Shown: positions 1 through 64,000 of the stretch, piece by piece | How positions within the stretch are numbered: position 1 is the first letter of the stretch | Layout: each line of letters begins with the position of its first letter | From: Patescibacteria group bacterium | GTDB lineage: Bacteria; Patescibacteriota; Microgenomatia; UBA1406; GWC2-37-13 | Direction of reading: 5' to 3' | Assembly: GCA_026004455.1 (NCBI GenBank) | Contig: BPJE01000002.1 | Location: 5,207-69,206 of the forward strand | DNA length: 64,000 nucleotides | The notes under the pieces: generated by a model | Database searches by the model: none | Told to the model about the DNA's origin: nothing | Seen by the model: the letters and a program-made list of their open reading frames with translations, nothing else | Position numbers and translations under genes: made by a program

Positions 1-595
1 GACAGATTGTTACATAGTTAGACAAAATCTGAATAATCAATCATTAATTACCATACCCTTTTAAACAATACGTAATACTTGCCATCAGGCATTAATAGTT
101 AATTTCTATCTCTATAATACCATATTTCGCTTTATTTAGATACTTACTTTTTTTGTACTTCCCTCATACCTCTTTTAACATCATCACTCAATTTATCTGA
201 ATCTTATTTGGAAAAAACAAAAGATATATCCAATAGTATTTTACCTACTGGACTATTTGCAAAAGTAAAACCAATAAAATGTAAATTCTGAATAATTTGT
301 TTATCAATTAGGTTAATATTTTCTTCTATATCCTTCATATTTTAAAGCAATTTACCAAAATGCCATAAGATAATGCCGTCATACTTGCCTTTCTTAATTT
401 ACGCAAATAGTTTTCTAAACTTAGTACGTATATCAACTCTTCTTTTAACTCTGCTTTTCTTTAATGGGGTTATATTGTCTTTTAAAAAACTATAAGCTTT
501 ATTTTCGACTAATTTCTCACACTCAATAATCTGTTAGACTAACGATCTTATTTTTCTTTCTTTGCTTTTTTTGGGCTTGCGGACATACATAACAT
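1..595 (-). pseudogene. Serine recombinase (resolvase-type catalytic domain plus start of recombinase domain) relic; runs off the left edge
   Basis: One minus-strand frame from ATG 590 reads MYVRKPKK..RSLV*QIIECEKL..KGKYDGIILWHFGKLL*N..SPVGKILLDISFVFSK*DSDKLSDDVKRGM. Block order is resolvase-like, but there are 9 in-frame TAA and Pro where the catalytic Ser is expected. Confidence 0.5.
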
Positions 596-614
596 AGTGA
601 TTTAGAAGATTTAC

Positions 615-1547
615 TCACTCAAAAAGCAGATTGTCAAATATTTTTCTTGCAGTTTCTTTAACAAACATATTTTCAGTCGCTCCTATAACTCTTACTTCGT
701 AAATATATTTAGGTGTCGTAAACATTGTGTATTGGGCAACATTAATAATTAGTTTACCTCCTGAATTAGGATAATATTCAGACACACTGAGGTCATATAC
801 TTTTTTATTCCACCTGTTAACTTCGCTAAACGAGTTAATAACATATGCTGATGCTTCCATCTCTTTTTCCTCAGCAATATTGTTAAACGATTGGAGCTTA
901 TTTTGTAATAAATCTAACATAGTTAAATTGGTTAGATTATTTGAATTCGGAATACAACTAACTACAACAGCGGATGAAATATAGCCGCTAGCTTCTTCAA
1001 TTGTGGCATACATTGCTGCAGCCTGTTTATGTTCTTGATGGTCTGTAATTAGTTTTGAAAGTAAGTTTGGGTATACTCCACCACGAGGAAAATCCCAAAA
1101 TCTTCCAATATCATCATCGTTATTTAAAGACGGCTGTCTGTTTGAGTCAACTGAAATATAATAAGGTTTTTCTTTAGGAGGAATTGGAAATTTTACTCCA
1201 CATTTACCATTACTTTTGTATATCCACCCGATAGGTAAAGTAGTTACTGGTTGTACTGAAGGTGTTATTGACGGAATATTCTTTTGTGTAGGATTATTAG
1301 AAACAACTAAAGTAGTTGAAGTTCTTTGTTGAATAATTTTGGTTGTAGATTGATTTTTTTTTGTACCTAAATAGTAGCTAACTAATCCAACTAAAACAAT
1401 AACAAAAATAATACTAATAATTATTGGCAGATTAATCTTAGGAACATTAATCGGAGAACTTATGGTCTTGTTTTCTTCAGGAATAGACTGAAAGGATGGT
1501 GTTTGAATTGGATGAGTTGTTTGAACAATATTATCTGTATTATTCAT
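615..1547 (-). CDS. hypothetical protein: N-terminal TM anchor, Ser/Thr/Pro-rich linker, globular C-domain
   Basis: Uninterrupted ORF 615..1661. First ATG at 1547 (MNNTDNIV). Hydrophobic segment INLPIIISIIFVIVLVGLVSYYLG. No family recognised. Confidence 0.6.
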   Translation of the reverse strand: MNNTDNIVQTTHPIQTPSFQSIPEENKTISSPINVPKINLPIIISIIFVIVLVGLVSYYLGTKKNQSTTKIIQQRTSTTLVVSNNPTQKNIPSITPSVQPVTTLPIGWIYKSNGKCGVKFPIPPKEKPYYISVDSNRQPSLNNDDDIGRFWDFPRGGVYPNLLSKLITDHQEHKQAAAMYATIEEASGYISSAVVVSCIPNSNNLTNLTMLDLLQNKLQSFNNIAEEKEMEASAYVINSFSEVNRWNKKVYDLSVSEYYPNSGGKLIINVAQYTMFTTPKYIYEVRVIGATENMFVKETARKIFDNLLFE

Positions 1548-1581
1548 AATTTTATTAATTTCTAAACTTAGACGTAGTAAA

Positions 1582-1609
1582 AGTATAGCAAAATTTCTTA
1601 ACTTTTCAA
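1582..1609 (-). promoter_or_regulatory. sigma70-like promoter candidate for the 615..1547 ORF
   Basis: Minus strand reads TTGAAA (1609..1604), a 16-nt spacer, then TATACT (1587..1582), about 35 nt upstream of ATG 1547. Confidence 0.3.
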
Positions 1610-1797
1610 CAAACAGCTTATATCGCTTAATGAGCTTTTCTTTTTTTGTATTTCTTCTCAAATTATTGTTAAATCTTTAACTTTTTCTTTATCAGACAAA
1701 GCAATAATTTCTTAAACATATTCATACAATCATACTTCAGTTTATTTTTTCGATAGGTAACGGAAACGAACATAATCGTTTTATTTTCTCAAGTTTT

Positions 1798-2076
1798 TTA
1801 ATAGCCATTTACAGTGGTTCTTAACGCTCTTACAGCCTCTAGAGTATTCTTAGATATATTCAGTAGTTTCCAAATCACCTCTTTGAATATTTCCTCTGTT
1901 TTGCTGATAAGCTCTTTCCTTTTAGCTTTAAGTTCATCAAAATTTGATGAATCTAGACCCCAACGTTCTTTAATCAACCGAATATATGTCTTCGCGATAT
2001 TAAAAATATATTTTAGAATATCAGATACATCCCGTAGAGGATTCTGTGTTTTGAAGGATAAGACCTTTACACTTAG
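1798..2076 (-). pseudogene. start-less 92-codon open frame (Lys/Glu-rich helical fragment), probable gene remnant
   Basis: Minus frame LSVKVLSFKTQNPLRDVSDILKYIFNIAKTYIRLIKERWGLDSSNFDELKAKRKELISKTEEIFKEVIWKLL..TTVNGY*. It has no upstream ATG/GTG and is bounded by TGA at 2077..2079. The tracked + ORF 1814..2083 is its antisense shadow. Confidence 0.3.
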
Positions 2077-2800
2077 TCAGTAAACTTATCCCGTTTTAAA
2101 TTAGACATTAGTTTTGTTCCATATAATTTCATTAAGTATTTACAGTTTTCTTAAACACCTTAACTTTTTTAATAAACGGCTAAGGCTTACATAGATTTAT
2201 AGCTTAAATCTAGTTTTAGAAATAGATCTAAATATAAAAAGTATCAAGCTTTTTAACTGAAAATATAATCGAAAACTAGGCTACCCCCCCTATCTACTTA
2301 ATTAATTAGGAAATTTTGATACTTTACCTATTAATAAAACTCAATAAGAACAAGGCTAATGATAATCTTTAACGATGAAGATATATTTCCCATCTTTAGA
2401 ATTTAATATCTTTTTAATGTTTTTAACTTTTTAGACTGTAGTCATATTTAAAGCAATAGTTTCGACATCAGGATTTACGACCTGATAATCTTCTACATCC
2501 TTTGGTATCTAGACTATTACTTTATTATCGATAGGCTTTATTTCAACAGTTTAGTTAAGTCATAAATAAAGTAAAGTTAAATTATTCTTTTTAATTTTGT
2601 TTTCCATGTTTTATTATGGCTAAAAATCAACTTAAAGAGTAATAGAAGTTAATTTACTTTCGAGTGTTACTTGTTTTTTATAAAGAATAACATCAATTTC
2701 TTCTTTACCTAGTTACACCACTCTAGGTTTTGTATAATGTGTTTGTAAAATGAGATATAATTTTTTGAGGTTTGACTAATTTTAATGCTATACTTATACA

Positions 2801-4204
2801 ATGAGACTTTATAATACTTTAACAAGAAAAATCGAAGATTTTGCTCCTTTAAATCCGCCTATTGTCACTTTTTATTCTTGCGGCCCAACTGTTTACGACT
2901 ACACTCACATCGGCCATATGAGAACTTATACTAACAATGATCTTTTAAAAAGAACCCTTATTTATTTAGGATATCAAGTCAAACACGTGATGAATACGAC
3001 TGATGTTGGTCACTTAACTGGCGATGATGATACAGGTGAAGATAAACTTGAAAAAGGCGCCAAAAAAACTGGAAAAACAGTCTGGGATGTAGCCAAGTTT
3101 TATACTGAGTATTTTTTTAAAACTATTCATGCTTTAAATATTATTGATCCCGATATTGTCTGTCCGGCGACAAAACATATTGATGAGATGATAAAAATGA
3201 TAAAAAAATTAGAAGCAAAAGGTTATACATATGAGACAAAAGAAGCGATTTACTTTGATGTTTCAAAATTTAAAAATTACGGAAAACTATCTGGTCAAAA
3301 ACTAGAAGAAAAGATCCAAAAAGCCAGAGAAGAGGTTCATATTGACCCAGAAAAAAAACATCCAGCTGATTTTGCTTTATGGTTTAAACGAGTAGGTCGA
3401 TTTGCTGATCATACAATGCACTGGGACTCTCCTTGGGGCGATGGTTTTCCTGGGTGGCATATTGAATGTAGCGCGATGAGCACCAAATATCTTGGTCAAC
3501 CAATTGATATTCACTCAGGTGGTGTTGATCATATTCCAGTTCATCATGAAAATGAAATTGCCCAATCTGAAACTGCCAATAACACTCAGTTTGTTCGCTT
3601 TTGGTTTCACAACAATTTTTTAATGGTTAATAATCAAAAAATGAGCAAATCTTTAGGTAATTTTTACACTATTGATGATCTAGAAAAAAACCAGATTGAA
3701 CCTCTAGCAATTCGTTATCTTTTTTTACAAACTCATTATCGCCAAGTAATGAACTTTACTTGGCAATCAGCCAAAGCCGCTCAAAATGCTTTTAATAATC
3801 TGAAAAAAATCATATTAACCTATAAGTCCTATAAAACCAATAAGTCTTATATGTCCAATAAATCTTATAAGACTTATTTTTCTTCTTTTATCTCCGATGA
3901 CCTACAGATTCCTAAGGCTTTATCCTTGATGTGGCAGATGATTGATGATAAAAATCTCTCTCCCCAAGAAAAATTAGATTTAATTTATGATTTTGATCAA
4001 GTTTTTGGTCTTAATTTAAAATCCTTAAAAGAAAAAAAAGAAAAAATACCAGAAAACATTATCAAACTAGCTGAATTAAGAAAAAAATATCGCCAAGAAA
4101 AAAACTTTGAAAAATCCGATGAACTAAGAAAACAGATTGAAGATCTAGGCTACACTATAAAAGACCTTAAAAATAATCAGTATGAGATTAAAAAATTAAC
4201 CTAA
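2801..4204 (+). CDS. cysS: cysteine--tRNA ligase
   Basis: HIGH motif (YTHIGHMRTY), KMSKS motif (QKMSKSLGN) and class-I CysRS layout. Carries an in-frame repeat-derived segment KSYKTNKSYMSNKSYKTY. Confidence 0.95.
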   Translation: MRLYNTLTRKIEDFAPLNPPIVTFYSCGPTVYDYTHIGHMRTYTNNDLLKRTLIYLGYQVKHVMNTTDVGHLTGDDDTGEDKLEKGAKKTGKTVWDVAKFYTEYFFKTIHALNIIDPDIVCPATKHIDEMIKMIKKLEAKGYTYETKEAIYFDVSKFKNYGKLSGQKLEEKIQKAREEVHIDPEKKHPADFALWFKRVGRFADHTMHWDSPWGDGFPGWHIECSAMSTKYLGQPIDIHSGGVDHIPVHHENEIAQSETANNTQFVRFWFHNNFLMVNNQKMSKSLGNFYTIDDLEKNQIEPLAIRYLFLQTHYRQVMNFTWQSAKAAQNAFNNLKKIILTYKSYKTNKSYMSNKSYKTYFSSFISDDLQIPKALSLMWQMIDDKNLSPQEKLDLIYDFDQVFGLNLKSLKEKKEKIPENIIKLAELRKKYRQEKNFEKSDELRKQIEDLGYTIKDLKNNQYEIKKLT

Positions 4205-6003
4205 AATTTTTGACTTTTGAATTTTGAATTTTGACTTTTTTTATATATCCTCACTGTTGGATGATCAAATACAGTTAAAGTCTCTTCAGCTCGCTCATCA
4301 TTAAAAAACTCTAAAAATTTATTATCTAAATTAAAAGGGAAAACTGAAAATTTTTTTACTAATTTAAATCCAAGCTCTTTATTAAACAACTTTTTATAAT
4401 ATTCATTTAAAATTGGAAATTCTTTTTTTAGATTATCGCAGCGATCTTTTTCATAAACAATTTTGTCAAAAATATTTTCATTTCCATCTGGCCAATAACA
4501 AGTATAATTAGCAAAAATTCTTCTTGAAGGAACAATGATATAATCAGCTTTTTCCAAATGCTGAATCAACTCTTCGTGAAGACTCGGATTAGTATCTAAA
4601 TTATAAAAATCAAAAGAAATCACCTGATAATTTGTAATTTTTTCCTTATTAATCCTATTTGATTTTTGATTTTGGATTTTGGATTTTGGACTTATTATCG
4701 GTAAATCCACCACATTAGCAGTTTCAGATAAAATATATGAATTTTCTGAGATGTTTTCATAAATCCAGTCAGATACCTGAAATCTAATATCTGGCTGAAG
4801 ATAAATTGAAAAATAAAAAATCCCCGGAATAATCAAAAATATAACTGTTATAATCTTTATAACTTTTATAATTTTTATCCTCTCCAAAAATATTATTCCT
4901 GATATTAAAAGTACCGTATAAAATGGTGCTAAAAACCTTGTCCATTTAGTAAAAATCAAAGCATTTGGCAAAAACAATCCTATTAAACTTATTAGACCTA
5001 TAAGACTAATCAGACCTATTTTTCTAATTTGTATAATGTTAATTATTAGGGCTATAAATCCTATTATTCCTATACCTCCCGTTGCATAAGGTATGACTTT
5101 TATCAACTGAAAAACCACTGGTATAGTATGATCAAACTGTTTAGTATAAAAAACTACATATCTTCCCAAACCAACATCACTTTCATATTGAATAGCGCTT
5201 AAAAAATCATTCCAATTTATAAGATTATGAGGTGAAAAAATAACAAAAAAGATAATACTGACAAAAATTAAAAAAAATATATCAAATAATTTAATTAAAA
5301 AATTAAAAAATAAAAAACGATGTTTTTTAACAAAATTATTTCTAACAATAATCAAAAAAACTGGTAAAAAAATAAAAGTTGCTGATGATATTTTTATAGC
5401 TAAAGAAAAACCTAAAATAAAACCAGACTTTAAAATAAAATTAATTACTGCTAGTTTATTTTTAATAAACAATATTCCTAAATAAATTAAATAAACATAA
5501 AGAAAAATCAACATTGCTTCAGTTGTTCCAAAATGCCCATATTGAATAGCAAATGGAGAAAAAATTAATAACAATACTGAACTAAATGAGGGTTTTTTTC
5601 CTGTCACTATTTTTATAATTTTTATAATTAATATTCCTGTCCAAACTGACATAAAAGCAGAAATTAATCGCAAAGCTAAGATTGCTTCTTCAAAACTAAT
5701 AGTAAATTGACCAAAATCAAATAAGTTTATTTCTTTAAATATCAGTTTAAAAATAAAAACTAAAATATAACCTAAATATAAAGGTAATTGTCCATAAGCA
5801 AAAAAATGAGGATGAAAACATTCTTTTAAATTTTTAAAATCACAACTTAATTGCTGCAATGCCACTGCCATATTCCTTTCATCAGGATGAAGAGGATAGG
5901 GAAGGCCCCAATCAAGACCAATACATCTTGTTATTATTAAAAAACCAATCACAAAAAGCCAATAACCGATATTTTTATAATTACTCTTGATTTTATGCCA
6001 CAT
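4201..6003 (-). CDS. multi-pass membrane glycosyltransferase, GT-C fold (ArnT/PMT, GT39/83-like)
   Basis: 600 aa with more than 10 hydrophobic helices, an N-terminal loop with PLHPDERN (DE-type motif) and a soluble C-domain. Contains repeat-derived IGLISLIGLISLIGL and SPKSKIQNQKSN segments. Confidence 0.55.
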   Translation of the reverse strand: MWHKIKSNYKNIGYWLFVIGFLIITRCIGLDWGLPYPLHPDERNMAVALQQLSCDFKNLKECFHPHFFAYGQLPLYLGYILVFIFKLIFKEINLFDFGQFTISFEEAILALRLISAFMSVWTGILIIKIIKIVTGKKPSFSSVLLLIFSPFAIQYGHFGTTEAMLIFLYVYLIYLGILFIKNKLAVINFILKSGFILGFSLAIKISSATFIFLPVFLIIVRNNFVKKHRFLFFNFLIKLFDIFFLIFVSIIFFVIFSPHNLINWNDFLSAIQYESDVGLGRYVVFYTKQFDHTIPVVFQLIKVIPYATGGIGIIGFIALIINIIQIRKIGLISLIGLISLIGLFLPNALIFTKWTRFLAPFYTVLLISGIIFLERIKIIKVIKIITVIFLIIPGIFYFSIYLQPDIRFQVSDWIYENISENSYILSETANVVDLPIISPKSKIQNQKSNRINKEKITNYQVISFDFYNLDTNPSLHEELIQHLEKADYIIVPSRRIFANYTCYWPDGNENIFDKIVYEKDRCDNLKKEFPILNEYYKKLFNKELGFKLVKKFSVFPFNLDNKFLEFFNDERAEETLTVFDHPTVRIYKKSQNSKFKSQKF

Positions 6004-6025
6004 AACTAGTATTATATTACAAATT

Positions 6026-6289
6026 ATGAAATACGAATTGACGCTTCTTCTTGAAAAAGAAGCTTATTTACAAATTGTTAAAGACTTAATTACTACTTTC
6101 AAAGGAAAATTAGAAAAAGAAGAAAAATGGGGTGAAAAAACCTTAGCTTATCCTATTGGTAAAAATAAAAAAGCTTTTTATTTTCATCTTTTAATTTCAA
6201 TGGATAAAAAAGCTATTAAAGAATTCAGACAAAAACTAAATTTTGAAGAAAAAATTATTCGTTATTTATTGTTAGTAGTTGAAAAATAA
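6026..6289 (+). CDS. rpsF: 30S ribosomal protein S6
   Basis: MKYELTLLL..KWGEKTLAYPI is S6-like. It lies directly upstream of ssb and rpsR. Start moved to the internal ATG at 6026 because the tracked 5987 start overlaps the divergent gene. Confidence 0.85.
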   Translation: MKYELTLLLEKEAYLQIVKDLITTFKGKLEKEEKWGEKTLAYPIGKNKKAFYFHLLISMDKKAIKEFRQKLNFEEKIIRYLLLVVEK

Positions 6290-6293
6290 AACT

Positions 6294-6830
6294 ATGGCAA
6301 GCAGATCTTTAAACAGAGTAATTTTAATTGGTAATTTAACTCGCGATCCAGAACTAAAATATACTCCAAGTGGCACTGCTGTTTGTACTTTTGGAGTAGC
6401 AACCAATAGAAATTGGACAACTTCAGATGGTCAAACTAAAGAGGAAGTTCAATATCATCGTATTATTGCTTGGCAAAAATTAGCTGAACTTTGCGGAAAA
6501 ATTTTAACCAAAGGAAAAAAAGTTTATCTTGAAGGTCGAATTACTTATAGAAATTATACTACTAAAGACGGTCAACAAAGATCAGTGGCTGAAATTGTTT
6601 TAGATGACTTTATTGTTTTTAACAATGGAGCAAGAAAACCTATGAGTAATAACAACGAAGAATCAAAAATTAATCAACCAGAAAAAACAGAAAAAACAGT
6701 TGAAGAAGAAATACCAGTTGAAGAAGAACCTATTGAAGAACCAAAAGTCGAAGAAGTTAATCAACCAACTGAGACAACTAATAACGAAAACGCTGAAGAA
6801 AAAATTAATCCAGACGATATACCATTTTAA
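6294..6830 (+). CDS. ssb: single-stranded DNA-binding protein
   Basis: OB-fold signature SLNRVILIGNLTRDPELKYTPSGTAVCTFGVATNR, an acidic tail, and the terminal DDIPF motif. Confidence 0.95.
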   Translation: MASRSLNRVILIGNLTRDPELKYTPSGTAVCTFGVATNRNWTTSDGQTKEEVQYHRIIAWQKLAELCGKILTKGKKVYLEGRITYRNYTTKDGQQRSVAEIVLDDFIVFNNGARKPMSNNNEESKINQPEKTEKTVEEEIPVEEEPIEEPKVEEVNQPTETTNNENAEEKINPDDIPF

Positions 6831-6868
6831 AATCAAAAATTAAAAATTAAAAATTAAAAATTTTTTTT

Positions 6869-7075
6869 ATGAATTGTTTTTTTTGTCAATACAAAACTAG
6901 TCCAAGTTATAAAGATGTTGATAATTTAGAAAAATTTTTATCACCAAGAAAAAAAATTCTAGGTCGTGATAAAACTGGAATTTGTGCTAAACATCAAAGA
7001 CAACTAACTAAACATATCAAATACGCGCGTTATCTCGCTCTAATTCCATACGTCTCATATCAAAGTTTACGATAA
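6869..7075 (+). CDS. rpsR: 30S ribosomal protein S18
   Basis: [51 protein letters not shown], in rpsF-ssb-rpsR synteny. Confidence 0.9.
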
Positions 7076-7100
7076 TCATTTTTTTTATTATACTTAAATA

Positions 7101-7820
7101 ATGATTATCCAATATCCTTTGCCAGAAGAGGCAGAATTAATAGTAAAAAAAGGTGACAAAATAGATTTTTCAACTTGCTTATTTGAAAATAATCAAATAG
7201 AAAAAATTGAAATAAATATCGCTGCTAAACTCTCTGTTAATCCAAAAAAAATCTTTCATTATTTAAAAAAACTTGTTGGCGAAGAGATTAAAAAAGATGA
7301 TATTTTAGCCATAAAAGAAGGTTTTTTTTCCTCCAAAAAATTTCTTTCACCGGTTGACGGTATTATTACTGAAATAAATCACGATCAAGGATCAATAATT
7401 ATCAAAACCAATTCTGATAAAAAAGAAAAATATCTTTCTATTTTTAAAGGCACAGTTGATAATATTGAAAAAAATTTTTTAAAAATCAAATTAAATAAAG
7501 GTCAAAGTTTCTCTGTTAAAAATAAATCAGATGAATTTGGAGGAGAAATATTTATTTATAATAATCAATTATTTTATAATTTAAAAACTGAAGATGTTGA
7601 AGAAAAAATTATTATCAGTGAATCTCTTTCTTCATTTGAACAAATAAAACTTGAGGCTCTTGGAGTAAAGTCATTTGTTACTCTTAAATCTTTACCTGAA
7701 AATACTGATCTCAAATCAGTTTTGTTAAAAAATATCGATGACTTAAAAAAAATCACTAAAGAAAAATTTTCTTATTGTAGTTATATTAAAAATTCTGATA
7801 TGATTTATTTTTATGACTAA
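7101..7820 (+). CDS. hypothetical protein (possible lipoyl/barrel-sandwich hybrid-like segment)
   Basis: Clean 239-aa ORF. DDILAIKEGFFSSKKFLSPVDGIITEI resembles a barrel-sandwich hybrid motif. No confident family. Confidence 0.5.
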   Translation: MIIQYPLPEEAELIVKKGDKIDFSTCLFENNQIEKIEINIAAKLSVNPKKIFHYLKKLVGEEIKKDDILAIKEGFFSSKKFLSPVDGIITEINHDQGSIIIKTNSDKKEKYLSIFKGTVDNIEKNFLKIKLNKGQSFSVKNKSDEFGGEIFIYNNQLFYNLKTEDVEEKIIISESLSSFEQIKLEALGVKSFVTLKSLPENTDLKSVLLKNIDDLKKITKEKFSYCSYIKNSDMIYFYD

Positions 7821-9018
7821 TAAAAAAAGATTAAAAATAATCAATTTTATATTCATTTTAGCTTTTATTATTGTTATTTTTGGTAGTGGTTATAAACTTG
7901 GCGAACAACAATATCTAAATAATCTTCAAAAACAATTTAGCCTCCCAAACTCTTTTAACAACAATCAAACTTTTTCTAAAGTTTTAGATATTTTGCAAAA
8001 AAAATACGTTGACAAACAAAAAATTAACCAAGAAAAACTATATTATGGAGCAATAAAAGGAGCAGTTGCTTCACTTAATGATCCATACACTTTCTTTTTA
8101 ACCCCTGAGGAAAATAAGCAATCAAAAGATGATCTGCAAGGAAAGTTTGAAGGTATAGGCGCTCAATTAGGATTAAAAAACGGCCGAATTATTGTCATCG
8201 CTCCTCTTAAAAACTCACCAGCTGAAAAATCTGGAGTTAAGGCTGGTGATTTTATTAATGCTGTTGATAGTGAAAAAACTGCCGGTTGGACACTCAATCA
8301 AGCAGTTTCAAAAATTCGCGGCCCAAAAGGAACAAAAGTAAAACTCACTCTTGAAAGAAATAATAAAGAACTAACTGTTGATATCATAAGAGATGAAATT
8401 CATGTATCTTCTGTTGAACTATCATATAAAAATAATGTTGCTATTTTAAAATTAAATCAATTTGGTGAAAATACTAATGATGAATGGGATAAAGCTGTTG
8501 ATGAAATTAAAAGTCAATATGATCAGAAAAAAATTAAAGGAATGATTTTAGATCTTCGTGATAATCCTGGCGGTTATTTGCAAAGCTCAATTTATATTGC
8601 CTCAGAGTTTTTGACCATAGGAAAAATTGTGGTTAAACAACAATCAGTCAATCAAAGCCTTAATTATTATGTCGAAAGAAATGGCCGACTTTTAGATATT
8701 CCTCTTGTTGTTTTAATTAATCAAGGATCAGCTTCAGCATCGGAGATTTTAGCTGGTGCATTAAGAGATTACAAAAGAGCAAAACTCGTTGGCGAAAAAA
8801 GTTTTGGTAAGGGATCAGTTCAAGAAGCAATTGATCTTGATAAAGGAGCTGGTATTCATATCACTGTTGCTAAATGGATTTTACCAAATGGTGACTGGAT
8901 AAATGAAAAAGGTATTAAACCTGATATTGAGGTTAAAAACGAGATCGATGAAAAAAACACCTTAACACCCGATAATGACAAACAACTTGATACCGCATTA
9001 AAAGTTTTGTTAGAATAA
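7813..9018 (+). CDS. carboxyl-terminal processing protease (S41 family, with PDZ domain)
   Basis: N-terminal TM helix, FEGIGAQLG, PDZ-like SPAEKSGVKAGD, LDLRDNPGG, and NQGSASASEI (catalytic Ser region). Confidence 0.85.
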   Translation: MTNKKRLKIINFIFILAFIIVIFGSGYKLGEQQYLNNLQKQFSLPNSFNNNQTFSKVLDILQKKYVDKQKINQEKLYYGAIKGAVASLNDPYTFFLTPEENKQSKDDLQGKFEGIGAQLGLKNGRIIVIAPLKNSPAEKSGVKAGDFINAVDSEKTAGWTLNQAVSKIRGPKGTKVKLTLERNNKELTVDIIRDEIHVSSVELSYKNNVAILKLNQFGENTNDEWDKAVDEIKSQYDQKKIKGMILDLRDNPGGYLQSSIYIASEFLTIGKIVVKQQSVNQSLNYYVERNGRLLDIPLVVLINQGSASASEILAGALRDYKRAKLVGEKSFGKGSVQEAIDLDKGAGIHITVAKWILPNGDWINEKGIKPDIEVKNEIDEKNTLTPDNDKQLDTALKVLLE

Positions 9019-9022
9019 TACT

Positions 9023-10159
9023 ATGAAAAAAACATTAGGCTTAATTACTGTTCTTTTAATTTTGCTTTATATTGCTCAAAAATTTAATCTTTATCAGTAT
9101 TTTGATAAAAATAAACAAAATAAATCCCAAGTTAATACTGAAAAACAAACTGTTGTTTATGAAGAATCAGTGATTACTCAAGTAGTAGAAAAATCAATTC
9201 CTTCGGTTGTTACTGTCGGTATCAGTACGACTATTTCTCAAGGTGATTATTTTCAAATTGATCCTTTTAATCCTTTTATTCCTTTTCGAAGAATTCCTGG
9301 TCAACAAAAAAAAGTAGAAAAAAATATCGGTAGTGGCTTTATTGTTTCCTCTGATGGCTTAATAATTACCAATAAACATGTTGTTTCTGATGAAGAGGCA
9401 ACTTATCAAGTATTAACTAATGATGGCAAAAAATATGATGTTGAAAAAATTTATCGTGATCCTTTAAATGATCTAGCAATTTTAAAAATCAATGGTTCAG
9501 GTTTTAAGCCTCTTGAACTAGGTGATTCAAACAATCTAAAACTTGGTCAACTTGTCATTGCTATTGGTACCCCTCTTGGAGAGTTTACCAATACTGTTAC
9601 TTCAGGAATTATATCAGGATTAGGTCGAGGAATAACTGCTGGTAGTCCATTTGAAGGATTTGTTGAAAAACTTGACAATGTTATTCAAACTGATGCTGCT
9701 ATTAATCCAGGCAATTCTGGGGGTCCACTTTTAAACTCAAAAGGTCAGGTTATTGGTGTCAACACTGCCATTGCTCAAGAAGGTCAAAATATTGGGTTTG
9801 CTATTCCGGTTAATGTAGTCAAAGACTTACTTAATAAATTTAAAAACAATGGTTATAATTTTTCTCGACCATTTTTAGGGATAAGATACAAAATGATTGA
9901 TAAACAAACAGCGATTTTAAATGATGTTGTTGAAGGAGCTTATGTCGTTAAAGTAGTTAAAGATTCTCCAGCAGATAAAGCTGGGATTCAAGAGGAAGAT
10001 ATAATTATCGAGTTTGATGGAAAAAAAGTTAATACCAATGATGATCAAGGATTAGCAAAATTAATTTTGGACAAAAAAATAGGCGACAATGTCACTTTAA
10101 AAATCTGGAGAAATAAAGAAATAAAAATAATCACTACGAAACTAGAAGAAAAAAAATAA
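9023..10159 (+). CDS. HtrA/DegP-family serine protease with PDZ domain
   Basis: GSGFIVSSDGLIITNKHV (His), DLAILKI (Asp), GNSGGPLLN (Ser), and a C-terminal PDZ (SPADKAGIQEEDIII). Confidence 0.9.
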   Translation: MKKTLGLITVLLILLYIAQKFNLYQYFDKNKQNKSQVNTEKQTVVYEESVITQVVEKSIPSVVTVGISTTISQGDYFQIDPFNPFIPFRRIPGQQKKVEKNIGSGFIVSSDGLIITNKHVVSDEEATYQVLTNDGKKYDVEKIYRDPLNDLAILKINGSGFKPLELGDSNNLKLGQLVIAIGTPLGEFTNTVTSGIISGLGRGITAGSPFEGFVEKLDNVIQTDAAINPGNSGGPLLNSKGQVIGVNTAIAQEGQNIGFAIPVNVVKDLLNKFKNNGYNFSRPFLGIRYKMIDKQTAILNDVVEGAYVVKVVKDSPADKAGIQEEDIIIEFDGKKVNTNDDQGLAKLILDKKIGDNVTLKIWRNKEIKIITTKLEEKK

Positions 10160-10212
10160 AAATCAACCTAAATTACCTAAGTCACCTAATTAACTTAAGT
10201 AATCTAATTATC

Positions 10213-10249
10213 AAGGACAGAACCTTTTTTTCACAAAGGTTCTGTTCTT
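10213..10249. repeat. GGACAGAACC-type REP-like hairpin (probable terminator)
   Basis: AAGGACAGAACC-N13-GGTTCTGTTCTT inverted repeat downstream of the htrA-like gene. Confidence 0.8.
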
Positions 10250-10252
10250 AAA

Positions 10253-10261
10253 TGGTATAAT
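10253..10261 (+). promoter_or_regulatory. extended -10 (TGgTATAAT) 6 nt upstream of the hisS ATG (leaderless-type)
   Basis: TGGTATAAT at 10253..10261 and ATG at 10268. No Shine-Dalgarno sequence. Confidence 0.45.
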
Positions 10262-10267
10262 TTAATC

Positions 10268-11476
10268 ATGTCAACTAAAATCACCCCTCAAACCCTTAAA
10301 GGTTTTCGTGATTTTCTGCCTGATCAAGCCATCAAAAGAAACTGGCTTATTAATAAACTAAAAAATATTTTTGAAAAATATGGTTTTGATCCATTGGAGA
10401 CGCCTGCTCTTGAATATGCCTCAACTTTGCTTGGTAAATACGGTCAAGAAGCAGACAAACTACTTTATTTATTTGAGGACCATGGCAAAAGAAAGGTTGG
10501 ACTTCGTTATGATCAAACTGTTCCTTTAGCCCGGATTATCTCTCAATATCAAAATATAACAAAACCATTTAAAAGATATCAAATTCAACCAGTTTGGAGG
10601 GCAGAAAATACTCAAAAAGGCCGTTACCGAGAGTTTTTACAATGCGATATTGACATTGTTGGTGAAAAAAGTCTTTATGCTGATTTTGAGATTATTGATC
10701 TCGTATTAAAATCATTTAAATCATTAGGCTTTAAAAAAACAAAAGTTCTTATCAATGATAGAAAAAATTTCCAAAATATTAACAATAAATTTATAAACTC
10801 AATTGATAAACTGCCAAAAATTGGCGAGAAAAAGGTAATTGAAGAACTTATAAAAAAAGGATTAGAAAAAGATAAAGCTCAATCCCTTTTAAATGAGATA
10901 AAAAATAAGAAAAAAACTTTTGATATTGAAAAACTTTTTTCTCTTCTTAAAAATCAGGGCTATCAAGAAAATATTGATTTTATCTATCTGCCAACATTAG
11001 CTCGTGGTCTTGATTATTATACTGGACTAATATTTGAGGTTATTGATGAAGATTATCAAGCTGGTTCTCTTGGTGGAGGCGGTCGTTATGATAATCTAAT
11101 TGGTCTTTTTACTGGTCAAGACATGCCTGCAGTTGGTTTTGCTTTTGGATTTGATCGGATAATTGAAGCAGCAGAAAGCTTAAATCTTTTACCTAATATA
11201 AAAACTAACACTCAGGTCCTTGTGACAATTTTTTCTCCTGATCTTGCGAAAATATCGCTTAAAATTGCTGAATTTTTAAGAAAAAACAACATCAATACTG
11301 AAGTTTATCTAAATGAAGAAGCAAAACTTGATAAACAATTAAAATACGCCAACAAAAAAAACATTCCTTATGTAATTATCATTGGTCCTGAAGAAGCTGA
11401 AAAAAATCTTATGAAGCTAAAAAATATGAAAACAGGTGAGCAAAAACTTATTAAAAAAGGAACAGTCCCTTTTTAA
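10268..11476 (+). CDS. hisS: histidine--tRNA ligase
   Basis: GFRDFLP, RYDQTVPLAR, RYREFLQCD and GGGGRYDNL motifs. The last codons (GTVPF*) lie inside a hairpin repeat. Confidence 0.95.
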   Translation: MSTKITPQTLKGFRDFLPDQAIKRNWLINKLKNIFEKYGFDPLETPALEYASTLLGKYGQEADKLLYLFEDHGKRKVGLRYDQTVPLARIISQYQNITKPFKRYQIQPVWRAENTQKGRYREFLQCDIDIVGEKSLYADFEIIDLVLKSFKSLGFKKTKVLINDRKNFQNINNKFINSIDKLPKIGEKKVIEELIKKGLEKDKAQSLLNEIKNKKKTFDIEKLFSLLKNQGYQENIDFIYLPTLARGLDYYTGLIFEVIDEDYQAGSLGGGGRYDNLIGLFTGQDMPAVGFAFGFDRIIEAAESLNLLPNIKTNTQVLVTIFSPDLAKISLKIAEFLRKNNINTEVYLNEEAKLDKQLKYANKKNIPYVIIIGPEEAEKNLMKLKNMKTGEQKLIKKGTVPF

Positions 11477-11491
11477 AAAGGGACTGTCCCT
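11459..11491. repeat. hairpin repeat (AGGGACTGTCCCT type) spanning the hisS stop codon
   Basis: ACAGTCCCTTTTTAAAAAGGGACTGT inverted repeat, with the stop TAA in its loop. Confidence 0.7.
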
Positions 11492-11507
11492 AATAAATTT
11501 AAAAATA

Positions 11508-11544
11508 AAGGACAGAACCTTTTTTTAAAAAAAATTCTGTCCTT
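11508..11544. repeat. GGACAGAACC-type REP-like hairpin (degenerate right arm)
   Basis: AAAGGACAGAACC-T/A-run-AATTCTGTCCTT. Confidence 0.7.
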
Positions 11545-11563
11545 ATAATATAAAATAAATAAT

Positions 11564-12253
11564 ATGCAAATTAATCCTAATACTGTCATTATCGAAGCTT
11601 TACCAGGTGTTGGAGGAGACGAGTCCAAACTTTGGATGAAGGAACTTCTTCTTTCATATATCCGTTTTGCTGAAAAAAAAGGTTTTAAGTTTGTTTATCT
11701 TGATGACAATATTGTTAAAATCACTGGTGAAAATGCTTTTGATTATTTTAAAAATGAAACTGGTGTTCATCGAGTCCAAAGAATTCCTCAAACTGAAAGA
11801 AAAGGCCGAATTCATACCTCAACCTGTATTATTGTCGTTTTACCAGAAATAATCCAATCTGATATTCGTATTAATCCATCCGATTTAGAATGGCAGTTTT
11901 TTCGATCAGGTGGACATGGCGGCCAAAATGTCAATAAAGTCGCCACCGCAGTTCGTCTAATTCACAAACCAACTGGCATTGTCACCACTGCCTCTCGCGA
12001 GCGCTATCAAGAAGCCAATCGAAAAATTGCCTATAATCTTTTAGTTTCAAAACTTTATCAACTTGAAGAAGAAAAAAGAAAAGGAATTACTAACTCATTT
12101 GTTAAAAATGTCGGTACTGGCGATCGTTCAGAAAAAATTCGCACTTATAATTTTCCTCAAAATCGTTTAACTGACCACCGCACCGGCAAAAGCTTTCACA
12201 ATCTTGAGGATATTATTGAAGAAGGGGAGTGGGAAAAAGTGTTTAACAATTAA
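11564..12253 (+). CDS. prfA: peptide chain release factor 1, lacking the N-terminal domain 1
   Basis: RF1-type tripeptide region [20 protein letters not shown] (PxT), the GGQ motif ([12 protein letters not shown]) and [14 protein letters not shown]. Only 229 aa, and only 87 nt of repeats lie upstream. Confidence 0.8.
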
Positions 12254-12261
12254 AATCCTCC

Positions 12262-12384
12262 AATCCGACCTACGCGGTCGCCTTTAGATTATTAGGACAA
12301 TACAAAAATTAACAAAAATGACTAATTTTAAATTAACCTAATTATTAAGGACAGAACCTTTTTGAAAAAAAAGGTTCTGTCCTT
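12262..12384 (+). repeat. composite repeat, copy 1 (30-nt GC-rich core, AT spacer, REP hairpin 12347..12384)
   Basis: AATCCGACCTACGCGGTCGCCTTTAGATTATTAGGA..AACAAAAATGACTAATTTTAAA..AAGGACAGAACC hairpin. The reverse complement recurs at 43918..44032. Confidence 0.75.
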
Positions 12385-12467
12385 TTTAATAATAAATAAA
12401 CAAATAATAAATTTTTAATCAATAATAAATATTCAATAATTCAATAAATTAATTGTAGAGACAAGGC

Positions 12468-12720
12468 AATGCCATGTCTTTACAAATTTTATTTTTTATT
12501 GTCATGTTGAACTTGGTTCAGCATCTCTATTATTTTTTTATGAGATCCTGAAACAAGTTCAGGATGACAGTGAGATCCTTAAATAAAATCAGGATGACAC
12601 TTAGAATGAGATCCTGAAATCATGCCTAAGACGGCAGGCACAGCAAGTTCGGTATAACAGATAGTAAAATCCTGAAACCATATAACAGCTAATAAGGGAA
12701 GTTTAGGATGACATTTTTTC
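12468..12720. repeat. cluster of about 6 degenerate hairpin mini-elements (GAGATCCTGAAAC..CAGGATGACA type)
   Basis: GTAGAGACA-loop-TGTCTTTAC, then TGTTGAACTTGGTTCAGCA, ATCCTGAAACAAGTTCAGGAT, ATCCTTAAATAAAATCAGGAT and others. Spacing and sequence are irregular. Confidence 0.6.
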
Positions 12721-13009
12721 CTTAATATTTTATTTAAAATTTTCTCGCGATCGTGACATTTTTTTAAATAAGAATAATAATTTAGATTAATTTAATGTGA
12801 TAAATTAAAGTAATAAATTGTTAAGTTTTTGTTTTTTTTAATTTATATTCTTAAATCAACACAAACTCTTTCCTCAATCATCGAAAAATGAAACGATCGC
12901 ATCATTTTTTGATGATGGTTAAATATTTTTTGTTGTTTTAGCAATCTAAAATAAAGATAATGATTTTTTTATAATTTTGACTTTTGAATTTTGACTTTTG
13001 AATTTCTTT

Positions 13010-13038
13010 TTGACATTTATCTTTTTCTTCTGTATAAT
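13010..13038 (+). promoter_or_regulatory. consensus sigma70 promoter of rpmE
   Basis: TTGACA (13010..13015), a 17-nt spacer, then TATAAT (13033..13038). ATG at 13048 is 9 nt downstream, with no Shine-Dalgarno sequence. Confidence 0.65.
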
Positions 13039-13047
13039 AATTTTCTT

Positions 13048-13344
13048 ATGAAAGCCAATATTCATCCAAAATTTTACGACGATGCGACTGTTGTTTGCGC
13101 TTGTGGTAATACTTTCACCATTGGCTCAACCAAACAATCAATTACTGTTGAGGTCTGTAATAAATGTCATCCTTTTTATACTGGTGAGCAAAGATTTTTA
13201 GATACCAAAGGTCGAGTTGACAGCTTCCAGAAAAAACAACAATTTGCAGCCATTTATCAACAACAACTCAAATCAAAAAAATCTAATAAACAAAAAGAAG
13301 AAAAACAAACAAAATCTTTACGTGAACTTTTAATGCAAGTATGA
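13048..13344 (+). CDS. rpmE: 50S ribosomal protein L31 (Cys-containing type A) with a Lys/Gln-rich C-terminal extension
   Basis: [27 protein letters not shown]. Start reassigned from the tracked 12991 to ATG 13048, which sits behind the promoter. Confidence 0.9.
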
Positions 13345-13429
13345 TATAATTAAATTTATATAACCTAAGACCCGGGCTTGTCGACAACGACAGTAAGAAA
13401 TTATAAATTTCCCGGCGAGGTAAAATCAT
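13342..13429 (+). promoter_or_regulatory. rplJ promoter (TGaTATAAT) plus a structured 5' leader, candidate L10-leader-type autoregulatory element
   Basis: TGATATAAT at 13342..13350. The GC-rich leader GACCCGGGCTTGTCGACAACGACAG..TTTCCCGGCGAGG stands out from the AT-rich background. GAGG Shine-Dalgarno before ATG 13430. Confidence 0.3.
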
Positions 13430-13969
13430 ATGGTAAGTCAAAAAAAAATTGAACAGGTAAAAAAATTAAGCGATGTTTTAAATCAAAAAGAAAATTTTCT
13501 CCTTGTCAAATTTGAAAAAACTACTCACCAAGCTCTTGAAACTTTAAGAAAACAACTAAAAAAAACTAATACTAGTTTTAAAGTTATTAAAAACACTCTT
13601 TTTGAAAAAGCTGTTAATCTCAATAGTCAAAAAAATGAACTTCTAGCCTCTCTTAAAAAAAACTTTTTTCCTTTAAAAGAAAACTCTGCTCTTGTTACCT
13701 TTGACAAAGATTGGTCAGAAGGATTAAAAGTCCTTTTTGACTTTATTAAAAAAGATAAAACTATTAATTTTAAATTTGGTATTCTTGATAAATCTGTTTA
13801 TCATTCAGCTCAACTTGAACAAATTGCTAAACTTCCAGGAAGAAATGAGTTATTAACAAAAATTATTGGTAGCCTCAAAGCACCAATGAATAAATTAGTC
13901 TATAGCTTAAAATACAATACTAATAAATTAGTATATATCTTAAAAGAAAAATCACAAGTTAAAAATTGA
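13430..13969 (+). CDS. rplJ: 50S ribosomal protein L10
   Basis: 179 aa directly upstream of rplL, with an L10-like profile (K..V..L..........LV.F.G). Confidence 0.85.
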   Translation: MVSQKKIEQVKKLSDVLNQKENFLLVKFEKTTHQALETLRKQLKKTNTSFKVIKNTLFEKAVNLNSQKNELLASLKKNFFPLKENSALVTFDKDWSEGLKVLFDFIKKDKTINFKFGILDKSVYHSAQLEQIAKLPGRNELLTKIIGSLKAPMNKLVYSLKYNTNKLVYILKEKSQVKN

Positions 13970-14005
13970 TGTTATTTTTAAAAATCAAAAGGAGGTGAGA
14001 AAAAA

Positions 14006-14407
14006 ATGACTGAAGTAAAATTAAGCGAAAAATTACAAAAAATTGCGACAGATCTTGAAAATTTAACCACTCTTGAAATGGCAGAATTAGCCAAATATTT
14101 AGAAGAAAAATTTGGCGTTTCTGCTATGCCAGTTGCTGCGGTTGCTGCTCCAGCTGCACCTCAAACTCAAGAAGCCTCACCACAAGAGGAAAAATCAACA
14201 TTTACTGTTGTTTTAACTGATGCTGGAGCTAATAAACTTGCAGTAATTAAAGCAGTTCGAGAGATATTACCAAATTTAGGATTAATGGATGCAAAAAAAT
14301 TAGTTGAAAGTGCTCCACAAGAGCTTTTAAAAGATGTTAAAAAAGAAGCAGCTGAAGATGCTAAGAAAAAAATCGAAGCTGCTGGAGGAAAAGTGGATTT
14401 GAAGTAA
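14006..14407 (+). CDS. rplL: 50S ribosomal protein L7/L12
   Basis: Strong Shine-Dalgarno AAGGAGGTG, an Ala-rich hinge (AVAAPAAPQ), and a C-domain [22 protein letters not shown]. Confidence 0.95.
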
Positions 14408-14409
14408 TA

Positions 14410-14494
14410 CTTCAAATCCATATTGAACCAAAATATTTTTTTAAAGTTTCAGATTCTTTTATGAATCTGAAACTGGTTCAATATGATTTTGAAG
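14410..14494 (+). terminator. nested long hairpin downstream of rplL
   Basis: CTTCAAATCCATATTGAACC (14410..14429) pairs with GGTTCAATATGATTTTGAAG (14475..14494). Inner hairpin GTTTCAGATTC-TTTT-ATGAATCTGAAAC. Confidence 0.55.
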
Positions 14495-14505
14495 ATATTT
14501 TAATC

Positions 14506-14511
14506 TATAAT
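14506..14511 (+). promoter_or_regulatory. -10 box TATAAT 5 nt upstream of the gyrB ATG
   Basis: TATAAT at 14506..14511 and ATG at 14517. No Shine-Dalgarno sequence. Confidence 0.35.
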
Positions 14512-14513
14512 AA

Positions 14514-16448
<1,935 letters not shown>

Positions 16449-16449
16449 T

Positions 16450-16494
16450 AGGTTCTGTCCTTACTAAAGACAGAACCTTAAAGGACCGTCCCTT
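16450..16494. repeat. GGACAGAACC-type hairpin (inverted order) plus AAGGACCGTCCCTT tail
   Basis: AGGTTCTGTCCTT-ACTAA-AGACAGAACCT followed by TAAAGGACCGTCCCTT. Confidence 0.75.
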
Positions 16495-16521
16495 AAGTTG
16501 TTATAAATTTTATAAAAAACT

Positions 16522-17034
16522 ATGAATATCCAACAAATATCTGCCGGAAAAAATCCGCCTGAGGAGGTCAATGTATTTGTTGAGATTCCTCAAGGTTCAT
16601 CAATTAAATATGAATTAGATAAAGAATCAGGAGTAGTTATGGTTGATAGATTTGCTTATACCGCAATGTTTTACCCATTTAACTATGGATTTATTCCCAA
16701 TACTTTAGCTGAAGATGGCGATCCTGTTGATATTTTAGTGATCTCATCTTATCCTGTTCATCCAGGTGTTGTTATTCCAGCTCGACCAATTGGTATGCTT
16801 GAGATGAAAGATGAAGCAGGAATTGACACAAAAATTTTAGCCGTCCCAACAAAAAAAGTTGATCCGTTTTATGCTTATATCAATGATATTTCTGATTTAG
16901 ATGAAACAACAAAAGAAAAAATCAAACATTTTTTTAATCATTATAAAGAACTTGAGCCAGGTAAATGGGTAAAAACAAAAAACTTTTTAGCCAAAGACAA
17001 AGCCTATGAAGCGATTAAAAAAGCATTGAAATAA
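16522..17034 (+). CDS. ppa: inorganic pyrophosphatase (family I)
   Basis: [37 protein letters not shown]. Confidence 0.95.
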
Positions 17035-17077
17035 GTGTTATTAGTCTTATAAGTCTTATTAGTCTTATTAGTCCAAT

Positions 17078-19546
17078 ATGTCTAATATCCAACAAACTGA
17101 AATCACCGCTGAGATGAAACGAGCGTATTTAGATTACGCAATGAGTGTTATTGTCTCAAGAGCTTTGCCTGATGTTCGCGACGGCCTAAAACCAGTTCAT
17201 CGACGAATTCTTTATGCGATGTATAAGATGGGGTTGACCTCATCAGCTCGTTTTGCAAAATCAGCTAAAGTTGTTGGTGAGGTACTGGGTAAATATCATC
17301 CTCATGGTGATGCGCCCGTTTATGAAGCCCTTGCTCGTCTCGCTCAAGATTTTTCCATGCGATATCCTTTAATTAAAGGTCAAGGCAACTTTGGCTCAAT
17401 TGACGGCGATCCTCCAGCAGCTATGCGTTATACTGAAGCAAAATTAGCCAAAATCAGTGACGAAATGCTTTCTGATATTGAAAAAGAAACTGTTGACTGG
17501 ATTGATAATTTTGACGGATCATTAAAAGAACCAGTCTTTCTTCCAGCTAAACTACCTAATCTTCTTCTAATGGGTGCTGAAGGTATTGCAGTTGGTATGG
17601 CAACAAAGATCCCGCCTCATAATTTAAACGAGTTAGTTGACGCTTTAGTCTTAATGATTGATAAAGCAAAAAAAGATGATACTAATCCATCAAACATTAT
17701 TTTCAATGTCGAACTAGATGAGCTTTTAGAGCATATCAAAGGCCCTGATTTTCCAACTGGCGGGATAATTTACGGCGCCTCCGATATAAAACAAGCCTAT
17801 CTAACAGGCAGAAGCTCAATTTTAGTTCGAGCCAAAGTCGAAGATGAAGATTTTGGTCATGGAAAAACTGCAATCATTGTCAAAGAACTTCCTTATCAAG
17901 TCAATAAAGCCAATCTCGTTGAAAAAATCGCTCATTTAGTCGCTGATAAAAAAATCATCGGTATTGCTGATCTTCGTGATGAATCTGATCGAGACGGAGT
18001 AAGAATTGTGATTGAGCTTAAAAGAGATGCTTCTTATAAAAAAGTCTTAAACAATCTTTTTAAATATACAGAACTCCAAACCTCATTTCCTGTCAATATG
18101 GTGGCTTTGGTTGATGGCGTGCCACAAACTTTATCTTTAAAATCAATCTTAGAGATCTATCTTCGCCACCGAATAAACATTGTCACCAAAAGAAGCGAGT
18201 ACGAGCTTAAACAAGCCAAAGCCCGAGCTCATATTTTAGAAGGATATCTGATTGCTTTGGACAATATTGATGAGATTGTTGAACTGATTAAAAAAGCTAA
18301 AGATGAAGCTGATGCAAAAACAAAATTAGTCACTCACTTTAAACTTTCGCCAATTCAAGCCCAGGCTATCCTTGATATGCAGCTTAAAAGACTAACCGGT
18401 CTTGAAAGAACAAAAATAGAGGATGAATTATCTCTTTTAAAAGAAACGATTGAGTATTTAGAAGCATTACTTAAAGATGTTTTTAAAATCTTAAAAGTGA
18501 TAAAAGATGAGCTTTTATATCTAAAAAATAAATACGGCGATGAAAGAAAAACTCAAGTTATTAAGTCCAAACCAGGCGAGATAAGCGATGAGATGTTGAT
18601 TGAAAACAAAGAGGTAATTGTTGTTTTGACAAAAGAAGGCTATATCAAACAAGTACCAAAAGAATCATTTAGAGTCCAAAACCGTGGCGGAAAAGGCGTC
18701 ACTGGCATGGAGACAAAAGAGTCAGACAATGTCTACTTTATCACCACCGCAATGACTCATGACTATATGCTCTTTTTCACTAATTTTGGCCGAGTCTTTC
18801 AAAATCGTGTCTGGGATATTCCTGCTGGATCACGCACTTCAAAAGGTAAGGCGGTTGTTAATCTAATCTCTTTAAAACCTGAAGAAAAAATCACTTCAAT
18901 CTTAACATACAACTCAGAATTAGCTAAAAATGCTGAAAAAATGTTTGTGGTGATGACAACTAAACTTGGCACGGTCAAAAAAACCCAGTTTAGTGAATAC
19001 ACCAATATTCGCTCAAATGGTATTATCGCGATTAAATTAGAAAAAAATGATGAACTTTTGTGGGTAAAACTTACAGATGGCAATAAAAATGTTATTTTAG
19101 TCTCTCAACAAGGCAAAGCCATTGTTTTTAAAGAAAAAGAGATTAGACCAACTGGTCGATCCTCAATAGGTGTTAAAGGTATGGAGCTTGATAATGGCAA
19201 CTATATTATTGCTGCTGATGTTTTTGGAGATGATGAGTTTAAAAAAGATATCTTGGTCGTTGGTGAAAAAGGCATTGGTAAAAAAACTCAACTTTCTAAT
19301 TTCAAAGGTCAACATCGAGGCGGAAAAGGAGTAAAAATCGCCTCAATTGATGATAAGATTGGTCATATTGCTTTAGCTTTTATTATCCAACCTGAAGATG
19401 AAACTTTAATCATCACCTCAGCTATGGGTCAAGTCGTCAAAATTCCTTTAAACTCAATCCCATCTCGATCCCGTACTGCCAAAGGAGTAATCTTAATGAG
19501 ATTTTCTGATAAATCTGATCGGGTTGTCAGCGCCACAGCTGTGTGA
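17078..19546 (+). CDS. gyrA: DNA gyrase subunit A
   Basis: [26 protein letters not shown] (catalytic Tyr region), and C-terminal beta-pinwheel repeats. Ends in TGA. Confidence 0.97.
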
Positions 19547-19559
19547 TATAATTATATTA

Positions 19560-20332
19560 ATGAAACTCTCTTTAAACAATTTATTTTCTTTTTTTGAAAC
19601 CGTCTTAAAAAAAACTCTTAAAAAACAAAAAAATAAGCTCATTTTAACAATATTTACCTTTAAAAATCAGCAAAAAAAATCAAACCTCGCTTAAATTAAA
19701 AGAAAAAATCGCTAAAAAATTAGGAATAAAACTTAATATTATTGATTTTCAAAAAACTCCAAATTTTATTAGCTTTGCCAAAAACATTAAAAAAGAAGCT
19801 GAAAAAAAAAGAAGTTACAGGCATAATTATTGAAAAACCAATTCCAGCCCAACTAATGACTGATAGTTTATACAACTATATCCCTAAAGAAAAAGAAATA
19901 GAAGGATTAAGATTAAAAGCATTAGTTTTACCTCCTCAGGGATTAGCTATTTTAACAATGATTAAGTATTTTTTAACTGGAAAAATTAATGACAAAATTA
20001 TTATTGATCCAAAAAAAGATGTTAATTTTTGGAAAAAAACATTGAAAAATAAAAAAATTGTTCTTTTAGGTCGAGATGAAATTTATGCAAAACCAATTAC
20101 CAAGGTCTTTCAAGAATTTAAAATCAATCATTTAAACATTGATCTAAATATCAAATCAACTGAGGAATATTTACAACAAGCAGACATCATTATCAATACC
20201 AGCGATAAATCTTTAGAAAATTACTCTCTTAAACCAAATAGCTTTATTATTCACTATTCATCCCTTAACACTTCTCTTGAACCTTTGGTAGTGTATTATT
20301 TGTTTAAGAATATGGTTGGGGTAAATAAATAA
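19560..20332 (+). pseudogene. divergent FolD-like (methylene-THF dehydrogenase/cyclohydrolase) paralog broken by two frameshifts at A8 and A9 runs
   Basis: Three frames join as MKLS..NKLILTIFTFKNQQKK / SLKLKEKIAKKLGIKLNIIDF..EAEKK / EVTGIIIEKPIP..KIVLLGRDEIYAKPI..ADIIINTS. Shifts fall at 19672..19679 and 19802..19810. TGATATAAT lies 7 nt before the ATG. Confidence 0.5.
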
Positions 20333-20456
20333 AATTCAAAATGCAAAAGTCAAATCTGCCAGCTGGCGGACAAAATGAAAATTCAAAATTCAAAATTTAA
20401 AAAAACTTTTTAATTTTAACTTATACTTTTGACTTTTGAATTTTAACTTTTGAATT
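20332..20456. repeat. AT-rich palindromic element, copy A (TTGACTTTTGAATTT words) with an embedded GC palindrome
   Basis: AAATTCAAAATGCAAAAGTCAAA..TCTGCCAGCTGGCGGA..ACTTTTGACTTTTGAATTTTAACTTTTGAATT. Confidence 0.75.
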
Positions 20457-20493
20457 ATTTTTTTAGTGTTAGACGTTAGATGTTAAGTATTAG

Positions 20494-21429
20494 ATGATTA
20501 TAATCACTGGCCAAACTGCAACCGGTAAAACTGCTCTTGCTTTAGAATACGCTAAAAAATATAAAGGCGAACTGGTTAACTTTGACTCTCGCCAAATTTA
20601 CAAATATTTAGATATTATTACTGGAAAGGATTTACCAGCGAAAACGGGTGTTTCGAGCGAAGGGCTCCCGACTGGCCGCAGGCGATTTTTCCAGCCTGCC
20701 GCTGGTCGCCGAGCACAGTCGGGATTACGCTCGAAACAGGACCCGTTTTCGGTATGGTTATATGACATAGTGACTCCTGATCAATATTTTTCATCATTTG
20801 AATATGTAAAAATAGCTCAAAAAGTAATAAAAGATATCAAATTACGAGGCAAAACTCCAATTTTAGTTGGCGGCACATACTTTTATCTTAAACATCTTCT
20901 TTATGGATTTGATTATCAAGTTCCGCCTGATTTTATCTTAAGAGAAAAATTAAATCAAAAATCAGTCGCAGAACTTCAAAAAATAATCCAAGAACTTGAT
21001 CCAGAAATTAAGCAAAAAATGAATCAAAGCGACTGGCAAAATCCAAGAAGACTAATAAGAAAAATCGAAATCCTTAAAAACCAAGGACAGAACCTTTCAG
21101 GTTCTGTCCTTTTAAAGACCGTCCCTGATCTTTTTATTGGCTTAAAACACAAAAACAAAGAACATCTTTATCAAGCAATAAAAACCAGAGTAGAGAAAAG
21201 ATTAAAACAAGGAGCAATTAAAGAAGTAGAAAAAATCTTAAAAATGGGCTATAAAAAAACTGATCCTGGTCTAAATACCATTGGTTACAAACAAATTATT
21301 GATTATCTTGAAGGAAATATCACTAAAGATCAAGCGATTGAAAAATGGATTACCGCCGAGGTTCAATACGCCAAACGTCAATATACTTTTATGAAGAAAG
21401 ACAAGAATATAAAATGGATTGAAATATAA
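20494..21429 (+). CDS. miaA: tRNA dimethylallyltransferase
   Basis: P-loop GQTATGKTALA, DSRQIYKYLDIITGK, ILVGGTYFY. Carries two repeat-derived in-frame segments (20639..20751 and 21083..21125). Confidence 0.9.
   Translation: MIIITGQTATGKTALALEYAKKYKGELVNFDSRQIYKYLDIITGKDLPAKTGVSSEGLPTGRRRFFQPAAGRRAQSGLRSKQDPFSVWLYDIVTPDQYFSSFEYVKIAQKVIKDIKLRGKTPILVGGTYFYLKHLLYGFDYQVPPDFILREKLNQKSVAELQKIIQELDPEIKQKMNQSDWQNPRRLIRKIEILKNQGQNLSGSVLLKTVPDLFIGLKHKNKEHLYQAIKTRVEKRLKQGAIKEVEKILKMGYKKTDPGLNTIGYKQIIDYLEGNITKDQAIEKWITAEVQYAKRQYTFMKKDKNIKWIEI
20639..20751. repeat. GC-rich palindromic element inserted in frame in miaA
   Basis: CGAAAACGGGTGTTTCGAGCG..CCGACTG..CAGTCGG..CGCTCGAAACAGGACCCGTTTTCG. Translated as AKTGVSSEGLPTGRRRFFQPAAGRRAQSGLRSKQDPFS. 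Confidence 0.8.
21083..21125. repeat. GGACAGAACC-type hairpin plus tail, inside the miaA coding sequence
   Basis: AAGGACAGAACCTTTCAGGTTCTGTCCTT + TTAAAGACCGTCCCT, read as QGQNLSGSVLLKTVP. Confidence 0.8.
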
Positions 21430-21432
21430 TTT

Positions 21433-23322
21433 TTAATTTTTTTTAAACAACTTCATAAATGCCTCTTTGGGTACCTCAACTTTTCCTACCATCTTCATTC
21501 TTTTTTTTCCTTCTTTTTGCTTTTCCAAAAGCTTTTTCTTTCGACCAACATCACCAGTCCCCAATACTTTTCCAGATTTCATCAAAACATCTTTTCTAAA
21601 AGGTGCAATTCTTGTTGAAGCAATAATCCTTCCTTTATACTGACCTTGAATCTTTACCTCATACTGCTGTCTTGGGATCAAATCTTTTAACTTGCTTGTT
21701 AAATAACTAGCTCTCTCATAAGCTTTTTCCTCAACAACAATCTCAGAAAATTCTTCAACTGGCTGATTATTGATTAAAATCTTCAACTCATCTGCCTTAA
21801 CATCTCGATAATCTAAAAACTGCCAATCAAGTGAAGCAAAACCAGATGAGACGCTTTTTAGAGCGTCAAAAAAATCCGTAATCATCTCTGCCATTGGCAT
21901 CTCATACTCTAAAATTATTTGATTTTTATTATCCATAGTTAAAAATTGACTGCGATATCTTTGCATTAGTTGCATAATATCACCTAGATATTTTTCTGGA
22001 GTTAAGATAATCACTTTTACCCACGGCTCTTTTTTTACTCCCCGAATATTTGTATCCTGATATTCAACTTTTGGCGGAGTTAAAACAAGGCTTAAACCGA
22101 ACTCTCTTTCAAGTCTCTCCCTGATAACATCAGCATGAAGCAGTCCTAAAAATCCAACTCTAAATCCTGTTCCTAAAGCCTGACTATAAACTCCTTGAAA
22201 CTGCAAAGACGAATCATTCAAAGATAATTTTTCTAAAGCTTTTTTTAAGTTTAAATAATCAGCCGTATCTGTTGGAAAAATTGAAGCAAACACCATCGAC
22301 TTAATTTTTTTATAACCCGGAAGAGAAAGATCATCTTGCTCTTTAAAATCAACCACTGTATCACCAACAGCTACTTGATGGATATCTTTTAAGTTAGTGA
22401 CAACATAACCAATTTCACCGGAAACTAATTTTTCGCTTGGTGTTAAATCAGGTAAAAAATAACCAACCTCATTGATCTCAAAATTAGTTTTTAAATTAGC
22501 TAGTTTTACTTTCAAGCCTTTTTTCAACTCGCCGCTAAACACTCTTACAAAAATAATCACCCCTCGATGAGAATCATAATAAGAGTCAAAAATTAGTGAT
22601 TGAGAACACACCCCATTACCCCTCTCAAGAGGGGAATAAGAGGTATTATTTATAGAAACTCCCCTCTTTGAGAGTGGGTTTGGGGGTGTGTTAGGATCAG
22701 GTATTTTTTTAATTACTGCCTCAAGAAGTTCTTTTACTCCTTGTCCAGTTTTTGCTGACACCAAAAAAACCTCCTCATCTTTCACTCCCAAAAAATCAAC
22801 TAATTGTTTTTTAGTTTTTTCAACCTCGGCATTTGGCAAATCAATCTTATTTATTGCTGGAATAATCACTAAATTTTTCTCAATTGCCTTATAAGCATTA
22901 GCAATTGTCTGAGCTTGGATTCCTTGAGTGGCATCAACCAAAAGAATCACTCCTTCAACACAAGCCAAAGTCCGATCAACCTCATAAGAAAAATCAACAT
23001 GGCCCGGAGTATCAATCAAATTAAGAATGTAATCGGAGGAAGATGTCAAATTTTTTTCAACTTGGGATGTCTGTCCGACAAATGTCGGACTAGGGGACCC
23101 ACTGGAGATAAAAAAATTTGACATCGACTCCGATCTCAAAAACATTCTCACTGGAGCAAGTTTTATCGTAATTCCACGCTCTCTTGATATTGGGTTTCTA
23201 TCCAATAACTGCTCCTCATGTTTTCCAGCTGCGACTATTCCTGTCAACTCCAAAAATCTATCTGCCAAAGTACTTTTTCCATGATCAACATGAGCAATGA
23301 TGGCAAAATTGCGAATAAACAT
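21433..23322 (-). CDS. lepA: translation elongation factor 4 (LepA)
   Basis: IRNFAIIAHVDHGKSTLADR, LIDTPGHVDF, NKIDLP, and a C-terminal LepA domain. Two palindromic in-frame insertions. Confidence 0.95.
   Translation of the reverse strand: MFIRNFAIIAHVDHGKSTLADRFLELTGIVAAGKHEEQLLDRNPISRERGITIKLAPVRMFLRSESMSNFFISSGSPSPTFVGQTSQVEKNLTSSSDYILNLIDTPGHVDFSYEVDRTLACVEGVILLVDATQGIQAQTIANAYKAIEKNLVIIPAINKIDLPNAEVEKTKKQLVDFLGVKDEEVFLVSAKTGQGVKELLEAVIKKIPDPNTPPNPLSKRGVSINNTSYSPLERGNGVCSQSLIFDSYYDSHRGVIIFVRVFSGELKKGLKVKLANLKTNFEINEVGYFLPDLTPSEKLVSGEIGYVVTNLKDIHQVAVGDTVVDFKEQDDLSLPGYKKIKSMVFASIFPTDTADYLNLKKALEKLSLNDSSLQFQGVYSQALGTGFRVGFLGLLHADVIRERLEREFGLSLVLTPPKVEYQDTNIRGVKKEPWVKVIILTPEKYLGDIMQLMQRYRSQFLTMDNKNQIILEYEMPMAEMITDFFDALKSVSSGFASLDWQFLDYRDVKADELKILINNQPVEEFSEIVVEEKAYERASYLTSKLKDLIPRQQYEVKIQGQYKGRIIASTRIAPFRKDVLMKSGKVLGTGDVGRKKKLLEKQKEGKKRMKMVGKVEVPKEAFMKLFKKN
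22604..22692. repeat. GC-rich imperfect palindromic element in frame in lepA (insertion B)
   Basis: AACACACCCCATTACCCCTCTCAAGAGGGG..CCCCTCTTTGAGAGTGGGTTTGGGGGTGTGTT. Encodes NTPPNPLSKRGVSINNTSYSPLERGNGVC just before the conserved LIFDSYYD. Confidence 0.75.
23042..23125. repeat. 84-bp palindromic element in frame in lepA (insertion A)
   Basis: Perfect 16-nt terminal inverted repeats GATGTCAAATTTTTTT / AAAAAAATTTGACATC with an inner hairpin GTCCGACAAATGTCGGAC. 84 nt equals 28 codons (MSNFFISSGSPSPTFVGQTSQVEKNLTS), placed before YILNLIDTPGH. Confidence 0.8.
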
Positions 23323-23335
23323 AAAAATTAAAAAT

Positions 23336-23459
23336 AATTCAAAAGTTAAAATTCAAAAGTCAAAAGTATAAGTTAAAATTAAAAATTTTTTTAAATTTTT
23401 AATTTTGAATTTCAATTTTGACTTTTGAATTTTGCATTTTGAATTTTACTTTTGACTTT
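23336..23459. repeat. AT-rich palindromic element, copy B, in the lepA/mntH divergent intergenic region
   Basis: ATTCAAAAGTTAAAATTCAAAAGTCAAAAG..center..TTTTGACTTTTGAATTTTGCATTTTGAATTTTACTTTTGAC. The right arm is the reverse complement of the left arm of copy D. Confidence 0.75.
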
Positions 23460-23478
23460 ATTATAATATAATATAAAA

Positions 23479-24747
23479 ATGTTAAAAAGATTAAACCTTT
23501 TTTGGAAAAGATTTAAGATAAAACTTCTTCTTTTTTTTGCAGTTTTAGGACCAGGTATTATCACTGCCGTTGCCGATAATGATGCCGGAGGAGTGGCTAC
23601 CTACACAGTTGGCGCTGCCAAATATGGAATGAACTCCCAATTTCTTATTATTCCAATCACAATCATTTTAGCTCTAACTCAAGAAATTGGTGCTCGTATT
23701 GCCATTGTTGCTAAAAAAGGACTAGGCGATCTTATTAGAGAAAATTATGGAGTTTTAATTTCATTAATTATCTTTATTTTATACTTTATCACTAATCAAG
23801 GAGTGGTTTTACAAAATGTCTCTGGTCTTAAAGCCAGTTTTCAGATTTTTAATATTCCTTGGCAACCAGCTTTAATTTTAACCTGTATTTTTTTGATTTT
23901 TTTTGTTATTAAATTTGACTATAAAAAAACTCAAAGAATTTTTATTTTTATGATTCTTTTTTATATTAGTTATATTATCTCCGCCATTCTTGCTAAACCA
24001 AATTGGGGAGAAGCTCTTCGCCAAAGTTTAGTTTTTCCTGATTTAAAATACCTTCCTGATTTAAATTACTGGTTCGCTAACATTGCTATTTTAGGAACAA
24101 CGATTACTGCTTGGGGACAGTTTTTTGTTCATTCATACATTATTGATAAAAAACTTGACCCTCAACATCTAAAGGCTGAAAGAGTTGAAATTTTTTTAGG
24201 CGCTTTTTTAACTAATTTCTTCTCTTGGATGATGGCAGCGGCAGTCACTTATACACTTTTTAAAAATGGCATTTATAATGTTGATGGTTTTTCCGCTGGA
24301 TTAGCTATGAAGCCTTTTGTTGGTGAATTAGCGCCAATTCTTTTTGGTATTGGTCTTTTTGGCGCCTCGATTTTAGGATTAACTATTGTTCCTCTTGCCA
24401 CGGCCTATGTTTTTTCTGAAATGTTTGGTTATGAAGGCTCACTTGATGCTGATTTTAAAAAAGGTAGACTTTTTTATAGTTTTTTTATTTTTCAAATTTC
24501 TATTGGTCTTATCATTGCTCTTATTCCATCAATCAATCTTTTTGATCTAACCTTGTATGTTGATTACTTAAACGGCGCAATGCTGCCAATAATTTTTTAC
24601 TTTTTAGTTAAGTTTTATGAAGATGAAGAAGTAATGGGCCAATATGCTTCCCGCGGTTTAACCAGTATATTAGTTAAAGCCTCAGCGATCATCATCACCC
24701 TTGCTGTCATCATCACTACTATTGGAAAGATAATGGGAGTAGAATAA
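23479..24747 (+). CDS. mntH: NRAMP-family divalent metal (Mn2+/Fe2+) transporter
   Basis: GPGIITAVADNDAGGVATYTVGAAKYG signature and about 11 TM helices. TATAAT at 23467..23472 lies 6 nt before the ATG. Confidence 0.8.
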   Translation: MLKRLNLFWKRFKIKLLLFFAVLGPGIITAVADNDAGGVATYTVGAAKYGMNSQFLIIPITIILALTQEIGARIAIVAKKGLGDLIRENYGVLISLIIFILYFITNQGVVLQNVSGLKASFQIFNIPWQPALILTCIFLIFFVIKFDYKKTQRIFIFMILFYISYIISAILAKPNWGEALRQSLVFPDLKYLPDLNYWFANIAILGTTITAWGQFFVHSYIIDKKLDPQHLKAERVEIFLGAFLTNFFSWMMAAAVTYTLFKNGIYNVDGFSAGLAMKPFVGELAPILFGIGLFGASILGLTIVPLATAYVFSEMFGYEGSLDADFKKGRLFYSFFIFQISIGLIIALIPSINLFDLTLYVDYLNGAMLPIIFYFLVKFYEDEEVMGQYASRGLTSILVKASAIIITLAVIITTIGKIMGVE

Positions 24748-24748
24748 A

Positions 24749-24850
24749 TTTTTCAATTTTCATTTTTCAGTTTTCAATCAGTTTTCAATTTTTAGTTTTC
24801 ATTGAAAAATAAATATTCATTGAAAAATGAAAAATTTAAACTGAAAAATT
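24749..24850. repeat. low-complexity palindrome (TTTTCA words, then TGAAAA words) between convergent genes
   Basis: TTTTCAATTTTCATTTTTCAGTTTTCAATCAGTTTTCAATT..CATTGAAAAATAAATATTCATTGAAAAATGAAAAATTTAAACTGAAAAA. Confidence 0.65.
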
Positions 24851-24884
24851 ATTTCCTTAATTATTTTTCTTTTTTAATTATTAA

Positions 24885-25622
24885 TTATTCATTATTAATT
24901 ATCTTTACCCCTTCCTTCGTCTCTCCAAAAAATATTTGTTTTCCTTGATGAAGGACTAAAGTTTTTTCTGTGTAGTCCAAAGCCTGTTCAGGCGAATGGG
25001 TGACTAAGACCAATGTTGCTCCTTGTTTTTGAAACTCTTTTATTCTTGCTAAACATTTTTCTCTAAACTTGATATCGCCAACTGCCAAAATCTCATCAAC
25101 CAAAAGTATCTCCGGTTTTTCAGCAACCGCTACAGAAAAAGCCAATCTCATATACATTCCTGATGAATAAAATTTCACTGGCTGATCCATAAAATCATGA
25201 AGTTCAGAAAAATCAACAATGCTTTTATAAAGTCTGTCCATTTGTTTTTTTCTTATACCAAGGATTGAACCATTAAGATAAACATTTTCTTTCCCAGTTA
25301 GCTCCGGATGAAAACCAGCGCCAAGTTCAATCAAAGGCGCCACTTTTCCTAAAACTGTAATCCTGCCATCAGATGGCTTAGTGACACCAGCGATAATTTT
25401 CAAAAGAGTTGATTTTCCCGAACCATTTCTTCCTAATATTGCCAAAGACTCTCCTTTTTTAAGTTCAAAATTAACTGCCTGCAAAGCTTTAAACTTGACA
25501 TAAGTTGACTGACCATAAAAAAGCGCTGGCAAAAACTCCTTAAAAGTCCGTTGTTTATTTAACCGATACTCTTTAGTTAAATTTTCCGCCTTTATCACAA
25601 AATCTGACATATCATCTAACAT
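24885..25622 (-). CDS. ABC transporter ATP-binding protein, polysaccharide/teichoic-acid export type (TagH/Wzt-like)
   Basis: Walker A GRNGSGKSTLLK, signature YSSGMYMRLAF, Walker B ILLVDE. Paired with an ABC-2 permease. Confidence 0.85.
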   Translation of the reverse strand: MLDDMSDFVIKAENLTKEYRLNKQRTFKEFLPALFYGQSTYVKFKALQAVNFELKKGESLAILGRNGSGKSTLLKIIAGVTKPSDGRITVLGKVAPLIELGAGFHPELTGKENVYLNGSILGIRKKQMDRLYKSIVDFSELHDFMDQPVKFYSSGMYMRLAFSVAVAEKPEILLVDEILAVGDIKFREKCLARIKEFQKQGATLVLVTHSPEQALDYTEKTLVLHQGKQIFFGETKEGVKIINNE

Positions 25623-25651
25623 CTAACTTCTAACATCTAATACTTAAAAAT

Positions 25652-25748
25652 AATTCAAAATGCAAAATTCAAAAGTCAAAATTGAAAATTTAAAAACTTT
25701 TGACTTTTAACTTAAACTTTTGACTTTTGAATTTTGACTTTTGACTTT
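25652..25748. repeat. AT-rich palindromic element, copy C
   Basis: AATTCAAAATGCAAAATTCAAAAGTCAAAATTGAAAATTTAAAAACTTTTGACTTTTAACTT..TTTTGACTTTTGAATTTTGACTTTTGAC. Confidence 0.75.
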
Positions 25749-25750
25749 AT

Positions 25751-26551
25751 TTAGACATAATCCGCAAACTCGCCCTCTTGTTTTTTAAAAATCAAATAAG
25801 CAATACCAAAAAAAACAATTGAAAAAACTGCTGCTACCATCATACTATTTAAATTCGGCGCTTTTCCACCTAAAATAACTTGTCGATAACCATTGATGAT
25901 CACTGACATTGGATTTAATGAAAAAATAAAACGATATTTTTCTGGAAATTGCTCAACTGGATAAATAATTGGTGTTAAATAAAACCAAATTTGAATAATA
26001 AGATTAAGCAAATACTGAATATCTCTGTAAAACAGATTAAAAGAGGAAATAATCAGGCTTAATCCAGCAGTAAAAAATAACTGAATGATAAAAATTGGGA
26101 TTACCCACAATATTGCTAAATTAACAGAAATTTTATAAAAAATAAAGAAAAAAATAGCGATTAAAACCGAGTAAAAAAAATCAACTGCCTTAGCGATAAT
26201 TGTCGCATAAATTAGTATCTCTCTTGGAAAATAAATTTTAGTGATTAAAGAAGCATTACTAACCAAAGCATTAGCTGATGATGATAAGCTTTGAGTAAAA
26301 AAATTCCAAGGCAAAAGACCAATAATTAGAAAAATTATATAAGGAACATTATAAGATGAGACGCGAAAAATTGTTGAAAAAACAAATGATAAAACTAACA
26401 GTTGAAATAGAGGATTAAGTATCACCCAAGCATAACCTAAAATTGATTGTTTATATCTTTGATTAATCTCTCTGTAAGCAAGATTAAAAAGTAATTCTCG
26501 ATAAAAGATAAGTAATTTTAAATTTTTAAAACCTTTTTTTATTTTCTCCAT
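25751..26551 (-). CDS. ABC-2 type transporter permease (TagG/Wzm-like)
   Basis: 266 aa with 6 TM helices, N-terminal YRELLFNLAYREINQRYKQSILGYAWVILNP typical of ABC-2 permeases. Confidence 0.75.
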   Translation of the reverse strand: MEKIKKGFKNLKLLIFYRELLFNLAYREINQRYKQSILGYAWVILNPLFQLLVLSFVFSTIFRVSSYNVPYIIFLIIGLLPWNFFTQSLSSSANALVSNASLITKIYFPREILIYATIIAKAVDFFYSVLIAIFFFIFYKISVNLAILWVIPIFIIQLFFTAGLSLIISSFNLFYRDIQYLLNLIIQIWFYLTPIIYPVEQFPEKYRFIFSLNPMSVIINGYRQVILGGKAPNLNSMMVAAVFSIVFFGIAYLIFKKQEGEFADYV

Positions 26552-26564
26552 ATATTTTATTTTA

Positions 26565-27977
26565 CTAGATTTTTACTAGTCTAACAGTTGAAGTCCCGCC
26601 GATTTTTCCTTTATAATCTCCATGAAGAACAATTAATTTTTGATTTTTTTTAAGTTGATATTTTTTAGAAATAAAATCAATTATTTTTTCTAAAACCTGA
26701 CGATCTAAAAAACCATTTTTCCCAAACTTAAATACTGATGGATATATGCCAAAACCAATTGTTAAAAAATCAGCGATTTTTTTATCTTGAGTGATAGCAA
26801 AAATTGGCAGTCCTGGATGAAATCTAGATAAAACAGCAGCTGTTCTTCCTGTTTCCGTCAGTACTAAAAATCCTGCCAAATCTTCATTAATATTTTTCAG
26901 ATATTGATACATTTTATAGGCTGATTTGCAAATAATGGTTGTCCAATCAGTTTGTTTTGGCTGAAAAAACTCTTTATCTTCTTCGATTAAAACTTTTTCA
27001 TTGAAAGCTAAAGTCTTTGTCATTATTTTCACTGCCTCAACTGGATACTTACCACTAGCAGACTCTGCCGAAAGCATTACTGTATCTGTACCATCATAAA
27101 AAGCATTAGCCACATCAGAGACCTCAGCCCGAGTTGGCGCTGGATTATTGATCATTGACTCAAGCATCTGAGTAGCAGTGATGACAAACTTTCCTGCCTC
27201 AAGAGCTTTTTTAATAATCTTTTTTTGAAAATAGGGGACTACCTCGCGAGCTACCTCAATTGCCATATCACCCCGCGCCACCATCACTCCATCTGAGGCC
27301 TCAATTATCTCATCAAGATTATCAATTGCTTTTTTTGTCTCAATTTTGGCAATAATTTTAGGAATAAATTTATTATGTTTTTTGATTTCTTTTTTTAAAT
27401 CATCAATATCTTTTTTACTTCTTACATAAGATAGTGCAACAAAATCTACCTCATTAAAAACTGCTAATTTTATCCCTTCTAAATCTTTATCCACTAATGA
27501 TGATAGTTCAAAATCAACTCCCGGGATAGTCACTGTTTTTCTATCTTTTAAAACTCCTTCGCTTTTTGATTGAAGATAAATTTTACCTTTTTCTTTTATT
27601 ACTTTAAAAACAAAATAACCATCATCGACCAAAACTTTCTGATTCTCAACTAATTTTTCTTTGATCTGATTATGAGAAAATTTTATCTCTTCATCAATAA
27701 CTAATTTTTGACCCGGTTTTAAAATTATTTTTTCTTGATTTTTTAAAAATTGAAGTCTTATCTCTGGTCCTTGAAGATCAATGAGAGTACCGATGTGTTT
27801 ATTTAACTTTTGCGCTACTTTATTGACTTTTTCAATCATCTGATTATGCCAGGAAATAGTGTTGTGTTTTAAATTAAAACGAAAGACATTGACTCCTTCT
27901 AAAATCAATTTTTCAATTATTTTTTCATCTTCAGTTGCAGGACCAATAGTAGCGATGATTTTTGTTAATTTGTTCAT
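26565..27977 (-). CDS. pyk: pyruvate kinase
   Basis: TKIIATIGPA, NLKHN, DLQGPEIR, MVARGDMAIEV, TQMLESM. Confidence 0.95.
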   Translation of the reverse strand: MNKLTKIIATIGPATEDEKIIEKLILEGVNVFRFNLKHNTISWHNQMIEKVNKVAQKLNKHIGTLIDLQGPEIRLQFLKNQEKIILKPGQKLVIDEEIKFSHNQIKEKLVENQKVLVDDGYFVFKVIKEKGKIYLQSKSEGVLKDRKTVTIPGVDFELSSLVDKDLEGIKLAVFNEVDFVALSYVRSKKDIDDLKKEIKKHNKFIPKIIAKIETKKAIDNLDEIIEASDGVMVARGDMAIEVAREVVPYFQKKIIKKALEAGKFVITATQMLESMINNPAPTRAEVSDVANAFYDGTDTVMLSAESASGKYPVEAVKIMTKTLAFNEKVLIEEDKEFFQPKQTDWTTIICKSAYKMYQYLKNINEDLAGFLVLTETGRTAAVLSRFHPGLPIFAITQDKKIADFLTIGFGIYPSVFKFGKNGFLDRQVLEKIIDFISKKYQLKKNQKLIVLHGDYKGKIGGTSTVRLVKI

Positions 27978-28051
27978 GGTGAGTCCGGGCAGAATCGAAC
28001 TGCCATCTAATCCTTAGAAGGGATTTATTCTATCCGTTGAACTACGGACTC
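27977..28051 (-). tRNA. tRNA-Arg (anticodon TCT), CCA encoded
   Basis: Cloverleaf read directly: acceptor GAGTCCG/CGGACTC, anticodon loop CTTCTAA, T-arm GGCAG-TTCGATT-CTGCC, 3' ACCA. The final A is the A of the pyk ATG. Confidence 0.9.
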
Positions 28052-28064
28052 AAAATATCTATAA

Positions 28065-28073
28065 ATTATATCA
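28065..28073 (-). promoter_or_regulatory. extended -10 (TGaTATAAT) upstream of tRNA-Arg and pyk
   Basis: Minus strand reads TGATATAAT, 13 nt before the tRNA 5' end. Confidence 0.45.
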
Positions 28074-28112
28074 AATAATTAAATCGTTGAAAATAACAAG
28101 GACAAAAATAAA

Positions 28113-28148
28113 AAGGACAGAACCTTTTAAAAAAAATGTTCTGTCCTT
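28113..28148. repeat. GGACAGAACC-type REP-like hairpin
   Basis: AAGGACAGAACC-TTTTAAAAAAAA-TGTTCTGTCCTT. TATAAT (28148..28153) abuts it, 8 nt before ATG 28162. Confidence 0.8.
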
Positions 28149-28161
28149 ATAATTAAGATAT

Positions 28162-29310
28162 ATGATTAAAAAAATATTGCTTACCATATTGCTTTTCTTA
28201 ACTATTAGCGTTTTATCTTTTTTCATATTAAATCTAAATAATAAAATTAATCTTTTAAAAAAAGAAAATCTTAATTTTCAAACTAATCTTAAAAATCTAA
28301 AAAAACAAATTGATGATTACAAATCTCGAGATGAATACAAAATCAATAAAAAACTTGAAGAAGAGATAAAAAATATTGAAAAGACTTATGATCAAGCAGC
28401 TAAAACCTATGAAAAGCTTGTTGATGTAAAAAATTTATCAAAAGACACAAAAAAATTAGACGCTGATTTTGCCGAAATTTTAAATCTTTTATCAAAAAGA
28501 AACTATGTCTCAGCTGAAGCAAGTTTAAAGCAACTAGAAAAAAATATCTTAAATGAAAAACAAAAAATCTCCTCCAGTTTTCAAATTCCAAAAAATGTCC
28601 AAGAAAGCAATAATCCACCCTCTTCAGGTTATAGTCGTCAACTAGTAAAAACTGATGTCGGTGATTTTCTTGTTGATATTGTTGCTGCTGACCTTAGCTC
28701 AACTCGAGTGATTGTTGATACTGCTTCAGACTCTGATTGCAAAAAAGACTGTCCAGCCTTACCTTTAGCTGATTATATCAGTCGAAATGGTGGTTATGCT
28801 GGAATTAATGCTTCTTATTTTTGTCCTGCTGATTATCCATCTTGCGCTGATAAAAAAAACTCTTTTGATACTTTGCTTATGAATAAAAACAAAGTCTATT
28901 TTAATTCAGAAAATAATGTCTATAGTCAAGTACCAGCAGTGATATTTTTAGGCAACTCTGTCAGATTTGTTAGACAGTCACTTGAGTGGGGAAGAGATAC
29001 TTCAGTTGATGGAGTTTTAGCGATGCAGCCGCTTTTAGTTTTTGAAAAAAATATTGTTTTTGGAGGAGATAATGAGATTAAACATGGAGTTAAAGGTAAT
29101 CGCAGTTTTGTTGCCAACAGAGGATCAACTGTCTATATCGGAGTTGTTTTTAATGCTAATTTAGCCGAATCAGCTAAAGTGTTAAAAGCTTTAGATTTAG
29201 ATAATGCTTTAAATCTTGATAATGGCGGTTCAACTGCTTTGTGGTATGGTGGTTATAAGGTTGGCCCTGGTCGCAACATCCCCAACGCCATTGTCTTTGT
29301 AAAAAAATAA
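28162..29310 (+). CDS. membrane-anchored secreted protein with a C-terminal phosphodiester glycosidase-like (DUF2233/NAGPA-type) domain
   Basis: N-terminal TM helix, coiled-coil region, GINASYF and NLDNGGSTAL motifs typical of that family. Confidence 0.5.
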   Translation: MIKKILLTILLFLTISVLSFFILNLNNKINLLKKENLNFQTNLKNLKKQIDDYKSRDEYKINKKLEEEIKNIEKTYDQAAKTYEKLVDVKNLSKDTKKLDADFAEILNLLSKRNYVSAEASLKQLEKNILNEKQKISSSFQIPKNVQESNNPPSSGYSRQLVKTDVGDFLVDIVAADLSSTRVIVDTASDSDCKKDCPALPLADYISRNGGYAGINASYFCPADYPSCADKKNSFDTLLMNKNKVYFNSENNVYSQVPAVIFLGNSVRFVRQSLEWGRDTSVDGVLAMQPLLVFEKNIVFGGDNEIKHGVKGNRSFVANRGSTVYIGVVFNANLAESAKVLKALDLDNALNLDNGGSTALWYGGYKVGPGRNIPNAIVFVKK

Positions 29311-29439
29311 AAAATATAAACTATTTTTAACCATTTTTAACCATTTTCAACTAATTTCAACTATTTTTAACTAATTTTGTTTTTGTCATCCAGAACTTGA
29401 TGCGGAATCCAGTAAAAAAAAATGGATTATTATTTTAAC

Positions 29440-29476
29440 AAGGACAGAACCTTTTTTTCAAAAAGGTTCTGTCCTT
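29440..29476. repeat. GGACAGAACC-type REP-like hairpin
   Basis: AAGGACAGAACC-TTTTTTTCAAAAA-GGTTCTGTCCTT. Confidence 0.8.
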
Positions 29477-29510
29477 ATACGTTTTACGTTTCACGTTACA
29501 CATTTTCTTC

Positions 29511-29563
29511 TTGACAAATCAAAAAAATTAATTTATCATCTAATTATTATCATATTTGATAAT
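29511..29563 (+). promoter_or_regulatory. promoter plus palindromic operator candidate of the AbiE-like operon
   Basis: TTGACA (29511..29516), a 17-nt spacer, then TATCAT (29534..29539). Followed by the palindrome ATTATCA-TATT-TGATAAT (29546..29563). Confidence 0.45.
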
Positions 29564-29576
29564 ATACAAATGACAT

Positions 29577-30131
29577 ATGAGCCTAAATTTACTTATTGAT
29601 TCAGGCAAAACTGTCTTTACAACCATTGATCTAGGTAATATATTAAAAATAGGAAATAAAAACTATCTTTTGGTTTACATCAATAGACTGAAAAAAAGAG
29701 GTGAAATCAAAATGATTAAAAAGGGAATTTATGTAATCAATAATAATTTTAATGTATTTGAATTAGCCAATAAATTAAGATCTCCATCTTATGTTAGTTT
29801 ACAATCAATTTTATTTAAAAACGGAATTATCTTTCAGGATTATTCTGATATTATTACTTCAATTAGTTACAATACTATCAAAATCAATCTAATTAACAAA
29901 GAATTTAGATATCATAAAATAAAATCAGATTTGCTTTCCAATCCTAAAGGCATTGTTGTTGAAAATAATGTTAGATTAGCGACGCCAGAAAGAGCTTTTA
30001 TTGATTTAGTTTATATTTATAATGACTATCACATAGATAATCTTGATAAACTAAATAAAAATCTTTTATTAGAAATTGCTAAAGATTTTGGAGACAATAT
30101 TTTTAAAAAAATAAAATCATACTATGCTTAA
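29577..30131 (+). CDS. AbiEi-like type IV toxin-antitoxin antitoxin / transcriptional regulator
   Basis: N-terminal winged-helix-like VFTTIDLGNIL..YLLVYINRLKKRGEIKMIKKGIYV. Overlaps the downstream AbiEii-like gene by 8 nt. Confidence 0.6.
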   Translation: MSLNLLIDSGKTVFTTIDLGNILKIGNKNYLLVYINRLKKRGEIKMIKKGIYVINNNFNVFELANKLRSPSYVSLQSILFKNGIIFQDYSDIITSISYNTIKINLINKEFRYHKIKSDLLSNPKGIVVENNVRLATPERAFIDLVYIYNDYHIDNLDKLNKNLLLEIAKDFGDNIFKKIKSYYA

Positions 30132-30813
30132 TCTATTAAAACATCGAGTAGTTCTTTTTAATATTTTAAAAGATATTTATAAAAGCTCTCTTAGTAATTT
30201 ATTGGGATTTAAAGGTGGAACAATGGCTTATTTTTTTTATGGTTTAGATAGATTCTCTGTTGATTTAGATTTTGATATTTTAGATGAGAAAAAAATTGAT
30301 TATGTAAAAAAAGTCCTTCCTGATATTTTAAAAAAATATGGAGAAATAATTGAAAGTTATGATAAATATTCTACTTTATTTTATTTATTATCTTACGAAA
30401 AAAAACAAAGACAAATAAAGATAGAAATTTCAAAAAGAAATATCCTATCAAATTATCATCTTTCAAATTTTTACGGAATTGATATTTATATTCAAAATAT
30501 AGAAGATGCTTTTGCCACAAAACTTTTAGCCTGTACTACAAGAAAAAAAATTGCTTATCGGGATTTTTATGATGTTTTATTTTATTTAAAAAAAGGAGTT
30601 AATCCAAATGAAGAAATTATAAAAAAAATTACTGGAAAAAATTTAGTCGATTATCTAAATTATTTAAAAGAATTTATTGAAAAAAATGTCACTAATCAAA
30701 AAGTAATTGAGGCAATTGGCGAGCTAATTAATGAAAAACAAAAAAACTTTTTAAGAAAAGACTTTAAAAACGAACTCCTATCATATCTCAACCTCTATCT
30801 TAAAAATATATAA
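30124..30813 (+). CDS. nucleotidyltransferase AbiEii/AbiGii-family toxin (DUF1814)
   Basis: GFKGGTMAYFFYGLDRFSVDLDFD matches the family motif (KGGTAL..R.S.DIDF). Confidence 0.7.
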   Translation: MLNLLKHRVVLFNILKDIYKSSLSNLLGFKGGTMAYFFYGLDRFSVDLDFDILDEKKIDYVKKVLPDILKKYGEIIESYDKYSTLFYLLSYEKKQRQIKIEISKRNILSNYHLSNFYGIDIYIQNIEDAFATKLLACTTRKKIAYRDFYDVLFYLKKGVNPNEEIIKKITGKNLVDYLNYLKEFIEKNVTNQKVIEAIGELINEKQKNFLRKDFKNELLSYLNLYLKNI

Positions 30814-30829
30814 ATAATTAAAAAATAAA

Positions 30830-30866
30830 AAGGACAGAACCTTTGTTTTCAAAAAGGTTCTGTCCT
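30830..30866. repeat. GGACAGAACC-type REP-like hairpin
   Basis: AAGGACAGAACC-TTTGTTTTCAAAAA-GGTTCTGTCCT. Confidence 0.8.
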
Positions 30867-30987
30867 ATCTAACTAACTATTTTTAACCAATTTAAACTGA
30901 TTTCAACTTTTTTTAACCAAATATCTAATATCGAATATCAAATATCAATGTTAAAATATTTAATTTTGCATTTTAAATTTTCATTTT

Positions 30988-31005
30988 GTCCGCCAGCTGG
31001 CGGAT
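30988..31005. repeat. loop-less GC palindrome GTCCGCCAGCTGGCGGAT (copy 2 of 3)
   Basis: TCCGCCAGCTGGCGGA is a perfect 16-bp palindrome. Other copies lie at 20355..20370 (one mismatch) and 55016..55033. Confidence 0.8.
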
Positions 31006-31044
31006 TTGATATTTGATTTTTTATTATACGTTCCACGTTCTACG

Positions 31045-31977
31045 TTATACGTTACACATTACACACTTTATCAGCCCCCATACATTTCTCGCTCTCTCAA
31101 TCAAAAAAGCAGGGGAGAGAGGGATGATATCTGGATGTTTAAAAAACAACCGCCACCAGTTGACAACATCTTGCCTTTGTTTAAAACAACCCATTTTTAA
31201 GGAAGTTTTTCGATGATGATGAAAAACAACAATATCAGGCACTAACGCAAATTTATACCCAGCTTTTTTCAATCTTAAAAAAAGATCAACATCCTCCAAA
31301 TACGCAAAAAAACTCTCATCAAATCCACCTAACTTTTCAAAAACACTTCTTTTTATGAGCAAACACGCCGCTGTTAATCCATCTAGATTATTATAACTTG
31401 CAAGCGAAGACACCTGTTTTCGAAGTCTATGACTTGGGGGACCCCCCTTTAGGGGGTGAAGTCGACGAGAAAACACGGTGTCAAGCGGTATAAAATTTTT
31501 AGTAACTAGCTCTATTTTTCCAATCTCCATCACCCTATACCCATAATTTTCTACACTTCCATCAGGATTGATTAATATCGGCGCCACCGCATCCAAATTG
31601 TTTTCTTTGGCAATTTTTAATAATTCATTAATTGGGTTTTTCACAATTTTTAATTTTAAATTGTCATTTTGAGATTTGAGATTTGAATTTTGAATTTTGA
31701 ATTTAATGTCATCATTCAAAAGCAATAACCACTCCGCCTTCGCATATTTTGCCCCCAAATTATTCGCCCTCGCATACCCCAAATTCCTCTCCTGCGGCAG
31801 ATAAACAATGTTTCTATTATTAATTTTGAATTTTAAATTTTCATTTTGACTTTTGACTTTTGCATTTTGAATTATTATTATTTGGTATTCCTTCTTCTCT
31901 TTAAAATAATTAATTAAGTATCTCACTCCCTCCTCATTCGTCAACGTCGGCACAATAACAGAGATTTTATAAAACAT
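31045..31977 (-). CDS. family 2 glycosyltransferase
   Basis: ISVIVPTLTNEE, GYARANNLGAKYAKAEWLLLLNDD, and AYLEDVDL. Contains three repeat-derived in-frame segments, and its tail reads into an ACGT-word repeat. Confidence 0.75.
   Translation of the reverse strand: MFYKISVIVPTLTNEEGVRYLINYFKEKKEYQIIIIQNAKVKSQNENLKFKINNRNIVYLPQERNLGYARANNLGAKYAKAEWLLLLNDDIKFKIQNSNLKSQNDNLKLKIVKNPINELLKIAKENNLDAVAPILINPDGSVENYGYRVMEIGKIELVTKNFIPLDTVFSRRLHPLKGGPPSHRLRKQVSSLASYNNLDGLTAACLLIKRSVFEKLGGFDESFFAYLEDVDLFLRLKKAGYKFALVPDIVVFHHHRKTSLKMGCFKQRQDVVNWWRLFFKHPDIIPLSPAFLIERARNVWGLIKCVMCNV
31409..31482. repeat. GC-rich palindromic element in frame in the GT2 gene
   Basis: GACACCTGTTTTCG..GGGGGACCCCCCTTTAGGGGG..CGAGAAAACACGGTGTC. 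Encodes DTVFSRRLHPLKGGPPSHRLRKQVS. Confidence 0.7.
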
Positions 31978-32020
31978 ATTCTATATTATAAAAAATATAG
32001 TAAAATTAATAATCATAAAA

Positions 32021-33898
32021 ATGATATCTGAAATTTTTAAAAAAATTTACAAAATAAAAGAAATCATTAGAAAAAAAAGTTTAAAAGGTTTATTAGAAAA
32101 AATAAAAGAAAAAATCTTACTTAAAAAGTGTTATTTATCAATTAACCAACAATATCAAATCTGGCTAAAAAAAAATTATCCTACTAGAAATGATTTAAAA
32201 AAACAAAAACAGGAAATAAAAAAATTTAAAATTAGACCATCAATATCCCTAATTACCCCTGTTTATAATCCTGAAAAACAACATCTTGTTGAGTGTATTG
32301 AATCAGTAATAAATCAATCATATGAAAACTGGGAATTGTGTTTAGTCGATGACGCCTCAACCAAATCTTACGTTAAAGAAATCTTAAATGAATATGCAAA
32401 AAAAGATAAAAGAATAAAAGTAAAATTCCGTCAAAAAAATGGCCATATCTGCCAAACATCAAATGATGCTTTAAAAATGACAAAAGGGGAGTATGTTGCT
32501 CTTTTAGATCATGATGATTTTTTATGGCCTAATGCTTTGTATGAAGTCGTAAAACTTATCAACGAAAAACCTCACGCGCAATTTATTTATTCAGATGAAG
32601 ATAAGCTCGACTATGACGGAAAAACCCATGTTGACCCTTTTTTCAAACCTGATTGGAGTCCTGATTATTTGCGATCAATCAACTATATTACTCACTTTGC
32701 TGTCTTAAAAAAATCGCTAATTAATGCTGTTGATGGATTTAGAATAGGAACAGAAGGCGCTCAAGACTGGGATCTATTTTTGCGAGCTACATATTGGCTG
32801 GAAAAAAACATCGGTCATTGTCATCCACTTGATAAAAAAAATCCTATTCAGCATATCTCAACCGTCTTATACAGCTGGCGAAAAACATCTCAATCAACTG
32901 CCTCAGAAAAACATGCAGGAAATGTAAAAAATTATGCTTATAAAAATCAAAAAAAAGTTTTAGAAGATGATTTAAAAAGAAGAAAGTATGAAGGTGAAGT
33001 CTTGCCGACAAAGTATTTAGGGTTATGGCGAGTAAGATATAAGATTATTGGCAATCCTTTGGTTTCAATTATTATTCCAACAAAAGATAAATATGAATAT
33101 ATTTCAAAATGCTTAAATTCGATTTTAAAAAAAACAACCTATAAAAATTATGAATTAGTCATTATTGATACCGGATCAAAAGATAAAAAAGTTTGGCAAT
33201 TATATGAAAAAGTAAAATCAAAACATAAAAACACTCAAGTTTTAAAATGGAGTAAAGAATTTAATTTTTCCGCTGTGTGCAATTTTGGAGCTAAAAAAAG
33301 CAGGGGAGAGTACTTATTGTTTTTAAACAACGATACCGAAGTAATTACCCCCGATTGGATTGAAGGAATGCTCGAACATGCGCAAAGAAAAGAAATTGGC
33401 GCAGTTGGATGTAAGCTTCTGTATCCTAATGGAACAATTCAACACGCGGGTGTAATTTTGGGAATAAAAGGTGGAATTACAAAATACGGTATTGCCGGTC
33501 ATGCTTTTAAATATTTTAATAATGGAGATAACGGGCAATTTTTTCAACAGCTACACTCAATTAAAAATTATTCAGCCATTACTGCTGCTTGTTTATTAAT
33601 CAATAAAAAAAAATTCATTGACTTTGATATTAAATTTAAAATTGCCTTTAATGATGTTGACTTTAATTTAAAACTTTTAACTCGATTTTTTTTTAACTTA
33701 TATACTCCCTTTTGTGTTTTAAAACATTATGAATCGATATCTGTAGGCCTTCCGCAAAAAGGAACTCGAGATATAAAAGAATTTAAAAATGAAATTCTAA
33801 GAATGTATAAAAAATGGAAACATATTCTTAATAAAGATCCTTTTTATAATAAAAATTTAACTCTTACTAAAGAAAATTATTCTCTACAGCTTTCCTAG
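32021..33898 (+). CDS. two-domain family 2 glycosyltransferase
   Basis: Two GT2 modules: ISLITPVYNPE..LVDDAST..LDHDD and VSIIIPTKDK..VIIDTGS..FLNNDTE. Confidence 0.8.
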   Translation: MISEIFKKIYKIKEIIRKKSLKGLLEKIKEKILLKKCYLSINQQYQIWLKKNYPTRNDLKKQKQEIKKFKIRPSISLITPVYNPEKQHLVECIESVINQSYENWELCLVDDASTKSYVKEILNEYAKKDKRIKVKFRQKNGHICQTSNDALKMTKGEYVALLDHDDFLWPNALYEVVKLINEKPHAQFIYSDEDKLDYDGKTHVDPFFKPDWSPDYLRSINYITHFAVLKKSLINAVDGFRIGTEGAQDWDLFLRATYWLEKNIGHCHPLDKKNPIQHISTVLYSWRKTSQSTASEKHAGNVKNYAYKNQKKVLEDDLKRRKYEGEVLPTKYLGLWRVRYKIIGNPLVSIIIPTKDKYEYISKCLNSILKKTTYKNYELVIIDTGSKDKKVWQLYEKVKSKHKNTQVLKWSKEFNFSAVCNFGAKKSRGEYLLFLNNDTEVITPDWIEGMLEHAQRKEIGAVGCKLLYPNGTIQHAGVILGIKGGITKYGIAGHAFKYFNNGDNGQFFQQLHSIKNYSAITAACLLINKKKFIDFDIKFKIAFNDVDFNLKLLTRFFFNLYTPFCVLKHYESISVGLPQKGTRDIKEFKNEILRMYKKWKHILNKDPFYNKNLTLTKENYSLQLS

Positions 33899-36277
33899 TA
33901 ATACTGTTAAAATTAAAATGAAAAAAGAAATAAAAGATAAAAATAAACCATACTTAAAAGACTGAGGAAAATAAACCAATTTTAAAGAAAATTCTCCTTG
34001 AGGAATTTTTATAGCTTGAAATGAGAAATTTGCTTTTTCTATTAATATTTTTTTTCCATTTAAATATGCAACCCAACCGGGAAAATAAGTATTTGCTATA
34101 AATAAATAACTTTCCCCACAGTTATTTTTAATATCCATTTTAATAATGTCCCCCGTATACTCTAAAATATTAGTTTTTCTTAAACAATTCATAGTCTGAT
34201 CTAAGATTTTCTCTTTATCTGAATTAATTACTATGGTTTTGTTTGGATCGAATTCTTTTTTCCTCATAATTTCTAATTGATTTTTTGTCGTTTTAATAAC
34301 TTTGTCTGGAAAATAAAATCGAGGTTTATATTTAATAATTTCATAAATCGTAATATCAGAATCTTTATAAACTTCTTTAATTAAATTGGCTTTTGTCCAT
34401 TTTCTAACAAAAATGTTTGAGTTATTAGTATAATCTAATAAATATCTAACATTGGAGGCACTTAAAAAATTAATCGCTTTATCATTTAATATCTCTTTAG
34501 CACCTGTAAAAAAACTGTAATCTTTCGTATCATACCCCGTTATAAATTCTCTCATAAATTGCCAATGATTCTTGATAACCAGTGCATCTAAATCTCTTAA
34601 ATCTTCAATTTTATAACCCGAAGAAATTTGACTAATTAATATTCTATCTATACCATAAATTCGAAAAGGTTTTTTTGTGCGATTACTTGATTCATTAATA
34701 AGAAATTGAACATATTTTGAGGGATGAATAAAATTATCAAATCGAGTAAATTTTTTTTTTGATTAAAATATTTGAGGAAATAAAAAATTCAAACAAAAAT
34801 ATAAAACAAATTATTATTTTATAGTAACTTGATTTATAACTTTTCAAAAAAGCAAGAAGAAAAATAAATAATATAAAAAAAACCAAATATATTAAACTAA
34901 TATGTTTAAAAATATAATTAATTTTTATATATTTAGTAGCTAAATCTTTTTCAAATTTAATTATCTCGTATAAACCAAAAAATAATATTAAATTAATAAA
35001 AACAAAAACGATTATCAAAAGAATCTTATTTATATTTTTTTTCTTCTTAAAAAAAAAATTTAAAGATATAGCTAGTAAAGCGTAAAAAGAAAAATAGAAT
35101 GGAAATAGATATTTAGTAAAAATTATCCTGTTTAAAATAGGTAAATGTCCTATTTCTTTAAAAATCGGAAAGTTAAATATTTTTCCAAAGAAAAGAATAA
35201 ATATTACCAAAAATACTATAAAATTAACATTTTTTTTTAAATCATAAAAAAAAGAAAAAAATAAAAAAGAAAAAAATAAAAAAGGGAATAACTCCCAAAT
35301 AAGAAGGCAGTAAATGCTGTGAGTAGCCAAACCATTGGGAGTGAACAGGACCATATATAAATGGAAAAATTAATGAAGGAATCGTTTTTATAAAAAAACC
35401 CTGTGATCCAGTTAAAGTAGAATGAACATGAAAGGAATTTAAAAAAATTCAATAAATTGAAATAAATAAAATGATGATAAACCAACCCCTATAAAACATA
35501 ATAAAAGAAAAAGGATGATTTTTTTTGATTTTTTCTTTTATATTATCTTTTAAAAAAAAATAATTTAACAAAAAAATAAATTAAACCACTTATTAAATTA
35601 ATAATAGTCGATTGAATATTACCACCTAAAACAGTTAATAAAACCGCTATCGGCAAAATTATTTTTGAATAAAATTTAATAGATTTGTTTTTTAATAAAT
35701 AAAAGTTCTATCCCAATAAATAATAATGGTAAAATAATTTCGACATCTAAATGAAATAAATTTGAATATAATAAAATATGACCAGAGAAACCAAGAATTA
35801 TAGACACAGTTACAGATATTAATTTATCTATTCCTATCAATCTAAAATAAATAAAAGAAAATACTGATAAAATAAAAATTCTAAATATTAAGTAAAAATC
35901 CCAAATAAGAGGAGTAGGATAAATATTAACTGGAAATAAATATCTAATGATTGAAAAAGCGTTTGAAGTTTGATTAGCGGCTAATGGCTTTCCGCCACCT
36001 GAATAGTTATTCCATAATGGTAATCTCAATGATTTTATTTTCTCGGCTGTAACTTTAGATAACGGATAATCTATCCAAGTGCTGCCGGCGGGGTCGATTA
36101 CAGTAATCTCTTTAGGAATATATCCATTATATCCTTCGCTACCCTCTAAAATTTTATCTGAGTTATGAGTTAAGAATGTTTTTATTAAAAAAAATTATTT
36201 GGAAACAAAAAAAAAATAATTAATATAAATATTACGATAAAATTAAATTTATCTTTCAAAAGATCTATTTTTTTCAT
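33884..36277 (-). pseudogene. YfhO-like membrane glycosyltransferase, fragmented (at least 5 pieces)
   Basis: N-terminal LPLWNNYSGGGKPLAANQTSNAF and C-terminal FIANTYFPGWVAYLNGKKI..LVYFP are YfhO-like. The pieces lie in different frames (33884..34555, 34737..35354, 35237..35485, 35676..36029), with an in-frame TAA near the ATG at 36277. Confidence 0.6.
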
Positions 36278-36343
36278 AAATAGATTATAATTATATAAAT
36301 TGCATAAAAACGTTGTCAATTAAACATTTGAATTTATTAGTTA

Positions 36344-37434
36344 ATGAATAAAAAAATACTTATCATCGGTGGCGGGTTTTATGGTTGTGAGATTGCCTTG
36401 TTTTTTTAAAAAAAAAGGTTATAAAGATGTTTTCATATTGGAAAAAGAAAACTATCTCTTAACAAAAGCTTCTTATATTAACCAAGCTCGAGTCCACAAT
36501 GGTTATCATTATCCAAGAGATTTTTTAACAGCTTATCGATCACATGAAAATTATTACCGATTTATAAAAGATTATAGATTTGCGGTAGATAATTCTTTTA
36601 AAAAAATTTATGCTATTGCTAAAATTAACTCAAAAACATCAGCTTTTCAATTTGAAAAATTTATAAAAAAAATTGGTTCTCCACTAAAAAAAGCCGCAAA
36701 AATACATCGCGATCTTTTTAATCCGATATTAATTGAAGAAGTTTACGAAGCAGAAGAATCAGCTTTTGATGCTAAAAAATTAAGAAAATATTACCAGAAA
36801 AAATTAAAAGAAAACAAGGTTTCAGTATTTTTTAACACTTTTGTAAACAAAATAGAAAATAAAAATAATAGATTAATTTTAACAACGAATAGGGGTGTGT
36901 ATGATGCAGATTATGTATTTAATATAACGTATGCTGGCTTAAATTATATTTTAAAAAATTCCAATCTGCCACTTTTACCATTAAAACAAGAAATTACTGA
37001 AACTGTTTTGATTCAACCTTCAAAAGAAATTAAAGGACTGGGTATAACAGTGATGGATGGCCCTTTTTTTTCGACTATGCCTTTTCCGGCAGAAAGATGT
37101 TATTCTTTAACACATGTAAGATACACTCCTCATGGATACTGGACAGATTTAGAAAAATACACCGATCCACATCTCTTAGAGAAAACTTATAAACCAAAGT
37201 CAAAATTTACATTTATGATAAAAGATGCTCAAAGATATATTCCATCACTTTCTAACGCTAAATATTTAAAATCACTTTACACTTTAAAAACACTTCTTTT
37301 ACAAAAAGAAGAAGATGATGGAAGACCAATTCTTTTTGCAAAAGATTACGGGTTTAAAAATTTTTTTCTTAGTACTAGGGGGGAAAATCGACAATATTTA
37401 TGATATTATAGAAAAATTAGAAAAAATATTTTAA
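36344..37434 (+). pseudogene. FAD-dependent oxidoreductase interrupted by two frameshifts at T7A9 and T7 tracts
   Basis: MNKKILIIGGGFYGCEIALFF (GxGxxG) from ATG 36344 is one frame off the 36369..37403 ORF, with the shift at 36401..36416. The C-terminal VLGGKIDNIYDIIEKLEKIF* is restored by a shift at 37361..37367. Confidence 0.6.
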
Positions 37435-37436
37435 TT

Positions 37437-38237
37437 TTATGGATTATAAAAACCAAAAACTACTTTTAAAAGGCTTAAAAGGATATTAAAATATCCTATA
37501 ATATTTATTTTTGTGGGAACTTTTCCCTTAGGGTATTTACGTGTAACTGGTACCTCAATTACTTTATATCCTAATTGACCAGCTCTAACTGAAAGATAAA
37601 ATAAAAGCTCATAATTTAAAAAAATATCTCGAAATGGCAAAACTCGCTCATCAAGTAAGTATTTTTGACTATAAGCCCTAAAACCATTTGTCGTATCAGT
37701 TAACCATAAACCAGAAAATAAACTAATCAAAGGAGCGTGAATAATACGATTACCAATTAAGCGTAATAGGGGAGTATTAATTGCTTTCCCACCCTTAATA
37801 AAACGTGATCCCTGAATATAATCAAAACCTTCATTAAGTGCCTTTATAAATTTTTTAATATCATTTGGATCGTCTTTTCCGTTTCCATCAATTGTAATAA
37901 TTCCTTGATAGTTTTCTTTTAAGGCATAAGCATAACCCATCCGCAACTGTGCACTTAATTTTCCTTTATCTTGTTTAATAAGTAGGGTTCTTATATTATT
38001 TTTTTTTAAAAAATTTTTGTCTGTTGAACCGTCGTTGCTTCCTCCATCAGCAATAATTATATCCACAGGAAGTTTTAAAGATTTAATAATTCTTAATTCC
38101 TTTTTAAATCTTTCTCCTTCATTTATAACCGGGATACATAAACAATATTTGTATTTTTTTTTAAAAAATTCAATTTTTTTATGCTTTGGGATCTGCCAGT
38201 TTTGTTCATATTGTTTATCCATATATTTTTGAGACAA
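37437..38237 (-). CDS. family 2 glycosyltransferase (polyprenol-phosphate sugar transferase-like)
   Basis: CIPVINEGERF, IIADGGSNDGSTD and ITIDGNGKDDP motifs. Confidence 0.75.
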   Translation of the reverse strand: MSQKYMDKQYEQNWQIPKHKKIEFFKKKYKYCLCIPVINEGERFKKELRIIKSLKLPVDIIIADGGSNDGSTDKNFLKKNNIRTLLIKQDKGKLSAQLRMGYAYALKENYQGIITIDGNGKDDPNDIKKFIKALNEGFDYIQGSRFIKGGKAINTPLLRLIGNRIIHAPLISLFSGLWLTDTTNGFRAYSQKYLLDERVLPFRDIFLNYELLFYLSVRAGQLGYKVIEVPVTRKYPKGKVPTKINIIGYFNILLSLLKVVFGFYNP

Positions 38238-39024
38238 AACTAAGACTTCTTTTAATATTTCTCAAATTGTTACTACTAAATGCTTTCATCTCAATAGAGC
38301 AATAATTTTTGTATTTAAGTTTTTTTAATATTTTTGCAATTTTATTATGTGCTATATTTCCACTTTCGTTGACCAAATCAAGATATGGTTCGCTTATATG
38401 AAAGTGTGCAAGAAAAGGAAATGCTTGTTTAATGCTTTGCTCTATTTTTTCGTTATTCAAAGTAAGTATACCTGTATCTAAATTTAACTGCACAAAGGGG
38501 TGATTAATTTTTTTAACAAAATTTAAAACCTCTACAGTGTTTAACAAAAAATCCGCTCCATATTCTTTGGGATTTGGTTCGATCGCAATTTTAATTTTGT
38601 ATTTTTTTCCAATTTCGGCTAATTCATTAAAAAAATCTAAAGCAATTTTTTCTGCCTCAGATTGGGAAAGACCTTTTTTTATCCTATTTTTAGGAGAACC
38701 AAAAACCGCTGTCTTTATACCAAGAATGTTGCCAATCCATAAAACTTTTTCTAAATAGGCCAAAAGTTCGCTTCTTTTATCCAAATAAAAAATGTTGAAT
38801 TCATTTTTACCATAAAGTAAAGACTGAAAAGCAATAATTTTTACTCCGTGTTTATTCCAAAAATTTTTGTAATCTACGACTTCGCTTTTTTGTAATTTTT
38901 CTAAATTTTTCCACACTTTAGTTGGCGCTATCTCTATTGCTAAAAAACCATAATTTGGTAGCAACCTTAATATCTTTTCATCTTCTGAATTGTTCCAAGC
39001 AATATTAGAAATTGAAAGTTTCAT
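38215..39024 (-). CDS. sugar phosphate isomerase/epimerase (xylose isomerase-like TIM barrel)
   Basis: MKLSISNIAW..IEIAPTK, IAIEPNP, HFHISEP pattern. Confidence 0.65.
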   Translation of the reverse strand: MKLSISNIAWNNSEDEKILRLLPNYGFLAIEIAPTKVWKNLEKLQKSEVVDYKNFWNKHGVKIIAFQSLLYGKNEFNIFYLDKRSELLAYLEKVLWIGNILGIKTAVFGSPKNRIKKGLSQSEAEKIALDFFNELAEIGKKYKIKIAIEPNPKEYGADFLLNTVEVLNFVKKINHPFVQLNLDTGILTLNNEKIEQSIKQAFPFLAHFHISEPYLDLVNESGNIAHNKIAKILKKLKYKNYCSIEMKAFSSNNLRNIKRSLSFVSKIYG

Positions 39025-39792
39025 AATTTACTTTTTTCTTTTTGAATAAATTCTTTAATATCGTTGAGAATTTGATTTTTTAAGTATAAATAAGGCCCTT
39101 TCTTATTAAAAAGGTGAGCGTATTTTGTTTTCATATTATAAAATAATTGCTTTAAATTGGGATTTCCGGCTATTTTTTTTTCTAATACATAACTTGTAAT
39201 TTCTTGAACTGATAATGGCTCGCTGGTAATATTAATTATTGGAATTTTATTTTCTATAATAACGTTCAAGTCTGATTTAATGTTGTTAAGATTATAAAAC
39301 TGAAATATGCTTTCTGGATGAACAAAGGAATTATATTGATTGTGAATAATATCAAAAATAAAATTTTTTTTTAGCCCTTCTCCGAAAAGCCCAGGCAGCC
39401 TAATAATCGAATAATTAGAAAAATGATTACAAATGAATTCCTCAGCTAATAAACGATTTTTCCCATAAGGATCTAGTTTTGTTTTATCTATAATCGTATC
39501 CTCATCAGCATTAACCGGCTGGGGATAAACATCAATCGTTGATATCCAAACAATATAATGTATTTTTTGCTTTTAATAAATGTTGTAATAAAATATTAAT
39601 TTTCTTCCAGTCTTCACTTTCATTTTGATTAGCTAACCATTTTACGGCAGAAACGCCTGCTGAAATTACTAAATTATATTCTTTTCCCTCAATTTGTTCA
39701 ATATTTTTTGAATTATATAAATCATCAAACTTTAATTTTTTATAAATATTACCACCTACAAAACCTGTATAACCTATTAGAGCCTTTTTCAT
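39021..39792 (-). pseudogene. NAD-dependent epimerase/dehydratase split by one frameshift at an A6 run
   Basis: MKKALIGYTGFVGGNI..HLLKAK joins, in a shifted frame, KIHYIVWISTIDVYPQP..YGKNRLLAEEF..IIRLPGLFG..KSKL*. The shift is at 39563..39568. Confidence 0.6.
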
Positions 39793-40946
39793 AACTTTCT
39801 TTCATAAATGTTTAATTCACTATTGCCTAAAAAAATTGAATGATCAATCTCTTTTTCAATAAAATAAAGTGGCTCTTCTGCTACTTCTTCTAAAATTCTT
39901 AAAATATATTCTGATAAAACACTTAAAATTACAAATAACATAAAAAACATTACTCCAATCACTAATGTAGTGCTAATCCATCCTGTCAACAATGTTTTTT
40001 TTTAATCAGGGGAAACTAAAAAGATGTAAAAAATAAAAAGCAAGCTCAAAAAAACTCGCAAAAGCTGAAAAATAAGTTACCAGACGTAAAGGTTTAATTG
40101 AATTAGAAATTATAATATCTAGAGTTTTTAAAACAAAGTCACAAAGTTTTGTTTTATTAAAATCTCTAATAAAAGTTTCACTCAGTTCATTATCTAAATA
40201 TTTAACTTTTAATCCTAATGAAGATTGTAAATATGAAAAATTTCGGTTTTTTTTTTTGCGAATCTTTGTAATTAAGTTAACTGCCTTTCGATTTAACGCT
40301 AAAGTATTTGTTAAATTTACAAATGTTAGTTTAGATGATAATTTATTTATCATTAATAAAAATAATCTTAGAGGTAATTTTATTTTTGAAAAATTTTTCA
40401 AATTTCTTGTCACTACTATATCATTACCTTCTGTAAGCAACCTTAACAAGTTTTTAACCGTAGTTGAGTTATCATTTAAATAATTTAAAAATAAAATTCC
40501 ATCTCCGATACTATTATCTAAAGCCGCAATTAAATTCGTGTCAAAATTGTATTTTTTTGCTAAACTAATAATTCTTAAGTTTTTAACTTTATTACGCAAA
40601 GTGTATAATTTCTTTTTATCAAGCTCTTTCAAACCATTATCCATAACCACAAGTTCATATTGTTTTTTTTAATTTCATCAAATTAATCTCTTTTATTTTA
40701 TCTATTAAGATTTCTGGATTTTTATCGATAATAAAAACAAAGGATAGAAAATTAATTTTCTGCATATTTTATAAATTATACAATGAAATTTTTAAAAAAC
40801 TCGATATTGGTGATATACCATAAAAATAGGTAAAATCATAAAAAACACCTAGGAGGTACAATATACTTAATTTTTTCCTCATTATAAGCCGGAATGATGA
40901 TGTAGACATCTTTAAAATTTTTTTCAGATATTTTTTTTTGAACCAT
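39789..40946 (-). pseudogene. GtrB/ArnC-like family 2 glycosyltransferase, multiply disrupted
   Basis: VYIIIPAYNEE (N-terminus, at the end of ORF 40836..41744), the LKKQYELVVMDNG junction broken at T8 40663..40670, and the C-terminal GWISTTLVIG..SEYILRILEEV..PLYFI as a separate ORF after the T9 tract 39995..40003. Confidence 0.55.
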
Positions 40947-41744
40947 TTTATTTAAAAATTTTATTTCTTTTATTTTAGCAAAAATATCAGATCTAGACAT
41001 TCCAGTAACTTTTTCTATTTGATCTAATCCAAAATTAACAAAATCTAAATCTCTTTGACGATACTCATCAGCACTAATATTTGCAAAAACTCCATCATAA
41101 CGCTTAATTTTTATTGGAAATCGTCCTAGTTGAATTTGTCTTTCAAGCCAATTATTGTATTCTTCATTCATAAATTTTTCAGGATCACGTTGAAGTTTAG
41201 CTAAAGTATCAACTGTTTTAAATATATACACTAAAGGCTTTTCATCAGGAGAAGGCGGTTTTTTTCTTCCAGTTATATAATCAATAGAATGCAAAAAATC
41301 AGAAAATGGAAAATTGGGAAAAAACCGTCTTTCATTTAAAGCATCACCTACCTGATCTATGTAATTAATAGGTAAAGGACCATTGAAAATAAATCTTTCT
41401 AAATCATGAGCTAAAACTAAAAAACGAATAAAATTAAAATTATCTCTTGATTGTTCTGGCAAAATTTCTTTAAATTGAGGAAAATTCCACAGCCATTGAA
41501 AAACTTCATTCATACAATCTAGATGTTTTAAAAGTCCATTTAAATCAGGATTTAATTTGGAATTTGGGTTTTCATTAATAAATTGTTGCGATAATGAGAT
41601 TAATCCATTTTTTAAAGATTGATATTGATCTTCAGTAATTTGGTAATAATCAAAATCTCCAATTCCTTTTTCTCTAAAAAAATCTCTTGATCTTTTGACT
41701 CTCAATCTCACCTCATCATAAACTTGCATCTCTTTATTTTCCAT
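40836..41744 (-). CDS. hypothetical protein (possible HD-type motif) whose 3' end runs in frame into the N-terminus of the GT2 pseudogene
   Basis: 302-aa ORF. FLVLAHDLERF is weakly HD-like. The last 36 codons (MVQKKISEKNFKDVYIIIPAYNEE..) are a GT2 N-terminus. Confidence 0.45.
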   Translation of the reverse strand: MENKEMQVYDEVRLRVKRSRDFFREKGIGDFDYYQITEDQYQSLKNGLISLSQQFINENPNSKLNPDLNGLLKHLDCMNEVFQWLWNFPQFKEILPEQSRDNFNFIRFLVLAHDLERFIFNGPLPINYIDQVGDALNERRFFPNFPFSDFLHSIDYITGRKKPPSPDEKPLVYIFKTVDTLAKLQRDPEKFMNEEYNNWLERQIQLGRFPIKIKRYDGVFANISADEYRQRDLDFVNFGLDQIEKVTGMSRSDIFAKIKEIKFLNKMVQKKISEKNFKDVYIIIPAYNEEKIKYIVPPRCFL

Positions 41745-41781
41745 AGTTTTTATATTTTATCAAAAAAACACCAAGAACACC

Positions 41782-41825
41782 AAGGACAGAACCTTTCAGG
41801 TTCTGTCCTTTTAAGGAGTGTACCT
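41782..41825. repeat. GGACAGAACC-type hairpin plus tail
   Basis: AAGGACAGAACCTTTCAGGTTCTGTCCTT + TTAAGGAGTGTACCT. About 70 nt resembles the copy at 43316. Confidence 0.8.
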
Positions 41826-41885
41826 GGTGGGGAAGAGTTTGTATAATATTTTTAATGATTAAAAAAAAATTGGTTTAATATAGTT

Positions 41886-42521
41886 TTGCTTCTTTCATTA
41901 ATAATATCAGTAAGCATTAATTTTTATTTTTTAAATGTTTTAAATGAACAAAATCAGGTGGTTGAGGTGGTTGATGGCGATACTTTTCAGTTAAAATCAG
42001 GAAAAAGAGTCAGGCTTATTGGTGTTGATGCGCCAGAATATGATCGCTGCGGCGGCAAAGAGGCTAGACAATTTCTTGAATCTATTGTTAAAAATAAGAC
42101 AGTTACAATAAAAGAAGAAGTCCAAGAAACTTTTGGCCGCAGTCTTGCTTTGGTTTATATTGGAAAAACTTTGGTTAATGAAGAGGTTTTGAAAGCAGGC
42201 TGGGGGAGACCTGACTATCGCAAAAACTCTCAAAGAGACAAACTCACTAATGCTTATCATTTTGCCAGAGATAAAAAGCTTGGTATTTTTAGCTCTTTAT
42301 GCCGTCAAGAAAACTCGTCAACCCCTAAATCCGATAATCAACAAAACGAGTGTAATATCAAAGGCAACATTGACAAAAACACTTACAAAAAATTCTATCA
42401 TCTGCCTGGATGTAAACATTATAATGAAGTTGTTATTGAAAAAGATATTGGCGAAAGATATTTTTGTTCAGAAGAAGAAGCTCAAAAAGCCGGCTTTAAA
42501 AAAGCCTCCAGCTGCCCATAA
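41886..42521 (+). CDS. thermonuclease (staphylococcal nuclease, SNase-like) with a Cys-rich C-terminal domain
   Basis: VVEVVDGDTFQLKSGKRVRLIGVDAPE, and C-terminal CNIKGNI..YHLPGCKHY..FCSEEEAQKAGF. The tracked start is TTG. The ATG at 41855 is out of frame because of the A9 tract 41861..41869. Confidence 0.8.
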   Translation: MLLSLIISVSINFYFLNVLNEQNQVVEVVDGDTFQLKSGKRVRLIGVDAPEYDRCGGKEARQFLESIVKNKTVTIKEEVQETFGRSLALVYIGKTLVNEEVLKAGWGRPDYRKNSQRDKLTNAYHFARDKKLGIFSSLCRQENSSTPKSDNQQNECNIKGNIDKNTYKKFYHLPGCKHYNEVVIEKDIGERYFCSEEEAQKAGFKKASSCP

Positions 42522-42575
42522 AAACCCATCTACAAGGTTCTGTCCTTTTAAGGACTGTCCTGTTTAAAAAAATAA

Positions 42576-42851
42576 TTATTTTGAAAAACTAATATTAAGT
42601 TTATAACCCAATACTTCTGCTATCTTTTCTAAAAAACCAAGCGAAGGATTAATATTTCCGGACTCAAGTCTAGCTATTGCTGATTGTTTTGTTCCTATTT
42701 TTTCAGCTAATTCTTTTTGAGTAAGACCTTTTTGAATCCTTGCATAAATTAATTGAGATATTGCTTTATAACGAGGAGTTAACCTTTCATATTCTTCTTT
42801 AACTGCTTTATTTTGTAATAATTCTGATTTTAATTGTTTCCAGCTTCTCAT
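42576..42851 (-). CDS. XRE-family HTH antitoxin (HigA-like)
   Basis: LTQKELAEKIGTKQSAIARLESGNINPSLGFLEKIA helix-turn-helix, located downstream of the toxin gene. Confidence 0.75.
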   Translation of the reverse strand: MRSWKQLKSELLQNKAVKEEYERLTPRYKAISQLIYARIQKGLTQKELAEKIGTKQSAIARLESGNINPSLGFLEKIAEVLGYKLNISFSK

Positions 42852-42909
42852 AAATTTTTATAAAAATTATTATTAATAATAATACTAATAATATAACAAA
42901 TATGTTATA

Positions 42910-43239
42910 CTATTTCAAGGACAATAATCTCTGCTTGGCAATTTCAATCTCTTTTTTTGGTGTTTTTTGTTTTTGTTTTTTAAAAGCTGAAAGTAAGTAA
43001 ATTGTCCTTCTAATAAATGTATAAATAATTCTTATTTCTTCTTTTCCTCTAATTCTTAACTCATATAAATTTGAATCAAGTTTTTTAGCATGTGGCATTC
43101 CTAAAAATGAGCCATAAATTTCTAAAAGATCTAAAAGATGGATTATTTTAGCAATTGCTTGAGGTTGTTGTTTTTTAATAAAATCAGCAACTGGTCTTTC
43201 GCCTCTATTTGTCTCAAATTCTAATATTTTCCAATTCAT
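42910..43239 (-). CDS. RelE/HigB-superfamily toxin (phage Gp49-like)
   Basis: WKILEFETNRGERPVADFI..LYELRIRGKEEIRIIYTF..IYLLSAFKK. Start set at the internal ATG (MNWKILEF). Confidence 0.7.
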   Translation of the reverse strand: MNWKILEFETNRGERPVADFIKKQQPQAIAKIIHLLDLLEIYGSFLGMPHAKKLDSNLYELRIRGKEEIRIIYTFIRRTIYLLSAFKKQKQKTPKKEIEIAKQRLLSLK

Positions 43240-43315
43240 ATTCGGATTATGAATTTTATTTTTTATTTTATCAAAATTTAAAAAAACTAAAAATACCAAG
43301 AAATACCAAAAGTCC

Positions 43316-43357
43316 AAGGACAGAACCTTTCAGGTTCTGTCCTTTTAACGAGTGTAC
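43316..43357. repeat. GGACAGAACC-type hairpin plus tail
   Basis: AAGGACAGAACCTTTCAGGTTCTGTCCTT + TTAACGAGTGTAC. Confidence 0.8.
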
Positions 43358-43369
43358 TTAATAAAAATT

Positions 43370-43597
43370 TTATGATTTTAACAATTGAAAATATTCTTCA
43401 TTTGTTATTTTTGCGGTTCGGAGATTATTTTTAATAATAAAAACAGGCACGGTTTTATAACAAGGAATTACTATTGGTCTAATAAAACCCTCTTTCATAA
43501 AAATCATATGATCGCCTTTAGTTCTTATATGTTTCCAACCTTTCTTTTCAAAAATCTTAACTAATTTTTTATAATGAATTGGTTTAATTGAGGGCAT
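43370..43597 (-). CDS. hicA: HicA-family mRNA interferase toxin
   Basis: IKPIHYKKLVKIFEKKGWKHIRTKGDHMIF is HicA-like. Its ATG lies 1 nt after the hicB stop (TAAAATG). Confidence 0.7.
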   Translation of the reverse strand: MPSIKPIHYKKLVKIFEKKGWKHIRTKGDHMIFMKEGFIRPIVIPCYKTVPVFIIKNNLRTAKITNEEYFQLLKS

Positions 43598-43598
43598 T

Positions 43599-43877
43599 TT
43601 AAGTAAAATTAACAACAAATGGCTCAATTATTATTTTTGGAAAAAATGAAGATTTTTTAATATTAAAACCTAAATCTTTTAAATAACTTTCTAATTGATT
43701 TCTTTTTTTTAATTCTTCAATAATAAGCTTCAACGACTCTTTTACATTTTTTCTTGCTTCTTCTTCTGTTTTTCCACAAGAAGAAATATCAAATTCTGGA
43801 ATATAAGCGACATAAGGAGCATCTTTTGCCTCTTTTTCATAAATAATTTTTATGGTTATAGGAAATTGAATAGACAT
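43599..43877 (-). CDS. hicB: HicB-family antitoxin (UPF0150-like)
   Basis: FPITIKIIYEKEAKDAPYVAYIPEFDISSCGKTEEEARKNVKESLKL. Confidence 0.65.
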   Translation of the reverse strand: MSIQFPITIKIIYEKEAKDAPYVAYIPEFDISSCGKTEEEARKNVKESLKLIIEELKKRNQLESYLKDLGFNIKKSSFFPKIIIEPFVVNFT

Positions 43878-43917
43878 ATAAACTTATTATACTACATTAA
43901 TTTGTTAAAGTAAAAAT

Positions 43918-44032
43918 AAGAACAGAACCTTTCAGGTTCTGTTCTTTTAAGGAGTGTCCTGTTTAAAATTACTCATTTTTGTTTATTTTTATATTATCCT
44001 GATAATCCAAAGGCGACCGCGTAGGTCGGATT
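43918..44032 (-). repeat. composite repeat, copy 2 (REP hairpin, AT spacer, 30-nt GC-rich core), inverted relative to 12262..12384
   Basis: The reverse complement reads AATCCGACCTACGCGGTCGCCTTTGGATTATCAGGA..AACAAAAATGAGTAATTTTAAA..AAGAACAGAACC hairpin. Confidence 0.75.
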
Positions 44033-44040
44033 GAAAATTT

Positions 44041-44072
44041 GGATTCCTGCTTTCGCAGGAATGACAATACTT
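44041..44072. repeat. GGATTCCTGC-TTTC-GCAGGAATGAC hairpin mini-element
   Basis: Inverted repeat read directly. Confidence 0.6.
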
Positions 44073-44202
44073 TTTACCTTTTAAATTTCAAATTATTTAT
44101 TTATTGAATTATTTATTATTGATTAAAAATTTATTATTTATTATTGTTTTTATTTTAGGTCAATTAGAAATTAGTTAATTTTTAAATGTTAGATGTTAGG
44201 CG

Positions 44203-45873
44203 TTAGATGTTAGATTTTAAATACTCTCCTTCTACCATCTCATCAAATCCCAATTTTCGATAATATTCTCTTGTTCCAACGGCAGCAATCACAGCGATTT
44301 TTTTTAATCCGAAATCTTTGGTTATTTCTTTTGCTTTTTCAATCAGTTTTTTACCTATTCCTTGATGCTGAACATCGCCTTTGTCTCCAATAGGATATCG
44401 CTTGTCCTAAAACATGTAACTCGCGGATAATCGATGAGTCAGAAAGAGAACTAATAAAAAACTTTTCTTTTGAAAAAATAAATGATGGAATTCGCAGCCG
44501 AAGATATCCTAAAAGTTTATAATCTTCATCAACTGTCTCAATAAAAAATTCTTTTCCACCGCTTGATGAGTAGGGGATAATGTTGATTTTTACTTTGCCT
44601 TTAATTTTTTGATTTCTTATTTCCCGACAACGAATACAAGGACATTTCTACTCCTTTTTTCTTTTAAATACTTTTCTAAATTTTGGCGAAAATTTGAAGG
44701 AAAAGTCTCAACCACAAGATCATTTCTTGTCAGATCACGCACTAATCGATTAATCCTCACCCATGGCGGAACAATCTCTTTTTTAAATTTTTCTGTTAAC
44801 CGCCATAGATATTGCTCGTCAATTGGTTTGTATTTTCCTACCTTATACCAATTAGCCAAAGGACTATTTTTCACCACTTGAGTTGGATAAAACTTGATAT
44901 TATCAGGCTTAAAATTTTCACTCTCAAATACCTCTTTTAAAACTTTGATATCTTTTTCAAAATTTGAGCCAGGTAATCCCGGCATCAAATGATAAGTGAT
45001 TTTAAAACCAGCATCACGAAGCATCTTTGTCGCTTTGATAACTGAGTCAATAAAATGACCTCGGTTGACTATCTTTAAAACCTCATCATCAGTTGACTGA
45101 ACTCCAAGCTCGATCCTTGTCACTCCAAGTTTTCTTAAAAAATAATATTTCCTCCTCATTTATATAATCAGGTCGAGTCTCAATCGTTAAGCCAACCATT
45201 CGCGATTTAGCTTTTTCATTTAAAATTTTTGCCTCATCTAAACTCTGACTTTGTGAAAATTTTATCTTTCCTTTTATAATAATTTTTTTCAATATCGCTA
45301 TTTAAACAATCAAAAACTCGTCTCACAAACCATTCTCGATATTTTTTATCATAGAAAGAAAAAGTCCCACCTTGTATAATCAACTCAACTTTATCAATCG
45401 GATGACCAGAAAGGTTAAAACTGGACTAATCGATCAAATGTCTGTTTAAATGGATCATAATCTGATCGGATTGCTCTTAAAACTGCCGCCTCATCGGGAA
45501 AATAACTTTTTGGCGCCTCTTCTACTAAAGCGCAATAAACACAGTTAAAAGGACAAGAGTTTTTTGGAGAGGTAAATACTGACAAAGGGACAATCCCAGA
45601 AAGAGAGCGAATCGAGACCACTTTTAAAACATCTAAAAACTCTTTGTTTTTTATTTAAAAAAATTTTTATTTTGAGAAAAAAATCTTTCATAAATAAATC
45701 TCAAGTGCCAAATTTTGGGAAAAAAATCTTTGATATTTTTTTTATCAATAAATTGACGGATAAAAAAATGAAGTTCTTTTTTATTGGTGATTTTTTTTGT
45801 TGCCAAATACAAAAAAAGTTCTTTTAATAACTCTTCTTTCTCTTTTGGAAAAGTCCTCTGGATAATAAAGCAT
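44203..45873 (-). pseudogene. Elp3-like radical SAM plus GNAT acetyltransferase (tRNA wobble-uridine modification family), fragmented
   Basis: CPFNCVYC radical-SAM cluster (45415..45621), ELGVQSTDDEVL..GHF..ITYHLMPGLPG core (44617..45159), and a C-terminal GNAT QHQGIGKKLIEKA (44203..44400). The frames differ between pieces. Confidence 0.6.
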
Positions 45874-45908
45874 ACTAATAAATTTTGACTTTTAACTTTT
45901 GAATTATT

Positions 45909-45914
45909 TATAAT
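45909..45914 (+). promoter_or_regulatory. -10 box TATAAT 5 nt upstream of ATG 45920
   Basis: TATAAT-ATCTC-ATG read directly. Confidence 0.35.
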
Positions 45915-45919
45915 ATCTC

Positions 45920-46690
45920 ATGCCAAACGAAAATCAATTAATCAATCAATACATCACTATTTTAGATAATCTTTACAATAGATACATCAATCTTTTTCAA
46001 AATCAATCAATTGGTGTTTTTGTTTCCGGTGGAATTGATTCTTCTTTAATAGCTTATTTTACCAATAAATACTTTAAAAATTTTTCCCCTTTTTACTCTT
46101 CATTCAAAAACTGGTCTTGATTTAAATTATGTTAAATTATTAAACAATCTTTTGAAAAAAAATCTGATTATTGTTGACTTTGACAAAGAAAAATTAGAAA
46201 AAATAAAACCTACTGTTTTAAAGATCTTAACTGAAAATAAAATTGAGACTAATCCTACTCAACTTTCTTTAGCCTCAGCTTTATATTTTTTATGTGAAAA
46301 AGCAAAACAAGAAAAAACAAAAATCATCTTTACTGGCCAAGGACCAGATATTCTTTTAGGAGGCTATCATATGTATCAAAAAAATCAATATTAAAAACTT
46401 AAATGAAAAGATAAAAGATGACTTACCCCTTCTTGAAGTTGATAAAAAAAGAGATGGAGTTATTGCTCAATACTTTAATATTCAGTTAATAAATCCATAT
46501 TTGGAAAAAGAGTTTGTGGATTTTTCTTTATCAATACCAGCAGAGTTTAAAAATTAACAAAATTAATGATCAAATCTTTGAAAAATATCTTTCTCGAAAA
46601 GTCGGGGAGTATTTAAACCTTCCAAAAAATATTATCACTCGCCACAAAAAAGCCTTACAATATTCAACAAAAATCAGAAAATATATTTAG
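45920..46690 (+). pseudogene. asparagine synthase-like PP-loop ATP-pyrophosphatase domain protein, fragmented
   Basis: VFVSGGIDSS (PP-loop) in 45920..46120 and IIFTGQGPDILLGGY in 46152..46394. Further frame changes and stops follow up to about 46690. Confidence 0.5.
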
Positions 46691-46708
46691 ATTTGTTAAA
46701 ATATATCA

Positions 46709-47900
46709 ATGACTATTGGAGTTGATATCACGCCACTTTTATTTCCAGCTACAGGTGTTGCTAAATATACTTATAATTTAGTAAAAAATCTTCTTTTAAT
46801 TGATAAAAAAAATCAGTATAAACTTTTTTTTGTTTCAAAAAACTCCAAAAATCATTATCCATTTTTGCAAGAATTTGAAAACCTTGGCGCAAAAAATTTA
46901 TCACTATCAAATTCCTTTTAAATTACTGCAATTTTTTTTGGCAAAAATTAAATATTATTCCCGTTGATTTTTTTGTTGGTAAAGTTGATATTTTTTATGC
47001 TAATGATTTTTTTGCGTTCGCCATCAAAAACAAAAACCATTACCACCATCCACGACCTCACTTGGAAACTTTATCCAGAATATCACACAAAAGAGGTAAT
47101 TGAAGCTCACACAATTAAACTTGAAAAAACCATAAAATATGGTGATGAAATCATTGTTGACTCAGAAAATACAAAAAATGATTTGCTTAAACTTTATCCT
47201 CAAGTTGATAAAAACAAAGTCCATGTCATTTATCCAGGAGTAGAGGAGAGATACAAAGAAAAGTTAAAAGTCCCACCTAAAACGGCGGGCAAGCAAAAGT
47301 CAAAAGTTGACGAAGAAAAGTCAAAAATTATTTTTGAAAAATATTTAAAAAACAATATACGTTCCACGTTCTACGTTTCACGTTACATATTATATGTTGG
47401 CGCTATTGAACCAAGAAAAAAACCTTGATATTGCAATAAAACTATATCATCAACTACTTACTACTAACTACTTACTACTTGATACTAAATTCTTTATCAT
47501 CGGTCGTGCTGGTTGGAAAAATGAAAAAATATTTTCTCTTGTTAAAGATCTTCATCTTGAGGATAAAGTGATATTTTTAGGCTATGTTGAGGATGATGAT
47601 TTGCCAGTTTTTTATCAAAATGCTTTAGCAACTATTTATTTATCAGAATACGAAGGCTTTGGACTGCCACCGCTTGAATCAGCATACTGTGAGACTCCAG
47701 TTTTACTCTACAAAAACTCTTCACTTAAAGAATTATTTACTGATGATTATCCATATGCAAAAAAAGGAGAAGAGCTTGAAACTTTAAAATATCTTATCAA
47801 AAACAAAATCAATCCTAAAAAATACTTAAAACAAGACTTCTCCTACAAAAAAACTGCGCAAGAGTTTCTAAAACTCATAACCAAGGACAGAACCTTTTAG
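46709..47900 (+). pseudogene. GT4-type (GT-B) glycosyltransferase split into three ORFs
   Basis: ILYVGAIEPRK / NLDIAIKLY is joined by removing one A from the A7 tract 47416..47422. EYEGFGLPPLESAYCETPVL is the GT4 signature. A first break lies near the T8 tract 46934..46941. Contains ACGT-word and TACT-word repeats in frame. Confidence 0.6.
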
Positions 47901-47927
47901 GTTCTGTCCTTTTTAAGGACCGTCCCT
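47883..47927. repeat. GGACAGAACC-type hairpin plus tail overlapping the GT4 stop codon
   Basis: AAGGACAGAACCTTTTAGGTTCTGTCCTT + TTTAAGGACCGTCCCT. Supplies the codons KDRTF*. Confidence 0.8.
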
Positions 47928-48006
47928 AAACTAAATAATCTTTAATCTTTTTAATCTTTCAAAAATCCTTGTATTTCTTTGTTTTTGTTTTTTTAACATA
48001 GAAAAA

Positions 48007-48756
48007 TTAGAGTAGAGAAGACCAAGATTTTTTTTGCTGGTTTTCAAAAACAATTCTTTTTACAAATCGCAAAATCTTTTTATTTAAATAATTAAGCTGA
48101 CTATCTGTTAACAAATCAATTGGTATTGAGTCATCTAATCTTGTTCCAATTGGAAAATGAACGCCGGAAAAATAATCTTTATATTTAGCAATCTCATCAA
48201 TAATATTTTCCCAATTAGTTAACAATTCTTTTGTTTTTATTTTTGAAACAACATGATATAAATCAACTAAACCAAAAGCATTAACTTCTTGCTTTTTATA
48301 AATATCAACTAAATTCATCATCTCTTTAACCCCATTAATTCCATCTAAATGATTTTCAATCCACAAACCTTTAATTTTATTTTTGTTTTTAAAAATAAAC
48401 TCTTGGATATTTTTATTTTCCAAATATGGAGTATGAAACAAAAACTCATAAGAGGCAAAATTTTCTGTTAACTCTTTAATTCCAAAAATAAATTTGTTAA
48501 CTAAAGTCATTGTGATTTTTCCTAAAAAGGGCAGTCTTTCTTCACCGCCAGTTTTTCCATGAAAAGATAATACTTTTATATGATTTTTTTCTAAAACATC
48601 AACAAATTTTTGAAGTCTTTTTTTTGGTTTAAAAGCAATTAACTCAACGCCATTAATATAACCTTGATTAAATAATTCTTTCCATAAAAATAAAAATGAA
48701 GAAGAATCACCTAGAAAACCAATACTATCTGAAGAAACTAAAATTTGTTTATTCAT
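48007..48756 (-). CDS. hypothetical protein (possibly a TIM-barrel sugar isomerase/epimerase-like protein)
   Basis: Clean 249-aa ORF that overlaps the gmd stop by 4 nt. Only weak resemblance (..LWIENH.., ..VHFPIG..). Confidence 0.45.
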   Translation of the reverse strand: MNKQILVSSDSIGFLGDSSSFLFLWKELFNQGYINGVELIAFKPKKRLQKFVDVLEKNHIKVLSFHGKTGGEERLPFLGKITMTLVNKFIFGIKELTENFASYEFLFHTPYLENKNIQEFIFKNKNKIKGLWIENHLDGINGVKEMMNLVDIYKKQEVNAFGLVDLYHVVSKIKTKELLTNWENIIDEIAKYKDYFSGVHFPIGTRLDDSIPIDLLTDSQLNYLNKKILRFVKRIVFENQQKKSWSSLL

Positions 48757-49736
48757 TTTTTATAATCTTTATATCTTTTCAAATCTGCCTCAACCATCAT
48801 TTTTACTAACTCCTCAAAAGAAACCTTTGGCGACCAACCTAAGATTTTTTTAGCTTTATCAGGTCGAGCTTTAAGATTTGGCACTTCAGCTGGACGTTTA
48901 AACTGAGGATCAATCACCACATATTTTTCCCAATTTTTTATTCCAGCATATTTAAAAGCTAACTCAACAAACTCTCTGACACTATGATTTTCTCCAGTAC
49001 CAACAACATAATCTCCTGGTTCTTTTTGCTGAAGCATCAAATACATTGCCTCAACATAATCACCAGCAAAACCCCAATCCCGTTTTGCTTCTAAATTTCC
49101 TAAACGCAACTCTTTTGCTAAACCATACTTTATTTTTGCCACACCATCGGTGATTTTTCTTGTGACAAATTGAATTCCGCGAATCGGTGATTCATGATTA
49201 AACAAAATCCCATTACAAGTAAAAAGACCGTAAGACTCTCTATAATTTACAGTGATCCAATAAGCATAGACTTTTGATACTCCATAAGGTGATCGAGGAT
49301 GAAAAGGTGTTTTTTCATCTTGATAACCATTAGTATGCTGTAATCCAAACATCTCACTAGTTGATGCTTGATAAAATTTAGTCGTTGGCGAAAAATACTT
49401 TATTGCATTAAGCATATATAAAGGACCCAAAGCATTAACCTCAGTAGTTAATTTTGCTTGCTCAAATGATGAACCAACAAAAGATTGAGCAGCTAGATTA
49501 TAAACCTCAGTTGGTCGAAGAGTGCGAATTAAATTCAAAAGTGAAGCTTCATCAGTCATATCGCCCTCAACATAATCAATATCATGAGTGACACCAACAT
49601 AATCAAGATTGGAAAAATTAGGATTAGAGTAGCGACGAATAAGACCATAAACTTTATAATCTTTTTCAAGTAATAATTTAGCTAAATATGGACCATCTTG
49701 TCCCAATATACCAGTAATTAAAGCAGTTCTAGACAT
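48753..49736 (-). CDS. gmd: GDP-mannose 4,6-dehydratase
   Basis: ALITGILGQDGPYLAKLLLEKDYKVYGLIRR, YQASTSEMFG, YGVSKVYAYW, NHESPIRG. Confidence 0.93.
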   Translation of the reverse strand: MSRTALITGILGQDGPYLAKLLLEKDYKVYGLIRRYSNPNFSNLDYVGVTHDIDYVEGDMTDEASLLNLIRTLRPTEVYNLAAQSFVGSSFEQAKLTTEVNALGPLYMLNAIKYFSPTTKFYQASTSEMFGLQHTNGYQDEKTPFHPRSPYGVSKVYAYWITVNYRESYGLFTCNGILFNHESPIRGIQFVTRKITDGVAKIKYGLAKELRLGNLEAKRDWGFAGDYVEAMYLMLQQKEPGDYVVGTGENHSVREFVELAFKYAGIKNWEKYVVIDPQFKRPAEVPNLKARPDKAKKILGWSPKVSFEELVKMMVEADLKRYKDYKK

Positions 49737-49843
49737 AAAAAATAAAAAAATTTTAACTAATTAATAAATTATACAAAAAAAAAACAAGGTTGTCCAATAA
49801 ATAATTATGTAACGTATAACGTGGAACTTAGAACGTAATTATT

Positions 49844-49880
49844 AAGGACAGAACCTTTTTTTCAAAAAGGTTCTGTCCTT
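49844..49880. repeat. GGACAGAACC-type REP-like hairpin
   Basis: AAGGACAGAACC-TTTTTTTCAAAAA-GGTTCTGTCCTT. Confidence 0.8.
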
Positions 49881-49892
49881 TTTATTCTTATC

Positions 49893-49929
49893 AAAGACTG
49901 TCTTTGCAATTTTTGCAAAGACAGTCTTT
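49893..49929. repeat. second, unrelated perfect hairpin (AAAGACTGTCTTTGCAA arms)
   Basis: AAAGACTGTCTTTGCAA-TTT-TTGCAAAGACAGTCTTT. Confidence 0.7.
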
Positions 49930-49996
49930 TATTAATTCCATTTTAGATTTTACTTTTGCCTTTTGACTTTTGAATTTTGAATTTTTAAAATATACT

Positions 49997-51283
49997 ATGC
50001 TCCAAAAATTATTAAGATTTATCAAACAACCAACTAGCAGAGAAATAATTATTAATACTATTGGTAATTATTTAAATGTTTTTTTTACTGCTTTTTGGGC
50101 GTTTTTGCTTGTTCGAATAATGTCACCATCTGATTATGGAGTTTTAAGTGTTTTACTTAGTATTTCTTATGTTTTAGCTAATATTTTGGATTTTGGCACA
50201 ACCGCTAGTATTTACTCATATCTGCCAAATATTTTTGAAAACAAAAGAGAAAAAGCTTATATATTTTTAAAAACTATTTTTACTTATCAAACTGTTTTTT
50301 CTTTCATTATCATCACTTTGCTTTTTGTTTTTTTTCCTTATTTAGATAAACTTTTTTTCAAAACTGATGCGTCTTTATGGGAACTTTATCTGACAGCTTT
50401 TTCTGTTATTTTTTTTATCTGGCAAAACTATGTCATCAACGCTCTCAATACCACTAAAAAATTTTTATTTTCTAATCTTATTCTAAATATCTCAAATATC
50501 ATCAAAACTCTTTTCATTTTTATACTTTATAAATTTAATCTTGTTAATGTCGGTTCAATTATTTTCACTTTTGGAATTTTAGGACCAGCATTTTTTTTCA
50601 TAATTTTATTTTTCAAAAAAAACAATACAATTTTAAATGTCTTAAAAGCAAAGATTAAAAAAGAAGAATTTCGTTTTGGTTATACTTTTAGTTTTTTTAT
50701 TGCTTCTCAATTTTCTAATCTAGCCCTTCGGATGGATCTTTTTTTATTATCATTTTTTTACCCAAGATCACCGCAAATTGGTTATTATGGTCTATCACAA
50801 AAAATTATCTTGACTATCCTTGCCTCAATCACTGCTGTCACTCAAGTCTTATCACCAAATTTTGCTAAAATTACCTCAAAAATCGAAGCAAAAAAACAGC
50901 TTATAAATGGATTTTTATATCTTTTAATTCCTGCGGGATTATTTATTATTTTATATTTTACGCCTGAATGGATTTTTAATTTGTTTTTTACAAAAAAATA
51001 TAGCCAAACCGTTGCCATTACTCATGCTTTAAGTTTAGCTTTTATTCTTTGTTCGTTTCTAAATTTACCCTTTTTGTTTATTCTTTACACAGCAAAAAAA
51101 ACTTTTCCAATATTACTTACTAACTTAATATTTTTTATAATTGTTTCAATTGGTTGTTATTTTTTAATTCCATTTTTTGGAGTTTTTGGGCCGTCAATAG
51201 CAATAGGGTTTGGGTTTTTTGTGTCTTTAATTATTCTTACTTATTACAACTTTATTGAATATAAAAAATTACCTGAAAATTAA
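49997..51283 (+). CDS. polysaccharide flippase (MOP/Wzx family)
   Basis: About 12 TM helices and the typical N-terminus ..INTIGNYLNVFFTAFWAFLLVRIMSPSDYGV. Start set at the first ATG. Confidence 0.7.
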   Translation: MLQKLLRFIKQPTSREIIINTIGNYLNVFFTAFWAFLLVRIMSPSDYGVLSVLLSISYVLANILDFGTTASIYSYLPNIFENKREKAYIFLKTIFTYQTVFSFIIITLLFVFFPYLDKLFFKTDASLWELYLTAFSVIFFIWQNYVINALNTTKKFLFSNLILNISNIIKTLFIFILYKFNLVNVGSIIFTFGILGPAFFFIILFFKKNNTILNVLKAKIKKEEFRFGYTFSFFIASQFSNLALRMDLFLLSFFYPRSPQIGYYGLSQKIILTILASITAVTQVLSPNFAKITSKIEAKKQLINGFLYLLIPAGLFIILYFTPEWIFNLFFTKKYSQTVAITHALSLAFILCSFLNLPFLFILYTAKKTFPILLTNLIFFIIVSIGCYFLIPFFGVFGPSIAIGFGFFVSLIILTYYNFIEYKKLPEN

Positions 51284-52131
51284 TTCTGTAATTCATAAGC
51301 TAAAAGAACATTTTCCATAAGAGAAACAATTGTCATTGGTCCAATACCCCCAGGAACTGGTGTAATCGCCTTAACTTTTTCAAAAACATCATTATAATCA
51401 ACATCTCCATAAAGTTTTTTTTCATCACGATTAATACCAACATCAATGACTATTGCTCCTTTTTTAACTGCTTCTTTTTTAATAAGGTTTTTTTTACCAA
51501 CAGCAACAATTAAAATATCAGCTTCCTTTGTAAGTGAAAATAAATCTTTTGTTTTTGAATGAGCTAATGTCACTGTTGCATCTTCATTAATCAACATATG
51601 AAAAATTGGTTTACCAATAAAATTGTTCCGTCCGATAACCACTGCTTTTTTACCTTGAATATCAATCTTATATTCTTTTAGAATCTTAATCACTCCTTTA
51701 GCGGTGCAAGGAAAAAAAATATTCTCATCATTTTGTTTTGCTAAAAACATTTTTCCTACATTAATCGGATTAAAACAATCAACATCTTTTAGTGGATTAA
51801 TAAATTCATTGATTTGATAAGTAAAAGGTAAAAGATGATCCGGTAATGGATATTGAATTATTATTCCATGAATATTTGGGTCTTTATTAAGATTATCCAA
51901 ATAATTAAAAAATTCTTCTTTAGTAGTCTTTTCTGGTAATAATATTTTTTTTGAAAAAAAACCAATTTTATCGCTAACAATAATTTTATTTTTTACATAT
52001 ATTTTTGAAGGCTTATCATCGCCAACAAGAATTACTGCTAATCCAGGTTTTTTTGATAAATTAACAACTTTATTTTTTACTTTTTCTATAGTTTTATCAA
52101 GAATTTTTTTACCATCTAAAATAATTGTCAT
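51280..52131 (-). CDS. folD: bifunctional methylene-THF dehydrogenase / methenyl-THF cyclohydrolase
   Basis: ILDGKKI, PGLAVILVGDDKPSKIYVKNK, GIIIQYPLP, KDVDCF, VIGRNNFIGKP, TPVPGGIGPMT. Confidence 0.93.
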   Translation of the reverse strand: MTIILDGKKILDKTIEKVKNKVVNLSKKPGLAVILVGDDKPSKIYVKNKIIVSDKIGFFSKKILLPEKTTKEEFFNYLDNLNKDPNIHGIIIQYPLPDHLLPFTYQINEFINPLKDVDCFNPINVGKMFLAKQNDENIFFPCTAKGVIKILKEYKIDIQGKKAVVIGRNNFIGKPIFHMLINEDATVTLAHSKTKDLFSLTKEADILIVAVGKKNLIKKEAVKKGAIVIDVGINRDEKKLYGDVDYNDVFEKVKAITPVPGGIGPMTIVSLMENVLLAYELQN

Positions 52132-52202
52132 ATTTAATAAAAATTGTTATTGATTTTGAAAAGTATAATTATTATTATATATTAGATTAAAAAAAATTTA
52201 TC

Positions 52203-53561
52203 ATGAAAGACAAAATAATCTCAAAACTCATAAAACTTGAAGAAAAAAGACAAAAAGAGGGGGTTGAACTTATTCCTTCTGAAAATTATGCCTCATCTGA
52301 AGTCAGAAGAGTTTTATCTTCTTATTTTGTTAACAAGTACTCCGAAGGTTATCCAAAAAAAAGATATTATGGTGGTAATGAAAATGTTGATGAGGTTGAG
52401 ATAGTGGCAATTGAACGAGCAAAAAAACTTTTTAATGTTCCTTTTGCCAATGTTCAACCTTATTCAGGCTCTCCAGCAAATCTAGCTGTTTATCTGGCTA
52501 CTTGTAAACCAGGCGATGTGGTTATGGGTCAGGCTTTAACTGCTGGAGGACATTTAACTCATGGTCACAATGTCTCAGCAACCGGAATATTTTTTAAAAC
52601 TGTACAATATACCTTAAAAAAAGATATTGATATTTATAAAAAACAAGATCTTTTTGATTATGATGAAATTAGAAAACTTGCTAAAGAAAATAAACCAAAA
52701 CTTATCTGGGTTGGAGCCACTGCTTATCCATTAAAATTTAACTATAGAAAATTTGCTGAAATTGCCGATGAGGTTGGAGCCTTTTTAGCTGCTGATATCT
52801 CTCATGTTGCTGGATTAATTGCTGGTGGTGCTCATCCATCACCAGTCCCATATGCTCACATCATCACCACTACTACTCATAAAACCCTTAGGGGTCCAAG
52901 AGGAGCAATGATTATGGTAACAGAAAAAGGTTTAAAAAAAGACCCTGAACTTGGTGATAAAATTAATAAAGCAGTTTTCCCTGGTCTTCAAGGAGGTCCT
53001 CATGACAATCAAACAGCTGCTATTGCTGTTGCCCTATATGAAGCAATGCAATCATCATTTAAAAAATATGCTGCTCAAATTGTTAAAAACTCTCAAATTC
53101 TTTCTCAAGTATTAATTGATGGTGGGTTAAAACTAATTGGCGGCGGCAGTGAAAACCATCTGATACTCGCTGATTTAACATCAATGCTTGGTCCAGGTTG
53201 TGGAGTTTTTGCTCAAAAAGCTTTAGATTTAGCAGGAATTACTTTAAATAAAAACACCATTCCCAATGAACCAGCCTCACCATTTTATCCATCAGGTATA
53301 AGGCTTGGTACACCAGCAATGACAACTCGAGGAATGAAGGAAAAAGAAATGAAGTTTATTGGTAAAAAAATTCTTGAGGTTTTGCAAATAATAAAAACTT
53401 ATTTTGAACAACAAGGTAAAGATTTTGCCTTTTGGAATTTATCAAAAGAGGAAAGAAAAGAATTTATAAAAAAATTTGACAAAGATATTGTTAAAAATAG
53501 TCAATTAAAAAAAATAAAATCAGAAATAAAAAAAGTCGCTCTCAAATTTCCAATACCATAA
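52203..53561 (+). CDS. glyA: serine hydroxymethyltransferase
   Basis: ELIPSENY, YSEGYPKKRYYGG, TTTTHKTLRGPRG (PLP-binding Lys), FPGLQGGP. Confidence 0.96.
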   Translation: MKDKIISKLIKLEEKRQKEGVELIPSENYASSEVRRVLSSYFVNKYSEGYPKKRYYGGNENVDEVEIVAIERAKKLFNVPFANVQPYSGSPANLAVYLATCKPGDVVMGQALTAGGHLTHGHNVSATGIFFKTVQYTLKKDIDIYKKQDLFDYDEIRKLAKENKPKLIWVGATAYPLKFNYRKFAEIADEVGAFLAADISHVAGLIAGGAHPSPVPYAHIITTTTHKTLRGPRGAMIMVTEKGLKKDPELGDKINKAVFPGLQGGPHDNQTAAIAVALYEAMQSSFKKYAAQIVKNSQILSQVLIDGGLKLIGGGSENHLILADLTSMLGPGCGVFAQKALDLAGITLNKNTIPNEPASPFYPSGIRLGTPAMTTRGMKEKEMKFIGKKILEVLQIIKTYFEQQGKDFAFWNLSKEERKEFIKKFDKDIVKNSQLKKIKSEIKKVALKFPIP

Positions 53562-54932
53562 TTACCGATAATATTCCAAACTCAACCCCCTAAAATTAAC
53601 TGAAGACAACTGATTTTTTCCTTGAAGTTGTAAACATTTTTTATAATCAACTCCCCAAATCTCAGCTTTATAAGGAATAACATAGATTTTTTCATTATTT
53701 AAAAAAATGTCGCGATCGCAAAGATTTTTTAAAGAGATAACTTTTATTTTTTTATCATAATAAATCAATGGGTCAAAAGAAGAAGTGATCATGTAGATTT
53801 TTTTAATTTTATTTTTTTGCAAATAAGAAGCTAAACTTTTCCAATCTTCCCGATGAAAATAGGGAATAAATAAATAAACAAATGAGAAAAAAATAAAAAT
53901 AAATAAAATATACAAATTAAATTTTTCTTTAGTAAAAACTGTTATATAACTTAAATAAATCACAAAAAAAGGCAAAAGATATAAAAATTTAAAATAATTA
54001 AGCATTGGTACAAAAATTGAAAATAAAAATCCAAGAATTATTGGAAAAATTAAAAAAAATAAAATCAACTTAATATTTTTTTTATCAAAACCAGCCTTTT
54101 GATAATAAAAATCATAATAATTTTTTATCACATCAACAAAAAAAATTAATGTAAAAATAACTGCTCCCCAATAAAAATATTTTGGATAAAAACTAATTCT
54201 ACCTATGATAAATTTTATTGGTACAAGAAGAAGATTTTTAATATTGACATTTCCTAAAACTAGTGACCAATTTAAAACTTGTTTTAAAGATATAGAAGCA
54301 TTAATTAACTGTTTAAAAAGAAGTGGCAAAATTAAAAAAGAAAAACTAACAAAAAAAATAAAAGTCACTTGAAAAAAATATTTTTTCTTTTTTAACAAAA
54401 AATAAATTAAATAACCTATTATTAAAAAAATTGATCCATAAAAACTAAAAAAACTCAAAATTAAAAATAAATTAAAAAAAATAAGATCTTTTGAAAAATG
54501 ATTGTTTCTTAATTTTAAAAAATAATAGAAACTAGTAGTGATAAAAAAAGTTGTCATCATATACATTCTTGCCTCTTGTGAATAATAAACAATTAGAGGA
54601 TTAAATAAAAATAAAATTGCTGACCAAAAACCAAGCTTTTTATCTTTTAAAATTTTTCCAATTTTATAAATAACAATTGCTGTCATTAAACTAAAAATTA
54701 CTGATGGCATTCTTAAAGATATCTCTGAAAATCCAAAAAAACTTGTCCATAATTTCATAAATAAGTAATACAAAGGCGGATGAAAATCAAAAGGAGAAAA
54801 TTTACTAATAATCTCAAAAAAATTATATTGACTAACAACTCGAGCAACAATTGCCTCATCTAACCATAAAGATTGATTTAAAGACATTAGCCTTATTAAA
54901 AAAGCAAAAATAAAAATTAAAAATATACTCAT
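53562..54932 (-). CDS. multi-pass membrane glycosyltransferase, GT-C fold (GT39/ArnT-like)
   Basis: LWLDEAIVA loop motif after TM1, more than 10 TM helices, and a small C-terminal soluble domain. Confidence 0.55.
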   Translation of the reverse strand: MSIFLIFIFAFLIRLMSLNQSLWLDEAIVARVVSQYNFFEIISKFSPFDFHPPLYYLFMKLWTSFFGFSEISLRMPSVIFSLMTAIVIYKIGKILKDKKLGFWSAILFLFNPLIVYYSQEARMYMMTTFFITTSFYYFLKLRNNHFSKDLIFFNLFLILSFFSFYGSIFLIIGYLIYFLLKKKKYFFQVTFIFFVSFSFLILPLLFKQLINASISLKQVLNWSLVLGNVNIKNLLLVPIKFIIGRISFYPKYFYWGAVIFTLIFFVDVIKNYYDFYYQKAGFDKKNIKLILFFLIFPIILGFLFSIFVPMLNYFKFLYLLPFFVIYLSYITVFTKEKFNLYILFIFIFFSFVYLFIPYFHREDWKSLASYLQKNKIKKIYMITSSFDPLIYYDKKIKVISLKNLCDRDIFLNNEKIYVIPYKAEIWGVDYKKCLQLQGKNQLSSVNFRGLSLEYYR

Positions 54933-55015
54933 AAAAACATTTTACATGATTTTAAATTAAATTAAAAACAGTTGAATTCTAAAGATTAATATTTTATATT
55001 TTATATTTGATATTT

Positions 55016-55033
55016 GTCCGCCAGCTGGCGGAT
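55016..55033. repeat. GC palindrome GTCCGCCAGCTGGCGGAT (copy 3), 3 nt upstream of tRNA-Gly
   Basis: Read directly. Its flanks (ATATTTGATATTTG) resemble the copy at 30988. Confidence 0.8.
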
Positions 55034-55036
55034 TTG

Positions 55037-55107
55037 GCGGGATTAGTTGATCGGCTCAATGTCTGCTTTCCAAGCAGAAGAGACGGGTTCGACTCCCGTA
55101 TCCCGCT
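55037..55107 (+). tRNA. tRNA-Gly (anticodon TCC)
   Basis: Acceptor GCGGGAT/ATCCCGC, anticodon stem TCTGC/GCAGA with loop TTTCCAA, T-arm ACGGG-TTCGACT-CCCGT. CCA is not encoded. Confidence 0.88.
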
Positions 55108-55862
55108 CATTTTTTTAGTTGAAGATAGATTTTTTGACTTTCCTCAAACTCTTCTTTTGTATTTATTCCAATACCAACTGAAGAAAAGGGGACCTCAACG
55201 GCAATAACTTTTTCATTATTTTTTACTGCTATTTCCACTAAACTATTGATATAGTATTCCTTTGAAACTGGTGATCGAGGAATTTTTTTAATATTTTTTA
55301 ATAAAAATTCAAAATCAAAACAATAAAATCCAGCATTAAGCTCAGTAATATTTTTTCTAATTTCATCACTAGCATCTTTATATTCAACACTTCCAATAAC
55401 ATTATTTTTTTTATCCCTTAAAATATATCCCCAATGATATTTATCATTATTCTTGCTTTTAACAGTAATTAAAGACATTTTTGCTTGATTTTTTTTATGC
55501 TCTCTTATCAATTTCTCAATATCTTCTTTTTTATAAAACATCGTATGATCACCATAACCAACTAAAATAATCTCTGGTTTTAAATTTAAATTTTTAATTT
55601 CATTTAGAGCAACTTTAACCGCATGGCCAGTACCCAATCTTTTTTTTTGATAAGCAAAAAATACTTGTTTACCTTCCAAAACTTTTTTAACACTTTCATG
55701 AAAGGCACCAATGACAACTAATATCTTATCAACAATTTTTTCCATTAAATCAATTGAGTAAAGAATTAAAGGTTTATTCAAAAAAGGTAAAGTAACCTTA
55801 TTAGTTTTTTTTGATTTTAACCTTGTCCCTTTTCCCGCTGCCAAAATTATTCCAATTATCAT
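55107..55862 (-). CDS. sugar-phosphate nucleotidyltransferase (GlmU N-terminal domain-like)
   Basis: MIIGIILAAGKGTRLKS, LGTGHAV, GYGDHTM. Confidence 0.75.
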   Translation of the reverse strand: MIIGIILAAGKGTRLKSKKTNKVTLPFLNKPLILYSIDLMEKIVDKILVVIGAFHESVKKVLEGKQVFFAYQKKRLGTGHAVKVALNEIKNLNLKPEIILVGYGDHTMFYKKEDIEKLIREHKKNQAKMSLITVKSKNNDKYHWGYILRDKKNNVIGSVEYKDASDEIRKNITELNAGFYCFDFEFLLKNIKKIPRSPVSKEYYINSLVEIAVKNNEKVIAVEVPFSSVGIGINTKEEFEESQKIYLQLKK

Positions 55863-55873
55863 AAAATTAGATT

Positions 55874-55908
55874 AAGGAAAGAATCTTTTTAAAAAAGGTT
55901 CTGTCCTT
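55874..55908. repeat. GGACAGAACC-type hairpin (degenerate left arm)
   Basis: AAGGAAAGAATC-TTTTTAAAAAA-GGTTCTGTCCTT. Confidence 0.65.
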
Positions 55909-55927
55909 ATTATTTAAATTGTTAATT

Positions 55928-56932
55928 TTATCTTTCCCAACCATTGGGATGTTTAGTATACCATTTAATCAACGATACAATTGAGTCTTCAATTTTTCTT
56001 TTTGGTATCCATCCCAAAACTTTTTTTGCTTTTTTAATATCAGCATATATCTTTGCATATTCTCCTTGACGAGGAGTAGTTTTTTTTAACTCAAATTTTT
56101 TTCCTGTTACTTCTTGAACTTTATTAACAATTTCTAAAACTGAGTTTCCAGTTCCTGTTCCTAAATTTATTATCTCTTTAAAATTACTTTCGATTAATTT
56201 TTCAACCGCTTTCAAATGGGCATCATTTAAATCAACAACATTAATATAATCTCGAATTGGTGTTTTGTCAGGAGTATCAACTTCAGGACAAGTTAAATAA
56301 AAAGGTTCAATACCCAAAGCCCCTCGAACAGCATTTTGAACCAATAAAACCGAAGGTTTTTTTGAATCACCAATTAAACCATCATCAGCAGCGCCACAAA
56401 CATTAAAATAACGAAGAATAAAATAATTTAAATCATAAATTTTTCCATACCATTCAATTATTTTTTCAGCCATTCTTTTGGAGACACCATAAGGATTAAT
56501 TGGATTTGTCTTATGATTTTCATCAACAGGTACATATTCTGTTTCACCATAAACAGCGCAAGTTGAAGAAAAAACTAATTTTTTTATACTAAACTTTTTC
56601 ATTGTTTCCAATAAATTCAAAGAGCTATTAACATTGTTATTAAAATACTTATAAGGATTTTTCATTGACTCATCAACCAAACAAGATGCTGCATAATGAA
56701 CAACTACCTCAATATCTTTTTCTTTTTCAAAAACCTCAGTTAAATCAGTTTTTAAATCTTTTTCATAAAAAACAAAATTTTCTCCATATTTTTCTTTTAA
56801 AATCTCAATTGGTTGGCGATATCCTGTTTGAAAATTATCAATTCCAACCACTTGAAAATTATTTTTTAAAAATAAATCAGCAGCAATTGAACCAATATAT
56901 CCACCAACTCCAGTAATTAAAACTTTTTTCAT
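55928..56932 (-). CDS. galE: UDP-glucose 4-epimerase
   Basis: VLITGVGGYIGS, SSTCAVYG, YGVSKRMAE, RYFNVCGA. Confidence 0.9.
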   Translation of the reverse strand: MKKVLITGVGGYIGSIAADLFLKNNFQVVGIDNFQTGYRQPIEILKEKYGENFVFYEKDLKTDLTEVFEKEKDIEVVVHYAASCLVDESMKNPYKYFNNNVNSSLNLLETMKKFSIKKLVFSSTCAVYGETEYVPVDENHKTNPINPYGVSKRMAEKIIEWYGKIYDLNYFILRYFNVCGAADDGLIGDSKKPSVLLVQNAVRGALGIEPFYLTCPEVDTPDKTPIRDYINVVDLNDAHLKAVEKLIESNFKEIINLGTGTGNSVLEIVNKVQEVTGKKFELKKTTPRQGEYAKIYADIKKAKKVLGWIPKRKIEDSIVSLIKWYTKHPNGWER

Positions 56933-56996
56933 ATTTATTTAAAAAAACTATTAATAAATTTTTTAACTATTTTTAACTATTTAAAACTATTTATAA

Positions 56997-57905
56997 CTAT
57001 TTATAACTATTTATAACTTTCTTTATCGGGTGCCAATGAACTCGATTTTCCGCTAAATAAATTCCTCCAAAAACAAAAATGCTTCCTAAAATATACCAAA
57101 AATTAGGCAACTCTCCAAGTAAAGGATAAGCAATAATTACCGCAACTACTGGATCAATATAAGTAAAAATACCAACTTCTTGTCCTTCTAATTTTGAAAT
57201 TCCGTAATAATACAAAAAATAAGCAATTGCTGAAGAAAAGAAAACTCCATAAATTATTCCCACCCAACCATTAATGGTTAATTGAGAAAATGACCAACTA
57301 GATAACTCTGAAGGGACAAAAATTAAAAATAATAAACTTGACAATAAAAAAGAAAATGCCGAAACAAAATAAGGGTTAACTTTTTTTAATAAATCTTTAC
57401 CAATTAAAGTTTGAATTACAGTTCCTAAAGTTGCCAAAACAATAAAAAAATTTCCTTCAATCTCACCAAATAAAATTTTTTTTCCATCAAAAAAAAGGGG
57501 GTAGAGAACTATTGTCAAAACACCAATTAAAGATATTATCATTCCGGCAAATACTTTTAGTTTTGGTTTTTCTTTTAAAAACAAAATTGAAAAAATATAT
57601 AAAAAAACTGGTCCTGATGAAGCAATAATTGGCACATTAATACTTTCAGTTTTTTTAAGTCCTAAGAAAAAAAAGGTAATATTGATAAATATTCCAAAAA
57701 AACCAACTAAAAAAATCTCTATCCATCTTTTAAAATTTATTTTTTGAAAATTTTTTAAAGCAATTGGTAAAAAAATTAATCCAGCAAAGAAAAATCTAAT
57801 AAAAGCTAAAGTAAAAGGTGGAATATTTTCTAAAGCAAATTTAAAAATTGGCGATGCACCTCCCCAGATAATATTAGTGATAATTAATGCTAAAATAGGA
57901 TTCAT
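56997..57905 (-). CDS. EamA/DMT-family transporter
   Basis: 10 TM helices and two EamA-like halves. Confidence 0.7.
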   Translation of the reverse strand: MNPILALIITNIIWGGASPIFKFALENIPPFTLAFIRFFFAGLIFLPIALKNFQKINFKRWIEIFLVGFFGIFINITFFFLGLKKTESINVPIIASSGPVFLYIFSILFLKEKPKLKVFAGMIISLIGVLTIVLYPLFFDGKKILFGEIEGNFFIVLATLGTVIQTLIGKDLLKKVNPYFVSAFSFLLSSLLFLIFVPSELSSWSFSQLTINGWVGIIYGVFFSSAIAYFLYYYGISKLEGQEVGIFTYIDPVVAVIIAYPLLGELPNFWYILGSIFVFGGIYLAENRVHWHPIKKVINSYK

Positions 57906-57906
57906 A

Positions 57907-58803
57907 CTAGTTTTTATTTTTTTTATTTAAATAAACAATTAATTCGCCAATTATTCCTGTTGATAAAATTTGTATTCCAACAACTACTAATAAAATTCCA
58001 AGCCACAAAATTGGTCTTCGATAAAGAAGCATATTATGAAAAATTCTTTCAAAACCCAGATATCCTAAAATTAAAAAACCTAAAAGCGATATTATTCCAC
58101 CAATCATTCCAAAAAAATGAAGTGGTCTTTCAGAAAATTTGTATAAAAATATCGCTGTTAATACATCAAAAATACCAACAAATATTTTTTTTGGACCAAA
58201 TTTTGATTTTCCAAAACGTCGAGGATTATTAATTACTGGTACCTCAGCAACCTTAAATCCTTGATAATAAACAAAAAGCGGAAAAAATCGAAAATTATTT
58301 CCATAAAAGACAAAGTCTTTGGTGACTTCTTTTTTAAAAGCTTTAAATCCACAATTAATATCAGTAAAAGGAGAATTTAAGATTTTTTTCAAAACTAATC
58401 CAGCTAATTTTGAATAAATTTTCACCAAAAAATTTTCTTTTCTTTCCATTCTTACACCATTAACAAAATCATAACCTTCATCTATTTTTTTTAAAAATTT
58501 AGACCAATCTTTTGGATCATCTTGTAAATCTGCATCCATAAAAATAATTATTTCACCTGATGCATTTTCAACACCAGTTTTCAAAGCCTCTCCTTTTCCT
58601 AACTTTTTCTTATGTTTTATTAATTTAATATTTTTATTTTTTTGAAAACTGAAAATTGAAAACTGAAAACTATCAGTGCTTCCATCATCAACTAAAACAA
58701 TCTCATAATCTTTTTTAATTTTTTTAAATTCTTTAATCAGCAAATCCAAAAGAATCGGCAAATTTTCTTTTTCATTATGAAATGGTATAACAATAGAAAT
58801 CAT
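57907..58803 (-). CDS. family 2 glycosyltransferase (polyprenol-phosphate glycosyltransferase, ArnC/DPM-like) with C-terminal TM helices
   Basis: ISIVIPFHNEKENL, VLVDDGSTD, FMDADLQDDP. The repeat-derived SFQFSIFSFQKNKN segment lies at 58641..58670. Confidence 0.8.
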   Translation of the reverse strand: MISIVIPFHNEKENLPILLDLLIKEFKKIKKDYEIVLVDDGSTDSFQFSIFSFQKNKNIKLIKHKKKLGKGEALKTGVENASGEIIIFMDADLQDDPKDWSKFLKKIDEGYDFVNGVRMERKENFLVKIYSKLAGLVLKKILNSPFTDINCGFKAFKKEVTKDFVFYGNNFRFFPLFVYYQGFKVAEVPVINNPRRFGKSKFGPKKIFVGIFDVLTAIFLYKFSERPLHFFGMIGGIISLLGFLILGYLGFERIFHNMLLYRRPILWLGILLVVVGIQILSTGIIGELIVYLNKKNKN

Positions 58804-58814
58804 TTTTAAATTTT

Positions 58815-60272
58815 TTAATTTTTAATTTTCTTATACACCTCAACACTTCCTCCATATCTATCATTTAAATTATCTGAATAAATCATCTGAAAATTTTTAT
58901 CTTCTAATAATTTTTGATAAAACTTTACTGATAAACTACCTTTACTTAAATCACCAATCTCTTTTTTATAAATTATCACATAATCAGCTTTTTTATATTT
59001 ATCCGACCTATTTATTATATCATCTTCAATTTCACCAATCTCACCAAACGCTGGATCAAATAAAAAATTAAAATATTGTTTTCTATTAGTAAAAAATGGC
59101 GCTAATTTTGGAGTGGTGGCAACAATAATATTTTCATCTTTTAATTTTTCCTGCCAAAGCTTGATTGATTGTTTAGTCAATGGATGAATTTCTTGAAACT
59201 CAACTTTTTGTTTTCCAAAAAAAGTTAATGGATTATATAGATAAATTGAATAAATATTTAACAAAATAAAAATTGTTAAAATTATTAATCTAATTTTTTT
59301 ACTTTTAACAATTTTTAAAAATCTTTGAAAACCATAAATAACAGCAATAAATAAAAAAACGACAATAATTGCATGATAATGAAAATATATTGCCCTCATG
59401 TTATTATTAAGACTCAAAATATTGATTCCCCATTCAGGAGCAGCAATTAAAAAAATCTCTGGTGCTAAAAGTGAAAAAAATAATGGATTAACTAATCTTA
59501 AAAAATATTCATATCCGTTAGAAATAATTGTTGGCAGACGCGACTTAATGTTTGAAAAATAATTACTAGCAAAATGTTTATCACCACGAAAATAGGGGAT
59601 AATAAAATAAGTAGTTGTTAAGAAAAAAATTAATCCTAAAAAAATTGTTATTAAACCATGTTTTTTTTCTTTTTTAACAATAAAAATATAAATTCCTAAA
59701 AACAAAACAATTAAACCGATATGCTCTTTAGTCAACAATGATAAAACAACAAAAACATAAAACCAGCGCCAATTTTTGATCTCTAAAAAATAAAAAGCAG
59801 CGATAAAAAAAGTTGTTGCTAAAACAACTGCATGAAAATCAAAAAGAATCATTCTTTCAATGGCAAAATAAGATAAATAAGTGACTGAAATTAAAAAACT
59901 ATAAAAATCATTTTTAATAATTTTTTTTGCTAATAAAAATAAAAAAACACTTCCTAAAGAAATAATTATTACTTGAAAGATGATTAACCAAATATATGAT
60001 GGGTAAATAAAATAAAAAGGTGCAAAAAAGATTAGAATCGGATCAAAATGAATTGCCAATCGCGACATGTTTTTTAAAAAAGTTGGATTAGTCATCTCTA
60101 AAATTCTTCCTCGTGAAGTATTGTAAACTACTTGATTCATAATTCCTAAATCATAATAATGCGAATTTAAAGTCTCCACTCTTCTTATTGCTAAATAAGA
60201 AAAATAAAAAATAAAAATAATGTTTAACAAAAATAAAGATAAAAAAATAATTTTTGATTTTTTTCCTATCAT
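58815..60272 (-). CDS. DUF2079-family integral membrane protein (putative GT-C glycosyltransferase)
   Basis: YDLGIMNQVVYNTSRGRILEMTNP motif after TM1, followed by many TM helices. Confidence 0.6.
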   Translation of the reverse strand: MIGKKSKIIFLSLFLLNIIFIFYFSYLAIRRVETLNSHYYDLGIMNQVVYNTSRGRILEMTNPTFLKNMSRLAIHFDPILIFFAPFYFIYPSYIWLIIFQVIIISLGSVFLFLLAKKIIKNDFYSFLISVTYLSYFAIERMILFDFHAVVLATTFFIAAFYFLEIKNWRWFYVFVVLSLLTKEHIGLIVLFLGIYIFIVKKEKKHGLITIFLGLIFFLTTTYFIIPYFRGDKHFASNYFSNIKSRLPTIISNGYEYFLRLVNPLFFSLLAPEIFLIAAPEWGINILSLNNNMRAIYFHYHAIIVVFLFIAVIYGFQRFLKIVKSKKIRLIILTIFILLNIYSIYLYNPLTFFGKQKVEFQEIHPLTKQSIKLWQEKLKDENIIVATTPKLAPFFTNRKQYFNFLFDPAFGEIGEIEDDIINRSDKYKKADYVIIYKKEIGDLSKGSLSVKFYQKLLEDKNFQMIYSDNLNDRYGGSVEVYKKIKN

Positions 60273-60301
60273 TTTTAATTTTTCATTTTTAATTTTTAAT
60301 T

Positions 60302-62566
60302 TTATTTGTTTCCCGAATGAAACTTTTCATGAATCTCTTTTAATCTCGTATTAGTCACATGAGTGTAAATCTGAGTGGTTGAGATATTTTTATGTCCCAA
60401 CATCTCCTGTACACTTCGCAAATCAGCCCCATGTGACAATAAATCTGTTGCAAATGAATTATGGCTTATAATGCCATCAGTTATTAAATTATGATTTTTT
60501 TCAACATAAAAATCGTATACAGTATATTGAGAGGATCCTAATTTTGTTTTTGACTTAACTTTTAAGAATTTTATATTTCTTAAGTTTGCTAATTTATAGT
60601 ATTCTAAATATTGTTTATCATTAATTACTCCTAATTTCTTAAATCCCTTTATTATTTTTATAAACGTACTTTCGGTAGGCATTAAATTTTCACAATAACG
60701 AACTATATCTTTAATTTTCATTTTTTCGAAAGTTTTACTATATTGTATTTTATTTAATTTCGCTTTCTCAATTAAATTAGAAATTATTTGATTAAAAGGT
60801 AGTTTAGTATAATCATCTTTTATCTTTTTACTTATTATAATTGTTTCATTTTTTAAAGTAGGTATAAACTTTTTAAAAGTTATAATACTTTTTTTATCTA
60901 AAATTACTAACTCATAAATTCTACTTGAATAAATTTCTTGATTATGAGGTAAGATAGTATTTCTTTTTCTTTTTTCAAGGTGACTATCAATTCCAAAATA
61001 AAGAAGAAGCATTTGAATTTGTTTTAGCAATAAAAAAGATGATGAAAAAAATCGAGGATTTTCAGTCTTAGTTAATCCCTCCGCATCATAAAATCCAGCA
61101 ATAAAATATCTTATTTCTTCTTTTGTTGCATTAAATATTTTTTTGGGAATTAGTTTTTCTTTTGCTTTTTTATTGAAATCAATTAGTTCATGAAAAAATT
61201 CAACTAACTCTTTTGAATAAAAAACCAATTGAAATGAATTTGAGTTGGGACTTTTTAAAATTTTTCCTTTTTTTCCAAAAAGACTCTCTATTAAATCAAG
61301 ATAATATTCTAAAATATTTTTATTTTTATCAAAAATAAAAATACCTCTTCTTAACTTATTAACAACGCCATCACCAAGAACATAACCAACTATTCTCCAT
61401 AATCTTTTATCTAAGGTTTTTTTACCTTTGTGAGGAATAATTTTAGGAGCAATAAGATTTTCACCAATTTGTATATCTTTTGCTTTTTTTTCAACAAAAC
61501 TTTCGTTGTCAAAAATATATAAAAGATGATTACCAGAACATTTTATCTCATACCCATCAGCAAAAATTGAATAAAGATAAGTATTATGGGTTGATTTTAA
61601 AATAATTTTATCTTTGACAATTTTTTTATTTTTAAAATCCAAAGAATAAATTCCATTTTCTAAGCTAAAATAAAGTTCACGAGCTGATATTAAACCATCT
61701 TTAGTAAAAATTAAAGTTTCTGGATGCAAACAATGTCTTAAAACATGCGGTCCAAATCTAAATAAAATTCCTGCTTTTTTTCGATATTTATCAATCATTC
61801 GCTCAACTGATCTTACTGACAATCTCATTTTTTCATTGGTTAATCCCTCTTTTGCCTTTGGCCCAGAGTAACGAATAAAAAGAGGAGAGTAGGGATCATC
61901 TCTTTTGTCTAAATATTTTTTAAGCCATTCTTTAGCTCGCTTAGATAAAAATACCACCCTTGCTTTTCCTCCTTTTCCAATTACCCCAAACTCACCAGTT
62001 TCAATATTGACTTGCTCTCGATTTAAATTAACAAGCTCTGAAACTCGAAGACCAGTAGAAAATAATACTTCTAAAATCGCTCTGTCTCGCAAACCAATGA
62101 TATCAGAAATATCTACTACATTAAATAGTTTTTCTAATTCTTCAGGAAGTAAAAATTTTATTGATCTATCTCTTTGTTTTCCAAGCTCTATCATCTCGGG
62201 AGGTAAAACCTTTAATTTTTGCTTTATCAAATATCTAAAAAAACTTCTTAACGCCACCAAAAAATAATTTTGTGTTTGTCTTTTTAACTCACCTTTATAA
62301 GGATTTTTATAATAATGTGAAAGATAAAGCCTAAACTCTCTGATCGTATTCTCATCAATCTCCTCAACATTTATTAAATTTTGACTTTTGACTTTTAACT
62401 TTTGACTTTTTAATATCCATTCTTTAAAAAAATTTAAATAATATCCATACATTTTGACTGTTTTTAAGGAAAGGTTTTTATCAAGCTCGCAATATTCTAA
62501 AAATCTTAAAATTGCTTCATTAATATCCATAATTTTAATCTTAAACGACGCTAATGTTTTTTTCAA
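60302..62566 (-). CDS. xerC: Xer-type tyrosine recombinase precursor carrying an intein
   Basis: N-terminal SAM-like domain and [20 protein letters not shown] (Arg box). HVLRH / [34 protein letters not shown] is split by a 425-aa insert. 329 aa remain without it. Confidence 0.9.
60458..61732 (-). mobile_element. intein with a LAGLIDADG homing-endonuclease domain (residues 279..703 of the Xer ORF)
   Basis: Starts at Cys1 (CLHPETLIF), block B-like CSGNHLL, LAGLIDADG motifs [10 protein letters not shown] and [10 protein letters not shown], and ends [21 protein letters not shown] followed by Ser+1. Confidence 0.85.
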
Positions 62567-62580
62567 TATATGTAATAAAA

Positions 62581-62691
62581 AAATTCAAAATGCAAAATTC
62601 AAAAGTCAAAATTGAAATTCAAAATTAAAAATTTAAAAAAACTTTTGACTTTTAACTTTTATTTTTGACTTTTAAATTTTAACTTTTGAAT
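62581..62691. repeat. AT-rich palindromic element, copy D, in the xer/tRNA-Leu divergent region
   Basis: AAATTCAAAATGCAAAATTCAAAAGTCAAAATTGAAATTCAAAATTAAAAATTTAAAAAAACTTTTGACTTTTAACTTTT..AACTTTTGAATT. Confidence 0.75.
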
Positions 62692-62751
62692 TATTTATTA
62701 TTTATTTATTATTGATTAAAAATTTATTTATTTTTTATTTGTTATTTTAAA

Positions 62752-62787
62752 AAGGACAGAACCTTTTTGAAAAAAGGTTCTGTCCTT
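62752..62787. repeat. GGACAGAACC-type REP-like hairpin
   Basis: AAGGACAGAACC-TTTTTGAAAAAA-GGTTCTGTCCTT. Confidence 0.8.
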
Positions 62788-62894
62788 AATAATTAGATCA
62801 ATTAGGTTAATTAGAAATTAGAAATTTTTTACGTTACACGTTATACGTTCCACGTTACACATTAAATGTTAGACGTTAGATGTTAAGTGTTAGA

Positions 62895-62903
62895 TGATAT
62901 AAT
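62895..62903 (+). promoter_or_regulatory. extended -10 (TGaTATAAT) 8 nt upstream of the tRNA-Leu 5' end
   Basis: TGATATAAT at 62895..62903 and mature tRNA 5' end at 62912. Confidence 0.55.
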
Positions 62904-62911
62904 ATCTTTAT

Positions 62912-62999
62912 GCCGCAGTGGCGGAATTGGCAGACGCGCAGGGCTTAGGACCCTGTTCCTGTAAAATCAGGAGTAGAGGTTCAACTCCTCTCTGCGGCA
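62912..62999 (+). tRNA. tRNA-Leu (anticodon TAG), long variable arm
   Basis: Acceptor GCCGCAG/CTGCGGC, anticodon stem CAGGG/CCCTG with loop CTTAGGA, variable hairpin CCTG-TAAAAT-CAGG, T-arm AGAGG-TTCAACT-CCTCT. Confidence 0.9.
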
Positions 63000-63021
63000 C
63001 ATTATTTATTTAAAAAATAAA

Positions 63022-63558
63022 ATGAATTATTATAAAAAAATTATCTACATACCAAAAGTTGATAAAAACGATAATCTCATTGGTAAAATTGAAAGATGGG
63101 AAGCTCATGAAAAAAATATTTTACATCGAGGTTTCACAACGATTATTAAAGTTAATAAATATTACATACTTCAATTAAGAAAACATATTATATTTGATAA
63201 CTTATTTGATCTTTCATTCTCATCTCATCCCATTTTTAAGAATAATCAACTTGAGGATATAAAAAAAACAATCATTGATACTTTAAAAAGAGAATGGGTG
63301 ATAGATGAAGAAAATTTTAAAATTGATTTTATAAAAAAATATCATTATCAAGAAAAAGATGAAAAATCAAATATGTTTGAAAATGAAATTAATTATTTAT
63401 TTTTATTAAATTTAAATAAACTACCAAAAATTAATCCAGAGTTTTCATATAAAATGATCCCGTTAACAAAAGAAGAGTTAATAAAAAATTTTAGCAAATA
63501 TAATTTTGTTCCTTGGATAAAAAATATAGATCTTAATGAATTAAAAAATATTCTATGA
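63022..63558 (+). CDS. idi: Nudix-fold isopentenyl-diphosphate delta-isomerase (type 1)-like protein
   Basis: IERWEAHEKNILHRGFTTII..LSFSSHP resembles the IDI-1 pattern (H..G.LHRAFS..NS.C.HP). Confidence 0.55.
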   Translation: MNYYKKIIYIPKVDKNDNLIGKIERWEAHEKNILHRGFTTIIKVNKYYILQLRKHIIFDNLFDLSFSSHPIFKNNQLEDIKKTIIDTLKREWVIDEENFKIDFIKKYHYQEKDEKSNMFENEINYLFLLNLNKLPKINPEFSYKMIPLTKEELIKNFSKYNFVPWIKNIDLNELKNIL

Positions 63559-64000
63559 AAAAAAATATTATTGTTATCGGTGGAGGTATTGGTGGATTAG
63601 CTAGTGCCGCACTTTTGGCAAAAGATGGTTATCAAGTTACTTTAATTGAAAAAAACTCTATTGTTGGTGGACGGGCTAGATTTTTAAAGTTGAGAGATTT
63701 TTATTTTGATATGGGGCCTTCTTGGTATATGATGCCAGAAGTTTTTGAAAATTTTTTTAAAATTTTTAATAAAAAAACCTCTAACTTTTATCAATTAAAA
63801 AAGTTAAAAACTCATTATCGAGTTTTTTTTGAAGATGAGGAAATAATCGATATTTACTCTGATATTAAAAAAAATTTAGAAACCTTTAAAAAATATGAGA
63901 AAGATGGCGATGAAAAACTAAAAAAAATTCTTCAAAAATCTAAATTTATATATGAAAAATCAATGAGTCAATTAGTATTTTCAGATTATAAAAATATATT
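63555..64000 (+). CDS. phytoene desaturase (CrtI)-family FAD oxidoreductase, 5' part (open at the window end)
   Basis: ATG overlaps the idi stop (ATGA). MKKNIIVIGGGIGGLASAALLAKDGYQVTLIEKNSIVGGRA..FDMGPSWYMMPEVFENFF. Not in the ORF track because no stop is reached. Confidence 0.65.
   Translation, partial: MKKNIIVIGGGIGGLASAALLAKDGYQVTLIEKNSIVGGRARFLKLRDFYFDMGPSWYMMPEVFENFFKIFNKKTSNFYQLKKLKTHYRVFFEDEEIIDIYSDIKKNLETFKKYEKDGDEKLKKILQKSKFIYEKSMSQLVFSDYKNI

Follow-up and report, generated by a model that had tools for sequence, protein, structure and literature searches.

A GC-rich hairpin in frame in miaA of a Patescibacteria genome belongs to a dispersed family of palindromic repeats

A nested hairpin of 113 nt (E1, positions 20639-20751) was found within the tRNA modification gene miaA in the 64,000-nt stretch of a Patescibacteria genome analysed here (the window). 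E1 is a member of family F, a family of structured repeats dispersed through contigs of the candidate phyla radiation (CPR), and the reading frame of the gene runs through it. We consider it probable that E1 is a non-autonomous selfish palindromic repeat of about 110 nt which is tolerated in a permissive loop of MiaA. Family F is apparently an undescribed repeat family, of a kind already known but in a host group that is new, and would extend Rickettsia-type selfish DNA within genes that encode proteins to the candidate phyla radiation. What is unusual in this family is the conservation of loops together with covariation of stems, the pairing of its copies with those of a second repeat family (family A), and the swapping of alleles at hypervariable loops.

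The miaA hairpin and family F

The GC content was 62% over positions 20638-20754 versus 28.3% over the whole window, and the strongest GC island of the window (20618-20761) reached a peak of 70% per 60 nt. RNAfold gave -70.3 kcal/mol for positions 20630-20760 (z = -6.93), a value that was equalled by none of 200 dinucleotide shuffles. Composition and fold therefore agree with the sequence-only reading, which had described a GC-rich, highly structured palindrome in AT-rich DNA. The three outer stems proposed in that reading (CGAAAACGGG/CCCGTTTTCG, TTTCGAGCG/CGCTCGAAA and CCGACTG/CAGTCGG) were present in the sequence as well as in the minimum free energy fold, the second lying inside the P2 arms and the third inside the P3 arms (Table 1). 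The inner stem GCAGGC/GCCTGC (20678-20683/20694-20699) could be found in the sequence but not in the fold, and both RNAfold and the family alignment preferred GGCGA/TCGCC plus CCAGC/GCTGG over this competing pairing. Because five of the six frames of the GC-rich piece contain no stop codon, an open frame through E1 is unremarkable.

Direct searches for further copies of E1 were carried out. An exact search of JGI metagenomes with the left arm GCGAAAACGGGTGTTTYGAGCG gave 0 matches, blastn-short of E1 against the window and 37 loci returned only the ortholog in L001, and a protein search with the five open E1 frames concatenated returned only the cluster of E1 itself among 5.8 billion. These searches came up empty because the family has covarying stems, with conservation limited to short loop motifs. 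The route to family F was a borderline 20-nt match to the locus L094, leading to a hairpin at positions 7352-7470 of that locus. This hairpin is intergenic, its apex (TTTTTCCAGCCTGCYGCTGG) and unpaired motifs are as in E1, and the apical module of E1 is almost identical to the L094 apex at 7401-7420. The sequences of the three outer stems of the L094 hairpin differ from those of E1, with the pairing kept column for column.

A covariance model built from E1 and its counterparts in L001 and L094 gave 32 matches at E <= 10, including 24 at E < 1e-5, when 1.3 Mb of CPR contigs of the Microgenomates/Roizmanbacteria type were searched. Family F thus has about 30 copies in this space. Several contigs carry two or three (the maximum is three matches on one contig, two of them weak), and the 64-kb window carries one, E1. 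The membership of E1 was measured with model R3, which was built from 16 family F copies with E1 and L001 excluded. This model matched E1 on the forward strand with highly significant score (Table 1) versus 24.1 bits on the reverse strand, and all modelled pairs were standard on the match; model R2 scored E1 at 145 bits. The covariance-model matches reject the possibility that E1 is an orphan: it is a member of family F.

A typical family F copy reads TTGACGGGTGGCAAGAGTTGAAGGGATCCCGACACGCGCGCAG, a variable hairpin and CGAGCACTGGCGGGAAGAAAACTCTTGACAGGACCCGTCAA. On a five-helix hairpin the family carries, in order, the motifs ACGGGTG, GAAGGG-TCCCG, CGCAG, CGAGCAC, GGGAAGnAA and ACAGGACCCGT, and E1 shows ACGGGTG, AAGGG-TCCCG, CGCAG, CGAGCAC and ACAGGACCCGT in this order. 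The structure is conserved across the family. In alignment A10, which was fitted to the model so that pair counts are somewhat inflated, 31 of the 39 pairs were changed on both sides and 89.7% of paired cells were paired, versus 34-43% with partners slid by 1-3 columns; none of 500 shuffles equalled the observed value. Compensatory changes fell at 8 of the 11 pairs of P2 across family F. Paired positions on the modelled strand held 15 G-U versus 3 A-C, an excess which hints that one specific strand is the folding strand.

The copies of family F are mostly intergenic (about 20 of 30), in either orientation relative to the adjoining genes, and about 8 of 30 matches lie within ORFs. Copies in loop 1 of miaA were found in the window, L001, L145 and L158 (the last being of the P0042 type), a copy in loop 2 of miaA was found in L004, and further in-gene copies lie in ORFs of L048 and L050. 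Those copies that run in the sense of the gene use a common frame, giving the peptide KTGV..G(L/I/V)P. Near-identical copies occur at many unrelated loci, which looks like recent amplification, and the genes on either side of family F copies are housekeeping genes of various kinds, none recurring as a partner. A family A copy stands 9-20 nt away in one fixed head-to-head arrangement in 14 of 25 copies, a count taken from loci fished with the family A pattern, so that ascertainment favours pairing; solo family F copies exist as well.

Candidate mobilising genes and previous descriptions were also searched for. No transposase, RAYT or TnpA was present among the 52 of 57 window ORFs scanned against Pfam, all of which are housekeeping, toxin-antitoxin or cell-envelope genes. 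Among 273 ORFs flanking family A and family F copies there was no recurrent neighbour gene, and the clusters formed by these ORFs were ordinary housekeeping families (Acs, Tgt, QueA, PurA, LepA and NadA/B). Neither target-site duplications nor conserved terminal inverted repeats were seen at family F copies, and we therefore infer transposition from dispersal alone. Rfam 15 (4227 models) at the gathering threshold detected only tRNAs in the whole window, an E-value scan of positions 20400-23500 placed nothing on E1, and the typical family F copies in L036, L094, L137 and L151 had zero Rfam matches. E1 and family F also had zero matches in plasmids (blastn, 72,556), phages and IMG/VR contigs, and no description of such elements in Patescibacteria was found in the literature searched.

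The MiaA loop and the exchange of its alleles

The MiaA of the window is identical to GIW64567.1. PDB MiaA chains align to its residues 1-46 and 87-310, and residues 47-86 are extra because these chains align only outside them. Homologs of MiaA were aligned (120 sequences, 55-87% identical, from Roizmanbacteria, Microgenomates or Patescibacteria where the source is named). In agreement with the position proposed from the sequence, between the conserved DIITGK and WLYD blocks, the loop encoded by E1 (about 35 residues, with much Gly, Arg, Ser and Pro) lies between DIITGKD and VWLYD. The loop from DIITGKD to (I/V)WLYD has 2-4 residues (PKTK) in many homologs and 5-45 residues of several unrelated types in others. 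The short form is the one carried by most orthologs in the alignment, which bears out the suggestion that the segment is lineage-specific. Judged from this alignment, the insertion site is a hypervariable, permissive loop.

An in-frame addition of about 38 residues had been proposed; the frame does run through E1, and the size was corrected to 35 residues over the minimal loop. The 113-nt hairpin itself is not divisible by three, and comparison with the nearest allele gives a differing segment of 117 nt, which is 39 codons. An intron was rejected on this indivisible length and because no intron model matched, and an intein was rejected because 39 codons are too short. When the insertion was checked on a structure, AlphaFold2 predicted the added residues as a low-confidence loop (pLDDT < 50 at residues 35-83, core confident), which fits a floppy loop at the insert.

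In the DNA of 34 genome loci, miaA inserts were of two kinds, GC-rich folding and AT-rich non-folding. The GC-rich inserts fold significantly, with z = -7.2 for E1, -6.1 for L001, -4.7 for L012 and -4.1 for L019, and the AT-rich inserts gave z values from -1.6 to +0.9, with no significant fold. The motif FDIGYY is common to many of the AT-rich inserts, and that type is conserved at the protein level.

The window was compared with closely related strains, among which E1 is either present or absent. L001, an independent assembly with 91-94% identity to the window across 13 kb, carries E1 with two C-to-T substitutions, each of which converts a G-C pair to G-U and is non-synonymous. Between the two miaA genes 2 of 117 positions differ in E1 versus 53 of 816 (6.5%) outside it (Poisson P = 0.02), and of the codons that differ outside E1, 39 are synonymous and 11 non-synonymous. 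No protein-level constraint on E1 is visible in these substitutions. The low divergence of E1 could come from selection on the element, or equally from a recent recombination tract.

L035, a JGI metagenome contig, has a miaA with 96.2% identity to that of the window outside the insert and zero similarity inside it. Between GATTTACC and TGGTT it holds an AT-rich segment of 111 nt (37 codons) in place of the 117-nt E1 segment. The L035 segment is unstructured (z = -0.5) and homologous to the inserts of the nearest outgroups. Because the L035-type insert is homologous in the next-nearest homologs, E1 is the derived state and replaced an older loop. From these alignments, it looks as if the E1 allele reached this lineage by homologous recombination, replacing the AT-rich 37-codon segment, and not by a fresh clean insertion.

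The sequences of the window, L001 and L035 form mosaics of each other. In long tracts L035 matches the window at 100% identity, and in other tracts it is L001-like. At the E2 site in lepA (Table 1) the roles are switched, with E2 common to the window and L035 and a different hairpin in L001. The mosaic strains and the switch at the E2 site indicate that loop alleles are shuffled by homologous recombination. Apart from the loop, the miaA genes of L145 and L056 (about 100% identical elsewhere) differ in one patch of clustered synonymous changes, which covers some 50 nt upstream of the loop and some 40 nt downstream. The loop of L145 is a family F copy and that of L056 is short and unrelated. This patch of clustered differences is the signature of a recombination tract that brought the element in.

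Family A and the other in-gene hairpins of the window

Four in-gene hairpins had been counted in the window, and a folding-energy regression scan indeed found three further ones besides E1 (Table 1). The four fall into at least three groups: E1 belongs to family F, E3 and E4 belong to family A, and E2 belongs to neither. At the E2 site the sister strain L001 has a family A copy instead, and a partial E2 copy lies in an intergenic region of L001. E3 is also present in L001 and L035. Both lepA sites are hypervariable like the miaA loop (25 orthologs), and the Pfam GT2 match to the host protein of E4 is split.

Asymmetric ends (AGCGAAGATACC...GGTATCGAGCT) are common to E3, E4, the L001 hairpin at the E2 site and miaA/lepA hairpins at other loci, and a profile and a covariance model recovered all hairpins with these family A ends. 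The consensus fold of family A showed compensatory changes at 14 of 20 predicted pairs. A pattern scan of JGI metagenomes gave at least 145 copies on at least 120 contigs; among the matches listed, 33 of 145 (23%) lie in long ORFs, 18 on the gene strand and 15 on the opposite strand. Within genes one reading frame is used per orientation, which gives a conserved peptide. The family A matches in the miaA-lepA loci were all on the forward strand, representing roughly 11 independent copies. When 107 metagenome copies were compared with the majority gene strand, 29 were on the same strand, 46 on the opposite strand and 32 were ambiguous, and the strand bias of family A supports no firm claim. Assignment of E1 to family A was rejected, as nhmmer gave no match and model R1 gave none at E <= 10 with filters off. 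Pairwise comparison of E1 with family A gave a summed z of 1.05, and 47 of 300 shuffles scored as high or higher.

Table 1. Positions of the miaA hairpin, its parts and the other in-gene hairpins (window coordinates)
Feature	Position	Strand	Remarks
miaA (tRNA dimethylallyltransferase), host gene	20494..21429	+	311 aa; Pfam IPPT E = 5.8e-56
Family F copy E1, full covariance-model match	20635..20755	+	R3 87.8 bits, E = 1.8e-21
Segment differing wholesale from L035	20638..20754	+	117 nt, 39 codons; encodes AKTGVSSEGLPTGRRRFFQPAAGRRAQSGLRSKQDPFSV
P1 5' arm	20639..20648	+	CGAAAACGGG; pairs with 20742-20751; 10/10 pairs kept in L094, sequence different
P2 5' arm	20649..20659	+	TGTTTCGAGCG; starts in conserved GGTG context; pairs with 20728-20738
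Internal-loop motif (G)AAGGG(C/A)T	20660..20666	+	Conserved in family F copies
P3 5' arm	20667..20674	+	CCCGACTG; pairs with 20716-20723
Motif C(G)CGCAG	20676..20681	+	Conserved in family alignment
Variable apical module	20681..20710	+	P4 GGCGA/TCGCC; P5 CCAGC-CTGCC-GCTGG
Motif CGAGCAC	20710..20716	+	Conserved in family alignment
P3 3' arm	20716..20723	+	CAGTCGGG; from fold and family alignment
P2 3' arm	20728..20738	+	CGCTCGAAACA; followed by conserved bulge GGA, 20739-20741
P1 3' arm	20742..20751	+	CCCGTTTTCG; with C-to-T in L001, one G-C pair becomes G-U
E2, in-frame hairpin in lepA	22597..22690	-	Linker between G domain and domain II
E3, family A, in frame in lepA	23030..23138	+	Gene on - strand; R1 91.7 bits; nhmmer E = 5e-17
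E4, family A, in frame in GT2 glycosyltransferase gene	31397..31495	+	Gene 31045-31977, - strand; R1 60.1 bits

Origin of the hairpin and its likeness to known elements

The account that we favour, a selfish repeat tolerated in a protein loop, would work as follows. Family F is dispersed in Patescibacteria genomes of the Microgenomates/Roizmanbacteria type as a hairpin of five stacked helices that would form on one particular strand, and its stem sequences drift with the pairing kept. The original route into genes was probably transposition, with the mobilising enzyme presumably supplied in trans. The minority of copies in genes would persist in surface loops because their length keeps the frame and their GC-rich sequence is stop-free. 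In the present lineage, the hairpin allele probably came when homologous recombination brought in a miaA segment already bearing it. The miaA copy would be transcribed and translated with the gene, the ribosome presumably reading through the hairpin, and the added flexible loop of about 35 residues most likely has no role of its own in MiaA and would be neutral. Such elements are apparently widespread in CPR, with copies in MiaA, LepA, Tgt, QueA, Acs and glycosyltransferases. They would help to explain the odd low-complexity loop insertions that are frequent in CPR housekeeping proteins, and they call for caution among annotators and phylogeneticists, for such loops may be repeat-derived and exchanged by recombination. 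With their conserved structure, families F and A also offer a handle for finding their mobilising enzyme in very small genomes.

It is conceivable, although we think it unlikely, that families F and A form a two-hairpin module, seen at many loci as head-to-head pairs 9-20 nt apart, whose conserved internal loops and covarying stems are recognised as folded ssDNA or RNA by a trans-acting CPR enzyme. If true, this would represent a new structure-guided mobile element or a new class of non-coding RNA that is viable inside essential genes.

The main rival account, which we likewise doubt, gives family F a function as a structured RNA or ssDNA site, with the peptide as a by-product in miaA, whether as a cis-acting mRNA element (stabiliser, RNase site or translation pause), a small non-coding RNA or a protein-binding site. 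Loop motifs conserved while four helices covary would be more typical of such a site than of a classical MITE, and the 15 to 3 ratio of G-U over A-C on one strand points the same way. The substitutions between the window and L001, which keep pairing and change amino acids, the lower divergence of E1 than of the remaining miaA, and the fixed arrangement of families F and A (14 of 25 copies in loci fished with family A) would also fit a functional site. However, the last of these is biased by the fishing of loci, intergenic copies stand in both orientations relative to flanking genes, and the flanking genes share no common theme. Presence or absence of the element among near-identical strains, the lack of an Rfam family match and the near-identical copies at unrelated loci, which look like recent amplification, argue against it as well.

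Much less probable is an adaptive insertion at the protein level, in which selection acted on the peptide of the MiaA loop (as a binder of tRNA or of a partner, for example) and the hairpin is incidental. Long inserts occur in this loop in many lineages, the FDIGYY type is conserved at the protein level, and an Arg-rich sequence could contact RNA. However, conservation of the peptide motif is confined to places where the DNA motif is conserved too, both window/L001 substitutions are non-synonymous, and a strain with 96% identical miaA (L035) carries an unrelated peptide. The same DNA family is mostly intergenic, and AlphaFold2 gives the insert no confident structure.

We give very little credence to a local de novo origin of the palindrome through errors of replication (template switching or snap-back). 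In its favour, the right outer arm CCGTTTTCG is similar to the L035 coding sequence CCATTTTCA (PFS), and the exact-arm and peptide searches had found no further copy. However, a sequence of 62% GC is not copyable from local sequence of 28% GC, and E1 is a highly significant member of family F. A template-switch origin based on the PFS codons shared with L035 was rejected, as the arm CCCGT belongs to the family consensus ACAGGACCCGT. An assembly chimera or sequencing artefact, which the abrupt GC jump within a gene of a metagenome-assembled genome might suggest, can practically be dismissed, since E1 lies at the same place with 2 SNPs in the independent assembly of a different strain (L001), contigs of other metagenomes (L145 and L158) have homologous copies at that site, and the reading frame is kept.

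The selfish-repeat account places E1 beside several known kinds of element. Ten families of Rickettsia palindromic elements (RPEs) have been described. RPEs are dispersed hairpin repeats, mostly intergenic (Ogata et al. 2000 Science 290:347, as summarised in PMC10969869), and are often in frame in housekeeping genes, where they encode conserved peptides (PMC10969869). R. bellii has 526 RPE copies, 53 of them within genes (PMC1458961). The resemblance to RPEs suggested by the sequence-only reading held up, since the elements described here are dispersed, multi-copy, stable hairpins that lie in frame in unrelated protein genes at sites compatible with the fold. Families F and A are both dispersed repeats of about 100-150 bp that form a stable hairpin, mostly intergenic with a sizeable in-frame minority, a conserved in-gene peptide and no transposase within the element, and insertions lie where the protein fold tolerates them. 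In contrast to RPEs, the host belongs to Patescibacteria and not Alphaproteobacteria, and the likeness would be functional rather than one of sequence. The present elements are also GC-rich islands in an AT-rich genome with covarying stems and conserved loops, and the miaA copy appears to have taken the place of an earlier loop segment by recombination between alleles. By analogy, then, E1 is comparable to RPEs, and it fails the defining features of both classical MITEs and REP/BIME elements.

REP/BIME elements of Gammaproteobacteria are about 35-40 nt long, carry a GTAG head, are mobilised by RAYT and are essentially not known inside genes. Like them, family F consists of imperfect palindromes that are mostly extragenic and probably non-autonomous, with structure that may matter for recognition, and REP types are paired inverted with short linkers, as families F and A often are. 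Unlike them, family F is about 110 nt long with five helices, has no GTAG head and has some copies in genes, and no RAYT-like gene was present among the scanned window ORFs. Elements of the MITE kind (Correia, ERIC, Nezha and BOX; PMC10969869) are likewise small, non-autonomous, dispersed and hairpin-forming, with occasional in-frame ORF fusions. Unlike classical MITEs, family F has no conserved terminal inverted repeats, its outer stem covaries, it shows no target-site duplication, and no parent insertion sequence was found among the window ORFs and 273 flanking ORFs. PARCELs, finally, are comparable as dyad-symmetric coding DNA which spreads from genome to genome and is expressed within proteins; they consist of tandem 25-residue repeats forming amphipathic domains in membrane proteins, whereas the present elements are single hairpins in housekeeping enzymes.

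The lepA linker and strain mosaics

The linker of lepA was compared between the window and L001, an independent assembly of a sister strain. Wholly different in-frame hairpins were found at this place (window 22597-22690 versus L001 8103-8203) in strains that are about 92% identical. The L001 hairpin is a copy of family A, one of the two palindromic repeat families; a half-copy of the window hairpin was observed in an intergenic region of L001 (5818-5847). Window 20300-23500, L001 and the JGI metagenome contig L035 were mosaics, in which tracts of 100% identity alternate with tracts of 83-92%, and the nearest relative changes tract by tract. Such mosaicism indicates that homologous recombination is frequent in the population.

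Paired and repeated family A copies

Copies of family A and of family F, the repeat found in frame in miaA, lay head to head with a spacing of 9-20 nt and in a single fixed arrangement at many loci, a sample subject to ascertainment bias. The pairs look as if the two hairpins formed one composite unit.

Several in-frame family A copies can also occur within one housekeeping gene. The gene identities at the three loci tabulated were read from the sequences by us and are not a Pfam result. A Tgt-like ORF carries two copies in frame and an apparent third, and an Acs-like ORF carries two. In LepA, apparent copies were present at both hot spots, one being a hit and the other being read from the peptide.

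Other palindromic repeats

A near-perfect hairpin, AAGGACAGAACCTTTTT...AAAAAGGTTCTGTCCTT, was seen in at least eight intergenic regions of the window and looks like a common terminator-type repeat. Several intergenic regions were occupied by AT-rich palindromes built of AATTCAAAAGTCAAAAG-type units. This repeat also appeared in proteins as an in-frame translation, for instance in the product of the GT2 gene (31045-31977), as 'KVKSQNENLKFKI', and in MiaA homologs, as 'NSKFKIQNSK'. A small palindrome, (G)TCCGCCAGCTGGCGGA(C), recurred between genes, and the same palindrome formed the apex of in-frame hairpins in miaA of L012, a related locus. Intergenic copies of a third type of hairpin, with sequences of the form GTCATCCTGAAC...GTTCAGGATGAC / GTCATTCCC...GGGAATGAC, were also observed; in MiaA and LepA of L036, another related locus, this type seems to be in frame too, as read from peptides only (IPAYAGMT, LRGRNDE).

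Positions of the repeat elements in the window and at other loci
Feature	Window	Other loci
Head-to-head family F/family A pairs		L044, L049, L062, L070, L080, L090, L104, L115, L118, L129, L144, L151, L155
Housekeeping genes with several in-frame family A copies		L147 701-2101; L065 9030-11300; L110 431-2410
Terminator-type hairpin	11505-11550, 12345-12390, 16450-16480, 29438-29478, 41785-41815, 43920-43950, 49842-49882, 62750-62790	
AT-rich palindromes	20327-20464, 23324-23459, 24742-24855, 25636-25755, 62578-62710	
Small palindrome	20355-20372, 30989-31006, 55016-55031	L012 6165-6185
Third hairpin type	12494-12575	L001 10420-10512; L006, L012, L018

Other genes of the window

The ORF upstream of miaA (19742-20332) is a truncated folD paralog, showing 42% identity to the folD that L036 has in the same position, over residues 78-286 of the latter and with a 23-residue gap. 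No Pfam match was obtained for this ORF. An intact folD lies at 51280-52131, and the truncated paralog is probably a decaying duplicate. A GT4 glycosyltransferase was seemingly split into two overlapping ORFs (46964-47428 and 47394-47900), and the Pfam domain of a radical SAM ORF (44617-45159) was matched over the C-terminal part only; both may reflect frameshifts or pseudogenes. An AbiEii-type toxin gene (30124-30813) and a Gp49/HTH (HigB/HigA-like) pair (42576-43317) were located amid housekeeping genes.

Follow-up and report, generated by a model that had tools for sequence, protein, structure and literature searches.

An in-frame palindromic insert in lepA of a Patescibacteria group bacterium, a probable copy of a dispersed palindromic repeat

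The 84-bp palindromic feature in the lepA gene of this Patescibacteria group bacterium is likely to be the inner part of a non-autonomous palindromic repeat of about 100 nt, which is dispersed in Patescibacteria, lies mostly between genes and would be tolerated here in a permissive loop of LepA. Sequence comparison shows that this family, designated family 1, is a palindromic repeat with in-frame copies in unrelated genes (LepA at two sites, MiaA and PMT_2) in addition to intergenic copies. The copy in lepA appears to be a selfish element resembling the Rickettsia palindromic elements (RPEs) or the MITEs, and is probably translated. It is from the distribution of its copies that family 1 appears to have been mobile. 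The features below were located in the window, i.e., the whole 64-kb stretch of DNA analyzed.

21433..23322, minus strand: lepA (EF4) CDS, 629 aa, intact host of two in-frame palindromic inserts (ORF list, homologues)
23032..23134, minus strand, same orientation as lepA: full family-1 palindromic element, about 103 nt, at LepA site 1 (covariance model, RNA fold)
23032..23038: outer stem side 1, ATCGGAG, pairing with 23128-23134
23042..23057, plus-strand letters: inverted-repeat arm 1, 16 nt, exact, GATGTCAAATTTTTTT
23060..23073, minus strand: non-palindromic core motif CAGACATCCCAAGT (lepA sense strand), conserved among aligned family-1 copies
23073..23090: apical hairpin GTCCGAC-AAAT-GTCGGAC with a 7-bp stem, the hypervariable yet always paired tip of family 1
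23090..23103, minus strand: non-palindromic core motif AGTGGGTCCCCTAG (lepA sense strand), conserved in nearly all of the 18 copies
23110..23125: inverted-repeat arm 2, 16 nt, exact, AAAAAAATTTGACATC, the reverse complement of arm 1
23128..23134: outer stem side 2, CTCCGAT, pairing with 23032-23038
22605..22692, minus strand: lepA site-2 insert, unrelated to family 1, AACACACCCC...GGGGTGTGTT with a nested CTCTCAAAGAGGGG/CCCCTCTTGAGAG pair
20638..20751, plus strand: in-frame palindromic insert, GC-rich (62%), within miaA (20494-21429), located by MiaA alignment
31409..31482, minus strand: "family 2" insert, in frame and palindromic (GACACCGTGTTTTC...GAAAACAGGTGTC), in a family-2 glycosyltransferase gene (31045-31977)

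Anatomy of the element and its insertion into LepA

The lepA product contained the Pfam domains GTP_EFTU and LepA_C and matched a PDB LepA with an E value of 1e-163. The two exact 16-nt inverted repeats described in the initial annotation were confirmed by the sequence, and the inner hairpin placed between them was present at 23073-23090. Because the outer arms ATCGGAG and CTCCGAT pair across a small internal loop, the palindrome extends over 23032-23134; the covariance model matched 23030-23136 on the minus strand with 104 bits. The original size, 84 nt taken as 28 codons, therefore describes a real inner part, whereas the element is about 100 nt and the insert amounts to 33 codons relative to insert-free relatives. 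The peptide quoted with that size (MSNFF...NLTS) corresponds to LepA residues 67-94, whose codons occupy 23041-23124, so that the 84-nt block is 1 nt off the codon grid. The peptide encoded by the element is about RSESMSNFFISSGSPSPTFVGQTSQVEKNLTSSS. It was also noticed that a predicted tryptic peptide, e.g., SESMSNFFISSGSPSPTFVGQTSQVEK, would span the LepA insert.

The family-1 element forms a single long hairpin composed of the outer stem, the arm stem, a GGG/CCC helix and the apical hairpin. The outer stem varies in sequence among copies with complementarity kept, the arm stem holds a conserved AAATTTTTT/AAAAAATTT run, and the short GGG/CCC helix is flanked by conserved non-palindromic loops (AGTGGGTCCCCT / AGACATCCCAAG). 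As single-stranded DNA, the palindromic segment of lepA folded at -22.7 kcal/mol versus -8.3 +/- 2.3 kcal/mol for shuffled sequences (z = -6.4, 0/200), and as RNA the element folded at -47.6 kcal/mol. Counting perfect inverted repeats whose arms reach 16 nt or more and whose loops do not exceed 100 nt, the window contained 8, compared with 0.06 expected under a first-order Markov model; the one in lepA was the only intragenic repeat among them.

Sequence comparison further shows that the lepA palindrome is a true insertion, clean relative to solved LepA. Site 1 is the loop between the two strands before the DTPGH motif. When orthologues were aligned, the closest insert-free proteins (P0099, P0115 and P0119) had 33 residues fewer at this site; in a phmmer comparison with Aquifex LepA 2YWE, query residues 67-95 remained unaligned between 2YWE residues 69 and 71; and a community lepA allele (run X14) was 99 nt shorter than the window over this stretch (21 versus 120 nt). 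The proposed in-frame insertion in the G domain, just before YILNLIDTPGHVDF, is supported by these insert-free relatives and by the solved structures. Orthologues sharing the peptide (P0002 and P0003) also retained the inverted repeat, so that the refuting condition named at the outset did not hold. The structural modelling suggested at the outset gave an AlphaFold2 model of moderate quality only (mean pLDDT 68.8), where residues 67-95 were coil with a pLDDT of about 24-29, flanked by strands 57-63 and 97-104; in this model, the insert position appears compatible with the LepA fold, as a disordered surface loop between two G-domain core strands.

The lepA gene is still under purifying selection; compared with its counterpart in strain L020, it shows 58 synonymous differences as opposed to 14 nonsynonymous ones. 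All 72 differences fell within gene nt 735-1365 and none in the 199 nt of the inserts, but clustering of this kind represents a recombination mosaic, and the zero count in the inserts is therefore uninformative. Extra conservation of the inserts was rejected, as third-position divergence from P0003 within the element (3/35) equaled that outside (20/165). One metatranscriptome from a related study gave no coverage of lepA. LepA, termed an essential GTPase at the outset, is highly conserved, yet not strictly essential in model bacteria.

Dispersed copies, covariation and element turnover

Family-1 copies were found at LepA site 1 in P0025 and, in decayed form, in P0010, where the fold was reduced to -18 kcal/mol and pairing was lost with the frame still kept. 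At LepA site 2, the linker between the G domain and domain II, DNA-level copies were present in P0022, P0011 and P0116, with a related form in P0003. Scanning of metagenomes yielded about 13 further loci, about 10 of them intergenic and two intragenic in opposite orientation, namely in miaA of L034 and in a PMT_2-family gene of L028. The covariance model added a copy within the L019 miaA gene and another directly adjoining the copy of L065. In total, at least 20 distinct loci were identified across metagenomes and relatives, with one copy in the 64-kb window; the family is spread among Patescibacteria (CPR) of Microgenomates/Roizmanbacteria-like type, both in hot springs and in other habitats. 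Since the intergenic copies occupied convergent, divergent and tandem gene contexts, a terminator reading of family 1 was rejected.

Further copies, for which a search with the 16-mer had been suggested, were not found in the window, either with the 16-mer at up to 1 mismatch or with the covariance model. In GTDB representative genomes, the exact-arm pattern gave 17 matches, none of them in Patescibacteria and all in unrelated phyla; these resembled chance AT-rich hairpins and were not accepted as relatives, the pattern being too strict to reach relatives. Based on the single copy in 64 kb and the lack of Patescibacteria among the GTDB matches, the copy number per genome may be low. At the protein level, a profile of 8 element peptides gave nothing at E <=10 against 5.8 billion proteins, and phmmer with a 34-aa query retrieved, from 1.8 billion representatives, no more than 3 multi-stretch matches, apparently compositional (low-complexity); the peptides are too short for such blanks to be evidence of absence.

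Alignment of 18 family-1 copies revealed double compensatory changes in 15 of 29 pairs. The stems were paired in 91.4% of cells versus 76.8% in shuffles, and the covariation score was 0.379 compared with 0.129 in shuffles (0/500) and at most 0.136 in slid registers. The asymmetric internal loops were conserved across the 18 copies while the stems covaried strongly. This alignment shows that base pairing in family 1 is maintained by compensatory change. Searching of Rfam 15 found no family at gathering score, the best matches being generic miRNA-hairpin models at 15-25 bits versus 80-94. A census of reading frames showed that one sense and one antisense frame were usually stop-free, compared with 12.5% per frame in shuffles; frame anchoring was imperfect, which makes this census indicative only.

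The window carried at least four in-frame palindromic inserts in three genes within 64 kb, three of which did not belong to family 1. 1) The lepA site-2 insert encodes about PLSKRGVSINNTSYSPLERGNGVCS, folds at -51.7 kcal/mol and is absent from solved LepA; P0003 and the run X15 strain have a different element in its place, and an intergenic remnant of it was located at 12989-13021 of L018. 2) The miaA insert encodes about AKTGVSSEGLPTGRRRFFQPAAGRRAQSGLRSKQDPFS and folds at -76.5 kcal/mol; strain L020 and runs X2-X4 have unrelated sequence at its position, and a partial intergenic relative was found in L022. 3) The insert in the family-2 glycosyltransferase gene was 87% identical over 86 nt to the LepA site-2 insert of genome L034. 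At least 10 extra residues were present at LepA site 1 in 30 of 40 relatives and at site 2 in about 26 of 40, and LepA length ranged from 570 to 663 aa. Close strains carried different elements in one MiaA loop and in both LepA loops, and comparison of these strains thus shows element turnover at the loops.

Possible mechanism and alternative explanations

Family-1 copies would settle mostly between genes and occasionally inside one, where they would persist only in a permissive surface loop, with the frame kept and no stop codon. Translation would then run through such genic copies and give a disordered loop rich in Ser, Pro and Gly, which in LepA lies between the strands preceding DTPGH. We infer that a trans-acting enzyme copies or moves the element by recognizing the folded hairpin (conserved loops, bulged G), or else that the element has spread by recombination, and the insert, presumably translated, would be of no use to LepA, being either selfish or neutral. 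The window has 54 ORFs of 110 aa or more; Pfam search of 43 of them revealed no transposase or RAYT-like/Y1 gene, and the others matched housekeeping genes annotated in the syntenic locus L018. Available close strains showed no insertion/excision polymorphism of the lepA family-1 copy.

It is improbable, in our judgment, that the hairpin is instead a structured RNA or DNA beneficial to the host, acting in translation pausing for G-domain folding, in mRNA stability or processing, or as a protein-binding site, with mobile ancestry incidental or wrong. The strong stem covariation and conserved loop motifs of the 18 copies would fit such a role, as would retention of the element at LepA site 1 across lineages 11% diverged at the nucleotide level and a single change in the arm of P0003 that makes a G.U pair in the sense RNA. 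However, intergenic copies occur in all relative orientations and those in ORFs in both, so that no single RNA strand or gene-relative position is conserved, and G.U and A.C counts (20 versus 11, with 8 G.U from one column) show no clear strand preference otherwise. Moreover, many relatives have no insert, an unrelated insert or a decayed copy (P0010) at the same loop, the third-position divergence described above is equal inside and outside the element, and Rfam families do not match. Still less probable is that the segment is transcribed but missing from the mature protein through removal from the mRNA, ribosome bypassing or excision as a mini-intein. Translational bypassing has precedents in the byp elements of yeast mitochondria and in T4 gene 60, essential genes of CPR bacteria are well known to harbor intervening sequences, the window itself includes a recombinase interrupted by an intein, and the hairpin in the ORF is very stable as RNA. 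Against this, every genic copy is stop-free and of phase-preserving length, neither of which removal would need, and the decayed copy of P0010 is unpaired but in frame. The LepA insert, of about 33 aa, is also far below intein size, has no intein domain or motifs and matches no Rfam intron model.

Formation of the palindrome in place by template switching or quasi-palindrome correction, with identity of the arms arising from mechanical homogenization of an immobile sequence, can hardly account for the family. In its favor, the arms are perfect, template switching can yield compensatory-looking changes without selection, and the two LepA loops are recurrent hot spots. The core motifs AGTGGGTCCCCT and AGACATCCCAAG are, however, common to the intergenic, miaA and PMT_2 copies and those in two LepA loops, and their sharing across unrelated contexts requires copying between loci. 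This origin is thus largely refuted for the family, but the process could still contribute to arm homogenization. An artefact of assembly or amplification, e.g., a chimeric palindrome, had to be considered because the DNA is metagenome-derived and some library methods create palindromes. It is refuted by independent assemblies, as the insert was found base for base in a JGI assembly and in the Logan assembly of another run, with 3 changes in an NCBI MAG, and on 2.2-kb gap-free contigs from several runs.

The reading of the lepA element as a dispersed, tolerated palindromic repeat could form part of a wider picture, which we put forward as speculative and rather unlikely as a whole. Microgenomates-type CPR may host an ecosystem of structured palindromic families, at least four of them in the window, which systematically colonize a few permissive loops of core housekeeping proteins (LepA, MiaA, glycosyltransferases), with exchange of one family for another between strains. 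Selection would maintain the hairpins as substrates of a putative recombinase or transposase that is structure-specific and works on DNA folded as a single strand, in the manner of integron integrases or RAYTs, or hairpins and loops would have been co-opted by the host.

Comparison with known palindromic elements

Bacterial MITEs (Correia/NEMIS, ERIC, RUP, BOX, QMITE) are small, dispersed and hairpin-capable sequences with terminal inverted repeats (TIRs) and occasional in-frame fusions (PMC10969869). The CPR element shares with them the small size (about 100 nt), the lack of coding capacity for a transposase, inverted repeats (16 nt plus the 7-bp outer stem), the hairpin and a dispersed, sometimes intragenic distribution. 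In classical MITEs, however, target-site duplications occur and the TIRs match a parent IS; no direct repeats were found beside any of the 18 aligned family-1 copies, whose flanks are inverted, nor was a parent IS or a transposase found in the window. In addition, the CPR element is one hairpin throughout, whereas a MITE has two TIRs around an unrelated core. The MITE-like architecture noted originally thus holds as a small, dispersed inverted-repeat element, but what were called its "TIRs" make up only part of a long hairpin with covarying stems and conserved asymmetric loops, and as no duplication, parent IS or transposase was found, we make no formal claim of MITE membership.

REP/REPIN sequences are likewise hairpins with compensatory stem changes and without target-site duplications. 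A domesticated HUH transposase (RAYT, TnpA-REP) is believed to recognize them in folded, single-stranded form. REPs are described as 20-40 nt long, extragenic by definition, tagged with GTAG or CGTC and usually high-copy (PMC3733652). The CPR element differs in its length of about 100 nt, in its genic copies, and in having neither a GTAG/CGTC or other conserved tag in the alignment nor a RAYT (Y1 transposase) in the window. Integron attC sites are imperfect palindromes of ~60-140 nt, in which conservation bears on the structure, on extrahelical bases and on a terminal hairpin that is variable, and not on the sequence of the stem. A conserved structure with a variable tip is reminiscent of them, but the consensus of the CPR element has no R''/R' core sites (RYYYAAC/GTTRRRY), its copies lie inside ORFs and not in cassette arrays, and no integron integrase was identified. 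Long perfect inverted repeats also occur in functional coding genes of Nematomorpha mitochondria, where they are transcribed and translated (PMC6649704). Those palindromes are not insertions of a dispersed element, and each of their arms codes for a conserved part of the protein, whereas the CPR element adds a non-conserved loop and belongs to a repeat family.

The closest likeness is to RPEs (Ogata et al. 2000, 2002), the known case of in-frame palindromes according to the review PMC10969869. Both kinds of element are palindromes of roughly 100-150 bp belonging to several families in a small AT-rich genome, lie between genes and in frame within unrelated housekeeping genes, encode a fold-compatible peptide, and have no known transposase or clear target-site duplication (PMC10969869). 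Considered as "protein-coding palindromes" in this sense, family 1 has both in-frame and intergenic copies, and its position in LepA is compatible with the fold in a model of moderate quality. Because the host belongs to Patescibacteria, membership in an RPE family is not claimed; the hosts, free-living or episymbiotic CPR of hot springs versus the intracellular Alphaproteobacteria of RPEs, differ widely, and the likeness proposed is one of function. In-frame palindromes of this kind have hitherto been treated as a Rickettsia peculiarity, and the review only speculates on a similar process in other prokaryotes (PMC10969869); in the full-text literature outside subscription journals, no description of such elements in CPR/Patescibacteria was found. 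The window shows the same phenomenon in a deeply divergent uncultivated lineage, at a considerable density: three of its genes hold four inserts, and in most relatives both LepA loops are filled. Palindromic inserts account for a large share of the unusual differences in length among conserved proteins of CPR, and they call for caution by annotators and phylogeneticists, as the segments are repeat-derived and non-homologous between species; they also provide natural insertion-tolerance maps of core proteins. Compared with RPEs, the CPR element has strongly covarying stems with asymmetric loops that are conserved, different families repeatedly fill the two LepA loops and replace one another between close strains, and the copy number may be low. 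This combination of covarying hairpin and conserved asymmetric loops is a concrete starting point in the search for an enzyme that mobilizes elements of this kind.

A palindrome within the LepA G domain

The features of the lepA gene and of the palindrome that it carries are as follows.

21433-23322, minus strand: lepA coding sequence, 629 aa
23042-23057, plus-strand reading: first inverted-repeat arm, GATGTCAAATTTTTTT, exact
23110-23125: second arm, the exact reverse complement of GATGTCAAATTTTTTT
23073-23090: inner hairpin, GTCCGAC-AAAT-GTCGGAC, inside the GC-richer core between the arms

Both exact arms and the inner hairpin noted in the initial annotation were thus present in lepA. The coordinates and peptide given there were also correct, but the 84-nt block was 1 nt off the codon grid. 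Since pairing runs outward beyond a small internal loop to ATCGGAG/CTCCGAT, the palindrome was redefined as 23032-23134. The reading as a MITE-like in-frame insert was supported with corrected boundaries. The segment folded as single-stranded DNA at -22.7 kcal/mol, compared with -8.3 +/- 2.3 kcal/mol for shuffles (z = -6.4), and the whole palindrome folded as RNA at -47.6 kcal/mol. The window has 8 perfect inverted repeats with arms of 16 nt or more and a loop not exceeding 100 nt, versus 0.06 expected, the lepA pair being the sole intragenic one.

The proteins nearest to the window LepA were LepA/EF4 of Patescibacteria (labelled Microgenomates and Roizmanbacteria), 570 to 663 aa long. Nearly all length variation in an alignment of 40 LepA sequences was located at two sites:

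Site 1: after the strand that ends in RM.Y and before YILNLIDTPGH, the position of the palindrome
Site 2: between KIPSP and SLIFDSYYD

Relative to the shortest relatives (P0099, P0115 and P0119), which have no extra residues at either site, the window LepA has 33 more aa at site 1 and 26 more at site 2; at least 10 extra residues were found at site 1 in 30 of the 40 relatives and at site 2 in about 26. Against the solved Aquifex LepA (2YWE), window residues 67-95 and 218-240 were unaligned, falling between 2YWE residues 69/71 and 193/194, respectively. Orthologue alignment and structural modelling, both suggested initially as checks, agreed with an insertion: the site-1 residues were absent from the three shortest proteins and from 2YWE, and an AlphaFold2 model, of only moderate quality (mean pLDDT 68.8), placed its lowest-confidence coil at 67-95 and 215-237 with confidently modelled core elements on either side. 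Judged from alignment and model, the site-1 element is an insertion in a permissive loop. In addition, a LepA allele in community sequencing run X14 has 21 nt in place of the 120 nt of the window, being 99 nt (33 codons) shorter. The gene is intact, with 58 synonymous and 14 nonsynonymous changes relative to the close strain L020.

A dispersed family of hairpin elements

Homologues of the site-1 element at the DNA level (family 1) were found as the site-2 inserts of three LepA relatives (P0022, P0011 and P0116) and, more diverged, of P0003, with AGTGGGTCCCCTAG, CAGACATCCCAAGT and AAAAAATTTGAC common to all of them. Site 1 itself holds a shorter copy in P0025 and a decayed one in P0010. A metagenome scan with both arms and GGGTCCCC as query yielded 42 loci, about 13 of which were clear members; most of these were intergenic, between tandem, convergent or divergent genes, and two lay in long ORFs in opposite orientation, i.e. 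in miaA (L034) and in a gene for a PMT_2-family protein (L028). A covariance model trained on 18 copies found every one of them again and, in addition, one copy within miaA in the P0022 genome as well as the second of two intergenic copies abutting head to head in locus L065 (1575-1678, plus; 1678-1778, minus). It detected only 1 copy in the 64-kb window. Locus L037 may have a weaker second copy, similar to the L065 pair, at 2681-2771. It was also noticed that a related-looking palindromic family, GCGAGCCAATAAATTTTTTCGAGGCGAGGGGTCCCCC...GAAAAAATTTGATTGGCGAGCG, with the AAATTTTTT/AAAAAATTT arms of family 1 and a GGGGTCCCCC centre, occurs in metagenomic contigs L031 (2649-2740), L047 (8492-8586) and L058 (1529-1587).

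The family-1 consensus is a four-helix hairpin, consisting of 1) an outer stem, followed by a TCG/CTTC internal loop, 2) an arm stem with an invariant AAATTTTTT/AAAAAATTT run and often a bulged G, 3) a short GGG/CCC inner helix flanked by conserved yet non-palindromic loops, and 4) an apical hairpin differing in nearly every copy and paired in all. Double compensatory changes occurred at 15 of 29 pairs, and 91.4% of cells were paired versus 76.8% in shuffles. The covariation score was 0.379 against 0.129 for shuffles (0/500), a test somewhat inflated by kinship among the copies, which come from different species and were aligned by MAFFT; slid registers reached at most 0.136, a control which argues that the signal is real.

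Further inserts, strain turnover and neighbouring repeats

Folding of the window in sliding steps, which averaged -11.5 kcal/mol per 100 nt (sd 5.7), flagged three more extreme hairpins within ORFs, all in frame and each with relatives elsewhere:

22605-22692, minus strand: lepA site-2 insert, AACACACCCC...GGGGTGTGTT, in the linker between G domain and domain II; -51.7 kcal/mol
20638-20751, plus strand: miaA insert (gene 20494-21429), after ITGKDLP; -76.5 kcal/mol, 62% GC
31409-31482, minus strand: insert (palindrome family 2), GACACCGTGTTTTC...GAAAACAGGTGTC, in a family-2 glycosyltransferase gene (31045-31977)

In-frame palindromic inserts are therefore not a peculiarity of lepA. The site-2 insert is unrelated to the site-1 element and has an intergenic remnant at 12989-13021 of L018, the P0003 contig syntenic with the window. 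The miaA insert is shared with the P0003 genome, missing in L024, L025 and L034, and has a partial intergenic relative in L022. Over 86 nt, the insert in the glycosyltransferase gene shares 87% identity with one located at lepA site 2 of L034, and its peptide type recurs at site 2 of five or more further LepA proteins. The same glycosyltransferase has low-complexity stretches, AKVKSQNENLKFKI and FKIQNSNLKSQNDNLKLKI, resembling translated AT-rich repeats.

In P0003 (89% nucleotide identity), the site-1 element is retained, with 3 of its 84 nt changed, and an entirely different, family-1-like element stands in place of the window's site-2 insert. Contigs of run X15 break exactly at 22594-22693, the site-2 insert of that strain likewise being replaced by a family-1-like element. 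In L020 and runs X2-X4, LepA is 98% identical to that of the window and both lepA inserts are retained ungapped, with about 112 nt of unrelated AT-rich sequence in place of the miaA insert. All 72 nucleotide differences in lepA between the window and L020/L021 fall in one 630-nt tract (gene nt 735-1365, about 21958-22588 in the window) with identical flanks, which looks like a recombination mosaic; inserts could thus plausibly be replaced when alleles are exchanged by homologous recombination. An assembly artefact was excluded, as independent assemblies carry the lepA insert.

Many intergenic spacers (23336-23445, 25647-25752, 20373-20456, 62374-62710 and others) are filled with AT-rich hairpin repeats of the AAAGTCAAAAGT/ACTTTTGACTTT type, with 19 of 31 motif matches in the non-coding 18% of the window; AAAGTCAAAAGT-type repeats also appear in translated form at LepA site 1 in other species and, in L020, at the miaA insert site. 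A perfect hairpin with 17-nt arms, AAGGACAGAACCTTTTT / AAAAAGGTTCTGTCCTT, has four intergenic copies (12347-12384, 29440-29476, 49844-49880, 62752-62787) and may represent a bidirectional terminator-like repeat family. A tyrosine recombinase (60302-62566, minus strand; Phage_integrase and SAM-like N-terminal domains) is split by an intein that carries a homing-endonuclease domain of the LAGLIDADG type, another selfish element in a core gene. A GT4 glycosyltransferase apparently lies in two overlapping ORFs (46964-47428 and 47394-47900), suggesting a frameshift, and a radical-SAM ORF (44617-45159) has only the C-terminal part of its domain; these are possible pseudogenes. An AbiEii-family nucleotidyltransferase toxin (30124-30813) and a Gp49 (HigB-like) protein (42910-43317) were also observed, and similar toxin-antitoxin genes adjoin the syntenic block in L018.

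Nature of the family-1 element

The best-supported reading of family 1 is a non-autonomous, hairpin-shaped selfish repeat. Its copies are mostly intergenic and would survive in genes only when in frame, stop-free and in a tolerant surface loop, where translation into a disordered loop is most likely. The stems covary, the asymmetric loops and the bulge are conserved and target-site duplications are lacking, which together suggest that the folded strand may be recognised by a structure-specific enzyme. Such duplications, proposed initially as a check on the MITE-like insert, were found at no family-1 copy; no Rfam family matched the element, and Pfam scans of 43 of the 54 window ORFs of at least 110 aa revealed no transposase family, the remaining ORFs matching housekeeping genes annotated in L018.

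An RNA structure useful to the host is a weaker explanation, in that strand and position are inconsistent among copies, the P0010 copy has decayed and synonymous divergence is ordinary. Removal or bypass of the insert before the mature product is similarly weaker, given the invariably preserved reading frame, and the non-palindromic cores common to unrelated loci exclude an origin of the family by generation of palindromes in situ.

The site-1 element belongs to a known kind, the in-frame palindromic repeat elements. These are unusually pervasive in CPR (Patescibacteria), for which no description of them was found in the limited collection of literature searched. Survival in genes as an in-frame, probably translated loop, as proposed for family 1, is what Rickettsia palindromic elements do (PMC10969869).

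Follow-up and report, generated by a model that had tools for sequence, protein, structure and literature searches.

The window (the whole stretch of 64,000 nucleotides that was analysed here) carries a gene for an Xer-type tyrosine recombinase that is interrupted, in frame, by a LAGLIDADG-type intein. The features of the locus are collected in Table 1. The host is a chromosomal xer gene in a Patescibacteria genome that is Microgenomates/Roizmanbacteria-like. A sequence-only reading of this DNA had described a 754-residue open reading frame. This frame, which starts from TTG, is present in the sequence and its extent stands as that of the maximal frame; the 754-aa precursor and the 329-aa extein derived from it, however, are less likely than shorter versions of both. 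Homologs, as well as an intein-free ortholog, start at MDI(N/S)EAIL, and the NCBI record of a protein 100% identical to the precursor (KatS3mg092_0545, 742 aa, from a Patescibacteria MAG) likewise starts at the ATG at 62530 (MDINEAIL...). This ATG lies 12 codons further into the frame than the TTG. It is probably the true start and, since the homologs and the NCBI record begin there, the precursor most likely has 742 residues and the mature recombinase 317. The reading frame of 2229 nt is open throughout. When the six-frame translation of the window was searched with an intein-family HMM and an extein HMM, each found this one ORF, so that the 64,000 nt contain no other intein of the family and no second Xer.

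Table 1. Features of the intein-bearing recombinase locus (positions are those of the window)
Feature	Position	Strand	Basis
Xer-type tyrosine recombinase precursor CDS with intein	60302..62530	(-)	742 aa + stop
Maximal ORF of the same gene	60302..62566	(-)	754 aa from TTG start at 62566
N-extein, aa 1-266, SAM-like core-binding domain and first part of catalytic domain	61733..62530	(-)	Pfam Phage_int_SAM_1; Phage_integrase positions 1-135
N-extein catalytic residue R148	62087..62089	(-)	XerD 1a0p alignment
N-extein catalytic residue K186	61973..61975	(-)	XerD 1a0p alignment
N-extein catalytic residue H262	61745..61747	(-)	XerD 1a0p alignment
N-extein catalytic residue R265	61736..61738	(-)	XerD 1a0p alignment
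Intein, Cys1 to Asn425, 425 aa	60458..61732	(-)	Pfam and NCBIfam profiles above cut-off, PDB profile matches, Foldseek, AF2
Splicing block A with Cys1 nucleophile	61694..61732	(-)	C1 in 120/120 proteins and in 64/64 loci
Splicing block B, CSGNHLLY, S/T-x-x-H motif	61517..61540	(-)	His 120/120; T position Ser in 86, Thr in 34
LAGLIDADG homing-endonuclease domain, two pseudo-symmetric halves	60863..61420	(-)	Pfam LAGLIDADG_3, two stretches; Foldseek I-DmoI
LAGLIDADG motif 1, catalytic Asp (D387)	61361..61390	(-)	Asp kept in 118/120 proteins
LAGLIDADG motif 2, catalytic Glu (E484)	61073..61102	(-)	Glu or Asp kept in 119/120 proteins
Helical subdomain, about five helices, between endonuclease and C-terminal splicing strands	60587..60793	(-)	Secondary structure of AF2 model
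Splicing blocks F and G, His-Asn at end	60458..60520	(-)	Block F Asp, penultimate His and terminal Asn 120/120; NCBIfam intein_Cterm
C-extein, 51 aa	60305..60457	(-)	Opens with Ser+1 nucleophile, 60455..60457
C-extein catalytic residue H713	60392..60394	(-)	XerD alignment
C-extein catalytic Tyr722	60365..60367	(-)	XerD alignment
Six downstream genes (DUF2079, GT2, EamA-like, epimerase, NTP-transferase, PMT_2)	53562..60272	(-)	Synteny markers, outside the element

The insert occupies residues 279-703 of the 754-aa ORF; it opens with CLHPETLIF, closes with ISHN and is followed by SFATD. The sequence-only reading had placed here a 425-residue insert with Cys at its start and His-Asn followed by Ser at its end, and both coordinates and residues turned out to be exact, as did the presence of two LAGLIDADG motifs. 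The insertion separates HVLRH from SFATD. In the mature protein it falls between His266 and Ser267, one residue past the HxxR box's second catalytic Arg. We take this point to be position 248/249 in E. coli XerD numbering. The insert has the Hint-fold blocks A, B, F and G, Cys1, the His-Asn and Ser+1 of a class 1 intein and its removal restores the host protein, while the two motif helices, each with a terminal catalytic acid (D387 and E484), are those of a LAGLIDADG endonuclease with the alpha-beta-beta-alpha-beta-beta-alpha fold. All four profile models for the splicing and endonuclease domains scored above their curated cut-offs: Pfam Intein_splicing (PF14890) with 67-69 bits (cut-off 35.8), Pfam LAGLIDADG_3 (PF14528) with 61-62 bits in two stretches (cut-off 22.5), NCBIfam intein_Nterm (TIGR01445) with 33-35 bits (cut-off 24.5) and NCBIfam intein_Cterm (TIGR01443) with 26-28 bits (cut-off 15.6).

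The AF2 model of the precursor has a mean pLDDT of 86, with most of the intein above 90. In Foldseek searches with this model the intein matched the TliVMA intein (E 9e-22, TM 0.70), PI-PfuI, PI-PkoII and PI-SceI, its endonuclease domain matched I-DmoI (target TM 0.62-0.73) and the exteins matched XerA and XerD. With the single intein sequence as query, phmmer gave no PDB matches at E 0.01; the solved inteins were reached only with the profile of the family and by comparison of folds. The helical subdomain, which matched no family, varies more than any other part of the intein (mean identity to the window 28%) and is covered by the PI-PfuI profile alignment; it may be an accessory region for DNA binding, as are the additional domains in PI-PfuI and PI-PkoII. 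The intein is also richer in AT than its host, with a GC content of 22% against 29-35% in the exteins and a GC3 of 11% against 23%.

Removal of the insert had been predicted to restore the HxLRH-SFAT box, and the spliced extein can indeed be aligned over its full length to XerD of E. coli (1a0p, E 4e-41), with all six catalytic residues and no gap across the junction. It also gives one continuous Phage_integrase match (151 bits), which is split in the precursor. The set R-K-H-R-H-Y, together with the two-domain architecture (SAM-like and catalytic), is that of a tyrosine recombinase, and these six residues are invariant among the intein-bearing homologs (for the four in the N-extein, 115 homologs). 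The extein scored below the cut-offs of all three equivalog models (XerD 244.3, cut-off 329.6; XerC 244.3, cut-off 335.15; XerA_Arch 215.5, cut-off 220) and is therefore Xer-like but not assignable to one named Xer subfamily. Homology and the conserved chromosomal context suggest that this recombinase may act in chromosome dimer resolution at dif. As the catalytic residues are split over both exteins, no catalytic competence is expected of the precursor before splicing, and it is a sound reading of the sequence that the recombinase would become active only after splicing. In the AF2 model of the precursor the C-extein has a pLDDT of 40-50 and the segment is undocked, which reflects low-confidence modelling and is no proof of an inactive precursor.

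The form of the gene before the insertion can be seen in the intein-free ortholog (locus L001, protein P0121), which reads straight across the junction. Its junction peptide is identical to the spliced form of the window, and the junction DNA reads ...CATGTTTTACGACAT immediately followed, at the insertion point, by AGTTTTGCAACAGAT... The two exteins share 90% of their protein and 84% of their DNA sequence, and the order of the six genes downstream is the same in the two genomes (amino-acid identity 71-82%). The relatives nearest in extein sequence (78-90% identity) have no intein. Among metagenome loci retrieved with the intein-free ortholog, 80 of 80 had no intein; retrieval with such a query favours contiguous matches, and this count is therefore not usable as a frequency. 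No second recombinase adjoined the gene among 80 related loci. We also considered the codon of the +1 Ser as a mark of occupancy or immunity, a thought suggested by TCA in the window versus AGT in the intein-free ortholog, where all three bases differ. This idea was rejected, as TCN is used for 63 of 66 Ser codons at occupied sites and in 71 of 77 intein-free alleles.

At least 190 homologs carry the intein at this insertion point, and at least 200 protein clusters hold the Xer-hosted allele, which is thus not rare in databases; among 185,579 species representatives, however, 107 matches were found, so that the allele is a small minority. The carriers comprise Microgenomates, Parcubacteria, Saccharibacteria, Kazan, Peregrinibacteria, archaeal XerA and small integrases. 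Some NCBI source labels on other matches ("uncultured Gammaproteobacteria", "Pseudomonadales") look unreliable and were not relied on. Invariant in all of 120 homologous proteins, whose identity is 40-71%, are C1, the His of block B, the Asp of block F, the His-Asn and S+1, and all 71 loci with both junctions readable have HxxRH/C...HN (the slash marks the insertion point), followed by S in 66 and C in 5. Hence neither the 120 proteins nor the 71 loci include a case of the same insert without Cys1, His-Asn and a Ser or Cys at +1. Both catalytic acids of the endonuclease are kept in 117 of 120 proteins, K402 and Q506 are invariant, and identity to the window is higher in the endonuclease region (47%) than in the N-terminal splicing region (39%). 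Outside recombinases, the closest relatives of the intein reside in RadA (P0263, E 9e-34), RNR, MCM and eRF1.

The archaeal alleles deserve separate mention. The exteins of L018, L024, L050, L072 and L045 score above the XerA_Arch cut-off, and the XerA hosts lie on archaeal contigs that also encode L18e, archaeal L13 and uS9, and archaeal GluRS. That these hosts are mis-binned CPR contigs was rejected for L028 and L072, where archaeal ribosomal proteins and an archaeal GluRS are co-located. Between XerA-type and CPR-type alleles the exteins are 32% and the inteins 40% identical, compared with 51% and 40%, respectively, within CPR; in part, the value of 40% for inteins from different domains could be a constraint floor instead of a sign of recent transfer.

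Taken together, the element is very probably a canonical class 1 intein in a chromosomal Xer recombinase, with an embedded double-motif LAGLIDADG homing endonuclease; it is most likely competent for splicing and still largely mobile. In the proposed mechanism, which has the four standard steps, an N-S acyl shift at Cys1 of the 742-aa precursor would be followed by trans-esterification to Ser+1, cyclisation of Asn425 and an O-N shift, which would leave a recombinase of 317 aa and set free an endonuclease of 425 aa. The latter would then cut intein-free xer genes at the highly conserved sequence coding for PHxLRH/SFATDLL, and repair of the break would copy the intein into the cut allele (homing). 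Such homing would account for the patchy distribution, for the discordance between inteins and exteins and for the occurrence of one intein in the Xer genes of CPR, in archaeal XerA and in small integrase genes. Splicing, cleavage by the endonuclease and its target site are predictions of this kind; splicing is supported by the selection seen on the splice residues and on the active site of the extein.

How mobile the element still is depends on how the history of the inteins compares with that of their hosts. Intein and extein identities correlate (r = 0.74, 7140 pairs), so that much of the inheritance is vertical, and there may be lineages in which homing is rare or has died out. A further limit on the mobile reading is that the NJ tree carries no support values. 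The correlation also speaks for a genuine splicing intein whose endonuclease is inactive in this lineage, i.e. a vertically inherited passenger at a late stage of the homing cycle; its loss would be barred, since a deletion that is not precise would ruin a motif essential to the active site. The inteins evolve faster than the exteins (mean identity 45% versus 54%), a catalytic acid has been lost in 3 of the 120 homologs, and the window itself shows no sign of very recent invasion, as its closest intein-bearing relative has 83% identity in the extein but only 61% in the intein. These observations fit an inactive passenger as well. On the other hand, the acids, K402 and Q506 are kept in 117-120 of 120 proteins at 40% overall identity, which argues for purifying selection on the nuclease function; conservation is higher in the endonuclease region than in the N-terminal region for splicing, the copy in the window retains every catalytic residue, the intein is shared across domains, and discordant pairs exist in which the inteins are 74% but the exteins only 52% identical. 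We therefore regard the inactive passenger as unlikely, though a reading with some claim to attention. The distribution of the intein is sporadic, and while this pattern is observed directly, mobility as the process behind it is what we infer from the sequences.

Could the intein instead serve its host? Conditional splicing is known for some inteins (RadA, SufB and DnaB), and an intein co-opted as a post-translational switch, with splicing conditional on redox state (via Cys1), temperature or binding of DNA or a partner, would gate Xer and thereby dimer resolution. The position in the catalytic box, with a precursor expected to be inactive, and the persistence of the allele over many CPR classes are in line with such a role. 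Nothing in the sequence, however, requires a switch and there is no conserved extra Cys pair at the junction; moreover, an allele confined to a small minority (107/185,579), with closest orthologs that have no intein, fits a parasite better than a regulator. We consider a switch improbable. Just as speculative is a broader version, in which the intein in CPR/DPANN episymbionts would be a conditional gate on Xer/XerA that makes dimer resolution and the completion of division depend on a splicing-permissive state, and in which the intein would be common to the two domains through direct genetic exchange between co-resident episymbionts via one universally conserved homing site. Finally, a dead recombinase (a non-splicing insert, a decaying pseudogene or an artefact of metagenome assembly) can be practically dismissed: although the window comes from a metagenome-assembled genome and the related locus L040 is split into two frames, the frame in the window is uninterrupted, the same architecture was assembled independently in more than 190 sequences from many studies, and the splice and extein catalytic residues are all invariant, a pattern that would not be maintained in a pseudogene.

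Among known systems, the preferred reading of a mobile class 1 intein has its closest structural parallels in PI-PfuI, the RNR intein of Pyrococcus furiosus (1dq3; profile E 2e-14, Foldseek 1e-18), in which Hint is likewise split by a double-motif LAGLIDADG domain and an accessory region, and in the archaeal VMA inteins (TliVMA 7qss and PhoVMA 7qst; profile E 1e-14, Foldseek 9e-22), which have the same architecture. Both belong to class 1 and, like the intein in the window, start with Cys and end with His-Asn (target TM 0.60-0.70), but their hosts are a ribonucleotide reductase and a V-ATPase instead of a tyrosine recombinase, identity is only 16-20%, and the +1 residue in the window is Ser. 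PI-SceI, the yeast VMA1 intein (Foldseek E 2e-10, and a match of the profile search as well), is also a splicing and LAGLIDADG homing element at a conserved catalytic site, and splicing and homing into empty alleles is the mechanism established for it; it differs in its low identity (~10%) and its eukaryotic nuclear host, and its activity is demonstrated whereas that of the window element is predicted. The inteins of RecA/RadA, DnaB, MCM and RNR resemble the one described here in that they sit in conserved catalytic motifs of DNA-metabolism enzymes. These hosts, however, are mainly NTP-binding (P-loops and similar), while the window host is a cofactor-free phosphoryl-transfer enzyme that is interrupted at its HxxR box; a tyrosine recombinase needs no nucleotide cofactor. 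The spliced extein matches E. coli XerD and XerA of P. abyssi (4a8e) over the full length, with the six catalytic residues, and it is encoded by a chromosomal, syntenic gene of the housekeeping type.

We found no characterised Xer protein (XerC/XerD, XerA or the single-recombinase systems XerH/XerS) with an intein. In the literature searched, which excludes the supplementary tables of PMC4760082 (the main survey of inteins), we found no Xer- or tyrosine-recombinase-hosted intein; the matches were engineered split-intein recombinases or unrelated co-mentions. The suggestion of the sequence-only reading that no Xer- or integrase-hosted allele had been described agrees with this, yet database entries exist and the JGI auto-annotation of some alleles reads "site-specific recombinase XerD/intein/homing endonuclease". 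Gene callers label the ~740-aa proteins just "tyrosine-type recombinase/integrase" or "hypothetical". The element is of the ordinary selfish kind, in a host enzyme for which we found no published description.

As far as we found, the intein catalogue gains a new host class and a new site, the HxxR box of tyrosine site-specific recombinases. The rule that inteins settle in those catalytic motifs of DNA-metabolism enzymes that are conserved best is thereby extended. The specificity of the endonuclease would be new among LAGLIDADG enzymes, with a target sequence in very many Xer genes, and a natural recombinase that depends on splicing is a possible model for recombinase tools gated by splicing. 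A single family of inteins is found at the identical position in the Xer of CPR, in archaeal XerA and in small integrases, and these inteins are more alike than their hosts; the allele is therefore a compact marker of gene flow among bacterial and archaeal ultra-small symbionts.

Translation of the uninterrupted reading frame revealed CLHPETLIF from residue 279 and ISHN/SFATD at residues 700-704 (the slash marks a junction), so the insert comprises 425 aa, and its boundaries coincide exactly with those proposed in the sequence-only reading. The 754-aa frame described there does exist, but the real precursor most likely begins at an ATG and has 742 aa, because MDI(N/S)EAIL is the N-terminus of the identical protein at NCBI (KatS3mg092_0545, 742 aa, from a Patescibacteria MAG), of all homologs and of the intein-free ortholog. 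Residues are numbered below on this precursor (N-extein 1-266, intein 267-691, C-extein 692-742). Upstream of xer lie a tRNA-Leu gene and a 178-aa ORF. Elsewhere in the 64-kb window we found neither a second Xer-like gene nor another intein of this family, and the related loci held no adjacent recombinase paralog.

Features of the recombinase gene, its intein and the flanking DNA (positions in the window unless a locus is named)
Feature	Position	Strand	Residues or remarks
Uninterrupted ORF	60302..62566	(-)	TTG start, 754 aa
Most likely start	62530	(-)	ATG
Intein	60458..61732	(-)	425 aa
Splicing block A			C267-LHPET
Splicing block B			C-S332-G-N-H335
LAGLIDADG motif 1			VGYVLG-D387-G
LAGLIDADG motif 2			IAGFYDA-E484-G
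Helical subdomain	60587..60793	(-)	~70 aa, between endonuclease and C-terminal splicing strands
Splicing block F			VY-D673-F
Splicing block G			...SH690-N691, then S692
tRNA-Leu	62912..63000		
GIY-YIG-domain (nuclease-type) ORF, locus L001	607..810	(+)	67 aa, directly upstream of intein-free xer

The splicing regions and LAGLIDADG endonuclease claimed for the insert were recovered by four profiles above cut-off: Pfam Intein_splicing (67-69 bits, cut-off 35.8) and LAGLIDADG_3 (61-62 bits in two stretches, cut-off 22.5), and NCBIfam intein_Nterm (33-35 bits, cut-off 24.5) and intein_Cterm (26-28 bits, cut-off 15.6). The Cys start, the terminal His-Asn, the following Ser and both LAGLIDADG motifs are likewise in place. 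As a single-sequence query the intein matched nothing among PDB sequences. A family profile of 115 members, used for both the PDB search and the AlphaFold2 alignment, matched archaeal VMA inteins (7qsu, 1e-14), PI-PfuI (1dq3, 2e-14 over 362 positions) and the TFIIB, CDC21, PI-PkoII, RadA and DnaB inteins. In the AlphaFold2 model of the precursor (mean pLDDT 86, bulk of the intein >90), Foldseek identified the TliVMA intein (E 9e-22, target TM 0.70), PI-PfuI (1e-18), PI-PkoII and PI-SceI, with the endonuclease core matching I-DmoI and the exteins XerA and XerD. The helical subdomain, the part of the intein with the lowest conservation, has no Pfam match; since related inteins elsewhere often carry HTH_3 (8 of 38 inteins of other hosts), it may serve as an accessory module for DNA binding.

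Removal of the insert restores the catalytic box, as had been proposed. The Phage_integrase match, split in the precursor between ORF residues 137-279 and a part C-terminal to the insert, became a single continuous match of 151 bits in the conceptually spliced protein, which aligned end to end with E. coli XerD (1a0p, E 4e-41) and P. abyssi XerA (4a8e), gap-free at the junction. As the Xer-like extein does not reach the equivalog cut-offs for XerC, XerD or XerA, we call it a Xer-type recombinase, with no named subfamily.

A search with the spliced extein yielded intein-free proteins of 305-331 aa (78-90% identity) from Microgenomates and Roizmanbacteria MAGs. The best match, P0121, is encoded at locus L001 (contig BAAHEA010000020); the genes downstream of its xer are, in order, DUF2079, GT2, EamA, epimerase, NTP-transferase and PMT_2, and the window has these six in matching order behind its own xer, at 71-82% amino-acid identity. 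Between the two loci, the exteins share 84% identity at the DNA level and the junction-spanning peptide is identical. Thus, the window and L001 are a clean occupied/empty pair at one chromosomal locus. The intein has a GC content of 22.4% compared to 29-35% in the exteins (GC3 11% versus 23%). We discounted the different +1 serine codon (TCA in the window, AGT in L001), which does not generalise to other alleles.

With the full protein as query and E <= 1e-10 as threshold, at least 200 clusters formed at 90% identity were retrieved; their source names include Roizman-, Woese- and Gottesmanbacteria, Kazan, Saccharibacteria and Parcubacteria. In the best 120 of these (644-770 aa, 40-71% identity to the window protein), every protein carried recombinase and intein domains, the insertion point was identical, and H262, R265, H266, C267, H335, D673, H690, N691 and S692 were invariant, as were the catalytic residues R148, K186, H713 and Y722. 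Both endonuclease acids were retained in 117 of the 120, and K402 and Q506 were invariant. P0029, P0065 and P0074 have lost one LAGLIDADG acid (e.g. GYILGNGVV) and kept all splicing residues, which makes these homologs candidate endonuclease-dead, splicing-competent stages of a homing cycle.

A junction-specific scan of 185,579 species-representative genomes confirmed 107 loci; the allele is widespread, yet a minority. Where both junctions were readable (71 loci), 66 had HxxRH/C...HN/S and five HN/C. In these five (L039, L043, L058, L069 and L075, junction at ~4290 in each), Cys (TGT or TGC) replaces Ser at +1 (...SHN/CFATDLL), a one-base change from TCN to TGY, and the mature recombinase would read HxxRH-C-FAT in its catalytic box. 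The allele at L040 lies in two reading frames (596 and 153 aa, starting at 2191 and 3959), reflecting either decay of this copy or faulty assembly. Many TPA_asm MAGs with the CPR-type gene bear the title "uncultured Gammaproteobacteria" or "Pseudomonadales" (e.g. L002, L007, L008, L010, L048, L054); these labels look wrong, because the Xer exteins cluster with Patescibacteria.

The intein occupies the identical position in archaeal XerA genes (L018, L019, L024, L027, L028, L050, L072, L045), whose exteins exceed the cut-off of NCBIfam recomb_XerA_Arch (220). Several such loci carry the label Nanoarchaeota, Woesearchaeota, Pacearchaeota, Nitrososphaerota or "archaeon"; their exteins are shorter (~275 aa), contain SFATHLLE and reach 231-275 bits with that model. 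The contigs of L028 and L072 are both archaeal: the former encodes an archaeal-type uS9 along with L18e (97.9 bits, cut-off 85) and archaeal/eukaryal L13 (113 bits, cut-off 98.9), and the latter an archaeal GluRS (501 bits, cut-off 402). L045 is labelled Chloroflexi and has a XerA-type extein, suggesting a binning or labelling error. Small integrase-like proteins at L047 and L074, with an SFAI motif (SFAINWIK or SFAIHCIK after the junction), no N-terminal SAM-like domain and an extein of ~190 aa in L047 (the start in L074 is uncertain), are a third host lineage. Thus, one intein family is found at a single site in the catalytic box of no fewer than three recombinase lineages, spread over two domains.

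In a library of representatives clustered at 50% identity, the intein searched alone had 2322 relatives at E <= 1e-3 and only 26 at E <= 1e-30, hosted by recombinases in 25 cases and by a Rad51/RadA protein in one; RNR, MCM, eRF1 and RadA/RecA hosts formed the next tier. The exception, P0263 (885 aa, intein from residue 531, E 9e-34, 32% identity), is the closest non-recombinase relative, and its intein start, CVHPET..., resembles CLHPET; it hints at the origin of the Xer intein lineage.

Is the intein inherited vertically? Across the 120 proteins, intein identity correlated with extein identity (r = 0.74) and inteins diverged faster (mean identity 45% versus 54%), which indicates a good deal of vertical inheritance. 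Four patterns point against purely vertical descent. The closest extein relatives of the window protein lack the intein, and its closest intein-bearing relative shares 83% extein but only 61% intein identity. In ~9% of protein pairs intein identity exceeds extein identity (up to 74% versus 52%). Between XerA-type and CPR-type alleles, identity is 32% for exteins and 40% for inteins, compared to 51% and 40% for CPR-CPR pairs. Finally, a crude NJ tree with the RadA intein as root placed all recombinase-hosted inteins in one clade and the XerA-hosted ones in at least two places, which is only suggestive as the tree has no support values. With the endonuclease active site retained as well, these patterns fit a classical homing cycle, in which an intein invades, descends vertically, now and then decays or is lost, and invades again, also by transfer between bacterial and archaeal hosts.

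Alongside the observed architecture, conservation and empty site, we propose that standard class-1 splicing would join His266 to Ser692, giving a 317-aa recombinase and a 425-aa endonuclease. The unspliced precursor would be inactive, because its active site is split: the N-extein contributes R148, K186, H262 and R265, and the C-extein H713 and Y722. In the AlphaFold2 model the C-extein (pLDDT 40-50) does not pack against the catalytic domain, which weakly favours inactivity. The endonuclease would home into empty alleles, its target being the DNA encoding PHxLRH/SFAT, among the most conserved stretches of the superfamily.

Mechanistically, the Xer-hosted intein is of the same textbook kind as PI-PfuI, VMA and PI-SceI, from which it differs in its host, a Xer-type tyrosine recombinase. 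In line with the sequence-only reading, a full-text literature search, which did not extend to the supplement of the principal survey of prokaryotic inteins, found no published intein in Xer or any tyrosine recombinase. Such sequences are already public, and some are auto-annotated (several homologs bear the JGI label "site-specific recombinase XerD/intein/homing endonuclease"). Rather than a new principle, the Xer intein is a tidy additional allele with a noteworthy cross-domain distribution.
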